Below are positions 1 to 64,000 of a stretch of 64,000 nt of DNA, one piece after another. The notes beneath the pieces were generated by a model. That model made no database searches. It had not been told where the DNA came from and saw only the letters and a list, made by a program, of their open reading frames with translations. The position numbers and the translations under genes are program-made. Each line of letters opens with the position of its first letter. Position 1 is the stretch's first letter. The DNA comes from Prorocentrum cordatum (taxonomy: Eukaryota), in assembly GCA_963575745.1 (NCBI GenBank), contig CAUYUJ010000130.1, forward strand, positions 1 through 64,000, read 5' to 3'.

Positions 1-24508: not shown

Positions 24509-25560
24509 GCTCCGCGGCCCCCTCGCCGCAGTCGCCAGCGCGCTTGCCGCACCTCCTGCGCCGCACCGCTCGCTGCCGCCGCTGCCGCCGGGCCCCCTCG
24601 CGCGCAGGACAGGCCGTCGCTCTGGGCCCCGCTGCGGGGCGCCTTCCTCGATAGTCATGCACTGGCGCCTCCGGCGCCAGGGGGTCCTCCTCCTCCTCCT
24701 CCTCCTCCTCCTCCTGCCCCTCCCCTCCACCCTCCTCATCCTACGTCCTCCGTCCGCACTCCTCACTCCTCCTCCTCCTCTCCTCATCTTTTTGTTCCAC
24801 AAAATACACAATGTGAAAATACTCTCCCACTTCCCCTGATGGCGTCCCGAAGATATCCGACCCCCCCCGCGTACTGTTTTTTTACACACAGGATTCCCGG
24901 GAAACGGGTTTTCGCCTGCGTTTTTTTTCAAAATGCTGCTCTCGCTGAGGCGCCGGCCTCATTTCTGCTCCCGAATCGTTCCGAATCGTGCTCCCGCTGC
25001 AGCGTGGGCATCATTTTCGGATCGGTGTTTGGCCTCCGTCGTTCAGGATGGCGTTCTCGCCCCAGCGCGGGCCTCTTTCTCGCGCGCCCATCCGCCCGCC
25101 ACCACTGCGCCGCACCACCACACCACCACCAACCACCATCACCACCACCAACACCACCACACCACCACCACCACCACAACCACCACCAGCACGCCACCAC
25201 CACCACCACCACCGCACACCACCACAACCACCCACCACCACACACCACCACCCACACCCAAACACGCACACACGCCCGCAGCACGCACGGCGCACCCACC
25301 ACCCACTACGCACGGCGGCGCGCGGAGCCACAGGTCCGCTTACGACACGCGTCCGCGGATAGAGAAAATCAGGGCGCCATGGTAAGGGAGGGGAGGGAGG
25401 TGTAAGGACGTCAGTATGACGCGAGGCGCACCTAGGATTGTCACTCTGCACTACTCACCACAGAGATTGAACTCCATACTCCCGCCCCGGGAAAAAAAGA
25501 GCGGAAAAAACCCGGCTGCCGCCCTACTAGCACAAAACGCTCACCGACCCTCTAGCTCGA

Positions 25561-25750
25561 AGAAGAAAAACCACATAAGCACAAACTCTTGGCGCTCCGC
25601 GCGAATGTCTTGGATCCGCGCCTGGGCCCCCCGGCGGCGCCTCCGGCGCCGCCCCTGGCGCGCTCCGCGTGCCAGAGAAGAGGGTCCATCGCGGATCCTT
25701 GAAATCCGCGCGGAGCGCCAAAAGTTTATGTTCACGTGTTTTTTGTTCGT
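25561..25750. mobile_element. Fold-back MITE family B; shorter relative at 36726-36818
   Basis: Long imperfect inverted repeats (aaactcttggcgctccgcgcg...cgcgcggagcgccaaaagttt). The second copy has aacttttggcg...cgccaaaagtt and a related core. Confidence 0.65.
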
Positions 25751-26069
25751 TCTATTCGTCCGACCCGATCCCTGCTGTCGGCGCCACCCCAACACACTTA
25801 TACCACATGTGCGTCGCCCCCTCAGGGGCGACGCGCGCACCGAGAAAGCTTATGGTATATGCGTCGTGGCGGGCGCTTTCTGCCCACACCGCTCGGGAAA
25901 CGATATACGACAAGATGGGTATACTAGATGTTCGGGTCGGACGCGCGCCTCCAAGGAGGACATATAGTATTACAGTGCCGTTTTTAATACATGCTCCGAG
26001 TGCGGATCATGTATTAAACATGCAGGGAATTAGTATTAAAAGCAACGGTGACTTCACGCATACATTTTT

Positions 26070-27834
26070 TACCTAACAGCGAAGACTGATAGGTTTATAA
26101 TGGAGTCAAAAGAGAGCATCTGATGACTCCCCAGGGGGGTTCTGGGCGGGAGCCGGACAGGCGAGGACCGGGCTCGTTTTAAGCAAACAGTCACACACTT
26201 CGTGCTCTTCGAGTTCCCAGAACTCCATTCCCGGGCCACATTTTGAATGCCCGGAGCCAACTGTAGGCCACTTCGTGCTCTTCGACTTCCCAGAACTCCA
26301 TTCCTGGGCCACATTTTGGATGCCCGGAGCCAACTGTAAGCCACTTCGTGCTCTTCGAGTTCCCAGAACTCCATTCCCGGGCCACATTTTCGATGCCCGG
26401 GGCCAACTGTAGGCCACTTCGCGGTCTTCGAGTTCCCAAAACTACATTCCCGGGCCACATCCTCAATGCCCGGAGCCAACTGTAGGCTACTTCGTGGTCT
26501 TCGAGTTCCCAGAACTCCATTCCTGGGCCTTATTTTGAATGCCCGGAGCCAACTGTAGGCCACTTCGTGCTCTTCGAGTTCCCAAAATTCCATTCCTGGG
26601 CATGACTTTGAATGCCCGGAGCCAACTGTAGGCCACTCCGTGGTCTTCGAGTTCCCAGAACTACATTCCTGGGCATGATTTTGAATGCCCGGAGCCAACT
26701 GCAGTCCACTTCGTGTTCTTCGAGTTCCCAGAACTCCATTCCCGGGCCACATTTTGAATGCTGAGGCAGGCTGAGGCTGAGGCTGAGGCAGGCTGAGGCT
26801 GAGGCAGGCTGAGGCTGAGGCCGAGGCGGAAGGCAGACTGTGGCTCAGGCTGAAGCAGGCTGAGGCTGAGGCTGAGGCTGAAGCAGGCTGATGCTGAGGC
26901 AGGCTGAGGCTGATGCTCAGGCTGATGCATGCTGAGGCTGAGGCAGGCTGAGGCTGAGGCCGAGGCTGAAGGCAGACTGAGGCCGAGGCTGAAGCAGGCT
27001 GAGGCTGAGGCTGAGGCTGGCTGAGGCTGAGGCTGAGGCAGGCTGATGCTGAGGCAGGCTGAGGCTGAGGCTCAGGCTGATGCAGGCTGAGGCTGAGGCA
27101 GGCTGAGGCTGAGGCCGAGGCTGAAGGCAGACTGAGGCTGAGGCTGAAGCAGGCTGAGGCTGAGGCTGAGGCAGGCTGAGGCTGAGGCGGAGGCAGGCTG
27201 ATGCTGAGGCAGGCTGAGGCTGAGGCTGAGGCTGATGCAGGCTGAGGCTGAGGCAGGCTGAGGCTGAGGCTGAGGCTGAAGGCAGACTGAGGCTGAGGCT
27301 GAGGCTGAAGCAGGCTGAGGCTGAGGCTGAGGCAGGGTGAGGCTGAGGCTGAGGCAGGCTGATGCTGAGGCAGGCTGAGGCTGAGGCTGAGGCTGATGCA
27401 GGCTGAGGCTGAGGCAGGCTGAGGCTGAGGCAGAGGCTGAAGGCAGACTGAGGCTGAGGCTGAAGCAGGCTGAGGCTGAGGCTGAGGCAGGCTGAGGTGA
27501 GGCAGGCTGATGCTGAGGCAGGCTGAGGCTGAGGCTGAGGCTGATGCAGGCTGAGGCTGAGGCAGGCTGAGGCTGAGGCCGAGGCTGAAGGCAGACTGAG
27601 GCTGAGGCTGAAGCAGGCTGAGGCTGAGGCTGAGGCAGGCTGAGGCTGAGGCTGAGGCAGGCTGAGACTGAGGCTGTGACTGCGACTGCCGTTGCCACTG
27701 CGACTTTCATCGCGAATGCGACTGCGATTGCGAGAACAGCAGAATTCTACAACTGGATTCTCATGTGAATCTTAAGGGGAATGCTTCCAGACATGCTCCT
27801 ACACATCGCTGTTAGGTTGCTTTGCTGGGATAAT
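26070..27834. mobile_element. Helentron/HINE-like non-autonomous element, copy A
   Basis: Head TACCTAACAGCG, then 73-bp tandem repeats, a (GCTGAG)n array, and a conserved tail ending CGCTGTTAGGTTGCTTTGCYGGGATAAT (asymmetric subterminal inverted repeat). Confidence 0.65.
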
Positions 27835-27867
27835 TTTCAAACATCAATCATAAACTATATGGGATTT

Positions 27868-28832
27868 TACCTAACAGCGAAGACTGATAGGTTTCTAATG
27901 GGGTCAAAAGAGAGCATATGATGACTCCCCAGGGGGGTCTGGGCGGGAGCCGGACAGGCGAGGGCCGGGCTCGTTTTAAGCAAACAGTCACACACACTTC
28001 GTGATCTTCGACCTCCCAGAACTCCACTCCCGGGCCACATTTTGGATGCCCGGAGCCAGCTGTGGGACACTTCGTGCTCTTCGACTTCCCAGAACTCCAT
28101 TCCTGGGCCACATTTTGGATGCCCGGAGCCAACTGTCTTCGACTTCCCAGAACTCCATTAGCCACATTTTGGATACCCGGAGCCAACTGTAGGCCATTTC
28201 GTGCTCTTGGACTTCCCAGAACACCATTCCCGGGCCACATTTTGAATGACCGGAGCCAACTGTAGGCCACTTCGTGCTCTTCCACTTCCCAGAACTCCAC
28301 TCCCAGGCCACATTTTGAATGCTCGGAGCCAACTGTACGCCACTTCGTGCTCTTCCACTTCCTAGACTTCCAAGACTCATCATCTTCATCATCATCATCA
28401 TCATCGTCGCCGTAGCCTTCTTGGCTACAGCCCTGCTTTCGAAGATTTCCTTTCAAAGGAACTGCGCAGCGCCTACTCGTTCATCGCTCCTACTCGTCAC
28501 TCCTCCCATCACTCCTACTCGTTCACTCCACACACTACAACTACTACTTCACTGTTACCACCACTACCATCACTACTACTTCTACTGCTACTACTATTGT
28601 TACTATTACTGCTGCTGCTGCTGTTGCTGCTGCTAGTGTAGCTATTGCTACTGCAACTACTGGCAGTGCCACTGCGACTGCCGCTGATGTTGCCACTGCG
28701 ACTGCCACTGCGAATCCGAATGCGACTAAGAGAACACCAGAATTTTACAACAGCACTCTTACATTAATACCGCAGGCAATGTTTCCAGCTATGCTTCTAC
28801 ACATCGCTGTTAGGTTGCTTTGCCGGGATAAT
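27868..28832. mobile_element. Helentron/HINE-like element, copy B (internal (CAT)n/(CTA)n/(CTG)n instead of GCTGAG)
   Basis: Same head, 73-bp repeats and tail as copy A. Confidence 0.6.
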
Positions 28833-29442
28833 TTTTCAAAAATCATTCATGTATTTTAAATCCCATATAGTTTAAAATCCCATGTGCAAGAAAAACTGCC
28901 TTGAAATATGTCCCTGTGCGTCCCATGCTGGGCGCGGCCTCGTGGCCGCGCGCTGGCCCGCACACGGCCAGCGCCCTCCTCCGGACGGACTCGGCGTCGG
29001 CCTGCGGTCCCTGTCGTCGTCCCCCCCCTCGCCCCCGTTCTTTCTCCCCCACCGCAAGGTCACCCTGTCGCTGTTACTGCTACACGTTGTTCCTTCCTCA
29101 TTATTCGAAAGTGCTATGATTTTTTGGGGGGCCAAGATCCTTTCATCTCTACCTGTTCTGTCCCGGGCCTCTTCTTGGCCACCAGGGGGCCAGGAACCAT
29201 GAGAAACGAGCACAATGAGAAGTGAGCACGCTTAGAAATGAACGACGTGTGCTCCCCCCATCAAGCGCGAGGCGCCTCTGACACCACTGTGCTGGCTCGG
29301 GGCACGCCTGCCCACCGGACACCACTGCCTCCCCCTCCTCCTCCTCCTCCTCCTCCTCCTCCTCCTGTTGAACCACTTGAACGCCGCATAGGACTCCCGC
29401 GCAGTCGCAAGAGGCCTAGCCAAAATACGACAAGAGAAGACC

Positions 29443-32400
29443 TTACCTCCCTTGGGGCACCTGGACGCTTCGTCCGAACACCGCACGGGAGCTGGGGTCC
29501 TTGCCTGCAATCAGCATGGCCAAGGACTTCTCAGCGGCCGAATTACGCGGGCGCTCGTGACACGGGACTTTCAGGTACCGACTGCGAGCAACCCCGAACG
29601 CAGCGCATTTCCGACACCACACCACAGTCCCAGACGGCCCCGAGTCCATCCAAAGAACGTGGGAATGGTGCGCAGACGCGGCGATGGCAGGGATGCCACG
29701 GCACGGGAAGACGGCGAGGGCTCCTCTGGACCTCGCCTTCGTCCCGCACTCCGCACAAACAAAACTCCTACCCGCTCTACAGATCGTGTGTCCGTTGGGG
29801 TCCGCAACTGCTTGGAGCTGTGGGGCGTCTCTGGCGAGCCTCGTGGACTTGGGGGCACGATACCTCTCCACATCCTTGAGCCCAAGCCTAGAGACCTCAC
29901 CCAACATCAGCCCGAGAAAACGACCAACCTGCATTATACCAGGGGCGACCGTCTTGTACCAGCTCCTCGCAGCCTCGGGCTGAGCCTGGAGCTGGGATCG
30001 TTCACGCGCCAAGCGGTCGGCCTCACGATTGCCCCGCCAGGCGTAGAAGGGATAGTTCCTAGCAACAGCATGATCATACGAAAGGTGAGACTTGATCTTG
30101 CACATCTGGATATTGCCCCATCCTATATCGCGAGCTTTGGCCAAGACCTCAACCCAGACCTCACCAAACGCAAACCTCGAGACGTCCTGGTCTGGGCCAA
30201 AGCTCCACACATCAAGCAACACTTTGCAATCTGTCCAGATCTCTAAAGGGCCAGCCTCTGCTAGCTTCAGAGCCATAAAGAGAGCCCACAACTCCCCGCC
30301 GAGGTTGGTCTGCAGCGGGTGCGGGAGGGGGCCGTACAGGCTCCCCAGAACCGTGCCTTGCCGATCGACCGAGACTGCCGCCCAGCCTGCGCGAGAACAC
30401 CACGGCAGGCCTGGGTCAATCGCTGAGCCATCCAAGCAGATGATTCCTTCCAGAAAACCATGCCTTGGGAAAACATGCCACTGCCACCCCTGCTGTACTA
30501 TCGGGCTTGGTGTGTAACTAATTGGCGACGCCATCAGACCTCTAGTGTAAAGCAGGCGCCATCTCGGGTCCGTGGCTGTGGACCCCGCATGAACGAGACG
30601 CTGAAACCCTAGGGTCGGACGGTGCCCGTGGAAAGCAGGGCAGACATAGCATCGATGCTTCTTACAGCCCCAAGGATGCCCACAAACCTAGCGCTCAGCG
30701 GAGGCAGAGCGCCTATCCAGGAAAAGGTCAACCTGGGCAGCCATGCCCCCCGACGCCACAGCGGCGAGGAGAGAGGCTTCAAGGCCTTCACCTGAGGCGC
30801 GGAAATCTTGGCACACCTCTTGCAAAGGCTCTAAGCAAGGGCGAAAGGGAGCATCGCTTCCTACTGCCTCATCACTAATGGTCAGGTCGCGAAGGAGCAT
30901 GTCCTTCGTGCCAGCGTCCACAATCGTTTTTACCGTCCGACTCCCGTATGCTTGTAGATCCAGACAGAGACCAGTGTCCGTTTCCCAGCAGTCCCATCTC
31001 CTAGGTTGCCACCCAAGACGTCTCAAGGTCATCAACATGGCCCCCGCAGGGCTTGTGACTTGCTGCCAACCTAGTACCGTCTGACAAAGTCCTTTGAACA
31101 CAACTTTCATCTCATCGTGCGGAGCCCAGCCCAGATGTACAGCATTAGCCCAAGACATCATGGGGGCGGAGTTCGCAACGTACGCTGGGTCGGCCAGCGG
31201 CGTCGGCGACAGCATGCAACCAATCGTGCGACTCCTGCCATTGGCCTGCCCGAACACCGCCTCGCCCGCCACCGAGCGCAGCTGCTGGAGGGACCTGTCC
31301 GACACTCCAGTGACCGAGGCCCCGTAGAGTCCTGCTGGGTTGGCACCTGCGCGCGCGATCCTGGTCAACTTCTTGAAGGGCGATCTCAACCCTCGGAAGC
31401 GGTGGGCCCTTCGCTTGAGCTTGGCCACTCGGGCCTTCTGCACGAGGTTCCTTCGGGCCTCTCCCATGGTGAAATCCACTCCAAGATTTCTCACCACCGA
31501 GGCTCCAGTGAACCCCCACCTGGCCAGGGCTCTCTCGGAACTCTGGACCGCATCTTGGTGAGTCGACGCGATTTTGCCCTTAGCCCTGGCCAGAACAAGG
31601 TCCAATTCCTCCAGCTTCCTGCAGGTGATTCCGACGACGATAGGCAACCTGTCGCGCACAAACTTCCTGCTACCGCGAACACGAACCGTGATGTCATCAA
31701 CCGCGTTGTACACTCGTGCAAAGGGAAATTTGGCCATCACGCAGTCCAACATGCGGATCAACAACACGTTCAGAAGCGTCGTGGCGAAAGTACACCCTGC
31801 AACAATCGTTTGCTCTGTCATTACTTGTGCAGATGCAACCTGGCCAACCGCGAGAAGACGAGGGCAGCGGTGTACACACAGCAACAAGCGTAGGATGTCT
31901 AACGGGAAATTCGTCATCTGGGCCGCATCGATCAAATGTCCATGCAACGCTCTCTCGTACGCCTTGGACAAGTCGAGGAGGCCCGTACCTGCACAAGTGT
32001 TCGTAACCCGAGCATGCTCTGCAGTAAAGGCCTGCTCCCAGACCCCACGTTCACAAGGCATGCCTGTGCTTCCGTACAAGAGGTCACGCTTATTCTTCTT
32101 CTCCCATTCGGGAGCTACAGATCTGGCACAGCGCCCCCGTACTCGCACAACGGTGGAAAGGAGACCAATGGGCCGAAATCCGCCCTCCGGCTTCTCGAGC
32201 ATTGCAATCATAATCAAGGAAGCCTGAGACGGGAGTCTGCCCGTGTCAAGCATCCAGTGCCACAGTAAGCCCAGGACTGTGAGGCAGTGGTCAGACAAAT
32301 ACACGAGGTCACGAGGGCTCAACCTGTCTGCCCCGACAGCCGTCCGCTCCTTGAAGGTCCTTGCCACCTTGCGGATGGTGTGGCAGTCAAATGGCGGGAT

Positions 32401-33960
32401 GCTGGCGGCCTCCTGCGGATCGATGCCTTCCCTCTCCAGCATGAGGGACAGGCACTTGAGTGGGTCGAGCTTCTCTTCGGCGGAATCCTCGACCGCGTCC
32501 TCCACGGGCGCCGTTGCTCCCCAGATCTCACTCCACTCTTGCTGCAACGTCTCGACTTGCTCACCGGGCCCCATAGGAGCCCCGTCGGGTCCTGGCTCGG
32601 GTGATTTCGTGAATCGGTGGGCTGTTCCCGCTCCGTGCTCACACGCTTCTGCAGCCCACCTCCTCCAAGCTGTGCAGCGGGCCCTCGCAAAGGCCTGCTC
32701 CAGCAAGGAGGCGAAGTAGGCTGCCTCTCTTGAATACTCATCCAGCTGCCCATCTGTCAGAGCCAGAATGCCTTCGAACGACGGGCGCCAACGTCTCCAG
32801 AAGTCAACCTCTTCGCCAGGCGGCCGACTGCCCAAGATCTTAGAAATCAATTGCATGCAATGCTGTGGGAAAAGGCATTCCGCCCGACGAGCAATGCAAG
32901 CCAGCTCCTGAAATCTAATCGAGACCTTCCTCCACCCACGAGCCGTAGCACAAGATAGAGCATGCGGGCCTCCTGAAGTCTGCAGCTCCTGCACCCTGCG
33001 CAACTTCCAGCCTTGCCCCCGACCGCGATACTTCCTCTCGTCTGGGCCCTGGATCCCATGGACCGAAATGAGTTCTGTCTCCACGAGATCATAGAACATC
33101 TGGCAAACTCGATCCAATGCTTCCTGCCCACAGCGCTCGCTCGAATGTGACGCGTCCTCTCCCCAGTGAAGAATAGCCTCCTCAATGGGCCCCCAGTCAG
33201 GCGGGGCAGGCAAGGGCAACTGCGGAGCCTGAGTTGGGAACCTCCTGGGACCTGACAGCGCCATATACTCAGTGCGTACAAGTTGTGGTCGCAACCGCAA
33301 GGCAACTGGGTAATGAGGTGTAAGACATGAGCCCTGCACTAGTTCAACTCGTTCGATTGATGGGGCTAGACCAGACGAGACCATGAAAAAGTCAAGCTCC
33401 CTCCAAACATGTCCTTTCCTGCGCGTGGCTACCCCGCATGCTGCAATATGTCCTCCCACTTTGCTAACCCAGCCAAACGTTCTGAGCTGCGATGGTGGGC
33501 AATTCCAGTCTCCGCCAACCACAAACGGTAGACGCAAAGAGCGAAGCACTTCTCCCAATCGAAACAAGACCTGCGAACCGACATCTCCCAGGGGGTCCCC
33601 TGTAGGCAAGTGCAGCGAGACAGCGAGGACCCCCCCTGGGATGATACTGTTAACCCATGCCATCGTGATCCTCGGGGCCGAAGGCAAGGGCTTCCCTTTC
33701 CACGGAGCGGCAGACATCCCAACATGAACTGGAACAGCAATGCCTACTCCTGATGATAACCCCCCCGCCTCAGTGATTCGGCAAGGACTAAACATGGCTG
33801 ACCACGACCAGCTCTTAACCTTAGCCTCCTTCTCATCCTTGGCGGAGGGGTGCACTCCCACTTCCTGCAACAAAACAACGGCCGCGCCTGCAGCCTCCTT
33901 CTCCAAGAACTTCTGACAGTTACACCAATCTGAAGCGTTGGCCGTCAGGACCGTGTACAC
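29443..33960 (-). pseudogene. LINE-B ORF2 (EN-RT-CCHC-RNaseH-Cys fingers) with one in-frame TAG at 30690-30688
   Basis: EN: LTANAS, LLQEV, GGDWN, LDFF, TPH. RT: FRPIGLL, LDLSKAYE, VAGC, AVDD. Reading through the TAG gives VCGHPWGCKKHRCYVC, in frame with RNase H (LDGS, GGEL, WTDC, KIKSH, GNREAD). Confidence 0.9.
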
Positions 33961-34120
33961 ATCGGGCCGAGCCAGCCCGTCCCTGCTACCCTCGCATTCC
34001 TGCGTTCTGAGCCGCCTGCACGGTTGTGGGCGCCAAACCTCCGCTGCTGCCTCCTCCTCCTGCAGTCGCTGCTCCACCTCCCTTTCTGCCCTTGGCCCCC
34101 CCCCCTTGCTGGCAGCAGCC

Positions 34121-35190
34121 TTAGCTGCCGCGTGCAGTTCCTCTGTGGACTTGGGGGGCCCAGGGCTCGAATCGGAAGAAGGTGTTGCCTGCTGCTGCCG
34201 GCTGAGGTGCTGCTGCTGCTGCTGCTGCTGCTGCGGCTGCTGAGGCCGACTGAGCTGGCTGCTGACGCTGCTGCTGCTGCTGCTGACCCACGGAGCCCCC
34301 AGTAGCATCGCCATCGTCACCGCCAGCTGTAAGCCCCTCCTCAGTGCGACGCTTCTTTGCTGCAAGCCTCGCTTTGAGTTCTTTTTGCTGGTTAATGGCA
34401 TCCTTGGCCTGCTCCCGAAAGGGCCCAAAAGCCTGCAGCGCTGCCTCCTTAAAGATCTTAGCCAGGTGCTCCTTCCTCTTCTTCGCCTCCTCCACCTCCT
34501 CAGCCGATGGCTCCCATCCCGCCTCCTCCAGCCCAAAAAGGCCGCCGTCATCCAACTGAACGCCTTCAAGACACCCGTCCATGAGAGACTCCAGGGATAG
34601 TACTGGCTTGGCTGGCTGAGGGGGCTGCTGGGGCTCCTGGGGCTGCTGGACTGTGGAGGCGAGCTCCCTGACAGCTGTGGCGTACTGCTCTTTGGCCCTC
34701 TCGAGGGCCACAAAGGCGTCGGCACTGTCCTTCTTCGCTTGCTCCAATGATTCCTGCAGATTCGTGGCTCTGTTGACTGCTCGATCCAAAGCGGCCTGGC
34801 ACCTCTCCATCGCCTGCTTCGCGGGCCCCCACTGCAGCTTCGGCGGCTGCTCGAGGGCACGAAGCTTCTCACGATGCTTGCTGGCAGCCTCGAAGTCTGA
34901 ATTGGCCTCGAGAAACTGGATGACCGAGTTGAGTTCGCCGTTGGTACTCCCTGGAGTTCCTGACGAAAGATTGTTAGATGCCGACCAAGTCCCAGGAGCA
35001 GAAACAAGATCCCCAACACCAGGAAGAGCAGACTGACGTGCACCCCACACTCCCTTGGCCCCCGACCGGTTATCTTGATATTCCCCGACTCCTGTCCACT
35101 GGCGCCCGCAGTGCTTGCACCACGTCCACCAGTACTCGTTCGCTTTGCACCCGCACGCCCCACAACACCAATTCCCAGCCCGAGAACCAT
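34121..35190 (-). pseudogene. LINE-B ORF1 (RanBP2-like finger + coiled coil), probably frameshifted just after the AUG
   Basis: WCCGACGCKANEYWWTWCKHCG plus a coiled coil. The first AUG after the SL (35190) is out of frame with the finger. Confidence 0.7.
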
Positions 35191-35298
35191 GCGCTGGCAC
35201 AGCGCGCCCCCGCACGCCGACCGAAGGGTGAGGCCGTGGCCCCCCGCACAGCACACTTGGCTACTCGAGCCGAGGTTGGGAAGTTAAGGAGCAGGCCC

Positions 35299-35320
35299 CT
35301 TGAGCCAAAATGGCTACGGT
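35299..35320 (-). other. Exact dinoflagellate spliced leader (ACCGTAGCCATTTTGGCTCAAG)
   Basis: 22/22 match to the DinoSL consensus. Confidence 0.97.
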
Positions 35321-35985
35321 CCTCCTCCTCCTCCTCCTCCTCCTCCTCCTCCTCTCCTCCTCCTCCTCCCCCTCCTCCCTCCTCCTCCTCCTCCTCCTCC
35401 TCCTCCTCTCCTCCTCCTCCTCCTCCTCCTCCTCCTCCTCCTCCTCCCCCTCCTCCTCTCCTCCTCCTCCTTCTCCCCCCCTGGTGCACCCGCTCCTCGG
35501 GGGGCCACCCCCCCCGTGGGGCCAGGCCTCCCCCCTTGTGACCGCCCCCGGGGCCTGCCCCGTCGGCGCGGCCTCGTGGCCGCCGGCGCCGGGCCACGCG
35601 GCGCGCGCCCTCTCATCTCCTCCCTCCTCCTCCTCCTCCCTCCCCTCCGCTCTCCTCCCTCCCTCCTCCTCATCCTCCTCCTCTCCTCCTCCTCCTCCTC
35701 ATCCTTCTCCTCCTCTTCCTCCGCCCCCTCCTCCTCCTCCTCCTCCTCCTCCTCCTCCTCCGCCCGACTTCGCCCGGGCCCGAGCCCCTGGCCTCGGCCC
35801 CGGGCCCGAGCCCGAGTCACGGGTCGAGCCCGAGCCCGAGCCCGAGCCCGGGCCGACGTCCTGCCGTCGCCTCTCCCCTCCTCGTCGTCCTCCTCCTCCT
35901 CCTTCCTCCTCCTCCCCCTCCTCCTCCTCCTCCTCCTCCTCCTCCCCCTCCTCCTCCTCCTCCTCCTCCTCTTCCTCCTCCTCCG
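35321..35985. repeat. (CCT)n tracts with GC-rich and (CCCGAG)n interruptions
   Basis: Directly visible. Confidence 0.9.
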
Positions 35986-36870
35986 CGCCGTCGCTGCTCA
36001 AGCGGCCGGCCGCCCAGATATGATTGTGCTTCACTGTGAGGCGTACGATTCGCCATCGAGACCAAAGGGATCTTCCTCCCGGTCAAGATGGTACGCCCTC
36101 TAATGGTGGGACTATTGTTTACTACGGTGCAACAGAGCTGGGGCTGAGCTTGGGCGCCATCCTTCGGAGGAGGGGGGCGCAGACCCCCGACGCCGTGACC
36201 TTGTCACAGCGTCGGCCCCAGAGGTCTGGACCCGCACCCGGAGGCCGACAATACAAGCGAAAACCTCGCGGCGCGATTTTTTCAGTGCGCTTGATCTCTG
36301 GGGAGAGGGTCACTGCCGATGCGGCTGTCCGTCTTGGAGCGCCCTCGTCGCTCGAGGAGGGGAAGGCGGCACAGACACGAGCTGTACCCCTGCAGCTGCC
36401 CGTGCGTCGCTTTCTCGCCTCTCGGGGGGCCCCCCAGGAGAGCCCTTGTCGTCACGACTGGATTCTCGTCGAACGTCTGGCCAGAACATGCCCCAGGAGA
36501 TGTCCAGGAGGTAGCGATATCGGTAACTACCTTCTGGCTCACCCCATCCTGACCAGGCGATCGTCTCGGATGCACTACTGATGGTCCCGGGGCCCGAGCA
36601 GTGCTCCCAGAAACCCAAGCTGAGGAACAAGGCCGTGGCCGAACTTATTCGAGCCCCATGGCTCCCTTCTTCGCCTCGAACGCTGTCCCCCTGTCTCTCG
36701 AGGATGGAAAAGTGGCATGAACATGAACTTTTGGCGGAGCGCGCCAGGGGCGGCGCCGGAAGGGCCGCCAGGGGGTCCCAGCGCAGATCCAAGAAATCCG
36801 CACGGAGCGCCAAAAGTTTCTTTTTGTGGCGTTCTTTCTTTGTCTATTTACGTCTCGCTCAGTGAGTCAG

Positions 36871-36961
36871 GCAAGCTACCTTCCACAATTGCCTGAAGTG
36901 GCTGGAGGAGCTTCGCCAGAACGCGGAGCCGAGCCTCACTGTCATGCTAGTGGGCAACAAG
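36871..36961 (+). CDS. RAB11B: Rab11B-like GTPase exon C ([31 protein letters not shown])
   Basis: tcAG|G acceptor and AAG|GC donor. Encodes WLxELR...MLVGNK (start of the G4 NKxD motif). Its first G completes the AG|G Arg codon from exon B. Confidence 0.9.
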
Positions 36962-37038
36962 GCTGGGAGAAGGGATGGCTCGCTGGCATGGGGCGTGAGG
37001 GCGCGTCGACGAGGAAGATGGAGGGCAGAGGGGGGGTC

Positions 37039-37129
<91 letters not shown>

Positions 37130-37180
37130 ATAGTAGTTAGTAGTAGTAGTAGTAATAGTAGTAGTCGTAGTAGTAGTAGT
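37039..37180. repeat. (TAG)n microsatellite
   Basis: Directly visible; runs into the gap. Confidence 0.97.
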
Positions 37181-37280
37181 NNNNNNNNNNNNNNNNNNNN
37201 NNNNNNNNNNNNNNNNNNNNNNNNNNNNNNNNNNNNNNNNNNNNNNNNNNNNNNNNNNNNNNNNNNNNNNNNNNNNNNNN
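37181..37280. other. Assembly gap (100 N)
   Basis: Run of N; contiguity across it is not guaranteed. Confidence 1.
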
Positions 37281-38020
37281 CTGAAATCTGACCCCTTCCG
37301 CCCATCCGTCACCATTGCGTAGAATTATTATGCATCCGCCGATGGGTGTCCTAGCCGACCTGGATCCCTCAAGTGATCCCATCGTGTGACGCGCATCGGA
37401 GGGGGAGCAGGAGCCCGCAGATGAGCAGGATGATGAGCACGATGAAGATTAGGATGAGGACATCGGAAGATCAGGAGCAGCAGGAACAAGAGCAAGAGCA
37501 GGATAAGTGTGAGGAGCAGGGGGATGCGAAATATGGGGAAGGAAGGAGGTGGCAACGAAGAAGAACCGAATGATCAAGACACATAGCCCGCGCTGGGGAG
37601 AGAGCGCCAAACTGAACGACGCCGGCAAAACGTTGATCCTGAAATGCGGACAACGATGTAGCAGGAGCACGCTTCTCGAACGGTGGATAACGTTATGTGG
37701 GGACAGTGTCAGATTGAACGCCAGTTCGAACACTCTTGCGTGTAACATGAGTAGGTGAGATAGGTGGGGAAACAATTCAGAGCATCATGGGAGAGAGGGT
37801 CGCACTAATCATATTGCGTAATTTTGGAAGGAGAGGTACATCCCGGGGGTCGGAGTCCGAGTTGCCATGTGACCTCACAGCGAGGGGAAGTGATTTGGGA
37901 ACGAGGGGTGAAGCCGACTTTATTACCTAACAGCGAAGACTGATAGGTTTCTAGTTGACTCAAAAGAGCTCACAGATCACTCCACAGGGGGGTCCGGGCA
38001 GGCGTTGGGAGTTGCCGGCC

Positions 38021-38324
38021 GACTTGAAGGGTAGCTCTTTGGGAGATGTTACAGTATCGGGAGCATAGCTCGCGCGCCGCTGCCTTGGGCTCAAGGCACG
38101 CGCGCCCTATTTGCCCGGACACCGCGAGTGTTCGCTATGTGCTGGAAAGATCATTACATCGATCTTATCCTATCTTATCCGCCCACCCCTCATACTGTAC
38201 CTTCACAGCTACAGCAGAGCGATGGACGCTATTTGCCATCCGATGTCCACGGTCGGCGCCTTGGAATCGGATGCTATATGACAGGCTATATGCCCTATTT
38301 GAGTTACCAAGCTCACTTTCGACT
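38021..38324 (+). repeat. 5' LTR
   Basis: Direct repeat of 53815-54118, about 5 substitutions by eye. Confidence 0.93.
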
Positions 38325-41300
38325 TGGTAGCGGAGCTGGCCGCACTCTCGTGTGGTCAGCTCTTGCTCTTCTCAGCCTCACATTCTTCGGCACGATCTTC
38401 GTGACCGCCTACTACCCTGCGCCACCACTCCCAGTACATTTACGAGGATCTGTTCAAGAGCAAGAAGCTACACGAGAGGTACGACGTCTAGACGACCAGA
38501 TTGGTACCATATACGCTTCATCATTGCGTTACTATCAACCGCTCGGCAACGAGCCAATAACGCAATACCTGAAGCTAGGGCGGGGAAACCCGCCAGACAG
38601 AGCGCCTCGAAGACTCGACAAGGCGCTACCCCAGCGTGACACCGCTCATCATAACCATTCTTCGTTACACATTCTTGGGCTAATCGTTTTCGCTATCATA
38701 TGGTTCGCGCTGGGGGCAGCAATCGCACACATGCGTCGGGGAGATAACAGCACCGATGGGCAAACACATGGCCCATACTGGGACCCTCAGGGTAATGTAA
38801 CTTTTCGTGAGTACATTTACGAGGTCAACGCGTGGCTCAACGTTACAAGCGGACGTATGACGCCACAGGCCCAAGCGGCCGCAATACAACGCGGCCTGGG
38901 AGGCCTAGCGAGGACACTCGCCATGAGGGTACCGCCTGACATTATAAACTATGGTGCTGACATTGATGGGGTCCACACGGACCCAGTAACTTACATCATG
39001 TTCCTCCTCAGCATGAAGTTCGAACGCCTGGAAGATGAGCGACAGTTCACTTCCGGCACACAACTCATCGACTTCCATGTGCCTCACGGGGAACGAATCG
39101 ACGTCACTCTTACCCGATTCGAAATGGCCCGACTTGAGGCACAGTCGGTGGGATTCGACCCTCCTAACTTCCAACTGCTAACTACTATCCTATTCCGCGC
39201 CTTAGGCGTCGGCAGCCAGAAAGCCATGCAACTCTCGCAGCCACTCAACCACCAAATGCCTCGAACACAACAACAATATGATGAGTTGCTGGAAAGGATG
39301 CGTTCGGTAGGTCACCTATCCGAACGATCCCCTGGCAACGTAGGATCCGTGTTTGAAAGAGGAAGGGGATCTGGTAGTGGAAATTTCTACACTACCTTGA
39401 CTATTGAAGTCCAGCCTGGAAACGGGCCCTCAAACATATGGGCCGATGACCCAGGAGAATCCATTGCTTTATTAGCAGGGGGTCGATCACAACCAAGCTG
39501 GGCAACCAGCCCTCCTTCTAGAGAACCACAACCACACCGCTCGTTATGGGGGGAATCAAATCCCCTAACCGACGGTGTATCCACTTATTTAGGAGACGAA
39601 GATTTCGATTCCGGCACCGACACAGACACTATATCATCAGATGGTGTTGAAGCTCTAGATTGGTCAGATATCATGAATATGGATAACGACAATCAGCGTG
39701 CTGAGCATTTATTCTGGCTGTTACAACAGGCTAAGCGAAGGTGGAGGAGGTTCGCACGAAAACCAGCGCGTCGTGTTAGAAGGAGGATACGCAGAAGTTT
39801 TAAAGGAAAGGGTAACGGCAAGCGTGGTCGTCGGAGGTTGAACGGGCGAGGTATCGCGGCATTTCTCCAGAGGCTCTCAGATGAACAACATGATGAGATA
39901 TTCTTTGGGGGAAAAGGCCGCGGTAAAGGCCGTGGAGAGACCTCAGGGAAAGGCAAAGGTAGGCGGGGGAACCCGCGAGGTAGAGACGGCCAGGTTCTCA
40001 AATGTCATGGGTGTGGTAGTACCGATCATCTTGTGCGAGATTGTCCAGCGAAGGGAAATGGAAAGGGCGTGTCGTCCGAAGTCCATTTCGGCTCAAGCAC
40101 ACCATCCATTGAGTATCTGAGCCTCCAGGACTTTGAGGCTATGGAACAGATATTTGTCACATGGGTCGTTGGCATGGACAACGTTGACGAGCTCGAGGGG
40201 TATGGTCATGGATTATACGCGTATTACCTCGAGTACGTCCGCCGGTTCGTCACGGGCAGTAATGAACTCACTCCCGTGGAACACGGTACGCTCGGAAACG
40301 AGCCTCTTTCCTTCTTCGACTGGATGTTCGGGAACCCAGGCAACATCATGGCCTACGAGAGCGACGGCGAGGACACCACTATAGAGGCTTCGCCTTCCGA
40401 GGTTCAACAGAACCTCGAACCTCCGCCCGAAATCCCGCCTGGACACAGGCCTTTTCTGCTGGGAGAATATCCCCATACTATTGAAGACTTAATTGAAATG
40501 GAGTCTCAAGCATTTGTTCAGGCCTTCATTGCAGGTGAACCAGGTTCTCCGTTCATACCTCCTGGTTCGCTTGCTCCAGGCGAATATGGGCCGCGTACAC
40601 TTTTGCAGACCCTCATGTGGATGCATGAGATACTTGCAATTGCATATCCTGAGAGTCAAGAACAAATTGAAGCTGGTATTATGACAGATAATGATAATGA
40701 TGCTTGCGGTAGCTCAGAGCTACTCTTGGCAGCGTTGTCTCTCATCGACAGTATAAATCCTCAGGAAGTGCAGCGACACTTAGTATACTCCCATGGTAGA
40801 TGGCGTCGTGCCCTGGAAATGGCAATGGCTATGCGTGGTCATGATCTTCCCCCGCCAGGATGGAATCTCCAGGAGCTGGGGATGAGGCCAAACCACACGG
40901 CCATGCGTAACATTGCTAGGCAGCCTATGCTCGTCGAAGACCCTGAGCCGACGACTGCGCCTCCTACTCCAGGGCAGCCGAGTGACGGCCAGACGCCGGC
41001 CATGCAGGGAAACCTGCCTTTACCAGATGCGCCAATGGCCATCCTAATTGGTAGTTCGACATCAGAAGAAGTAGAAGGCGATGGTTGTGGGTTAGATGAG
41101 GATGACGTCACCATCCTCATGATGGACGTGACTGGTGAGGAAGAGGTCGATTTCGACCCTGATGAGTCTGAACCATCATCACCATCGGCACAAGAGCCAC
41201 TTGCGCCGAGCTCCACCCAGCAGGGAGACCTGCCTCCATCGAGCGATCCACCCGGGATCGCAGAGGAGCCTCCTCAAGCACCTCCAACGGGTGCCGCCCC

Positions 41301-44300
41301 TGCTGCATCAGCAGCCTCTTCTGATGAGAACACCAGAAGATCTCGTTCCCATACGCGCGTCAGAGGAGAGCCACATCTTCAGGCTCGACTCCCTCGTGAT
41401 TGGAGACAGGCTGGCCCAAAGGAACACGCTGCCAGAAGAGGTGGCCAGCTACTTCCATACAACGACCCACGACGCCGAAAAGGGGAACACTCGGCCTTCG
41501 GCCAGGGCAATCCTGCCTATAGGGACGGCGATGGCAGACCCATCCGTGGAGGCTATCAGCTCGCAACAAACATCCGCCGCCCTGAAATTCAAGAAGCGCG
41601 GACCCAGTTGCGAGATATTATCGCGGCTCGCAAGCAGTATAGGCCTCACGCTGCATGTGGTCCTTGTTCCCAGCCGTTCCAGAATCACAGGCCAGGATGC
41701 CCCGTTGGAAACAACGAAGGCCTGAGCCCCAACAGGGGCAAAACCCCTCCTAAGGAGGGCCATCCGCCACTTGACCCGATGACACCGGAAGAGATCGCAG
41801 CAGTGAGTAGTCGTCTCGGGATCTTGGGCCACTTGGATCCGAAAGAAGAAGAGAAATCTACTCCGGCTCCAAGGGGAATGGTAGCCATGACCCAGGAAGA
41901 GAAAGACGCGCTCTTTAGTCTTCCTGGTATGCGAGGAAACTCGCCTGGCGTATCTAGCCAGTCCCAACAACCAGAGCCGATCATCGAGGACGAGACAAAG
42001 GCTCAACGTGTGGCGGAAGATGAGGAGCGTATTCAGACAGTAGATGAACGCACACGCGAGGCAACTCGCAAGATGCTGGAGGATTCCAGCAAGCTCTACA
42101 TAAAGGGGGCTAGAAAGCCCCCACTCCCACTAACTTCGAAGGCCAAGAGTGAACCCCCGACACCTAAGCCGCCTCCGGCGCCGAAACGCACAGCTCCTAT
42201 ACCAGCATCTGTGCCCAAGCAGCAACCCCCGGACCCCACTGAGGAACGAAGACGTTCGCTTAGCCGCAGCAAGTCCATTGCGGAACGGGCGGCAGCTTTC
42301 GAGCGCAGTGAGTATGCACCTGCGCCAGCTTCGCCTGTGGCGGCTCGTTCCAGGAGGTCCGATGAAGGTGCTATGTCGAGGGGTAACTGGGTGCCGAAGA
42401 TCAGGGGCAGCGCCAGTCGCGCATCTCCGCGGGGAAACCCGCCAGGCGCTGCTGCCGCAGCTTTCTCCTCTTCAGGAGCCGCAGCCTCTTCAGCAACAGC
42501 GGCTCCGATGCGGGGAAACCCGCCAGCAGTTCAGCTGCACCACCCAGGAGACACATCCTTCACTAGTGGGACTCCAGATCTGATCAGGGATAGACTGGCA
42601 CTTCGGAAGCTCCCACCGATACGTTCGGTGGATGAGCCATTCATGAAAGAATGCAGGAAGGCCGGAATTCTTTCCAGATCCAATGATACTCTTAAAAGGT
42701 TAAGCAAAGCTATCAGCAGGATCTGTAGACATGCGCCAGATAAGCCACATAATTCTGTGTGGCGCCTGAAATCTTTTGATGATCATGATGGTTGGATCAA
42801 CCTCGTGGACCTCGTGGAGAACTTTCCTTGGAACACAAGTCACTCGAGGCACGCTTATGAAGAGGCCAAAGTTATTAGCGAGCAGTTGTATGGTCGCTCG
42901 GTTGACCAACTCGCAGCCATCATGATGGAAGTTGTTCATGTTCGTGAACCAGACGGAGAAGAAAAACAGCGCCTTCAATTCAAGGTGCTAATGCGGGACT
43001 CTGGCGAGCCTGCTATCTTCGTCCGCGCCTCTCAGGGGCATTCATGGAAATTGAAAGCTCCATGGTCGCTGTACAGCTACATTGTACTGTGCGACGAACC
43101 CGCCGGGAGACCGGCCAAATACCCTGAAGTCGCCATGCATGGCACTCGATGGCACGCTTTCGAAGGCATTATGTGGCACGGCCTGTCCTGTAGACCTGAG
43201 CACAACACGATGAAAACGGGGACAGGCCGTTCACACATCCACTTCGTGCCGACATTGCGCCGCCGTGCCGTGAACAGTGGGTGGGACCCAGAATCAGACA
43301 TCATCTTTGTAGATTGGCGCAAGGCCATACAAGATGGTATAAAGTTCTGTTGGTCCGATAACGGAGTCCTCTTGTCCGAGGGAGATAACGGTATCATTGA
43401 ACCGTATTACATTTCCCATGTAGAGGACCTGACCACTGGAAGGCAATGGCGCAACCCAGAATATTTGGGGATTCGCCGTGCGCGAGTCTCTGTCAGTATG
43501 ATGACTGCCCCAGATAGGTGGGCTGATGTTGGTGATTCCAGCGTTAAGTACAAGTGGTCCCGAGACCAAGAGGGCGTTGATCCAGCCATGGTCTACCTCC
43601 ACAGGGACGTTGGGGACCACTACAGCCCCACCCAGCTGGGAAACCAGCCTGAGATCTTTCGGATCTTTATGATCACCGAGAGTGAGGCCGGGAGCGCGGC
43701 TCCAAGCCGTGCCCCAAGCCAAGGGCCGAGCGCCGTATCTTGGCAGGCCATAAGTACTTCAGACCTGGATCAGATTGCAGCTGCGCTGAACCCTGACCAG
43801 GTAGAACAGCTGGCGGACAGGCTGTACCAGCAGGACCCCTGGGCCGCAGGCCAGGGAGCCATGTCCGCTATGGCCACGAGAAATCGTCAAGCCATGCAGG
43901 GAAACCTGCCTACAAGCGGACCTGCTCGGTTCGAGCCAATGCACGCAAGCCCCACACAGAGCATGCACACTCCAAGGGGCATGACTCCAGCGGGCACTCC
44001 GCCAGCACAATCCCCATTTGGGACACCTGTTCGCCCTGCAGTAAACTGCACACTCATGGAGAGGTTAGCTGCGGCTAGGGCTGATCACAGCACAGCCCTC
44101 CTCAACATGATGCCGCCCGGCACGCCAACGAGTCAGCAAGGAAACCTGCCTGGTACACCAAGCCACCGCAGGGCAGGTATACCCGACGACTATCGCTCAA
44201 GAGTGGCGGCCGCGGTACAGCAGGTGCAGAACCATAATCTGCCTCACCCAAGTGGGCAGAGGTGGAGGCCAGCCTGGTCCTGGGAACCGGAGGGTCCCAA

Positions 44301-45441
44301 CCCACGGGACCCCGCTCGGCAACGAGCCTTTATCCCGGCGTTCAACGCCCATCCGAGCATGTCTCAGGGCCAGAGGCCACCACCCACGCAGATGAATCCG
44401 CCATTATACACTGACGGTACAAGGGTCCCGAACAAATTTGTTCGGGAATTGGCGGATCAGATGCATAACCTCACCAATGCGCGCTGCAGTGACCACTCCA
44501 TGTACCCGCACATGGCCTTCATGCCTCCTCCAACATCACCAGAGGTGGTTGTACAACCCACTGCCCATTCAATATCGTCTGGCAGTAGGGGCGTGCCTGA
44601 CTACATCAGGCAGACGCACCACACTCAGCAGGCATGTTTCATGAGGAGGCAGGCGGTGCAAAGTGTACGGGACCAGTCACGTGCAGCTGCACTCGATGTG
44701 GCGCGGAATAGGGGCTCACCTTTGCGAGGAAACTCGCCCGCCGTGACTCCTACCACTTCCATGCCAAATGTCGAAGGGCCGGAGGTGATGGACCTAACGG
44801 GGACTCCCCCATCAGCCTTCATGCCCTCCGAGACGGTACTGGAGAGGCAGCGGCGGGTATATCCCAGGGTAGCAGACGTAGAAGTCTTTACTGGGATGGA
44901 GGACACCTGTGCAGTATGCCTCGAAGAATTTCAGCCCAGGGATAGTGTGTATCGCCTGAGGTGCAATCACCTATTCCACGAGGGATGCTGGAATTCTAAC
45001 GTGGTGGGCCACGTGACAAACCAGCGTGAGGGAGATCCACAGCAGCCACCATGTGCGATCTGTCGTGCACTTGGCATTATAACATCGTCCTTCCCATGGA
45101 CTGGCTCCCTTAGTCAGACTCCCGAGCAGTCAATGAGGGAGCTGCGGGAGCTAAGGAGCATGGTGGAGGAGATGACGGCCAGGATGCTAGCTATGCAGAC
45201 AGCTTCGTCACACCAGCAGGGGCACCTGCCTGAAGAGGTAAGGCCGCCTATGGCAACGGGATATTTCGATCAGCTTATCCCGATGACGGCGCCTCAGCAG
45301 GGAAACCTGCAGGATACTCCTCAGATGTCTCCCAGAGTGGAGGCGAGGTTGAGATGTCATTGGACCCTGATCAGCTGCGCGAGTTGCGTGTACGACATTT
45401 CCAGAATCAGATGGATAATACACACACAACGTTTATGCTAG
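38128..45441 (+). CDS. Giant Gag-like ORF (2437 aa): 2 hydrophobic helices, Gag core, Arg-rich tract, CCHC knuckle, Tpt1/KptA domain, RING-H2
   Basis: Uninterrupted ORF with zinc knuckle CHGCGSTDHLVRDC at 40003-40044. The true start is uncertain (in-frame ATGs at 38278, 38290, 38731). Confidence 0.85.
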   Translation: MFAMCWKDHYIDLILSYPPTPHTVPSQLQQSDGRYLPSDVHGRRLGIGCYMTGYMPYLSYQAHFRLGSGAGRTLVWSALALLSLTFFGTIFVTAYYPAPPLPVHLRGSVQEQEATREVRRLDDQIGTIYASSLRYYQPLGNEPITQYLKLGRGNPPDRAPRRLDKALPQRDTAHHNHSSLHILGLIVFAIIWFALGAAIAHMRRGDNSTDGQTHGPYWDPQGNVTFREYIYEVNAWLNVTSGRMTPQAQAAAIQRGLGGLARTLAMRVPPDIINYGADIDGVHTDPVTYIMFLLSMKFERLEDERQFTSGTQLIDFHVPHGERIDVTLTRFEMARLEAQSVGFDPPNFQLLTTILFRALGVGSQKAMQLSQPLNHQMPRTQQQYDELLERMRSVGHLSERSPGNVGSVFERGRGSGSGNFYTTLTIEVQPGNGPSNIWADDPGESIALLAGGRSQPSWATSPPSREPQPHRSLWGESNPLTDGVSTYLGDEDFDSGTDTDTISSDGVEALDWSDIMNMDNDNQRAEHLFWLLQQAKRRWRRFARKPARRVRRRIRRSFKGKGNGKRGRRRLNGRGIAAFLQRLSDEQHDEIFFGGKGRGKGRGETSGKGKGRRGNPRGRDGQVLKCHGCGSTDHLVRDCPAKGNGKGVSSEVHFGSSTPSIEYLSLQDFEAMEQIFVTWVVGMDNVDELEGYGHGLYAYYLEYVRRFVTGSNELTPVEHGTLGNEPLSFFDWMFGNPGNIMAYESDGEDTTIEASPSEVQQNLEPPPEIPPGHRPFLLGEYPHTIEDLIEMESQAFVQAFIAGEPGSPFIPPGSLAPGEYGPRTLLQTLMWMHEILAIAYPESQEQIEAGIMTDNDNDACGSSELLLAALSLIDSINPQEVQRHLVYSHGRWRRALEMAMAMRGHDLPPPGWNLQELGMRPNHTAMRNIARQPMLVEDPEPTTAPPTPGQPSDGQTPAMQGNLPLPDAPMAILIGSSTSEEVEGDGCGLDEDDVTILMMDVTGEEEVDFDPDESEPSSPSAQEPLAPSSTQQGDLPPSSDPPGIAEEPPQAPPTGAAPAASAASSDENTRRSRSHTRVRGEPHLQARLPRDWRQAGPKEHAARRGGQLLPYNDPRRRKGEHSAFGQGNPAYRDGDGRPIRGGYQLATNIRRPEIQEARTQLRDIIAARKQYRPHAACGPCSQPFQNHRPGCPVGNNEGLSPNRGKTPPKEGHPPLDPMTPEEIAAVSSRLGILGHLDPKEEEKSTPAPRGMVAMTQEEKDALFSLPGMRGNSPGVSSQSQQPEPIIEDETKAQRVAEDEERIQTVDERTREATRKMLEDSSKLYIKGARKPPLPLTSKAKSEPPTPKPPPAPKRTAPIPASVPKQQPPDPTEERRRSLSRSKSIAERAAAFERSEYAPAPASPVAARSRRSDEGAMSRGNWVPKIRGSASRASPRGNPPGAAAAAFSSSGAAASSATAAPMRGNPPAVQLHHPGDTSFTSGTPDLIRDRLALRKLPPIRSVDEPFMKECRKAGILSRSNDTLKRLSKAISRICRHAPDKPHNSVWRLKSFDDHDGWINLVDLVENFPWNTSHSRHAYEEAKVISEQLYGRSVDQLAAIMMEVVHVREPDGEEKQRLQFKVLMRDSGEPAIFVRASQGHSWKLKAPWSLYSYIVLCDEPAGRPAKYPEVAMHGTRWHAFEGIMWHGLSCRPEHNTMKTGTGRSHIHFVPTLRRRAVNSGWDPESDIIFVDWRKAIQDGIKFCWSDNGVLLSEGDNGIIEPYYISHVEDLTTGRQWRNPEYLGIRRARVSVSMMTAPDRWADVGDSSVKYKWSRDQEGVDPAMVYLHRDVGDHYSPTQLGNQPEIFRIFMITESEAGSAAPSRAPSQGPSAVSWQAISTSDLDQIAAALNPDQVEQLADRLYQQDPWAAGQGAMSAMATRNRQAMQGNLPTSGPARFEPMHASPTQSMHTPRGMTPAGTPPAQSPFGTPVRPAVNCTLMERLAAARADHSTALLNMMPPGTPTSQQGNLPGTPSHRRAGIPDDYRSRVAAAVQQVQNHNLPHPSGQRWRPAWSWEPEGPNPRDPARQRAFIPAFNAHPSMSQGQRPPPTQMNPPLYTDGTRVPNKFVRELADQMHNLTNARCSDHSMYPHMAFMPPPTSPEVVVQPTAHSISSGSRGVPDYIRQTHHTQQACFMRRQAVQSVRDQSRAAALDVARNRGSPLRGNSPAVTPTTSMPNVEGPEVMDLTGTPPSAFMPSETVLERQRRVYPRVADVEVFTGMEDTCAVCLEEFQPRDSVYRLRCNHLFHEGCWNSNVVGHVTNQREGDPQQPPCAICRALGIITSSFPWTGSLSQTPEQSMRELRELRSMVEEMTARMLAMQTASSHQQGHLPEEVRPPMATGYFDQLIPMTAPQQGNLQDTPQMSPRVEARLRCHWTLISCASCVYDISRIRWIIHTQRLC
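38325..38336 (+). promoter_or_regulatory. Primer-binding site TGGTAGCGGAGC, probably for initiator tRNA-Met
   Basis: Begins immediately after the 5' LTR. TGG pairs with tRNA CCA, and TGGTAGC fits the 3' end typical of eukaryotic tRNAiMet. Confidence 0.8.
42691..43425 (+). CDS. TPT1: RNA 2'-phosphotransferase (Tpt1/KptA/TRPT1) domain within the Gag ORF
   Basis: Motifs in order: LSKAISRICRH, DGWI, KQR, VRASQGHS, HGT, GL, RSHIHF, IFVD...DGIKF..SDNGVLLSEG..G.I.P.Y. Confidence 0.9.
44908..45066 (+). CDS. RING-H2 (C3H2C3) finger within the Gag ORF
   Basis: CAVCLEEF...LRCNHLFHEGC...PCAICR; all eight ligands present. Confidence 0.88.
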
Positions 45442-46947
45442 ATGCCAATAATCCTGAAACTGATAGTCCGTCGTTAGACCTATCAGAATCCTCAGCGGCG
45501 TCAGCAGCAGCAGCCAGAGCCGTCAACATCTCAGCGGCGAATGAGGAGTTCGAGGAGTGGCTGCGGTACCGGGATCACGTCATGAACGAAGGGCTGCAAG
45601 ACATCGCCCTTCACTCGTACCTAGCGCTGATAAGGCGCACTACCCGCGAGCAGTATATGAGCATACGTGATGAGTATGCCAACTGGCGGGGGGAGCGTGG
45701 TGATCACGCCCAGCACGTGTCGTACTTCCAGTACATTGACCTGGCACGCATGGCCGAGAGCGAGTCGCATGCCAGTGTCGTGCGGGGTAACCCGCCAGGG
45801 AGTGCGAATGTGCCGCGGGGAAACCCGCCTACCGACGCAGCCGACACTTCAGAAACTGTGCACATCAAGCAGCCGAATAAGACGTTCTTGGATGATGGTG
45901 GAAATTCCATACTCATCGACGTCGGTTCGAAGATCAACATCATGGGCGAGAACACGAGCCGTAAGTTCGTTCAGGTTGCTGAGTCACATGGTCGTGCATG
46001 TACATTCGAGCCCCGCTCTCGTTTGCATATCAACGGAGTGGGAGAGGGGTCGGCCCCAGCGGATACTGCAGGCACATTTAGCATTGCCTGCGAGTACCAG
46101 GGGTCAGCCCAACACGATTCATACAAGACGAACATTGTGTCAGGCTTTGTCCTGTTTTGAATTTCTATTGCCGGTCCTGTTCTTTGTTTTTTGTGTTGTG
46201 GTCTTGTGGACGTTGGTTTTTTGTTTTTATGCATTCTGTTGTGTTCTTGTCGTTGTTCTTGTCTTTTTGGGGCCCCGGTTTTGTGGAAAGGACCTGCCAG
46301 CCATCCTAGGTCTCGATAGTATGCAGGACAAACGCACGATCATCGTGCTTGAACGAGGCCAGGAAAAGCTGATATTCCCGGGTAAGGGGCAGGTCAAGAT
46401 GGAGCTCCCGGAAGGCTCCAAAATCATGCCGACGACGAAGTTGCCGTCAGGGCATCTGTCGATCAGGTGTGATCGTTTTGGAGCTGCGGGGCAACCCGCC
46501 TCGAGCTCAAGCAGCACGTCCTTCCAGACAGCGCTGACAGGCGAGCCGACCCCAGCGCAGGAGCGCAATCAATTGCAGGGAAACCTGCCCCAGGGGGTGA
46601 TGGAGACGCTCGCCAAGGCCACCATGCGAGGCGACAACATCGACGATCTCGAGACGTTCGAGTGTTTTGTTGCCAGGACACTGGCCCTGCATGGTGGTAG
46701 TGTACCCATGGACGCTGTGCAGTCCCGCCGTAAAATAGTGATGGGATACACTAATCGTGAATTGCATACGGTCAGCGACGCTAGGTCCAAAGGCGCGCTG
46801 AAACAGTTGATGGATAATCCATCGATGCTGACAGCATTTGCGGAGCAATCCGCCGCTGAGGCCACGGCGCGCTGCAGCGCTGAGCTCCAGCATCTGAGGG
46901 AAGCCCAGATGTTGGCAGATATTGTAGGCACATCTTCTTCATCTTGA
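45354..46947 (+). pseudogene. Aspartic protease region, interrupted by a 136-bp T-rich insertion (46146-46281)
   Basis: ILIDVGSKINIMG (Asp at 45918), HINGVG and PAILGLDSM. Removing the insert restores NIVSG-CGKDLPAILG in frame. Confidence 0.8.
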
Positions 46948-48336
46948 AGATGGCAGGGCGACGTCGCCCCCTCGTCGTCTTGCCTGATGGCTGAAAAGCC
47001 GGGGGGTAACAAGGACAGCGGGGCAACCTTCCTTAGTAAGAGGGCTTTTGTCATTGAAGATACGAGGGAGGCATGTGCCGACCTCCGCACACGAGGTTAT
47101 ATGTGTGACCGTATTTCCCACAACGAACTTATGACAAGCGTGGGCACAAACTATCTAGGTGCGGTGATCAGTGGAGATTACACTCTCATATGGATCAGTA
47201 CTCCGGGTGACTGGTATATACGAACTCCAGGAAAGAGAGTGGCCCCACACTGGTCACGTATCCAGAACCTGTTGGTAAAAGCCAAGAAACTCCGCATGAA
47301 AATCATCATATTCGGTCCCCCAGGATATGTTTGGAAGTTATCTCCAGTACGTGATACTCTGGAAGATCTAAAGTTGTCAGTAATACTGATGCGTTTGTGT
47401 CATTTCGGTATTCGGTTCAATATGCAAGACAATACACCAAGTGGTACATATATGCAGGTAGCATCATCGATACCGATTAGCTCGAAGCTGTGGACATGTA
47501 CCTGTAAGCAGGCCATACCACAACATGTGTTGGACTGGTACGGCCATACGGTACGACATGCTGAATGGCGGGCTCAGACACGTACTACACTCATCCGTTA
47601 CCTAAACGACAAAATCCTGGGGAGTACCACCACGCACGGAAACGTGCCCGTATACTTAGATACGTATACACGTACAGACCATAATACTCGTCATTACGTG
47701 ACTACTCATAAAGGAGGACCAAAATGGTCTGAAGTTATCCGACGTGTAACAATCAACTTGGATACCAACGCGGTTATTCAAGATATCTCAGTTACCGATC
47801 AACCAACAGGGTATGATTGGCATGCACCATTACCTGCAGGGGTTGCCAACATCAGTACTCGGTTGTATTGGCAACCCGAGAAACCGGTCTTGCTCGGAAA
47901 CGAGCCTACTCAATCACCACAGAAACATAGACGCGTCATCATAGATGACTGTTCTCTCCCCCTCCCGACTCTGGCGATTGACGCATGTACCCATTCCACC
48001 ACGACAATGAGTACACAGACCGACGAACAAAACGAGCAAGCTTTACCCACTGAGTTGCGTATAAAGCAGAAGGAAAGGCTCAAAGCCGAAAAGGAAGCAG
48101 GCATCAAGCCTCGCCGCATTAAAAAGCACGTCGAAGACGGAAATGACGATTGCGGCGACGACTTGTCAGGACTCGGACAGGATCTTATGGCAACCTGGAG
48201 TACTGACGCCCCTGTCGAGCTGATAAGCTCCGACGAGGGCGAGGACCTGTTCCTTGCCCCCCCCACATCTATGCCCGACACACACGCTGACATATACAGC
48301 ATAGTTGCTACACTATGCTATGGCCATAACAATTGC

Positions 48337-48960
48337 GTGGATATGTTGGAGCTTTGTGGTGGTGAGGGTGGCATCTCAGAGCTTGCCTTCTCAAGGGGAC
48401 TGTCCTCAGGCGGCAACTTGGACAAGACTACATATGTCGACCTGGGAGACCCCTCGGTGCAGCAGGTGGTAGATCACTACTTCAAGATATGCTACGTACG
48501 AGTTGCCATACTGCAACCCAGCTGCCGCACCACAGGACCACCATCTTACTATAACTACAAAGTCAACTATAACACTTGGGAACAGCACCACAGAGAAGAC
48601 TTACCACACATAATCTATTGTGGTAGAATTGCTGTTACCCAAGATGACGCTCAGAGGTGGTTTATACGCGAACAACCGACAGGAACATGGGTGGACGATA
48701 TTTCTCCATGGACGAAGCTTACCGACCGACCACACATCACGACCGTACGCATTGATCAATGCGCTACTGGACTTAAAGATACGACTGGTGACTATATTAA
48801 GAAGCCGACAAATATCACCAGCAACGACAAGACAATTCTTTAACCCTTTGAGCGACTCAAGTGCAACGGTCAGCATGTGCACGCACAACCGTGCAACACC
48901 GAGCTTTCACTGGCACAAAAATACACTCGACGACTGCAGTCTGCCTTCGTGGAAGCCGTC
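48337..48960 (+). pseudogene. Cytosine-C5 DNA methyltransferase-like domain (in-frame TAA at 48841)
   Basis: MLELCGGEGG (motif I-like), ILQPSC (catalytic PC-like), FIREQP (motif VI-like), DQC..GL, KKPT, C.G.H.H and AQKY. Confidence 0.65.
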
Positions 48961-49740
48961 TACTTGGCGAAAGCCATTGACACCACGCGCGGAAACGCGC
49001 CTATAAATACTGCACATGCTTATCCTGCCGACCTTCCTGAGCAAGCTGAACTAGGTGAAGGTATGAGACGCATCGGTGATCGTATCATCCCAAAGGTGGC
49101 TACGTGCCCGGCATGCATCGACAACGTCCGAAAGGACAGTCCTAGCCATAACAGGGACCCTACGCAGTGCAAATATCATGACTCTATCTCTGTATACTGG
49201 CCATGTCCAGCATGTCAGAGGGATCTTACGAGAAGCAAGGGTGTTAAGAATCACCTTGATACCGAACCTGGTAAATGTCGTTTTGCTGAACCATTTAAAC
49301 TACCAGACGACCACGACCCCGAAGGCAAAACCGTGCCAGCTTGGTGGGAACCCTTACCTAAACCTGGTGAGGGCCAAGCTTCAGCTTCAGGTGGCCGCCA
49401 AGGCGCACACGCCAGGCCACCACGACCACGTTCCTTCGGTAACGTCGATCCGACATCTGGTACCAGCAGCTACGACCTGCTACGACACGCCCCCGAGCGT
49501 GAAAACACGCCTTCTGCGTCTTCTAGCGATACGCCACAGGTAGCGGCCCGCCGCGGACGTCTACAAGGCGTACCACCACCTCCAGACGCAGTCAACACAG
49601 GGGATCAACTACGCAGAGCTACAAGGAACCCCCTTGCCTCCACCGGCTCTGGGGCTCCACGACTACCCGACTGGACGAGATTTGACATCCAACACAGTCT
49701 ACAGAGTCTCCGTAGTCACGAACCCCATGTTGTGAAAAAA

Positions 49741-50420
49741 GGAACTCCGAAAACTGCATCTGCGATGGTATCATGCGAAGGAGCCAAAGATGAGGCTAAT
49801 CCTCGAAAAGGTGGGGCTTGATAACGTTCGACTGAACATGATCAAGGAAATATGCGACACCTGTCGGGAATGTAGAGCATGGGAACGTCCAGGAAACTCG
49901 ACATTACCATCGGTAAGCCTCCCTGGCAACTGGCTCGATGAAGGGGAAATGGACCTCATGTTTTACAAGAAACGGACCATATTTCATGTTATGGATCGTT
50001 GTATTCGCTTGACAGCAGGCCTTGAAATTTCCGACAGAGAACGCGACACAATCATCGATGCCTACCACTACTGCTGGATTGCCTATCACGGACCCTTCAA
50101 AGTTTTATACTCAGATGGAGAAGGCGCCCTGAATAATGAGGCCGCTAAAAGCATGATGGCCAATAAGGGCGCGGAACTTCGTATCCGAGCACCGGGCCAA
50201 CACGCGACTTCAATTGAGTCACGAAACGGCATTCTCAGAGGCGTCCTCCACATGATTGAGGAAGAATTGAATACACACAACATCCCTGTTGTATTCACTA
50301 GAGTATTGGCGGAAGGCATCTTCGTTACTAATGCGTTTACGTTTTATAACGGAGTATCGCCATATCAGGCACAAACAGGACGTCAGCCCTCCTTCCTTCC
50401 TGATCTCGATACCCTTGACT
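49741..50420 (+). CDS. Integrase (HHCC + DDE core)
   Basis: Upstream of the track ATG, the frame reads ELRKLHLRWYH...CDTCREC. Core motifs EMDLMF, YSDGEG and IESRNG. Confidence 0.85.
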
Positions 50421-51759
50421 TTCCCAAGGGACCCGAGACTTCAGGACACGAACGAGAACGTCGTGTAAGGGAAGTCAGCCTCGAAGCCATAACTCAGGCT
50501 ACTGCTGTAGCCAAGACAAATCGGGCTCTTAGGGCGAAGACGACTCCTGATGGTGCTCGCCTCTACTCATCAGGGGATTTGGTCGACTACCACCGACCTA
50601 CTGCCACCAAGGACGACCATGGAGGCTGGAACGGCCCATTCCCGGTGATCCGAAACGTGCCTGTAAGAGGACATATTGTTGTCAAGGCAGGATCTCGTGA
50701 GGTAATTGTGATGTATCCTGATGCTCGTCACACACTATACATCGAATGTCTCCTCACGCGGGAACTTGGCATGGATAACATGGCCATGCAAACCGTCCTT
50801 GCCTATGTGGCACATCTCAGTGCAGGGAAACCTGCCAAAGTTTTCGGGTATATTCCCGACTACAAGGGAAACCTTAACCTGTCAGACGATAGCAAGTTTC
50901 ACCCGCGCGCACACCTAGCACTACAGTATCTCGTACGAAATTACTTCAGAGTGGAACATGTAGTAGCAGTTCGATTGGCTAAGAGTGTGTCAAGCCTACC
51001 TGCAGTAAAGTACGCCACCGGGTCTACGCTGATCCACTATGACAATGACATTAGCCCGGCGTTCCACTACTATGAATGTGTGGGCACCGGCCTAAACATC
51101 TCTCAGATTACTGGTAGCACTCACTCCAGACTTATTCAATGCTTGACTTCACGTGTCCCTTCCTTAGGATTTCACGATGACCTGGCTAAATATCAGCATC
51201 CAAGCAATACGTCTGGAGAACACGAGTCGCCTGGAAACAGGCCTTCTCCAGACACACCAGATGCTTCATCGCCTAGCGAAGGCCGTCTGTCGACAATCTA
51301 CGAGGAAGATGAGGAACACAATATCGAAGCCATGATGCTGGAAGAGTGGTACGACGAACTACGTATGGACCTTCATCCTACGACGATTACAGATGATTAT
51401 CTCTATTGCGTCCCAACAACTATGCTGCCTAACCAATGCGTTTTGGTTTCAGCATTTGCGGACGAAGATGATATTACATCATCAGATATGCTCGGAGACG
51501 AGCCTAGATTATGTGAGTCTTGTCTGGTATCTCTTTGTTCGAACACAAACGACGAGAGCTATTCCCTAGACAGTGATGAATATGGTCCTTACGTTGAACT
51601 ATGCTTTACATCAGAAATGTCAAAAATAGTGTTGGATCAGACCCAACTTGCACAGCTCGATACCGATATGGTCGCAACGATGAGAGTATATGTATCCAGT
51701 GCTGCTAAACGTGCTGTGGTTGTCAAAGAAGATGACCTACTGACCAAAGCCGACATAGC

Positions 51760-53355
51760 AGCACATCCAAAGGAGGTTAGTGAAGCCTTATATACTGAGC
51801 TCAAGATCTGGATTGATAACCGATGCTTTGAGATGTACGACTTATCCAAAGCTTCCAACATCATGACATCCAGATATGTATACAAGTGGAAGTTCGTAAA
51901 GATGGGCACCGAGAACGTTAAAACCATTCGTCTCAGATTGGTCCTTCGTGGAATTATGGATACTGAGGCCTTTGATGTGGAAACATTCTCGGGAACCGCC
52001 CGAAGGCAGTCTCAACGACTCTTGGCAAGTGAAGCGGCATGTCATCCAGAGTGGATCTTAGCATCCATGGATATCGATAAGGCATTCCTAAAAGGTTTGA
52101 CCTACGAGGAACTTGCCCATGCCACTGGCGAGGAAACTCGCATGGTCTGCTTTACTCTTCCACCAGGAAGCGCTCAGGTACTTCGTGCCCTACCCGGCTT
52201 CTCATCCTACGACGAAAGTCGACGCTGTCTTAGGTGCCTCAAACCAGGAACGGGTACTAAGGACGCCCCAAGAGCGCTCTTTCTCAAATTCGTACGACCA
52301 CACGAGCTATAGGACTTTCACCGACTAGCTACGATCCTGAATTTGAATTCAGCCAATATCTTCTGACTGCAAAACATGTCGATGACATTAATATGACAGG
52401 TCTAGAGAAAAATATCGACGACTATGTACAACGCGTCGAAAAGGTTTTTGGCAAATGCAAGCTCAACAAGCACACATATACGAACTGTGCCGTCCGCTAC
52501 ACTAAGAATGATCAGGGAGATGTGATCATGGACCTGGACGAGTATATCAAACAACTACGTCCCATCACACATCCAGAACTTACAGGAGCGGCGGCCGACG
52601 CCAAAGCCACGAAACTTATTACCGACATGTTCGTCAGCCTGCGAGGAGCCCTCGCCTATGCCCTTCTTATTCAAATCTGGCTTATGGTATATGTGGTCTC
52701 TCTTCAGAAAATTCAAGAGCCCACCAATTTACAAGTCAGCCGTTTGAATGCTGTGACGCGAAAGCTGATCAGCAGTCCGAAACGTATCACCTTCCCTCGG
52801 ATGAAGCCGACGAATGAAGTCGACATCCATAGCGATTCGGGATATCGGAAGCTTACCGGGGAGGAGGATGACGAGACCAAGGGCTACGGCATTCGCGGGG
52901 CCAACGTACTACGGCGAGGAAACTCGCCTCAAGGCAAGTCCGTCGTTCGTGACGGACAATGCAAATCACACCGATTACAGGTGAGGTCCAGTTATGCTGC
53001 GGAGGCACTTGCAGCCGCACATAAACTTGATGAGTGTTACCCTACGCTCATTACTCTCCATGAGCTTAAGGCAGGGGCCTTGACTCCACGACAACTACGA
53101 GATATGCGTGAAGTTGGAGGCCTTGCTATCAAAGTCTCTCTGACCATAGACGCTGAGTCCGTCTACAAATATTTATCAAGCAGGGATCTCAAAATACCCA
53201 CAGAACGGACTCTGCTTGGACATATCAGTTGGATACGTGAGCTTATGGATATAGGTATAGTACATAACGTGCAATGGTGTGATACTAGGGATATGACCGC
53301 AGATGGGCATACAAAGGGAAGCATCGATCGGGAGCTGCTTCTGGAAGTGATGTAA
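51760..53355 (+). pseudogene. Copia-type reverse transcriptase and RNase H (frameshift near 52285)
   Basis: RT: SRYVYKWK, RLRLVLRG, MDIDKAFLKG, GTKDAPRA, then in the next frame KHVDD (~52375). RNase H: HSDSG, RSSYAAE, IDAESV, WCDTRDMTADGHTK. Confidence 0.9.
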
Positions 53356-53814
53356 GGCACTCAGTCATTTAAGTATGACGTGAAGCAATTTGTTCCCTTT
53401 CGGGGTCCCGAGGACAGAGACAAACCCAAGTCTAATCAATTTTAGTCTGTCCTTGTTGCCCTCGCGGTCCAGTTTGCCAGCACGGGCGCCTATTATAAAG
53501 GCGCCCCTTTAGCTGCTCGGAAACGAGCCTTATATTTCACGCCTGGCAACGAGCCGGCTTCGTACAACTCAGGCTCTTTGCCTTAATACACATTTGCTTG
53601 GTGAGGTATGGCTTAATTTTGGCTTACCTCTAACTGAGCCGATAGCCCTTCATTGTTTGAAGGGGCTGTCCTGTATTTGCGTGAAATACTTTGCGAGGAA
53701 ACTCGCCTTACATTCTGGCGTTTGGCCAGTTTGTACGCACTGTTTTCATTTCTTTGCAAACAGTCGTGCGCGCGAATTTTGCGTGCGACTATGCTCTCCG
53801 TCTCCTCCCCTCCC

Positions 53815-54118
53815 GACTTTAAGGGTAGCTTTTTGGGAGATGTTACAGTATCGGGAGCATAGCTCACGCGCCGCTGCCTTGGGCTCAAGGCACGCGCGCC
53901 CTATTTGCCCGGACACCGCGAGTGTTCGCTATGTGCTGGAAAGATCATTACATCGATCTTATCCTATCTTATCCGCCCACCCCTCATACTGTACCTTCAC
54001 AGCTACAGCAGAGCGATGGACGCTATTTGCCATCCGATGTCCACGGTCAGCGCCTTGGAATCGGATGCTATATGACAGGCTATATGCCTTATTTGAGTTA
54101 CCAAGCTCACTTTCGACT
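53815..54118 (+). repeat. 3' LTR
   Basis: Direct repeat of 38021-38324. GGCC flanks the element on both sides (38017-20, 54119-22), a possible TSD. Confidence 0.93.
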
Positions 54119-55123
54119 GGCCGGGCCTGTGCCAGGCTAGTTTTTCACCAACAGTCACACACTTCGTGCTCGTCGACCTCTCAGAACCCCACTCCCAGGC
54201 CACATTCTGAATAACCGGATGCAACAGTCACACACTTCGTTCTCTTCGACTTCCCAGAACTCCATTCCCGGGCCACATTCTGAATGCCCGGAGCCAACTG
54301 TACGCCACTTCGTGCTCTTCGAGTCCCCAGAACTCCATTCCCGGGCCACATTTTGAATGCCCGGAGCCAACTGTAGGCCACTTTGTGTTCTTCGAGTTCC
54401 CAGAACTCCATTCCCGGGCCAGATTTTGGATGCCCGGAGCCAACTGTAGGCCACTTCGTGGTCTTCGAGTTCCCAGAACTCCATTCCCGGGCCAGATTTT
54501 GTATGCCCGGAGCCAACTGTAGGCCACTTCGTGGTCTTCGAGTTCCCAGAACTCCATTCCTGGGCATGAATTTGAATGCCCGGAGCCAACTGTAGGCCAT
54601 TCCCGGGCCAGATTTTGGATGCCCGGAGCCAACTGTAGGCCACTTCGTGTTCTTCGAGTTCCCAGAACTCCATTCCTGGGGATAAATTTGAATGTAGGCC
54701 ACTTCGTGTTCTTCGAGTTCCCAGAACTACATTCCCGGGCCACATTTTGAATGCTGAGGCAGGCTGAGGCTGAGGCTGAGGCAGGCTGAGGCTGAAGCAG
54801 GCTGAGGCTGAGGCTGAGGCAGGCTGAGGCTGAGGCTGAGGCAGGCTGATGCTGAGCCAGGCTGAGGCTGAGGCTGAGGCAGAGGCAGGCTGAGGCTGCG
54901 GCTGAGGCAGGCTGAGGCTGAGGCAGGCTGAGGCTGAGGCTGAGGCAGGCTGAGGTTGAGGCTGTGACTGCGACTGCCGTTGCCGCTGCGACTGTCATCG
55001 CGAATGCGACTACGACTGCGAGAACAGCAGAATTCTACAACTGGATTTTCATCTGAATCTTAAGAGGAATGCTTTCAGATATGCTTCTACACATCGCTGT
55101 TAGGTTGCTTTGCCGGGATAATT

Positions 55124-57476
55124 TACCTAACAGCGTAGACTGATAGGTTTCTAGTTGACTCAAAAGAGCTCACAGATCACTCCACAGGGGGGTCCGGGCA
55201 GGCGTTGGGAGTTGCCGGCCGGCAGGGTGCCGGGCCTGTGCCGGGCTCGTTTTCACCAACAGTCACACACTTCGTGCTCGTCGACCTCTCAGAACCCCAT
55301 TCAACAGTCACACACTTCGTGCTCTTCGACCTCCCAGAACTCCATTCCCGGGCCACATTCTGAATGCCCGGAGCCAACTGTAGGCCACTTCGTGCTCTTC
55401 GAGTTCCCAGAACTCCATTCCCGGGCCACATTTTGAATGCCCGGAGCCAACTGTAGGCCACTTCGTGGTCTTCGAGTTCCAAGAACTCCATTCCTGGGCA
55501 TGATTTTGAATGCCCGGAGCCAACTGTAGGCCACTTCGTGGTCTTCGAGTTCCCAGAACTCCATTCCTGGGCATAATTTTGAATGCCCGGAGCCAACTGT
55601 AGGCCACTTCGTGGTGTTCGAGTTCCCAGAACTCCATTCCTGGGCATGATTTTGAATGCCCGGAGCCAACTGTAGGCCACTTCGTGTTCTTCTAGTTCCC
55701 AGAACTACATTCCTGGGCCACATTTTGAATGCTGAGGCAGGCTGATGCTGCGGCCGAGGCAGGCTGAGGCTGAGGCAGGCTGAGGCTGAGGCCGAGGCTG
55801 AAGGCAGACTGAGGCTGAGGCTAAAGCAGGCTGAGGCTGAGGCTGAGGCAGGCTGAGGCTGAGGCTGAGGCAGGCTGAGGCTGAGGCAGGCTGAGGCTGA
55901 GGCTGAGGCTGATGCAGGCTGAGGCTGAGGCAGGCTGAGGCTGAGGCCGAGGCTGAAGGCAGACTGAGGCTGAGGCTGAAGCAGGCTGAGGCTGAGGCTG
56001 AGGCAGGCTGAGGCCGAGGCTGAAGGCAGGCTGATGCTGAGGCAGGCTGAGGCTGAGGCTGAGGCTGATGCAGGCTGAGGTTGAGGCAGTCTGAGGCTGA
56101 GGCCGAAGCTGAAGGCAGACTGATGCTGAGGCTGAAGCAGGCTGAGGCTGAGGCTGAGGCAGGCTGAGGCTGAGGCAGGCTGAGGCTGAGGCTGAGGCAG
56201 GCTGAGGCTGAGGCAGGCTGAGGCTGAGGCTGAGGCTGATGCAGGCTGAGGCCGAGGCAGGCTGAGGCTGAGGCCGAGGCTGAAGGCAGACTGAGGCTGA
56301 GGCTGAAGCAGGCTGAGGCTGAGGCTGAGGCAGGCTGAGGCTGAGGCTGATGCAGGCTGATGCTGAGGCAGGCTGAGGCTGAGGCTGAGGCTGATGCAGG
56401 CTGAGGCTGAGGCAGGCTGAGGCTGAGGCCTAGGCTGAAGGCAGACTGAGGCTGAGGCTGAAGCAGGCTGAGGCTGAGGCTGAGGCAGGCTGAGGCTGAG
56501 GCTGATGCAGGCTGATGCTGAGGCAGGCTGAGGCTGAGGCTGAGGCTGATGCAGGCTGAGGCTGAGGCAGGCTGAGGCTGAGGCCGAGGCTGAAGGCAGA
56601 CTGAGGCTGAGGCTGAAGCAGGGTGAGGCTGAGGCTGAGGCAGGCTGAGGCTGAGGCAGGCTGAGGCTGAGGCTGAGGCAGGCTGATGCTGAGGCAGGCT
56701 GAGGCTGAGCCTGAGGCTGAGGCAGGCTGAGGCTGAGGCAGGCTGAGGCTGAGGCCGAGGCTGAAGGCAGACTGAGGCTGAGGCTGAAGTAGGCTGAGGC
56801 TGAGGCTGAGGCAGGTGAGGCTGAGGCTGAGGCTGAGGCAGGCGATGCTGAGGCAGGCTGAGGCTGAGGCTGGAGGCTGATGCAGGTGGAGGGTTGAGCA
56901 GGCTGAGGCTCTGCAGCCGAGGCGACGGCAGACTGAGGCTGAGCTGCCGTCAGTGAGGCTGCAGGCAGAGGCAGCTGAGGCTGAGGCTGAGGCAGGCTGA
57001 GCTGAGGCAGGCTGAGGCTGAGCTGAGGCTGATGCTAGGGTGAGGCTGAGTTTTTTCAGGCTGAGCCGATTGGTGAAAGGAAGACTGTGTTGACGGCTGA
57101 AGCAGCTGAGGGCGAGGTGAGGCAGGCTACTTGAGGCTAGATGCAGGTTCCCCTGTGAGGGTCCGAGGCTTTGAGGCAGCCTCGAGGCCGAGGCTGACGC
57201 ACAGACTGATGTTGAAGGCTGAAGCAGGTCAGAGGGCGAGCGAGGCAGGCTGAGGCTGAGGCAGGCTGAGGCTGAGGCAGGCTGAGGCTGAGGCTGAGGC
57301 AGGCTGAGGCTGAGGCTGTGACTGCGACTGCTGTTGCCACTGCGACTGCCATCGCGAGTGCGACCACGACTGCGAGAACAGCAGAATTCTACAACAGGAT
57401 TCTTATCTGAATCTTAAGGGGAATGCTTCCAGATATGCTCCTACACATCGCTGTTAGGTTGCTTTGCCGGGATAAT
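55124..57476. mobile_element. Helentron/HINE-like copy D (head-to-tail with C)
   Basis: Junction GCCGGGATAAT-T-TACCTAACAGCG, followed by 73-bp repeats and a 1.6-kb (GCTGAG)n array. Confidence 0.7.
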
Positions 57477-57493
57477 TGTGTGTTTATTATTAT

Positions 57494-58550
57494 TACCTAA
57501 CAGCGTAGACTGATAGGTTTCTAGTAGGCTCAAAAGAGAGCAGCAGATGACTCCACAGGGGGGTCTGGGCAGCCGTTGGGGAGGTGTTGGGGTTTGCCGG
57601 CCGGGATCGTTTTTCGCATACAGTCCACCACACCTTCGTGCTCTTTCGACCTCCCAGAACACTCCATTCCCGGGCCCATTCTGAATGCCGGAGCCCAAAA
57701 ATGTTTTACACGCCACTTCGTGCTCTTCGCGCTCCCAGAAACTCCAGTTCCCCTACCAGTCAACGAAGAGGGATAGCCAAACTGTCAAGGCCCACCTTTC
57801 TTCTTCTCGGGTCTTCGAGTCCCCAGAAACTCCCAACTGCAGGCCACATTTGAATGCCGGAGCCAACTGTAGGCCACTTCGTGCTCTTCGAGTTCCCAGA
57901 CTCCATTCCCGGGCCCTCCATTCCCGGGCAGATTTTGGATGCCCGGAAGCAAACTGTAGGTCACTTCGTGGTCTTCGAGTTCCCAAAACTCCATTCCCGG
58001 GCCACATTTTGGATGCCCGGAGCAACTGTAGGCCACTTCGTGCTCTTCAAGTTCCCAGAACTCCATTCCTGGGCATGATTTTGAATGCCCGGAGCCAACT
58101 GTAGGCCACTTCGTGTTCTTCGAGTTCCCAGAAATCCATTCCCGGGCCACATTTTGAATGCTGAGGCAGGCTGAGGCTGAGGCTGAGGCAGGCTGATGCT
58201 GAGGCAGGCTGAGGCTGAGGCTGAGGCTGATGCAGGCTGAGGCTGAGGCAGCTTGAGGCTGAGGCCGAGGCTGAAGGCAGACTGAGGCTGAGGCTGAAGC
58301 AGGTTGAGGCTGAGGCTGAGGCAGGCTGAGGCTGAGGCTGAGGCAGGCTGAGGCTGACGCAGGCTGAGGCTGTAACTGCGACTGCCGTTGCCCCCCTGCG
58401 ACTGTGGTTTGTTTTGCCCCTACGACTGCTGAGAAACAACTCTTCATCCGGTTGCCTGCTGGATTCTCATCTGAATTTGAAGGGGAATGACACCATGCTG
58501 TCCAGAGATGCTACTACAAAATCGCTGTTAGGTTGCTTTGCCGGGATTTT
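57494..58550. mobile_element. Helentron/HINE-like copy E (degenerate)
   Basis: Same head, repeats and tail, with more noise. Confidence 0.6.
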
Positions 58551-60480
58551 TTAATTGCTTCGCTCATTCCGCCGGCCCATAATTCCTCGCCGGTGTCATT
58601 TGTCGATGTGTTGTTGTCAATGCGGTGCCGTGGGGCGGCTGCCATTATTCGGTGGCGGTGGGTGGCGGGTCATAGGCCTTGTGGATGTTGGTTGGTGCGA
58701 TTTTTTTCTTTTGTGACTAATTGCTTTCTTTTTTTTATTCATTTTTCTTTCTTTCACCATCCTTTCTCCCTCTTTTTTTTTTTTTTTTTTTTTTTTGTTT
58801 TTTTCTTTTTTTTTTTCCTTCTATTTTTTTTCCGTTTTCTTTTTCTTTGCTTTTTTTCCTTTTAACTATCCCTTTTTTGCATTTTTTTCTTTGTTTAATC
58901 CCGTTTTTCTTTTTTTGCTCTTCGTTTTCTGCTTTCTCCTCTTTTGATTTTCCTTGTTTTGTCAATGTTTTCTCTCAGGGGCCTTTTGGGAGGCAGTTTT
59001 GAGGCCTCTTGGGGGCCGTGCTGGGGCCTCTTGGGGTTTCTTGGGGCTTCTTAGGGTGCTTGTTGGGGGCCCCTCGGGGCCTCTCGGGGGCTTCTTGGGG
59101 CCTCCTGGGGGCCTCATGGGGCTCAAGGCTGGACTTTTCGGTTCCTGGCTTCCTTTTGGGGCCCCTCTTGGGGCCGTTTTGGTGCCCTCTTGGGACGTCT
59201 TGGGGCCTTCTTGGGCTCTCTTGGGCCTATTTTGGGGGCGTTGGCCCTTCTGGAGACGATGTTGGAGGCCTCTGGGGTAGTTCTGGACGCTGTGCTCCCC
59301 CAAACATCGTACATGCGAATGATGTGCGTTTTCCAAACGGAATGGGGTGATTGTTGCTTGTTGGGGCCCTCTTGGAACATTTCTTGAGGCTCTCTTGGGG
59401 CTTTTTCGCGGCCTCTGGGGCCATCTGGAGACTATTTTGAGCGTCTTGGAGCGATATTTCAGCGCTCCTGGGGGAGTCGGCCGGACATCGGCCAGGGTAC
59501 TTGTCGTCCAGGGGTCCCTAGCGGCCGCCACGCGCGCGCGAACTAGAAATACAGTTCTCCTGTTACACGAGATCTTAGCACGCCTCTGGCCCGAGGGGAC
59601 GTGACTGGGGAACGAGGGATGATGCCGACTTTATTGAATCGCTTTGCTTATTCCGCCAGCCCATATTGTCTCGCCGCTGTTGTTTGTCGGGGTGTTGTTG
59701 TCAATGCGGTGCGTTTGGGCGGCTGCCATTTTTCGGGGGCGGTGGGTGGTGGGTCAGAGTCCTCACGGATGGTGGTTGGGCTCTCGTGGTTGGCCTTTCA
59801 GGGGCCTTTTGGGAGGCAGTTTTGAGGCCTCTCGGGGGCCGTGTTGGGGCCTCTTGGGGTTTCTTGGGGGCCTCTGAGGGCTTCTTGGGGTGCTTGCTGG
59901 GGGGCCCTTGGGGCCTCTCGGGGGCCTCTTGGGACCTCCTGGGGGCCTCCTGGGGCTCAAGGCTAGACTTTTCGGTTCCTGGATTCCTTTTGGAGCCCCT
60001 CTTAGAGCCGTTTTGCCTCTTGGGGGCCCTTCCTGGGGGCTTCTTGGGAGGGAGCCTCTTAGGCCATCTTGGAGCGTCGGGAAGCCGAAAAAGGAGAAAC
60101 CCGAATATGTGTCCAAGTCCTAAGGCAAATCACATCATTTTGCCGCTTGGAGCCCTCTTGGGAGTGTTTTTTGGAGGCCTTTGGGGGCGTCTGGAGGCCA
60201 TGGTGGGCGTCTTGGGGCGATCTTGTGGCCTCGTCGGCCGATCTTTCGAGGAACCAAAGGGCTTTTGGACCTTCTGGGCGCTCTCTTGAGGCCGTCTTGG
60301 GCGCCTCTTGGGCCGTCTGGGGGGGCTCCAGCATCTCTGACGGGCACTTGCCGGGACTTTGGCGGGGTACTTGTCGCGTCGGGGCCCCCAGGGGCCGCCT
60401 CGCGCGCGCGAATTCGTTATATTGTTAACTTGTTACTGGGGATCTTAGCGCCCCTCTGGCCCGTTGGGCCGGCGAATTTT
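58551..60480. repeat. Two tandem ~0.9-1 kb copies of a GGGCCTCTTGG-rich repeat element; related sequence at ~62810-62945
   Basis: 58560-59600 and 59640-60480 are colinear (gcttattccgcc..., caggggccttttgggaggcagttttgaggcct, gatcttagc..ctctggcccg). Confidence 0.75.
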
Positions 60481-62574
60481 GGGGTGGCGAGCTTTGGCCC
60501 ACGGTACGCGATAGAGATCGCAGCAATTGCCGGTAGCGATGGGGAATCGAGGACGAGCAGGCGAAGGAGGACGAGGACGATGAGCAGGATAAGGGGCGAA
60601 CGAATGTGAGCAGGGAGCATGATGAGGGATGTTGAGGCGGTGAAGTAACCAGGAGGGCTGAAGTGGACGTGATAGCATGATGAGTTGGAGCATGATGTGC
60701 TGATGATCACAGTGGTGATGATGGAGATGACGATAAGGATGGCGATGATGCTGGTGATTGTAGTGGTAATGATGATGCTTATGCTGGAAATGCAGATGAC
60801 GAGGATGCTGCTGATGTCAGCGCCAATGGGTGCCGATGCATATTCAGCTGGTTCAGGTTTTGAGGATGGCAATGATCCAGACGATGCTAATCATGACAAG
60901 CATGCGGACCAGATGACGGCGCCCAACATCACGTCGGCGACGGCGCCGATGACGGCTACCTTGATGGAGGTTGCGTTCATGGCAACATCGTGGATCATGC
61001 AAGTCATGCCGCATATGATGAGATTGGTGCCAGCGACCACGTCCGCGATTTTCGTTGATGATGATTATAGTGGTGGAGTTTGTGATGATGACAATAAGGC
61101 GATTCTGTTGCTCATGACTAAGACTATGGCGTTGATGGGGTTGGATAACGTTTGCTGGTGATGGGGGTGATGGTTCGGTTGATTTCAATGACGACGAGGA
61201 TAATGAGGGCGGTGTTGATGACGAGGAGGGGTGAAGGATGGATGCAAGGATGGAGGACAAAGAAGAGGATCAAGAGACGGAGCAGGAGGAGCGGGCTGAG
61301 GAGGAGTTGAAGGAGGAGGCAGGAGAGGTAATGCACAAACGATGCTGCAATACACCCTCAACTCCAAGGGCACCTCCTCGTGCATCTCTACAAGTAGTCC
61401 TTTCCAATACGGGAGACACTTCCCTCGAATGACGAGCCCCTGGTGGGCCTGCTACTCAGGCGCCACCAAGTTTTGTAAAGGATCCACCCGTCTTTTTCGC
61501 TTGAAGAAACGCAGAGACGCAAAGAGGCAGGATGGTAAAGTTGAAGGAATTGCCCATCGATGTCCTCACTTTGACATTCTTCACGCTTCGCTGGACGGAT
61601 CCTCGTTCCGTCCCAGCCGGCCAAGCAGGTCTATGCCGTCGACACGGCCTTGGCCCAGCCGACCTGGCAGGTCTACACCGTCGACACGGCCATGGCCCTT
61701 GGCGCCCCCTGGCGACTCGACCAGCGTGTACCTCGCCTTCCCCACCACCGTGTCTGTGAGGAATGTACGTGCAGGCTATCCCTACCTGTCCCGACAAGCA
61801 CCTCCACCGGAGTGGACTGACGCCGCAGCGCGTAACACAGAATTCCCTGGCATTTTTCCGCAGGGTTGCACGATGCCCGAGCTTCCCTGGGTGTTGCAGT
61901 TCAGCCAGCCACCCCCCCGCCGTGGCTGTCACAGCTGCTGCTTTTGCGAGCTGGCCCGGCCGGCTCGCGCTGCGCCCAGCAGCTAATTAGGTTTGCCCGA
62001 CTCCCTGTTCGCCGCCTGCGCTCTCGGCTCGCGGCCGCGACCACAAAGTATCCCCACCAGCGGCCCGTCGGCGTTCGGTAATTCGGCTCTTGCGCGGCCC
62101 GCTCGGACCTGAGTCGCCGCTGGCGCTCTCGCTTGCGGTTGCGACAAAACTATCCCCACCAGCTGGCCGTGTCTGTCGTTGCCGCCGGTTTGGCGGGACG
62201 CTGCCCAGTTGGTTTGTTCAGGAGTGGTTCAACCTTCTTGGCCTGCCATGTGTGTTCGTCCCAGTTGGCCTGCAGCCTAGCACGTTGGACTGTTTATGCA
62301 GCCCCGCGCTTCGCCACGATTGTGGCGCGTCGAACTCGGGCGCCTGGTGCGACAAGGTCAAATTCTTCACGCTTCGCGTATCCCCACCAGCCCATCTCAA
62401 AACAACAACTCTAGCGAAGCATGCCGACAGTCGTGTTTTTCATGCGTGTTTCCGCCTGCCCCCGCATATCTCCCCTGTTCCTCCTTCCTCCCGCCTCCTT
62501 GTACATCCTCCTTGTGGTGGGAGCGGGAAAAGGACGAGGCGGAGGAGGAGGGAGAGAAAACGCTCCTCGCGGTT

Positions 62575-62750
62575 TGAGTCGTTCGGGCTTCTCGTCCTGG
62601 TGTGAGTCGTTCGGGCCCGTCTTCCTGGTGTGAGTCGTTCGGGCTCTTCGTGGTGTGAGTCGTTCGGGCTCTTCGTCCTGGTGTGAGTCGTTCGGGCTTC
62701 TCGTGGTGTGAGTTGTTCGGGCCCTCGTCCTGGTGTGAGTCGGTCGGGCC
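62575..62750. repeat. ~25-29 bp tandem repeat (tggtgtgagtcgttcgggc...), about 7 copies
   Basis: Directly visible. Confidence 0.9.
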
Positions 62751-64000
62751 CCTCCTCCTGCCCGTCCAGAAACGACGCCCAGGCGAGTAGAGGGTCGTCC
62801 TGATGGGCTTTTCGGCGTCTTGGGTGCCTCGGGGGGGCCTCTTTGGGCCGTTTGGGATCCTCTTGGGGGCCTCCCGGGGGCCTCTTGGGGCCGTCTTGGG
62901 GCCTCTTGGTGCCTCCTGGGCGCTTCTTGGGGCCATCTTGGAGGAAATCGATCAAAGAAGAGAAGAGCTTTAATTAGCGCTGCCCCCTCAGAAGGCCAAA
63001 ATGGGGCCAAAACCTTACTAAAATCAATGATTTTGGCTTGAAAGAAGAGGGGAGCTTTAATTAGCGCTGCCCCCTCAGAAGGCCAAAATGGGGCCAAAAC
63101 CATAGTAAACTCAATGATTTTGGCTTCAAAGAAGAGGTTTTTTTTTTTCTCCCCCCCCCGTCGGGGCCAGAATCCTCGTGAGGGGTGTCGTTTTTTAGCC
63201 CTCCCAGGGGTCGAAAAAGACCCCTCCAACCACCCGCGAAAGGACCTCTCCAGGTCCAGGGGGAGGGGGTAGGGGGAGGGGTAAACCCATCCCCGAAGGG
63301 GAAGAAGGGGGTTGAGAACAGAGCGGGCTCTCTAAACCACTCACGCCCAAAGGGCTGGTGGGATTCGTTGAATGTGTGTTTCTGGACGCCCTGCGCGCGG
63401 TCGGCCGCGCGCCTTGCACGCAGATCTAGATCATGTAAACGTTGCTGGATCTGCCCTCCCATCTTTTTCCTCCGCGGCCGCCCTCTTCTCGTCCATCCAG
63501 CCGTGGCTAGGTCGCTGCCCGCGTGGCCCGCCGGCTGTCCGAACGCGTTAGGCTCGCCAGCGCCGCGAAGAGAAGTTATCAGGGCGCCCCAGTTTCGAGA
63601 CCCAACGCGAGGCGGCCCCTGATTCTGTCCGTCGGCGCTATAGTTTTCGTAAGGCGCGCGCTCGCGCCCCGACCAGCGCTTCAAGCATTTGCAGGTTAGT
63701 GGGGCCGTATGTTCAGAGTACTGTTTCCCTAATTGTTGTGGTTCGTGTTCATGCGGTATTGTCTCCAATCACCATGAGCAACTTCCCAGGTGCAGCGAAA
63801 CAGTAAGCCTTACGTTCGTGCGCGCGACGTTCTCTTGCAACCGAAAACGAGGATGGGAAAATAAGGAGCGGGAAACGTTATGCCCACGCAGAGCTTCATG
63901 CAATTGAGCAGCATCGCATTCAGGATTCATCTGCCTGACATGACTTGGAGATGAGATATAGAGGAGCAGTTCATTGTGTGTTGGGTATTGGTTTGTTTGT

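What the first reader, a model, noticed from the sequence alone, without database searches (positions are those of the whole stretch)
38021..54118. Element as a whole: a 16-kb Copia carrying RNA-, protein- and DNA-modifying enzymes
Seen: one polyprotein region combines Tpt1, RING-H2, methyltransferase-like domains and extra Zn fingers with Gag-PR-IN-RT-RH, about three times the usual Copia size. The LTRs differ at only about 5 of 304 positions, so the insertion is fairly young. Inference: a virus-like counter-defence/self-regulation toolkit, with the hairpin array possibly helping to package the oversized RNA.
Basis: inference. Interest (0 to 1): 0.72.

Follow-up and report, generated by a model that had tools for sequence, protein, structure and literature searches.

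The report
Giant dinoflagellate Copia with enzyme cargo
This is a real but damaged copy of an unusually large Copia-type jumping gene of a dinoflagellate that carries an RNA-repair-type enzyme, a RING finger and a pair of DNA-methylase-shaped domains, splits its protein in two at a conserved stop codon, and has about 35 tiny matching hairpins along its RNA strand.

Summary
Real element, not a chimera: LTRs 38022-38324 and 53816-54118 (5 of 303 differences), 5-bp target duplication, and an independent marine contig (L028) with the same Gag-Tpt1-RING-protease order. The host is a dinoflagellate (perfect spliced leaders in the window). The TGA at 46945 matches a stop followed by a covarying stem in relatives, probably read through. 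The other breaks are specific to this copy. (2) The cargo is layered, not one toolkit. The methyltransferase-like pair, the extra Zn fingers and the RING are clade-wide. Tpt1 is restricted to one sub-lineage and lies downstream of a spliced-leader relic, suggesting capture from a host mRNA. Both methyltransferase-like domains fold as C5-DNMT cores. The second keeps the catalytic Cys and Glu; the first lacks them (DNMT3L-like). A published survey said Symbiodinium Copia lack DNMTs. The 33 sense-strand GNRA hairpins (0.5 expected) covary and look selected as RNA; packaging is plausible but untested, and a link to element length is not shown. LTR ends are not TG..CA, and a C-rich tract replaces the polypurine tract. 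No activity is shown.

The parts
38017..38021 (+). target-site duplication GGCCG (left)
   Evidence: target is a host repeat also present uninterrupted at 55123-55260
38022..38324 (+). 5' LTR, 303 bp, begins ACT and ends ACT (not TG..CA)
   Evidence: same termini motif in relatives
38077..38095 (+). worn spliced-leader (DinoSL) copy in the LTR (also 53871-53889), probable start of R
   Evidence: P about 0.02 here; best match starts at LTR position 40-76 in 13 of 15 distinct LTRs
38325..38336 (+). primer-binding site TGGTAGCGGAGC, directly abutting the LTR; initiator-Met tRNA type (inferred from an A1-U72 acceptor, recalled)
   Evidence: same 12-mer in most relatives
38035..46944 (+). ORF1 (about 2,920 codons; broken in this copy near 45330 and at 46146-46281): N-terminal extension, Gag, linkers, Tpt1, RING-H2, protease, about 130-aa unknown tail
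   Evidence: intact in L028
38671..38727 (+). hydrophobic, membrane-helix-like segment just before the capsid core
   Evidence: a segment at this place in 9 of 14 Gag-bearing sequences scanned (W, L028, L027, L032, P0026, P0027, P0029, P0019, P0022, plus P0058 slightly further up)
38773..40047 (+). Gag capsid-like core, basic region and CCHC knuckle
40076..40097 (+). internal DinoSL relic right after the Gag knuckle, at the start of the long cargo region
   Evidence: score 31 vs null max 27 of 200; same place in L028; absent in L027, L039/L041, L042
42694..43383 (+). Tpt1/KptA RNA 2'-phosphotransferase domain, catalytic motifs intact
44902..45066 (+). RING-H2 finger
   Evidence: 10 of 14 relative ORF pieces
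45900..46470 (+). aspartic protease (D-V-G-S motif at 45918), interrupted in this copy
46146..46281 (.). 136-nt T-rich stretch specific to this copy (lesion or assembly error)
   Evidence: skipped by contigs of 3 of 4 runs; 76 T, 6 A, no second copy in the window
46945..46984 (+). conserved stop codon (TGA here, TAG in relatives) followed by a 10-12 bp stem: candidate readthrough signal
46948..53355 (+). ORF2 (about 2,135 codons; broken at 48841, about 49735 and about 52288 in this copy)
   Evidence: relatives' ORF2 about 1,950-2,160 aa and open
47035..47600 (+). domain A: C5-DNMT fold without catalytic Cys/Glu (pseudo-enzyme)
48337..48975 (+). domain B: compact C5-DNMT-fold domain with ExCGG, PxC (Cys at 48523) and EQP; cut by TAA 48841 in this copy
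49105..49281 (+). two tandem CxxC..H..C zinc fingers
49736..51200 (+). integrase (HHCC, DDE core)
51821..52810 (+). Copia-type reverse transcriptase (RVT_2; HVDD)
52819..53355 (+). RNase H
38541..53706 (+). dispersed array of 33 strict (38 relaxed) GCNNG-GNRA-CNNGC hairpins, none in the LTRs
53800..53815 (+). C-rich pyrimidine tract where a polypurine tract is expected
53816..54118 (+). 3' LTR
54119..54123 (+). target-site duplication GGCCG (right)

Best explanation
A decayed copy of a multi-copy, Ty1/copia-type retrotransposon family of a dinoflagellate, whose cargo was added in layers and kept because it helps the element replicate. Shown: anatomy, folds, conserved residues, conserved stop plus stem, hairpin selection. 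Inferred working model: ORF1 (Gag, Tpt1, RING-H2, protease) is made in bulk. Occasional readthrough of the stop at 46945 gives the low-abundance Pol (pseudo-DNMT A + DNMT-like B + Zn fingers + IN + RT/RH). B, helped by A in the manner of DNMT3L and DNMT3A, methylates cytosines of the new cDNA inside the particle so that it looks like host DNA. The sense-strand hairpins are family-specific Gag-binding marks for picking the right RNA. RING-H2 removes or modifies a host or particle protein. Tpt1 was captured later from a spliced-leader-bearing host RNA and repairs or caps nucleic-acid ends in the particle.
For: Not a chimera: L028 has Gag-Tpt1-RING-PR in one open frame; 4 runs cover 30 of 30 bins. 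Stop: in frame at the same place in W, L002, L004, L006, L008 and L027; the stem behind it is 91% paired, 7 of 10 pairs change on both sides, 0 of 500 shuffles reach it; no Met is conserved after the stop. Domain B: pLDDT 94; the 10 best structural matches are all C5-DNMTs, Z 9.6-11.7, rmsd 3.6-4.7, 180-207 aligned; Cys 90 of 91, Glu 93 of 94; 4,119 clusters; 17 of 17 hits long enough carry an IN zinc-finger motif downstream. Domain A: pLDDT 92; best match DNMT3L Z 9.7, rmsd 3.6, 163 aligned, tied with Dnmt2, HhaI and DNMT3B. Hairpins: 33 vs 0.5 expected, 31 in coding vs 1.6 after synonymous shuffles; 9 stem pair combinations; G-U variants in L028; built in place by recoding RT, and compensatory at 52919. 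Tpt1: motifs intact, nearest solved structures are eukaryotic TRPT1; SL relic at the cargo start in both Tpt1 bearers and in none of 4 knuckle-bearing loci without it.
Against: No activity of any domain is shown. SDR dehydrogenases score Z 9.5, close below the DNMT rows, and Foldseek-PDB gave no E<=0.001. B lacks a target-recognition domain and has KxT where RxR is expected (my mapping). The element is barely CpG-depleted (o/e 0.88), giving no trace of self-methylation. In L039/L041 ORF2 is in the -1 frame after the stop, and five sister proteins have no stop. In Candida Tca2 a similar UGA plus structure did not direct readthrough in a reporter (PMC2194720, abstract). The covariation rests on 6 related sequences. 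Hairpin density does not clearly track length. The SL-relic argument rests on 2 elements, and Tpt1 lies 2.6 kb downstream of the relic.
Confidence: 0.55

Rival explanations
1. Unified virus-like counter-defence toolkit: Tpt1, RING and the methylases act together against host silencing and nucleases.
For: All three module types keep their catalytic or ligand residues. A sister lineage carries yet another domain with an HxD..H motif ahead of the DNMT pair (the 2OG-Fe/TET-JBP label is recalled, no Pfam hit). 5hmU silences dinoflagellate TEs (PMC11572971, passages).
Against: The modules have different distributions: the DNMT pair and RING are clade-wide, Tpt1 was seen only in W and L028. Most relatives replicate without Tpt1. 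No host target is identified.
Confidence: 0.2
2. Pol is not made by readthrough but from a separate RNA (trans-splicing or splicing at the TAG|G, or an internal start), and the stem is a splicing or initiation signal.
For: TAG|G resembles a 3' splice acceptor in 5 relatives. L039/L041 have the TAG but ORF2 in another frame. The host trans-splices all mRNAs. Tca2 precedent (PMC2194720, abstract).
Against: This copy has TGA, not an AG acceptor. Six elements keep ORF2 exactly in frame. No conserved Met follows. The stem starts 5-7 nt after the stop, the spacing of readthrough signals (recalled for MLV).
Confidence: 0.2
3. Domain B acts on RNA (genomic RNA or primer tRNA, Dnmt2-like), or both domains are non-catalytic nucleic-acid-binding modules of integrase.
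For: No target-recognition domain; Dnmt2 structures tie with DNA enzymes; KxT in place of RxR. A LINE-borne DNMT failed to methylate DNA in yeast (PMC5890265, Discussion).
Against: Near-invariant Cys, Glu and SAM motif argue against a dead enzyme. The closest predicted folds are compact viral proteins annotated as DNA cytosine methylases.
Confidence: 0.2
4. The hairpins are DNA-level protein-binding sites or neutral by-products of repeated short duplications.
For: They are perfect interrupted palindromes with fixed outer bases, and GAAA-loop DNA hairpins are stable too (recalled).
Against: 33 vs 1 strand bias. Loops stay GNRA while changing amino acids. G-U pairs are tolerated. At 52133 the motif arose by substitution in a conserved RT segment, not by insertion.
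Confidence: 0.12
5. Chimeric assembly or nested insertions created the cargo.
For: This copy has at least 5 breaks, including a T-rich stretch that may be an assembly error; no single record spans the whole element; long reads were not tested.
Against: The same order occurs in L028; the family hairpin is spread evenly through cargo and core; matching LTRs with a target duplication; ORF2 is collinear with 15 relatives.
Confidence: 0.03

Closest known systems
Ty1/copia elements of Symbiodinium (SmTCL1-4; PMC5776459, first half of the text read)
   Same: IN upstream of RT and RH, LTRs, about 10 kb, dinoflagellate host; named Symbiodinium relatives at 35-41% in the integrase search
   Different: The part read describes no DNMT-like, RING or Tpt1 domain, no internal stop, no hairpins and no unusual termini; figure 1b and supplements were not seen
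DNMT-bearing retrotransposons SymbioLINE-Dnmt, SymbioDIRS-Dnmt3, KnitGypsy-Dnmt3 (PMC5890265, passages and Discussion read)
   Same: C5-DNMT-type domain inside a retrotransposon, in Pol for the DIRS and Gypsy cases; cDNA methylation proposed
   Different: Here the carrier is Copia, which that paper says 'lacks any DNMT domain'. The domains are invisible to Pfam PF00145, compact, and come as a pseudo-enzyme plus enzyme tandem
DNMT3L-DNMT3A pair
   Same: A catalytically dead DNMT fold next to one with Cys and Glu
   Different: Analogy only: 9-12% identity, one polypeptide, contact between A and B not tested
Compact viral/phage cytosine methylase-like proteins (Tetraselmis virus 1 A0A2P0VN45, Lactococcus phage P087 C3U2K5)
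   Same: 210-250 aa, best Foldseek viral matches for both domains; nearest named Atlas clusters are viral PF00145 (0.87-0.88, leads only)
   Different: 10-15% identity; no PHROG match for the model sequence; origin not established
Candida Tca2 (Copia with gag-UGA-pol; PMC2194720, abstract) and MLV UAG readthrough (recalled)
   Same: In-frame stop followed by a short spacer and an RNA structure
   Different: Here the stop lies after the protease and cargo, not after Gag
Cellular Tpt1/TRPT1/KptA (PF01885)
   Same: RH, QR, RASQGH, HGT, RxHIH and SDNGV motifs present
   Different: Embedded in Gag-PR of a retrotransposon, with insertions; no such case surfaced in search 40
Dispersed packaging signals of ssRNA viruses (recalled, no call)
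   Same: Many short, degenerate, sense-strand stem-loops spread through coding sequence
   Different: Not found described for a retrotransposon (search 89); binding untested

Membership tests
Ty1/copia superfamily | Domain order Gag-PR-IN-RT-RH | tested here: met
Ty1/copia superfamily | RT of the RVT_2 type | tested here: met
   E 4e-6 for this broken piece, below cut-off; sister P0002 above cut-off, 32.5 vs 31.6. No tree with reference Copia RTs was built
Ty1/copia superfamily | Direct LTRs with a 4-6 bp target duplication and a tRNA PBS | tested here: met
   the tRNA identity is inferred, no tRNA gene in the window
Canonical LTR-retrotransposon cis signals (typical, not defining for Copia) | TG...CA termini | tested here: not met
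   ACT...ACT here; A(C/G)T...AC(T/C/A) motif in relatives; proven by an LTR pair only in this copy
Canonical LTR-retrotransposon cis signals (typical, not defining for Copia) | Polypurine tract next to the 3' LTR | tested here: not met
   C-rich tract here and in 18 of 20 loci read from RH end to PBS (15 by pattern by eye; L022 and L030 differ)
C5 cytosine methyltransferases (domain B) | Catalytic-domain fold | tested here: met
   model of the L004 homolog; margin over SDRs is 1-2 Z units
C5 cytosine methyltransferases (domain B) | Motif I glycine loop, motif IV Cys, motif VI Glu | tested here: met
   ExCGG 65 of 67; Cys 90 of 91; Glu 93 of 94
C5 cytosine methyltransferases (domain B) | Motif VIII RxR and a target-recognition domain | tested here: not met
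   KxT (76 of 83, 68 of 84) at the place inferred from motif order; 240-aa domain without a TRD. Hence 'works like', not filed under PF00145
C5 cytosine methyltransferases (domain B) | Pfam PF00145 match | tested here: not met
   no hit among 8, 24 and 27 proteins scanned
C5 cytosine methyltransferases (domain B) | SAM-dependent 5mC formation | not testable with these tools
   needs an assay
C5 cytosine methyltransferases (domain A) | Fold | tested here: met
   12 best rows are DNMT-family chains, Z 8.8-9.7; an SDR at 8.7
C5 cytosine methyltransferases (domain A) | Catalytic Cys and Glu | tested here: not met
   WISTP and FGPPG at those places
Tpt1/KptA | PF01885 above cut-off and catalytic Arg-His-Arg-Arg set | tested here: met
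   (the residue roles are recalled)
RING-H2 E3 ligases | C3H2C3 ligand pattern | tested here: met
RING-H2 E3 ligases | E2 binding and ubiquitin transfer | not testable with these tools
   needs an assay
Programmed stop-codon readthrough | Conserved in-frame stop with a covarying 3' structure | tested here: met
   6 elements; L039/L041 out of frame; five sister proteins without a stop
Programmed stop-codon readthrough | Fusion product made | not testable with these tools
   needs a reporter, ribosome profiling or proteomics

The most novel reading that the evidence does not exclude
A distinct dinoflagellate clade of Copia-like elements replicates by changed rules: plus-strand priming from a C-rich rather than purine tract, ACT-ended LTRs with the host spliced leader built in as R, RNA selection by dozens of family-specific GNRA hairpins, and a self-encoded pseudo-DNMT/DNMT tandem that pre-methylates the cDNA. 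It grows by capturing spliced-leader mRNAs (Tpt1) into Gag, much as retroviruses transduce host genes.
Probability: 0.3. Interest if true: 0.87.

Novelty: new variant of a known kind. Interest (0 to 1): 0.68.

Why it matters
If right, the most abundant retrotransposon class of dinoflagellates carries a hidden cytosine-methylase-like pair (4,119 sequence clusters match domain B) that a published survey reported as absent from Copia. That would add a fourth carrier class and a large candidate source for the odd dinoflagellate methylome. The element also offers directly testable novelties: a Tpt1 domain in a retrotransposon, a virus-like distributed hairpin code written into coding sequence, and LTR replication without a polypurine tract or CA ends.

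Tried and rejected
No own genome is held, so copies in this genome could not be aligned. Viral contigs: no relative. Sequence searches did not identify the DNMT-like domains: Pfam, PDB sequences (one search gave Dnmt2 at E 0.28 only), PHROGs. Profile-profile A vs B gave probability 0.2, so their paralogy rests on fold and motif order only. Rfam at gathering score: 0 matches in the element. No RNA holder listed. Complex prediction of A with B was not available; there is no result. CpG or CCGG depletion as a sign of self-methylation: CpG o/e 0.88; CCGG z -3.7 in codon shuffles but 37 vs 45 by Markov expectation and not consistent among relatives; rejected. Alternative LTR boundaries (TG start at 38048; CGACT as the target duplication) were rejected because relatives conserve the A(C/G)T start and ACT end. 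A green-algal host was considered because 24 of the 28 short Tpt1 hits come from a proteome labelled Pyramimonas sp.; rejected for this window because it holds two perfect dinoflagellate leaders. The label itself is unexplained (search 83: no paper). Hairpin number vs length: inconclusive, most loci are partial. Literature searches with no paper describing these features: 40, 41, 53, 54, 89, 95, 108 (open-access library only; supplements of PMC5890265 and PMC5776459 were not opened and could bear on the novelty claims). Tree (FastTree, RT C-terminus plus RH): L028 was left out as too short, and the single-ORF sister proteins lack that region, so the order of stop gain or loss is not resolved.
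Full report
1. Observation. Two direct repeats of 303 bp (38022-38324, 53816-54118) differ at 5 positions and are flanked by GGCCG on both sides. The target is a host repeat found uninterrupted at 55123. Five differences in 303 (1.65%) means young in relative terms; no rate is at hand for a date. Pfam finds a CCHC knuckle, Tpt1 (E 6e-21), a RING-H2 and RVT_2. Integrase HHCC/DDE, RT (HVDD) and RNase H are read directly and confirmed in relatives. The host is a dinoflagellate: two perfect copies of the published spliced leader (PMC6616646, passages) sit at the 5' ends of two LINEs in the window. Against this, the closest named Tpt1 fragments come from a proteome labelled Pyramimonas; I could not explain that label. 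The species was not tested.

2. Is the cargo real? Yes. L028, an independent metagenome contig, has one open frame of at least 2,653 codons with Gag, Tpt1, RING and protease in the same order. ORF2 is collinear with 15 relatives of 41-53% identity to the closest one, P0002. Contigs from 4 runs of 4 studies cover 30 of 30 bins. They show length differences at 45330, 49735, 52288 and 52948 and skip 46146-46281. Relatives also read through the TAA at 48841. These breaks therefore belong to this copy; whether they are biological or assembly errors I cannot tell. No record spans the whole element, one run may be the window's own source, and long reads were not tested.

3. Two ORFs, not one. Of the loci spanning the junction after the protease, L002, L004, L006, L008 and L027 have an in-frame TAG at the place of the TGA at 46945. 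L039/L041 have a TAG with ORF2 in the -1 frame, and L042 ends just after its TAG. Five 2,159-aa proteins of the sister family start right behind this place. A stem begins 5-7 nt after the stop: 91% of cells paired, 7 of 10 pairs changed on both sides, 0 of 500 shuffles (six related sequences, so suggestive); z -3.1 here. Five proteins of another lineage run through without a stop. Readthrough is the simplest reading. Tca2 shows that such a signal need not suffice (PMC2194720, abstract).

4. The methyltransferase-like domains. Sequence searches miss them, which would explain the statement that Symbiodinium Copia 'lacks any DNMT domain' (PMC5890265, passages). Domain B, modelled from the intact L004 homolog with 94 sequences (pLDDT 94), has C5-DNMTs as its 10 best matches (Z 9.6-11.7, rmsd 3.6-4.7, 180-207 residues); dehydrogenases follow at 9.5. 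Its best viral matches are compact cytosine-methylase-like proteins. Cys and Glu are kept in 90 of 91 and 93 of 94 rows, but KxT stands where RxR is expected and there is no recognition domain. Domain A (pLDDT 92) has the same fold, best match DNMT3L (Z 9.7, tied with others), without Cys or Glu. Among the 150 best hits of 4,119, 26 of 44 with room upstream carry A, and 17 of 17 with room downstream carry an integrase zinc-finger motif. The pair is thus an old, fixed part of Pol. Contact between A and B could not be tested.

5. RING and Tpt1. RING-H2 was found in 10 of 14 ORF pieces of relatives (three of the four misses are pieces upstream of that region), Tpt1 in 1 of 14. Tpt1 keeps its catalytic motifs and is closest to eukaryotic TRPT1 among solved structures. 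A worn spliced leader lies 28-31 nt after the Gag knuckle in both Tpt1-bearing elements. It scores 31 here vs a null maximum of 27 in 200, and 25 in L028, where it is read in another frame. It is absent at that place in L027, L039, L041 and L042. This points to capture of a trans-spliced RNA by template switching (inference, n = 2). Much of the extra length is low-complexity linker that aligns poorly even with L028.

6. Hairpins. There are 33 five-pair GNRA hairpins on the sense strand, 1 antisense, and 2 in 47.9 kb of flank; controls give 0.5 (max 4 of 200), and 1.6 after synonymous shuffling vs 31 observed. 31 fit GCNNG-GNRA-CNNGC with 9 different inner pair sets; 29 of 31 fold in local context, and spacing is slightly more even than random (P 0.03). 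At 52133 the motif was made by recoding a conserved RT stretch; at 52919 L001, L021 and L028 show the compensatory pair. L028 has 19, many with G-U pairs. L009/L032 use another stem, L027 another hairpin, and L039-L043 none above background. They are therefore selected, RNA-like and family-specific. Packaging is my best guess (about 55%). A link to length is not shown.

7. Cis signals. The PBS abuts the LTR and is read in frame within an N-terminal Gag extension that ends in a hydrophobic helix. LTRs start A(C/G)T and end mostly ACT; some relatives keep the inverted pair AGTCGA..TCGACT-like ends. A C-rich tract, not a purine tract, precedes the LTR in 18 of 20 loci read from RNase H to PBS. 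The boundary is proven by an LTR pair only here, and the pattern search required C-richness, so it is not independent. A spliced-leader relic sits at LTR position 40-76 in 13 of 15 LTRs; this test was prompted by an earlier scan note.

8. Mechanism and verdict. Shown: anatomy, folds, conserved residues, the conserved stop and stem, and selection on hairpins. Inferred: bulk ORF1 and scarce readthrough Pol; cDNA methylation by B with A as partner; hairpin-guided RNA selection; Tpt1 as a later add-on acting on nucleic-acid ends. 'Single polyprotein' is wrong, and 'toolkit' is better read as layered cargo. It is Copia by domain order and RT type, non-canonical in termini, plus-strand tract and recoding. 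Searches found no description of these features in the open library; supplements were not seen. Earlier notes of this scan report other 14-16.5 kb copies in the same genome with the same reading; they are unchecked and not independent support. New variant of a known kind; interest 0.68.

Noticed in passing
window 15626-21283 (-) and 29446-35319 (-): Two LINE-type elements (RVT_1 or endonuclease plus RNase H), each starting with a perfect dinoflagellate spliced leader preceded by (GGA)n; both are strongly CCGG-depleted (4 vs 27 and 4 vs 22 expected), unlike the Copia.
   Followed up: partly
P0058, P0066, P0137, P0152 (between protease and domain A): A sister lineage without the stop carries a conserved domain with HxD..H motifs, recalled as 2OG-Fe(II)/TET-JBP-like, ahead of the DNMT pair; no Pfam hit.
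   Followed up: partly
P0018, P0021: Relatives with a DnaJ domain after RNase H: the clade swaps cargo at several positions.
   Followed up: no
window 38347-38727: Gag has an N-terminal extension open from inside the LTR, with one or two hydrophobic helices and a Met often right after the last one; possible membrane anchor.
   Followed up: partly
window 46590-46944: About 130-aa segment between protease and the stop, absent from relatives whose stop follows the protease by 30-55 aa; not identified.
   Followed up: no
L004, L008, L010, L014, L048 upstream of the C-rich tract: A small GATC-NNA-GATC hairpin recurs just before the tract; possibly part of the plus-strand priming signal.
   Followed up: no
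window 37923-38021, 54119-58372, 26196-28366: The element sits in a composite host repeat: 99-bp unit, 73-bp satellite and (GCTGAG)-rich arrays, repeated in the window.
   Followed up: no
EukProt set labelled Pyramimonas sp. (P0183-P0205, P0210-P0212): It holds many 56-88% identical fragments of this family; mislabel, contamination or transfer is unresolved.
   Followed up: partly
L027: Near-complete 12.5-kb relative (circularly permuted contig) with its own dispersed hairpin motif and an unusually long Gag N-terminal extension.
   Followed up: partly
window 37181-37280: A 100-N scaffold gap lies 740 bp upstream of the element, outside it.
   Followed up: yes

What the first reader, a model, noticed from the sequence alone, without database searches (positions are those of the whole stretch)
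38541..53706. About 30 covarying GNRA-tetraloop hairpins dispersed along the sense strand of the LTR retrotransposon
Seen: the 14-mer GC-NN-G-[GNRA]-C-N'N'-GC recurs with a perfect 5-bp stem at 38541, 38580, 39963, 40290, 41004, 41220, 41931, 42429, 42510, 43102, 43635, 43896, 44314, 44724, 45297, 45782, 45815, 46486, 46575, 47634, 47892, 48987, 50822, 51229, 51490, 52128, 52914, 53515 and 53693. There is also CGTTG-GAAA-CAACG at 41703 and near-perfect copies at 39414, 44136, 45216 and 49497. The variable pairs covary (GG/CC, AG/CT, GA/TC, TC/GA, TG/CA, CT/AG, AC/GT, CG/CG, GC/GC) and loops stay GNRA (GAAA, GCAA, GAGA, GGAA, GTAA). The motif occurs in all three codon phases (RGNP/QGNL; AGKP/AGQP; GEETR) and in the 3' UTR, so the constraint acts on nucleic-acid structure, not on protein. 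Chance expectation for any 5-bp stem plus GNRA is about 0.5 per 15 kb at uniform composition. Inference: a distributed cis code, such as multiple packaging/compaction signals like those of ssRNA viruses, docking sites for an element protein, or ssDNA mini-hairpins. I know of no such array described for LTR retrotransposons.
Basis: partly seen in the sequence, partly recalled or inferred. Interest (0 to 1): 0.92.

Follow-up and report, generated by a model that had tools for sequence, protein, structure and literature searches.

The report
Tetraloop hairpin array inside a retrotransposon
A 16-kb jumping gene carries about 35 copies of one tiny RNA hairpin on its coding strand, and relatives keep such hairpins at the same places with different but still matching stems, so they look like selected docking signals on the element's RNA.

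Summary
The + strand of a Copia-type LTR retrotransposon (38019-54118) holds 31 perfect GC-NN-G-GNRA-C-N'N'-GC hairpins, one CGTTG variant and about 7 near-perfect copies. The antisense strand and the other 48 kb of the window hold none. Dinucleotide shuffles give 0.013 and synonymous-codon shuffles 0.68 against 17 in ORF1.

- **Exact shape:** the stem is exactly 5 bp, with a sixth pair in 2 of 31, and a C follows in 27 of 31.
- **Clade distribution:** forty metagenomic relatives show the array only in one 100/100-supported clade, with 104 sense against 10 antisense hits. Outside it the counts are 9 against 16.
- **Lineage-specific stems:** TCACG/CGTGA, GCACG/CGTGC and GCA-N-G/C-N'-CGC.
- **Conserved sites:** hairpins sit at the same linker sites with compensatory changes. 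Covariation is 0.438 against 0.126 in shuffles.
- **Origin:** some arose by substitution inside conserved protein motifs, others by duplication of modules.

Selection therefore acts on a sense-strand nucleic-acid structure. The function is untested. My best inference is repeated docking sites for the element's Arg-rich/CCHC nucleocapsid, that is, dispersed packaging signals. My five literature searches found no such array described for retrotransposons.

The parts
38019..54118 (+). Copia-type LTR retrotransposon, 16.1 kb, a mildly degenerate copy of a very high-copy family
   Evidence: LTR pair, TSD and PBS. IN-RT-RNase H order and RVT_2. Summed contig depths in the thousands in runs X1 and X2.
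38019..38324 (+). 5' LTR (306 bp); holds no hairpin
   Evidence: 98.4% identical to 53813-54118. Flanked by the GGCCG target duplication; an empty-site-like copy lies at about 55190-55260.
53813..54118 (+). 3' LTR; preceded by a C-rich pyrimidine tract where a polypurine tract is expected
38325..38336 (+). Primer-binding site TGGTAGCGGAGC
   Evidence: The identical 12-mer occurs in L004, L005, L006, L008, L011, L013 and L018.
38541..38554 (+). Hairpin GCTCG-GCAA-CGAGC; leader doublet with 38580
38580..38593 (+). Hairpin GCGGG-GAAA-CCCGC
39414..39427 (+). Near-perfect hairpin GCCTG-GAAA-CGGGC (one U.G wobble)
39497..39510 (+).
39963..39976 (+). Hairpin GCGGG-GGAA-CCCGC, laid over the conserved nucleocapsid peptide RRGNPRG
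40290..40303 (+). Hairpin GCTCG-GAAA-CGAGC
41004..41017 (+). Hairpin GCAGG-GAAA-CCTGC
41220..41233 (+). Hairpin GCAGG-GAGA-CCTGC
41703..41716 (+). Hairpin CGTTG-GAAA-CAACG (non-GC base)
41931..41944 (+). Hairpin GCGAG-GAAA-CTCGC
42056..42069 (+).
42429..42442 (+). Hairpin GCGGG-GAAA-CCCGC
42510..42523 (+). Hairpin GCGGG-GAAA-CCCGC
43102..43115 (+). Hairpin GCCGG-GAGA-CCGGC, in a variable loop of the Tpt1 domain
43635..43648 (+). Hairpin GCTGG-GAAA-CCAGC
43896..43909 (+). Hairpin GCAGG-GAAA-CCTGC
44136..44149 (+). Near-perfect GCAAG-GAAA-CCTGC (A.C mismatch)
44314..44327 (+). Hairpin GCTCG-GCAA-CGAGC
44724..44737 (+). Hairpin GCGAG-GAAA-CTCGC
45216..45229 (+). Near-perfect GCAGG-GGCA-CCTGC (loop is not GNRA)
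45297..45310 (+). Hairpin GCAGG-GAAA-CCTGC
45782..45795 (+). Hairpin GCGGG-GTAA-CCCGC; doublet with 45815, 33 nt apart
45815..45828 (+). Hairpin GCGGG-GAAA-CCCGC
46486..46499 (+). Hairpin GCGGG-GCAA-CCCGC
46575..46588 (+). Hairpin GCAGG-GAAA-CCTGC
47634..47647 (+). Hairpin GCACG-GAAA-CGTGC; same alignment column as L004 2213
47892..47905 (+). Hairpin GCTCG-GAAA-CGAGC
48987..49000 (+). Hairpin GCGCG-GAAA-CGCGC
49497..49510 (+). Near-perfect GCGTG-AAAA-CACGC (loop G replaced by A)
49888..49901 (+). Near-perfect TCCAG-GAAA-CTCGA (one mismatch)
50822..50835 (+). Hairpin GCAGG-GAAA-CCTGC over the conserved integrase-region peptide AGKP; L001 has one in the same column
51229..51242 (+). Hairpin GCCTG-GAAA-CAGGC, IN-RT linker site A
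51490..51503 (+). Hairpin GCTCG-GAGA-CGAGC, IN-RT linker site B, shared with 11 of the 13 other clade loci examined
52128..52141 (+). Hairpin GCGAG-GAAA-CTCGC made by substitution inside the conserved RT motif TGE-x-ER (GEETR here)
52914..52927 (+). Hairpin GCGAG-GAAA-CTCGC over RNase H peptide RRGNSP; L001, L011 and L013 have hairpins in the same loop
53515..53528 (+). Hairpin GCTCG-GAAA-CGAGC in the 3' UTR
53693..53706 (+). Hairpin GCGAG-GAAA-CTCGC in the 3' UTR
39730..40090 (+). Candidate reader of the hairpins: nucleocapsid region with an Arg-rich helix (AKRRWRRFARKPARRVRRRIRR), GKG repeats and one CCHC knuckle (about ORF1 residues 566-685). Binding is inferred, not tested.

Best explanation
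The hairpins are selected cis-acting structures of the element's full-length sense RNA. Each is an exactly 5-bp stem closed by G-C, capped by a GNRA tetraloop and followed by an unpaired C. Copies recur about every 500 nt from the leader to the 3' UTR.

I infer that they work as repeated, near-identical docking sites for one RNA-binding protein. The most likely reader is the element's own Gag nucleocapsid region, which has an Arg-rich helix and one CCHC knuckle. Many Gag molecules would then nucleate along the 16-kb RNA, selecting and condensing it into the particle. This would be the retrotransposon counterpart of the dispersed packaging signals of ssRNA viruses.

Shown: the motif, its strand and clade specificity, its covariation, its positional conservation, and its origin both by substitution and by module duplication.

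Inferred: that the molecule is RNA and not plus-strand DNA, that a protein reads it, which protein, and that the outcome is packaging.
For: **Non-random and strand-specific.** Counts are 31 strict hairpins on the sense strand, 0 on the antisense strand and 0 in the rest of the window. Shuffles give 0.013, and 0.68 when the protein is kept.

**Base pairing.** 32 of 73 GGNRAC sites have 4 of 4 flanking pairs, against 2.9 when the 3' arms are permuted. Among the 31 GC-type stems, permuting the arms leaves 5.3 +/- 2.1 perfect.

**GNRA rule on the sense strand.** The window's loops are GAAA 22, GCAA 5, GAGA 3, GGAA 1 and GTAA 1. Relatives also use GGGA, GCGA and GTGA.

**A defined shape, as a protein reader would need.** A sixth pair occurs in only 2 of 31, where 25% is expected (p=0.008). 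Position +15 is C in 27 of 31.

**Predicted stability.** Mean dG is -7.95 kcal/mol. In a +/-100 nt context the stem-pair probability is 0.91 on the sense strand and 0.61 on the antisense strand.

**Evolution.**
- All hairpin-rich relatives form one clade (100/100), with 104 sense against 10 antisense hits. Outside the clade the counts are 9 against 16.
- Perfect hairpins number 33 sense and 2 antisense in 99.6 kb of near relatives, and 0 and 0 in 85 kb of far ones.
- IN-RT linker site B holds a hairpin in 12 of 14 clade loci, with 8 different stems.
- Three of its 5 pairs show double changes, and covariation is 0.438 against 0.126 in shuffles (0 of 500 reach it).
- In L011 the outer stem extension also covaries between copies.

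**Made in place.** GEETR replaces GEQER in the RT, and RRGNP is conserved in the nucleocapsid. The far clade encodes that same peptide without a 5-bp hairpin.

**Where packaging signals usually sit.** Doublets lie 120-256 nt downstream of the primer-binding site in the window, L011 and L013. Others lie in 3' UTRs in the window, L004 and L005.

**A candidate reader exists.** The Arg-rich helix and CCHC knuckle are present.
Against: - No binding, structure-probing or packaging data exist.
- The nucleocapsid region is conserved in the far clade, which has no hairpins. No clade-specific reader was identified. A more Arg-rich helix in the window rests on a single comparison.
- Non-Watson-Crick pairs do not clearly favour G.U over A.C. 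Counts are 17 against 16 in near-clade one-mismatch hairpins and 3 against 1 in close-pair changes. L004/L005 carry a constant A.C at pair 3. RNA is therefore not proven over DNA.
- In close pairs, hairpin columns are only modestly more conserved than other columns: 16 of 269 differ against 1313 of 15151.
- The strong codon-phase bias (20 of 29) is not predicted by packaging alone.
- The hairpins are far more uniform than known dispersed viral packaging signals.
Confidence: 0.45

Rival explanations
1. The hairpins bind a host protein and not an element protein. They could serve nuclear export, stabilisation or localisation of the long unspliced RNA, or evasion of a host surveillance pathway.
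For: The sequence evidence is the same as for the main reading: strand, shape, covariation and conservation. No clade-specific element protein was found to match the clade-specific hairpins.
Against: Stems are lineage-specific even among close relatives. That fits a co-evolving element-encoded reader better than a conserved host factor. About 30 copies are more than the export elements I recall use.
Confidence: 0.2
2. The hairpins act during reverse transcription. They could be pause or strand-transfer sites, or internal plus-strand initiation sites. They might fold in displaced plus-strand DNA, where G-A-closed mini-hairpins are also very stable (recalled).
For: - No polypurine tract precedes the 3' LTR. 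A C-rich pyrimidine tract lies there in the window and in L011.
- Four contig joints in public runs, one contig each, have both ends at or beside hairpins: 42526>45836, 42525/6>38580 and 45756>42506. A fifth, 40403>51229, has one end at a hairpin.
- DNA parameters still give -4.9 kcal/mol.
Against: - A plus-strand primer that defines the LTR end must abut the LTR. The nearest hairpin is 120 nt away.
- Stems in relatives are not purine-rich, for example TCACG and GCACG.
- The joints may be mis-alignments between identical hairpins or diverged copies.
- RNA hairpins are unwound in the RNA:DNA hybrid.
Confidence: 0.15
3. The hairpins are a selfish or neutral by-product. Small hairpin modules would be copied within the element, for example by reverse-transcriptase template switching, and tolerated where they stay in frame.
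For: - L007 has three copies of a roughly 36-nt module at distant in-frame sites.
- L003 has two copies of a roughly 50-nt module.
- L011 has tandem 33-39-nt doublets, and two hairpins inserted in an RNase H loop.
Against: - Hairpins persist at the same sites across about 50% amino-acid divergence, with compensatory stem changes.
- Several were built by point substitution in conserved motifs, not by insertion.
- The sixth pair is depleted and the +15 C is kept.
- Loops stay GNRA when they change.
Confidence: 0.08
4. The hairpins are translational signals. They could cause ribosome pausing at domain linkers, or -1 frameshifting on G GGA AAC.
For: Twenty of 29 coding copies share one phase, and many lie in inter-domain linkers. 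In that phase the stems ending in G read G GGA AAC, which I recall as a slippery heptamer.
Against: - Copies occur in UTRs and in the other two phases.
- A 5-bp stem is a weak barrier to the ribosome.
- The heptamer lies inside the hairpin, with no downstream stimulator or overlapping frame.
- The stems of relatives, such as C ACG GAA ACG, are not slippery.
- At three of the places where the window's frame breaks, many or all other copies read differently, so these breaks look like private mutations.
Confidence: 0.05
5. It is a protein-level repeat, such as x-G-N-x-P acting as protease sites or a linker motif, and the palindromy is incidental.
For: The peptides RGNP, QGNL, LGNE, RGNS and HGNV recur in linkers.
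Against: - Shuffles that keep the protein lose the motif: 0.68 against 17.
- Codon 2 and codon 5 are complementary whatever residues they encode.
- Copies occur in UTRs and in other phases.
- The far clade encodes the same RRGNP peptide without the 5-bp hairpin.
Confidence: 0.03

Closest known systems
Dispersed packaging signals of ssRNA viruses (packaging-signal-mediated assembly; PMC6281560, highlights and abstract seen in the listing; the examples MS2, STNV, parechovirus and HBV are recalled)
   Same: Many stem-loops share one loop motif. They are spread through coding and non-coding parts of the sense genome. Stems vary while the loop is kept.
   Different: This is a Copia-type LTR retrotransposon, not a virus. 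The hairpins are nearly identical, with an exact 5-bp stem, fixed G-C/C-G base pairs and a 3' C, whereas viral signals are degenerate. Binding to the coat protein is not shown.
Retroviral and Ty packaging regions with tetraloop hairpins (HIV-1 SL3 GGAG; MoMLV SL-C/SL-D GACG double hairpin; recalled. Ty1 5' packaging domain: PMC5454406, abstract seen)
   Same: Hairpins bound by a Gag with a CCHC knuckle. Doublets lie in the leader just downstream of the primer-binding site.
   Different: Known signals are confined to the 5' region. Here about 30 copies run the length of the element, including inside enzyme-coding sequence.
Phage lambda/P22 N peptide-boxB (recalled)
   Same: An Arg-rich helix reading a short hairpin with a GNRA-type loop. 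The Gag here has such a helix next to the knuckle.
   Different: boxB is a pentaloop in one or two copies and acts in antitermination. There is no homology, and the comparison is by analogy only.
Short mobile palindromes: bacterial REP elements, Rickettsia palindromic elements inserted in frame, mitochondrial GC-cluster or double-hairpin elements (recalled)
   Same: Short hairpins with covarying stems that can sit inside coding sequence. Some copies here arose by duplication or insertion.
   Different: Those spread through a whole genome. Here there are none in 48 kb of flanking DNA or in two LINE-like elements. They lie on one strand of one element clade only, and many were made by substitution in place.

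Membership tests
GNRA-tetraloop RNA hairpin | Loop is G-N-R-A | tested here: met
   All 32 G-C-closed perfect hairpins have GNRA loops: GAAA 22, GCAA 5, GAGA 3, GGAA 1, GTAA 1. Only 1 GGAAAC site has 2 or fewer flanking pairs. In close relatives, loop changes stay within GNRA.
GNRA-tetraloop RNA hairpin | Stem supported by covariation | tested here: met
   3 of 5 pairs have double changes, and covariation is 0.438 against 0.126 in shuffles (0 of 500 reach it).
GNRA-tetraloop RNA hairpin | Forms in RNA in vivo or in vitro | not testable with these tools
   Prediction only: pair probability 0.91. No run listed as RNA holds the element.
Ty1/Copia LTR retrotransposon (the carrier) | Direct LTRs, 5-bp target duplication, tRNA primer-binding site | tested here: met
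   306-bp LTRs at 98.4% identity, GGCCG duplication, and TGGTAGCGGAGC directly after the 5' LTR.
Ty1/Copia LTR retrotransposon (the carrier) | Integrase before RT; RVT_2-type RT | tested here: met
   The alignment shows a DDE integrase, then RT, then RNase H. RVT_2 scores 27 bits in the window, below the 31.6 cut-off. PF07727 is precomputed on 8 of the 21 homologues.
Ty1/Copia LTR retrotransposon (the carrier) | Polypurine tract abutting the 3' LTR | tested here: not met
   The sense strand reads a C-rich pyrimidine tract there, in the window and in L011.
Dispersed packaging signals | Multiple sense-strand stem-loops with a shared loop motif across the genome | tested here: met
Dispersed packaging signals | Sequence-specific binding by the capsid or nucleocapsid protein, and an effect on assembly | not testable with these tools
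   No RNA-protein tool or experiment was available.
Mobile short palindromes (REP/RPE-like) | Copies dispersed in the host genome outside one element, on both strands | tested here: not met
   0 strict copies in 47.9 kb of flanking window and 0 on the antisense strand.
Mobile short palindromes (REP/RPE-like) | Copies are insertions relative to homologues | tested here: inconclusive
   Some are: the L011 RNase H loop and the L007 modules. Others are substitutions in conserved motifs.
-1 frameshift site | Slippery heptamer followed by a stimulatory structure and an overlapping frame | tested here: not met
   The heptamer lies inside the hairpin. Flanks add no structure (mean z -0.16). At three of the window's frame breaks many other copies read differently.
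Any Rfam family | Match to a curated covariance model | tested here: not met
   0 matches at E<=1 over 37800-54300.

The most novel reading that the evidence does not exclude
A clade of giant Copia-type retrotransposons has written a virus-like assembly code into its own genes. About 30 near-identical GNRA hairpins, overlaid on Gag, enzyme and linker codons, would be read by the nucleocapsid to select and fold the 16-kb RNA. Lineage-specific stems would act as barcodes that keep related families from packaging each other. This would be the first dispersed packaging-signal system found in a retrotransposon.
Probability: 0.3. Interest if true: 0.85.

Novelty: new variant of a known kind. Interest (0 to 1): 0.78.

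Why it matters
How long retroelement RNAs are chosen and compacted is known for only a few models, and there the signals lie in the 5' leader. A dense, uniform, evolutionarily maintained array inside coding sequence would be a different solution.

It also gives an unusually clean test system. The 14-nt motif has natural compensatory variants, so overlapping RNA-structure and protein codes can be studied directly.

It shows as well how strongly RNA structure can shape amino-acid sequence. Recurrent x-G-N-x peptides appear in linkers, and there is even a changed residue in an RT motif.

In practice, the motif is a simple marker for this element clade in protist genomes and marine metagenomes.

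Tried and rejected
- **Own genome:** none is held.
- **Earlier scan notes:** nothing on this genome, on similar sequence, or on such arrays.
- **RNA evidence:** no RNA holder is listed. Variation at hairpin positions among family copies could therefore not be read; none of the 40 listed differences falls in a hairpin.
- **Viral contigs:** no relative found.
- **Rfam:** no match.
- **Protein Atlas:** only RVT_2 clusters at scores 0.76-0.77, which are leads only.
- **Stem extension in the window:** flanks do not extend the stem (mean z -0.16).
- **Other recurring hairpins in far-clade loci:** none found.
- **Protein-level footprint in database homologues:** too weak a proxy to use.
- **Link to the Tpt1 domain, rejected:** L007 has hairpins but no Tpt1 match anywhere in its contig, which spans the CCHC knuckle to RING.
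- **Conserved domain upstream of the integrase (window 48298-48840):** I suspected a methyltransferase-like fold from motifs I recalled. Pfam and PDB sequence searches found nothing. The AlphaFold model is poor (pLDDT 62) and Foldseek found no match at E<=0.001. This remains unresolved, and the domain is also present in the hairpin-free clade.
- **Literature:** five searches found no description of such arrays, nor of Tpt1 in retrotransposons. Listings and abstracts only were seen.

Full report

Every coordinate in the finding reads as stated. A scan of both strands finds 31 perfect GC-NN-G-GNRA-C-N'N'-GC 14-mers on the + strand, all between 38541 and 53706. The - strand has none.

With any 5-bp stem plus GNRA, the element has 33 on the sense strand and 1 on the antisense strand. 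The other 47,907 bases of the window have 2 and 0. That remainder includes two LINE-like retroelements.

Three hundred dinucleotide shuffles of the element give 0.53 (any) and 0.013 (strict). Three hundred shuffles of ORF1 that keep the protein and the codon pool give 0.68 strict, against 17 observed.

One test does not pre-select on pairing. Of 73 GGNRAC hexamers on the sense strand, 32 have all four flanking pairs complementary. Permuting the 3' arms gives 2.9 (max 11 of 2000). None of the 24 antisense hexamers is perfect. Permuting arms among the 31 GC-type hairpins leaves 5.3 +/- 2.1 perfect.

**2. Anatomy of the motif**

- **Loops** are GAAA 22, GCAA 5, GAGA 3, GGAA 1 and GTAA 1.
- **Stem length** is exactly 5 bp. 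The next position could pair in only 2 of 31, where 25% is expected (p=0.008).
- **The base after the stem** is C in 27 of 31.
- **Flanks** do not extend the helix in this element (mean z -0.16).
- **Stability:** each hairpin is worth about -8 kcal/mol. Folded with 100 nt on each side, the stem forms with probability 0.91 on the sense strand and 0.61 on the antisense strand.
- **Codon phase:** 20 copies are in phase 2, giving x-G-N/D-x peptides. Five are in phase 1, four in phase 0, and two lie in the 3' UTR.
- **Doublets:** two pairs of hairpins are 33-39 nt apart.

**3. The carrier**

The element has 306-bp LTRs (38019-38324 and 53813-54118, 98.4% identical). It has a GGCCG target duplication, with an unoccupied copy of the target about 1.1 kb downstream. 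A primer-binding site, TGGTAGCGGAGC, lies directly after the 5' LTR.

The coding strand carries these features in order:
- Gag with an Arg-rich helix and one CCHC knuckle
- a Tpt1/KptA-like RNA 2'-phosphotransferase domain (E 6e-21)
- a RING finger
- a long unassigned region
- integrase, an RVT_2-type RT and RNase H

Public runs hold the family at very high summed depth. At three of the places where the window's frame breaks (45583, 49735, 52288), many or all other copies read differently; a further insertion difference lies at 45330 inside ORF1. This copy is therefore slightly decayed. That may also explain the near-perfect hairpins.

**4. Relatives**

A protein search found 21 homologues. 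A metagenome scan gave 40 loci.

Hairpins of the same design recur on their sense strands with lineage-specific stems:
- L011 has 10 and L013 has 7 perfect copies of TCACG-GRRA-CGTGA. L013 has an eighth with a U.G wobble.
- L006 has GCACG/CGTGC.
- L004 and L005 have GCA-N-G/C-N'-CGC, with a constant A.C at pair 3 and a freely covarying pair 4.
- L007 has GCAYG/CGTGC with U.G wobbles.
- L029 has GCGA loops.

In the near relatives, perfect hairpins number 33 sense and 2 antisense in 99.6 kb. In the far relatives they number 0 and 0 in 85 kb.

An RT tree was built from 30 of the 41 sequences; 11 loci with under 150 matched residues were left out. It puts every hairpin-rich element in one clade with 100/100 support. 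Relaxed hits there are 104 sense against 10 antisense, and outside the clade 9 against 16.

In L011, L007 and L003 the tetraloop hairpin caps a longer bulged stem. In L011 the outer pairs of that stem covary between copies.

**5. Positional conservation**

I mapped hairpins onto a protein alignment. They recur in the same columns in up to nine elements.

Take the roughly 300-nt stretch between the anchors LPTIxE and YVELCF, which is the integrase-RT linker. There, 12 of 14 clade loci have a hairpin, with eight different stems. On that set, 3 of 5 pairs show changes on both sides. The covariation score is 0.438 against 0.126 in shuffles (0 of 500 reach it). Sliding the partner columns drops pairing from 93% to 7-47%. 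The set was chosen for pairing, so the percentage paired is circular. The number of pair types is not.

Between close pairs the record is mixed:
- Loop changes stay within GNRA.
- Three of four stem changes give G.U on the sense strand.
- Hairpin columns are only slightly more conserved than the rest: 16 of 269 differ against 1313 of 15151.

**6. How the hairpins arise**

Some are overlaid on conserved protein motifs by substitution:
- The RT motif TGE-x-ER reads GEETR here.
- The nucleocapsid peptide RRGNP is conserved in the hairpin-free clade, where it is encoded without a 5-bp stem.

Others come from duplication:
- L007 has three copies of a roughly 36-nt module.
- L003 has two copies of a roughly 50-nt module.
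- L011 has tandem doublets, including two hairpins inserted in an RNase H loop.

Both routes are what selection for more copies would use.

**7. What it most likely does**

Taken together, the evidence shows selection on a structure of the sense strand. The supporting points are strand specificity, the GNRA rule, the exact stem length, the kept 3' C, covariation, and long-term retention at fixed sites.

I rate that at about 0.9. It is most simply the genomic RNA, although plus-strand DNA is not excluded. G.U is not clearly preferred over A.C (17 against 16).

Such a uniform shape fits a single reader. I favour the element's own nucleocapsid and a packaging or condensation role. Three points support this:
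- Hairpin doublets lie 120-256 nt after the primer-binding site, and others lie in 3' UTRs.
- Stems are family-specific.
- Gag carries an Arg-rich helix next to a CCHC knuckle.

The weak points are these:
- No binding data exist.
- The nucleocapsid region is also conserved in the clade without hairpins.
- The codon-phase bias is unexplained.

Rivals are a host-protein site, a role in reverse transcription, selfish modules, translational signals and a protein repeat. The last two are poorly supported, as set out in the rival explanations.

**8. Comparison and novelty**

No Rfam family matches. Five full-text searches found no description of tetraloop arrays in retrotransposons.

The nearest concept is the dispersed packaging signals of ssRNA viruses (PMC6281560, highlights seen). 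Retroviral and Ty leader hairpins and the N-boxB pair are partial analogies, partly recalled.

I file this as a new variant of a known kind.

Noticed in passing
window 42694-43383 (ORF1 residues 1554-1783): A Tpt1/KptA-like RNA 2'-phosphotransferase domain lies inside the Gag-side polyprotein (Pfam E 6e-21). The motifs I recall as catalytic (RH, QGHS, HGT, HIH) appear aligned to solved TRPT1. It has no match in L007, whose contig spans the CCHC knuckle to RING, so it looks like a family-specific capture. Two searches found nothing in print on Tpt1 in retrotransposons.
   Followed up: partly
L003 2458, L004 1545, L006 2154, L007 3590/4412/7322, L018 9984; window 46945 and 48841: In relatives, single in-frame TAG stops followed by G separate the Gag-RING part from the rest. 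L004 and L006 share the context TAG-GTTGCACAGGAGG. This suggests programmed readthrough. The window has TGA and TAA at its two in-frame stops instead.
   Followed up: partly
window 53780-53812; L011 about 3725-3740: A C-rich pyrimidine tract lies where a polypurine tract is expected, directly upstream of the 3' LTR. It is seen in both the window and L011.
   Followed up: no
window 48298-48840 and homologous parts of L003, L004, L006, L007, L018, L019, L020, L024 and L025: A conserved domain with invariant motifs (E-x-CGG, N-x-D, P-x-CR, EQP, QC) lies upstream of the integrase, in both the hairpin-bearing and hairpin-free clades. There is no Pfam or PDB sequence match. The model is poor (pLDDT 62) and no fold match was found.
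   Followed up: partly
window 38580, 42506-42526, 45836 and 51229 (joints): Four contig joints in public runs (one contig each) have both ends at or beside hairpins, and a fifth has one end at a hairpin. This could reflect recombination or template switching at identical hairpins, or mis-joining of diverged copies.
   Followed up: no
window 38019-54118 (table 1): Differences among family copies are strand-asymmetric. On the sense strand, T>C (289-361) and C>T (256-315) outnumber A>G (156-221) and G>A (134-176) in all four runs.
   Followed up: no
window 15623-20155 (-) and 29443-35283 (-): Two LINE-like retroelements (RVT_1, RNase H and Exo_endo_phos domains) lie here. Neither carries the hairpin motif, so they serve as internal negative controls.
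   Followed up: partly
window 54076-57600: The element is inserted in a roughly 2.36-kb higher-order repeat made of 73-nt and 16/22-nt tandem arrays. The unit recurs at 55123 and 57490.
   Followed up: partly
window 840-4943 and 37181-37280: A roughly 4-kb degenerate (CA)n tract with extreme strand skew, and a 100-N assembly gap about 740 nt upstream of the element.
   Followed up: no
L004 and L005 hairpins (e.g. L004 1612, 3769, 5492, 7708, 7746): In this lineage pair 3 of the stem is almost always A opposite C, while pair 4 covaries freely. This may be an identity element, a protonated wobble, or an editing site. It is unexplained.
   Followed up: no

What the first reader, a model, noticed from the sequence alone, without database searches (positions are those of the whole stretch)
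42691..43425. Tpt1/KptA RNA 2'-phosphotransferase fused in frame inside a Copia Gag ORF
Seen: a complete Tpt1 motif series including the catalytic Arg-His-Arg-Arg tetrad (RH 42727-32, KQR 42970, RSHIH 43228), plus RASQGHS, HGT and a eukaryote-style NGVLLSEG..G...P.Y end. It is intronless, lies between the LTRs, and even contains one of the element's hairpins (43102), suggesting long residence. Established: Tpt1 uses NAD+ to remove internal RNA 2'-phosphates, and some homologues ADP-ribosylate 5'-phosphate RNA/DNA ends. Inference: the element packages an RNA-repair or end-capping enzyme, for example to clear RT-blocking 2'-phosphates from template or tRNA primer, or to cap and protect cDNA ends. 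I know of no characterised retrotransposon with this domain but cannot search.
Basis: partly seen in the sequence, partly recalled or inferred. Interest (0 to 1): 0.9.

Follow-up and report, generated by a model that had tools for sequence, protein, structure and literature searches.

The report
Retrotransposon family carrying a Tpt1 enzyme
A 16-kb jumping gene of the Copia type in a dinoflagellate genome carries, inside its long protein-coding frame, an apparently intact copy of Tpt1, an RNA-repair enzyme that uses NAD+, and distant relatives of the element keep it too, so it is probably a working part not reported before in such elements.

Summary
Window 42694-43383 matches Pfam PTS_2-RNA (E 6e-21, 75.7 bits against a cut-off of 26). 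A confident model (pLDDT 86.9) finds only Tpt1/KptA structures among its 21 PDB matches with E <= 0.001. The Arg-His-Arg-Arg tetrad, QGHS and HGT are all present.

The domain lies in a 2468-codon stop-free frame. It sits between a CCHC knuckle and a RING finger, inside a 16.1-kb element with 306-bp LTRs and an integrase-before-RT order.

It is not a one-off capture. Contigs of four public runs cover the whole element at 80 to over 99% identity. A relative only 36% identical over 996 residues keeps the same order: Tpt1, then RING, then a protease-like segment. The window keeps 27 of 31 columns that are conserved in ordinary Tpt1.

One conserved arginine that holds the NAD+ phosphates is replaced in this clade. 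The window copy itself has broken pol frames.

The function is inferred. Most likely the domain removes 2'-phosphates from the element's own RNA. ADP-ribose capping of nucleic-acid ends is the main rival. I found no published retrotransposon with this domain, although Tpt1-like folds occur in giant viruses, a baculovirus and a nidovirus replicase.

The parts
38019..38324 (+). 5' LTR (306 bp)
   Evidence: BLASTN against 53813-54118: 98.4% identity over 306 bp; sequences printed.
38325..38336 (+). Primer-binding-site-like 12-mer directly after the 5' LTR, starting with TGG
   Evidence: Read directly from the sequence. Its likeness to the Copia-type tRNA-iMet primer site is recalled, not tested.
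38035..45441 (+). Stop-free frame of 2468 codons: Gag-like part, Tpt1, RING. It starts inside the LTR; the first ATG after the LTR is at 38731.
40003..40044 (+). Retroviral-type zinc knuckle, C-x2-C-x4-H-x4-C
   Evidence: Regex hit at frame residue 657. The Pfam zf-CCHC families score only E 0.005-0.009, below their cut-offs.
42550..43440 (+). Tpt1/KptA module with the flanks it shares with relatives.
   Evidence: Pfam E 6e-21; PDB sequence hits; model pLDDT 86.9; Foldseek top 21 all Tpt1/KptA; homology to P0152 begins at frame residue 1506.
42727..42732 (+). Arg-His of the catalytic tetrad
   Evidence: R in 66 and H in 67 of 83 rows; 12 rows have a gap there. Aligned to the RH of TRPT1.
42964..42972 (+). 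Lys-Gln-Arg; this Arg is the third member of the tetrad
   Evidence: K and R each in 82 of 83 rows.
43138..43146 (+). HGT motif, which contacts the NAD+ ribose in solved Tpt1
   Evidence: H in 83 of 83 rows; role taken from passages of PMC6333775.
43228..43242 (+). Arg-Ser-His-Ile-His; this Arg is the fourth member of the tetrad. It follows a clade-specific insert (LSCRPEHN...).
   Evidence: R in 81 of 83 rows; the insert is visible.
43285..43287 (+). Asp where 72 of 83 Tpt1 rows have the Arg of the 'SGxR' motif, which cages the NAD+ phosphates
   Evidence: mutant data for the equivalent RslTpt1 Arg137 in PMC6333775.
43102..43115 (+). Hairpin with a 5-bp stem and GAGA loop inside the Tpt1 inter-lobe linker. 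It encodes P-A-G-R-P-A.
   Evidence: The peptide PAGRPA recurs in P0003 and P0004; P0171 has PAGRSA.
44902..45066 (+). RING finger, a second accessory domain
   Evidence: Pfam zf-RING_11 E 1.4e-8, 34.7 bits against a cut-off of 27. Conserved in P0152: 50.6% identity over frame residues 2281-2360.
45234..46160 (+). Protease-like segment (..LIDVGS.. at 45918) in a different frame from the long frame. In P0152 the same segment is continuous with the RING part.
46948..49740 (+). Conserved polyprotein region of unknown function between the protease-like part and integrase. In-frame stop codons lie at 46945-46947, just upstream of this part, and at 48841-48843, inside it.
   Evidence: no Pfam hit; relatives align at 23-43% identity and run through the 48841 stop.
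49757..50230 (+). Integrase-like part: an H-x4-H-x26-C-x2-C finger and a D..D-x34-E candidate
   Evidence: Regex. Pfam rve was not detected.
51821..52386 (+). Reverse transcriptase of RVT_2 (Copia) type, split by a frame change near 52290, with H-V-D-D at 52375-52386
   Evidence: Pfam RVT_2 E 4.3e-6, 27 bits, below its cut-off of 31.6. 8 of 21 pol relatives carry PF07727. Translation. Relatives are continuous across the frame change.
53813..54118 (+). 3' LTR

Best explanation
Shown (my confidence about 0.9): this is a genuine Tpt1/KptA-type NAD+-dependent nucleic-acid phosphotransferase domain. It is a stable module of the polyprotein of a multi-copy, 16-kb Ty1/Copia-like LTR retrotransposon family in a dinoflagellate. 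It lies between the Gag zinc knuckle and a RING finger, upstream of protease, integrase and RT. It was acquired long ago and has been kept under selection.

Inferred (about 0.35-0.4): the domain is made with the polyprotein and so sits beside the element's RNA. There it carries out the canonical two-step Tpt1 reaction. [quoted passage not shown] Such 2'-phosphates are left when a cut RNA (2',3'-cyclic phosphate and 5'-OH ends) is rejoined by a fungal- or plant-type tRNA ligase. Removing them from the genomic RNA template or from the primer tRNA would let reverse transcriptase read through.

Packaging, substrate and activity are all inferred. None has been measured.
For: Identity: Pfam PTS_2-RNA E 6e-21 over profile positions 4-177 of 177. 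TRPT1 hits by sequence. A profile of alignment A3 finds 13 PDB Tpt1/KptA sequences at E <= 1e-5. The model has pLDDT 86.9 and pTM 0.83. All 21 Foldseek PDB matches with E <= 0.001 are Tpt1/KptA; the best is 7yw3, E 7.8e-12, TMt 0.76.

Part of the element: it lies in one 2468-codon stop-free frame between LTRs that are 98.4% identical.

Family-wide: contigs of 4 of 4 runs laid cover all 30 bins of the element. 25354, 8999, 2709 and 668 pieces were laid, with identities from over 99% to under 90%. Listed pieces lie inside the domain, for example X8 record 27 (43055-43350, 31 differences). The insertions seen in the domain in other copies are in frame: +15 nt behind 42855 and +3 nt behind 43298. 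P0152 (1379 aa, on a metagenome contig) aligns at 36% identity over 996 residues (E 5e-160) with the same order, and it keeps R-H, K-x-R, R-S-H, QGHS and HGT. Fragments at 53-86% identity carry the same flanks. P0171 is 72% identical.

Selection: the window keeps 27 of 31 columns that are at least 85% conserved in 77 ordinary Tpt1 rows, against 41.5% identity overall. P0002 keeps 27 of 29.

Old acquisition: the window, P0171 and P0002 form a clade (SH-aLRT 92), split from 74 ordinary Tpt1 rows by a branch with support 97.

For the two-step reaction: the tetrad arginines that the Tpt1 literature ties to step 2 are kept in every clade member that covers them (passages of PMC6333775).

Precedent in RNA-based mobile elements: Tpt1-like folds occur in a nidovirus replicase polyprotein (E 1.3e-9), in giant viruses and in a baculovirus.
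Against: No activity, packaging or expression was measured. The 'SGxR' arginine is Arg in 72 of 83 rows, but Asp in the window and P0171 and Val in P0002. It corresponds to RslTpt1 Arg137. The R137A mutant loses all activity at 0.1 mM NAD+, accumulates the ADP-ribosylated intermediate and barely complements yeast (PMC6333775 passages). The RNA-binding N lobe is the least conserved part (24% identity to P0152 against 47.5% for the core) and carries inserts, so the substrate may differ from that of ordinary Tpt1. Identity of the Tpt1 core to P0152 (47.5%) is only slightly above that of the linkers (42-43%). Whether dinoflagellates make 2'-phosphate RNA junctions at all was not checked. I had no DNA of other copies, so no dN/dS could be computed. 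Summed contig depth is lower over about 40.2-45.6 kb than over pol in X1 and X2. One X2 contig skips 42527-45835. The tool warns that depth is not copy number. The window copy has broken pol frames, so this particular copy is probably not autonomous.
Confidence: 0.4

Rival explanations
1. The domain mainly performs the one-step reaction known for several Tpt1/KptA/TRPT1 enzymes: it transfers ADP-ribose from NAD+ to a 5'-phosphate end of RNA or DNA. In this element it would cap the 5'-phosphate ends of the genomic RNA or of the reverse-transcribed cDNA. That would shield them from exonucleases, end-joining or end sensing until integration.
For: 5'-phosphate ADP-ribosylation by Tpt1 family members is in print (abstracts of PMC6182162, PMC12678800 and PMC12170183 in the listing). 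Structures of KptA with 5'-p-ADPR-DNA are among the fold hits (9lda, 9ld6). The clade has lost the Arg whose alanine mutant accumulates the ADP-ribosylated intermediate. Tpt1-like folds occur in an animal nidovirus polyprotein, and I recall, without checking, that animals are not known to make 2'-phosphate RNA junctions. The best PDB matches are mammalian TRPT1.
Against: The tetrad arginines that the literature links to step 2 (RslTpt1 R16 and R64 equivalents) are kept throughout the clade. A capping-only enzyme might not need them. No end chemistry of this element is known.
Confidence: 0.25
2. The domain acts on host molecules, not on the element's own nucleic acids, as a counter-defence or host-manipulation module. 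It might undo or imitate a host ADP-ribose or phosphate mark on RNA or tRNA, or consume NAD+. The neighbouring RING finger could be a second host-directed module.
For: Two accessory domains, Tpt1 and RING, lie side by side, and both are conserved in P0152. Viruses of several kinds carry Tpt1-like folds. Earlier notes of this scan describe Tpt1-like NAD+ lobes in phage multi-module proteins thought to be injected; those notes are unchecked leads.
Against: Nothing in the sequence points to a host target. The full two-lobe architecture with the RNA-phosphate tetrad is kept, which favours a nucleic-acid phosphate substrate.
Confidence: 0.15
3. The domain is catalytically weak or dead and is kept as an RNA-binding or structural spacer module of the polyprotein.
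For: The NAD+-phosphate-caging Arg is lost across the clade. The N lobe is diverged and carries inserts. Some Pyramimonas-labelled fragments have HGA in place of HGT (P0003, P0171).
Against: 27 of 31 strongly conserved Tpt1 columns are kept, including all four tetrad residues, QGHS and HGT. The same holds in the 45%-identical P0002 (27 of 29). A mere spacer would not hold catalytic residues at that divergence.
Confidence: 0.12
4. The domain is a neutral passenger: a one-off capture of a host TRPT1 gene, an assembly chimera, or a host gene that merely lies beside an inserted element.
For: None found.
Against: It is in frame between the LTRs. It is present in contigs of four runs at a range of identities. 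It is present in the same order in a 36%-identical relative. Its clade is distinct from 74 ordinary Tpt1 rows. Catalytic columns are kept well above background identity.
Confidence: 0.03

Closest known systems
Cellular Tpt1/TRPT1/KptA RNA 2'-phosphotransferases (Pfam PF01885), for example human TRPT1 (7yw3) and Clostridium thermocellum Tpt1 (6e3a)
   Same: Two-lobe fold, the Arg-His-Arg-Arg tetrad, QGHS, HGT and the eukaryote-type C-terminal end.
   Different: It is not a free-standing protein of about 180-250 aa but a module inside a frame of more than 2400 codons in a retrotransposon. It carries clade-specific inserts in the N lobe and before the fourth tetrad Arg. The NAD+-phosphate-caging Arg is replaced by Asp or Val. 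It sits on a separate, long branch.
Tpt1-like domains of viruses: Hyperionvirus, Sylvanvirus, Bodo saltans virus, Neodiprion sertifer nucleopolyhedrovirus, and a segment of the replicase polyprotein 1ab of Botrylloides leachii nidovirus
   Same: A selfish genetic element carries its own Tpt1-type fold. In the nidovirus it is a module of a large polyprotein of an RNA-genome element (Foldseek against BFVD, E 1.6e-12 to 9.8e-8).
   Different: Those are viruses, and most of them have separate genes. This is an LTR retrotransposon polyprotein. I did not look for tested functions of the viral copies.
LTR and other retrotransposons with accessory enzyme domains: chromodomain, DnaQ-like exonuclease, AlkB-type demethylase in orchid Ty3/gypsy, DNMT in dinoflagellate retrotransposons
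   Same: A host-type enzyme domain is fixed in a retroelement polyprotein and conserved across a lineage (PMC6338049 passage; PMC9289625 abstract in the listing; PMC5890265 abstract and passage).
   Different: None of these is a Tpt1/KptA domain. PMC5890265 states that the abundant Symbiodinium Copia elements lack a DNMT domain, and it contains none of the words phosphotransferase, Tpt1 or KptA.
Symbiodinium microadriaticum Ty1-copia-like elements SmTCL1-4
   Same: Dinoflagellate LTR elements with integrase upstream of RT, RNase H and LTRs; one is about 10 kb (main text of PMC5776459).
   Different: The paper lists only the integrase, RT, RNase H and LTR parts and mentions no Tpt1 or RING. Whether those elements are kin of this family was not tested.
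Tpt1-like NAD+ lobes in phage multi-module cargo proteins
   Same: A Tpt1-type module inside a large multi-domain protein of a mobile element.
   Different: The phage modules are reported as the NAD+ lobe alone, from another domain of life. These are unchecked AI notes.

Membership tests
Tpt1/KptA RNA 2'-phosphotransferase (PF01885) | Match to the family profile above the curated cut-off, over its full length | tested here: met
   75.7 bits against a cut-off of 26, profile positions 4-177 of 177.
Tpt1/KptA RNA 2'-phosphotransferase (PF01885) | Two-lobe fold: a winged-helix RNA lobe plus an ADP-ribosyltransferase-like NAD+ lobe | tested here: met
   Model pLDDT 86.9. All 21 PDB matches with E <= 0.001 are Tpt1/KptA; TMt 0.72-0.78 for the first four.
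Tpt1/KptA RNA 2'-phosphotransferase (PF01885) | Arg-His-Arg-Arg catalytic tetrad | tested here: met
   R26, H27, R107 and R193 in model numbering sit in the conserved columns. They align to TRPT1, Rsl and Cth Tpt1. The definition comes from PMC6333775.
Tpt1/KptA RNA 2'-phosphotransferase (PF01885) | HGT motif that binds the NAD+ adenosine ribose | tested here: met
   H163-G-T; H is in 83 of 83 rows. Role.
Tpt1/KptA RNA 2'-phosphotransferase (PF01885) | Arginine that cages the NAD+ phosphates (RslTpt1 Arg137 / CthTpt1 Arg139, motif SGxR) | tested here: not met
   Asp212 in the window and P0171, Val in P0002; Arg in 72 of 83 rows. It is important in RslTpt1 but is not one of the four tetrad residues. 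An Arg-Arg-Arg run seven to nine residues upstream might compensate; this was not tested.
Tpt1/KptA RNA 2'-phosphotransferase (PF01885) | NAD+-dependent removal of an internal RNA 2'-phosphate | not testable with these tools
   Needs a biochemical assay or yeast tpt1-delta complementation.
Ty1/Copia LTR retrotransposon | Two direct long terminal repeats flanking the coding region | tested here: met
   306 bp, 98.4% identical, 15794 bp apart start to start.
Ty1/Copia LTR retrotransposon | Integrase upstream of an RT of RVT_2 type | tested here: met
   HHCC finger and D,D,E candidate at 49757 onward. RVT_2 at 51821-52111 scores 27 bits, below its cut-off of 31.6. H-V-D-D is at 52375. 8 of 21 pol relatives carry PF07727. 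Pfam rve itself was not detected.
Ty1/Copia LTR retrotransposon | Gag with a nucleocapsid zinc knuckle upstream of protease | tested here: inconclusive
   A perfect C-x2-C-x4-H-x4-C lies at 40003-40044. No Gag or capsid Pfam family matched, and the single-sequence model of 38731-39990 was unusable (pLDDT 39.7). The protease-like motif is D-V-G-S, not D-T/S-G.
Ty1/Copia LTR retrotransposon | Primer-binding site next to the 5' LTR, polypurine tract before the 3' LTR, and a target-site duplication | tested here: inconclusive
   A TGG-initiated 12-mer follows the LTR. The tract before the 3' LTR is pyrimidine-rich on the + strand. GCCGG is found at both flanks only with a 1-nt offset.

The most novel reading that the evidence does not exclude
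The element-borne Tpt1 is active and needed for retrotransposition. It would be the first NAD+-dependent nucleic-acid phosphate-modifying enzyme in a retroelement life cycle. It could work together with the element's roughly 40 strand-specific GNRA-loop hairpins: the element RNA would be cut and rejoined by a tRNA-ligase-type pathway (repair or unconventional splicing), and the element would erase the resulting 2'-phosphate marks itself, or cap its ends with ADP-ribose, before reverse transcription.
Probability: 0.3. Interest if true: 0.9.

Novelty: new variant of a known kind. Interest (0 to 1): 0.72.

Why it matters
Retrotransposons rarely fix new enzyme domains. Each known case (chromodomain, AlkB, DNMT) exposed a step of the element-host conflict. 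A conserved Tpt1 module implies that RNA 2'-phosphates, or ADP-ribose marks on nucleic-acid ends, matter during reverse transcription or particle life. Nobody has studied that for retroelements. It also offers a natural, diverged Tpt1 clade with an altered NAD+ site and RNA lobe for enzymology. It links to the unexplained Tpt1-like domains of nidoviruses, giant viruses and baculoviruses. Finally, it shows that dinoflagellate Copia-like elements can be giant, multi-module polyproteins (Tpt1, RING and a conserved unknown region of about 930 aa).

Tried and rejected
- Own genome: none is held for this window, so copies could not be counted in the assembly.
- Long fused forms: a search of proteins of 1357-4319 aa with the Tpt1 region found none. 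P0152 was hidden under a 239-aa cluster representative and surfaced only through the listing of cluster members.
- JGI metagenome contigs: alignment A1 was unsuitable. A2 and the single protein gave no confirmed locus. IMG/VR gave none. I therefore obtained no DNA of other copies and could compute no dN/dS.
- No other copy, even a diverged one, lies elsewhere in the window.
- The look-up of sequencing runs: no RNA holder listed, so expression was not assessed.
- Rfam at gathering thresholds over 37500-54600: 0 matches.
- ESM Atlas for 46948-48843: best score 0.88, no named family.
- Gag fold: the single-sequence model of 38731-39990 had pLDDT 39.7 and was not searched further.
- GC and GC3 of the domain (0.519 and 0.57) fall within the range of the rest of the frame, so composition says nothing about the age of the capture.
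- Literature: searches (the 'tpt1' hits checked are the tumour protein TPT1, for example; 0 papers with PTS_2-RNA plus 'transposable element'), (3 papers, all general reviews, seen only as listings) and one search gave no report of a Tpt1/KptA domain in a retrotransposon. One search gave nothing on GNRA hairpins in retrotransposons. Subscription journals and Repbase/Dfam were not searchable.
- A host gene beside an insertion, and a one-off capture, were considered and rejected (see the rival explanations).
Full report
**1. The observation**

The stretch 42691-43425 translates without a stop into 245 residues.

Pfam PTS_2-RNA (PF01885) matches residues 1554-1783 of the enclosing frame (window 42694-43383). 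The match covers profile positions 4-177 of 177, with E 6e-21 and 75.7 bits against a curated cut-off of 26. phmmer against PDB sequences finds human and mouse TRPT1 (7yw3 E 5.7e-11, 7yw2 E 5.4e-9).

An AlphaFold2 model was built on an 83-row alignment (A3). It has mean pLDDT 86.9 and pTM 0.83. All 21 Foldseek matches in the PDB with E <= 0.001 are Tpt1/KptA structures. The best is 7yw3, at E 7.8e-12 and TMt 0.76.

**2. What surrounds it**

Two 306-bp direct repeats, 38019-38324 and 53813-54118, are 98.4% identical. A TGG-initiated 12-mer follows the first repeat.

Between the repeats, a stop-free frame of 2468 codons (38035-45441) holds three features:
- a perfect C-x2-C-x4-H-x4-C knuckle at 40003-40044;
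- the Tpt1 module;
- a RING finger at 44902-45066 (zf-RING_11, E 1.4e-8, above its cut-off).

Downstream come four more parts:
- a protease-like segment in another frame (45234-46160..LIDVGS..);
- a conserved region of unknown function;
- an integrase-like part with an HHCC finger and a D,D-x34-E candidate;
- an RT that matches RVT_2 weakly (27 bits, below its cut-off of 31.6) and has H-V-D-D at 52375-52386.

Twenty-one pol relatives at E <= 1e-20 were found, the best at 48-54% identity. Eight of the 21 carry PF07727 in the precomputed annotation.

These relatives run continuously across the window's frame changes near 49735 and 52290, and across the in-frame stop at 48841-48843. The window copy is therefore a slightly decayed member of a family whose pol is one long frame. 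The places where the window's frames break coincide with insertion or deletion differences to other copies in public runs.

The integrase-before-RT order and the RVT_2 type place the element with Ty1/Copia. Capsid, primer site, polypurine tract and target duplication remain inconclusive (see the membership table).

The host is a dinoflagellate. The 21-nt spliced-leader motif, recalled from memory, occurs twice exactly and once with three mismatches in the window, against 0 in 100 shuffles.

**3. Is the domain a family feature or an accident?**

No genome is held for this window, so I used public data.

*Public sequencing runs.* Twenty runs hold part of 41500-45500. I laid contigs of four of them (X1, X2, X3 and X8; three coded organisms and one marine metagenome) on 38000-54200 at 80% likeness or more.
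- All 30 bins are covered in all four runs.
- 25354, 8999, 2709 and 668 pieces were laid, with identities spread from over 99% to under 90%. This is a multi-copy family with old and young members.
- Listed pieces lie inside the domain or bridge its 3' border (X1 record 5, X2 record 10, X3 record 21, X8 record 27).
- The two insertions reported inside the domain are in frame (+15 nt behind 42855, +3 nt behind 43298).

*Exhaustive HMMER search of 1.84 billion representatives.* It gave 613 hits at E <= 0.001. At the top are P0002 (45% identity, E 4.5e-38) and short fragments at 53-86% identity.
- Several fragments extend into the window's non-Tpt1 flanks. P0017 does so at 81% identity and P0005 at 51%.
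- P0007 joins a piece of this element's pol directly to a piece of the Tpt1 module.
- The fragments are labelled EukProt 'Pyramimonas sp. CCMP1952'; the others come from ENA metagenome contigs. P0171 is 72% identical and bears the same label. I cannot explain that label, given the dinoflagellate leader motif in the window.

*The key relative.* P0152 is a 1379-aa protein that fills a 4295-nt metagenome contig. It aligns with the window's frame at 36% identity over 996 residues (E 5e-160). It has the same order: upstream tail, Tpt1, linker, RING, then on in the same frame into the protease-like segment. It keeps R-H, K-x-R, R-S-H, QGHS and HGT.

**4. Selection**

In alignment A3, 31 columns are at least 85% conserved among the 77 ordinary Tpt1 rows.
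- The window keeps 27 of the 31; one of the four changes is the start-Met column. Its identity to the majority residue overall is 41.5%.
- P0002 keeps 27 of 29.

Identity between the window and P0152 varies by region:

| Region | Identity to P0152 |
|---|---|
| Tpt1 core | 47.5% |
| RING | 50.6% |
| Linkers | 42-43% |
| Tpt1 N lobe | 24% |

A quick maximum-likelihood tree of 82 rows was built, with the partial P0015 left out. The window, P0171 and P0002 form one clade (SH-aLRT 92). A branch with support 97 splits it from 74 ordinary Tpt1 rows. P0011 and P0014 lie on the same side but not in the clade, and long-branch warnings apply. The capture is therefore old, or the domain has evolved fast. 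It is not a recent copy of a host gene.

**5. A caveat on catalysis**

The consensus Arg of the 'SGxR' motif is Arg in 72 of 83 rows. It is Asp in the window (43285-43287) and in P0171, and Val in P0002.

The profile alignment to solved chains puts this column at RslTpt1 Arg137, next to CthTpt1 Arg139/Arg140. In passages I read of PMC6333775, these arginines cage the NAD+ phosphates. The R137A mutant accumulates the 2'-phospho-ADP-ribosylated intermediate, loses all activity at 0.1 mM NAD+ and barely complements yeast.

An Arg-Arg-Arg run lies seven to nine residues upstream in the window. Whether it compensates could not be tested.

**6. The hairpin**

The hairpin at 43102-43115 has a 5-bp stem and a GAGA loop. 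It is one of 40 hairpins with a GNRA loop and a stem of at least 4 bp on the element's + strand. There is 1 on its - strand and there are 5 on the + strand in the rest of the window. Mononucleotide shuffles of the element give 2.3 +/- 1.4, with a maximum of 7. Most fit a GC-N-N-G / GNRA / C-N-N-GC pattern.

The hairpin sits in the variable linker between the two Tpt1 lobes.

P0152 has 11 G-D/N-x-P motifs. Of the six G-N-x-P motifs of the window in the aligned part, three lie at or next to such a motif in P0152.

**7. Mechanism**

*Shown:* a two-lobe Tpt1 fold with its tetrad, inside a retroelement polyprotein and conserved across deep divergence.

*Established from the literature* (abstracts in the listing; passages): Tpt1 transfers an internal RNA 2'-phosphate to NAD+ in two steps. 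Several family members also ADP-ribosylate 5'-phosphate ends.

*Inferred:* the module travels with the polyprotein and acts on the element's own RNA or cDNA.

I commit to 2'-phosphate removal from the template or the primer RNA as the most likely function (about 0.35-0.4). The reason is that the arginines tied to the second reaction step are kept throughout the clade.

End capping is the main rival (0.25). It is favoured by the lost NAD+-cage Arg, by the mammalian-type best matches, and by the presence of Tpt1-like folds in an animal nidovirus polyprotein. Host-directed action (0.15), an inactive module (0.12) and a neutral passenger (0.03) follow.

**8. Comparison with what is known, and novelty**

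Tpt1-type folds are found in giant viruses, a baculovirus and RNA-virus polyproteins. Earlier notes of this scan report Tpt1-like NAD+ lobes in phage multi-module proteins (unchecked).

Accessory domains of retrotransposons in print include chromodomain, DnaQ-like exonuclease, AlkB and DNMT. Five literature searches and term look-ups in three relevant papers found no retrotransposon with a Tpt1/KptA domain. Subscription journals and repeat databases were out of reach.

I class this as a new variant of a known kind: an LTR retrotransposon family with a previously unreported accessory enzyme.

**9. Limits**

- No DNA of other copies was obtained, so no dN/dS could be computed.
- No RNA evidence was obtained.
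- No activity was measured.
- Depth figures from contigs cannot be read as copy number.
- One weakly supported X2 contig skips 42527-45835, so some copies may lack Tpt1 and RING.

Noticed in passing
window 38546-53698, + strand: Forty hairpins with a GNRA tetraloop and a stem of at least 4 bp (most are GC-N-N-G / GNRA / C-N-N-GC with covarying middle pairs) lie on the element's + strand. There is 1 on its - strand and there are 5 on the + strand elsewhere in the window; shuffles give 2.3 +/- 1.4. In the long frame most encode G-N-x-P. The 36%-identical relative P0152 has 11 G-D/N-x-P motifs, and 3 of the 6 aligned window motifs lie at or next to one. Rfam has no match. They could be dispersed packaging or protein-binding signals of the element RNA; this is unexplained.
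   Followed up: partly
window 44902-45066: A RING finger (zf-RING_11, E 1.4e-8) is a second accessory domain in the same frame. It is conserved in P0152 (50.6% identity over frame residues 2281-2360).
   Followed up: partly
window 46948-49740: About 930 codons between the protease-like part and integrase have no Pfam family. They are conserved in pol relatives at 23-43% identity (P0179, P0188-P0190, P0192). The Atlas search gave no named family.
   Followed up: partly
window 21263-21283 (-), 35299-35319 (-), 22181-22201 (-): Relict dinoflagellate spliced-leader motifs: two exact and one with 3 mismatches. The one at 35299 lies just upstream of the 1531-codon - strand frame 30688-35283, which has an Exo_endo_phos domain (E 4.5e-7). 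That suggests a LINE-like element or a retroposed, leader-bearing transcript.
   Followed up: no
window 42526 to 45836 (run X2): One contig joins 42526 to 45836 with 37 other letters between, skipping Tpt1 and RING. Both ends lie just after identical hairpins (42510-42523 and 45815-45828). Support is weak: 1 contig, a 21-nt side, depth 27.7.
   Followed up: no
window 37923-38021, 55123-55221, 57493-57591; 54000-58500: The element's 5' flank recurs at 99% identity 1 kb past the 3' LTR and again at 63% identity. It lies among dense GGCTGA-type tandem repeats, so the element sits in a repeated unit of about 2.3 kb. The 'empty site' joint seen in X2 (38021 to 54120) matches this paralogue and not a true empty allele.
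   Followed up: partly
proteins P0003-P0007, P0017, P0171: The closest Tpt1 fragments (55-86% identity) are labelled EukProt 'Pyramimonas sp. CCMP1952', a green alga, whereas the window carries the dinoflagellate leader motif. Contamination, mislabelling and horizontal spread were not told apart.
   Followed up: no
protein P0007: A 102-aa predicted protein joins 26 residues of this element's pol (as in frame 49736-52312) directly to the Tpt1 N lobe. It is a rearranged copy or an assembly chimera in that data set.
   Followed up: no
protein P0027 (JGI metagenome, 1700 aa): An ordinary-type Tpt1 domain sits at the C-terminus of a 1700-aa protein. By eye, the N-terminal part shows a kinase P-loop and H-x-T motifs like those of tRNA ligases. 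It may be a ligase-Tpt1 fusion; this was not tested.
   Followed up: no
window 53770-53812: The tract just before the 3' LTR is pyrimidine-rich on the + strand, not the purine-rich tract expected of an LTR element.
   Followed up: no
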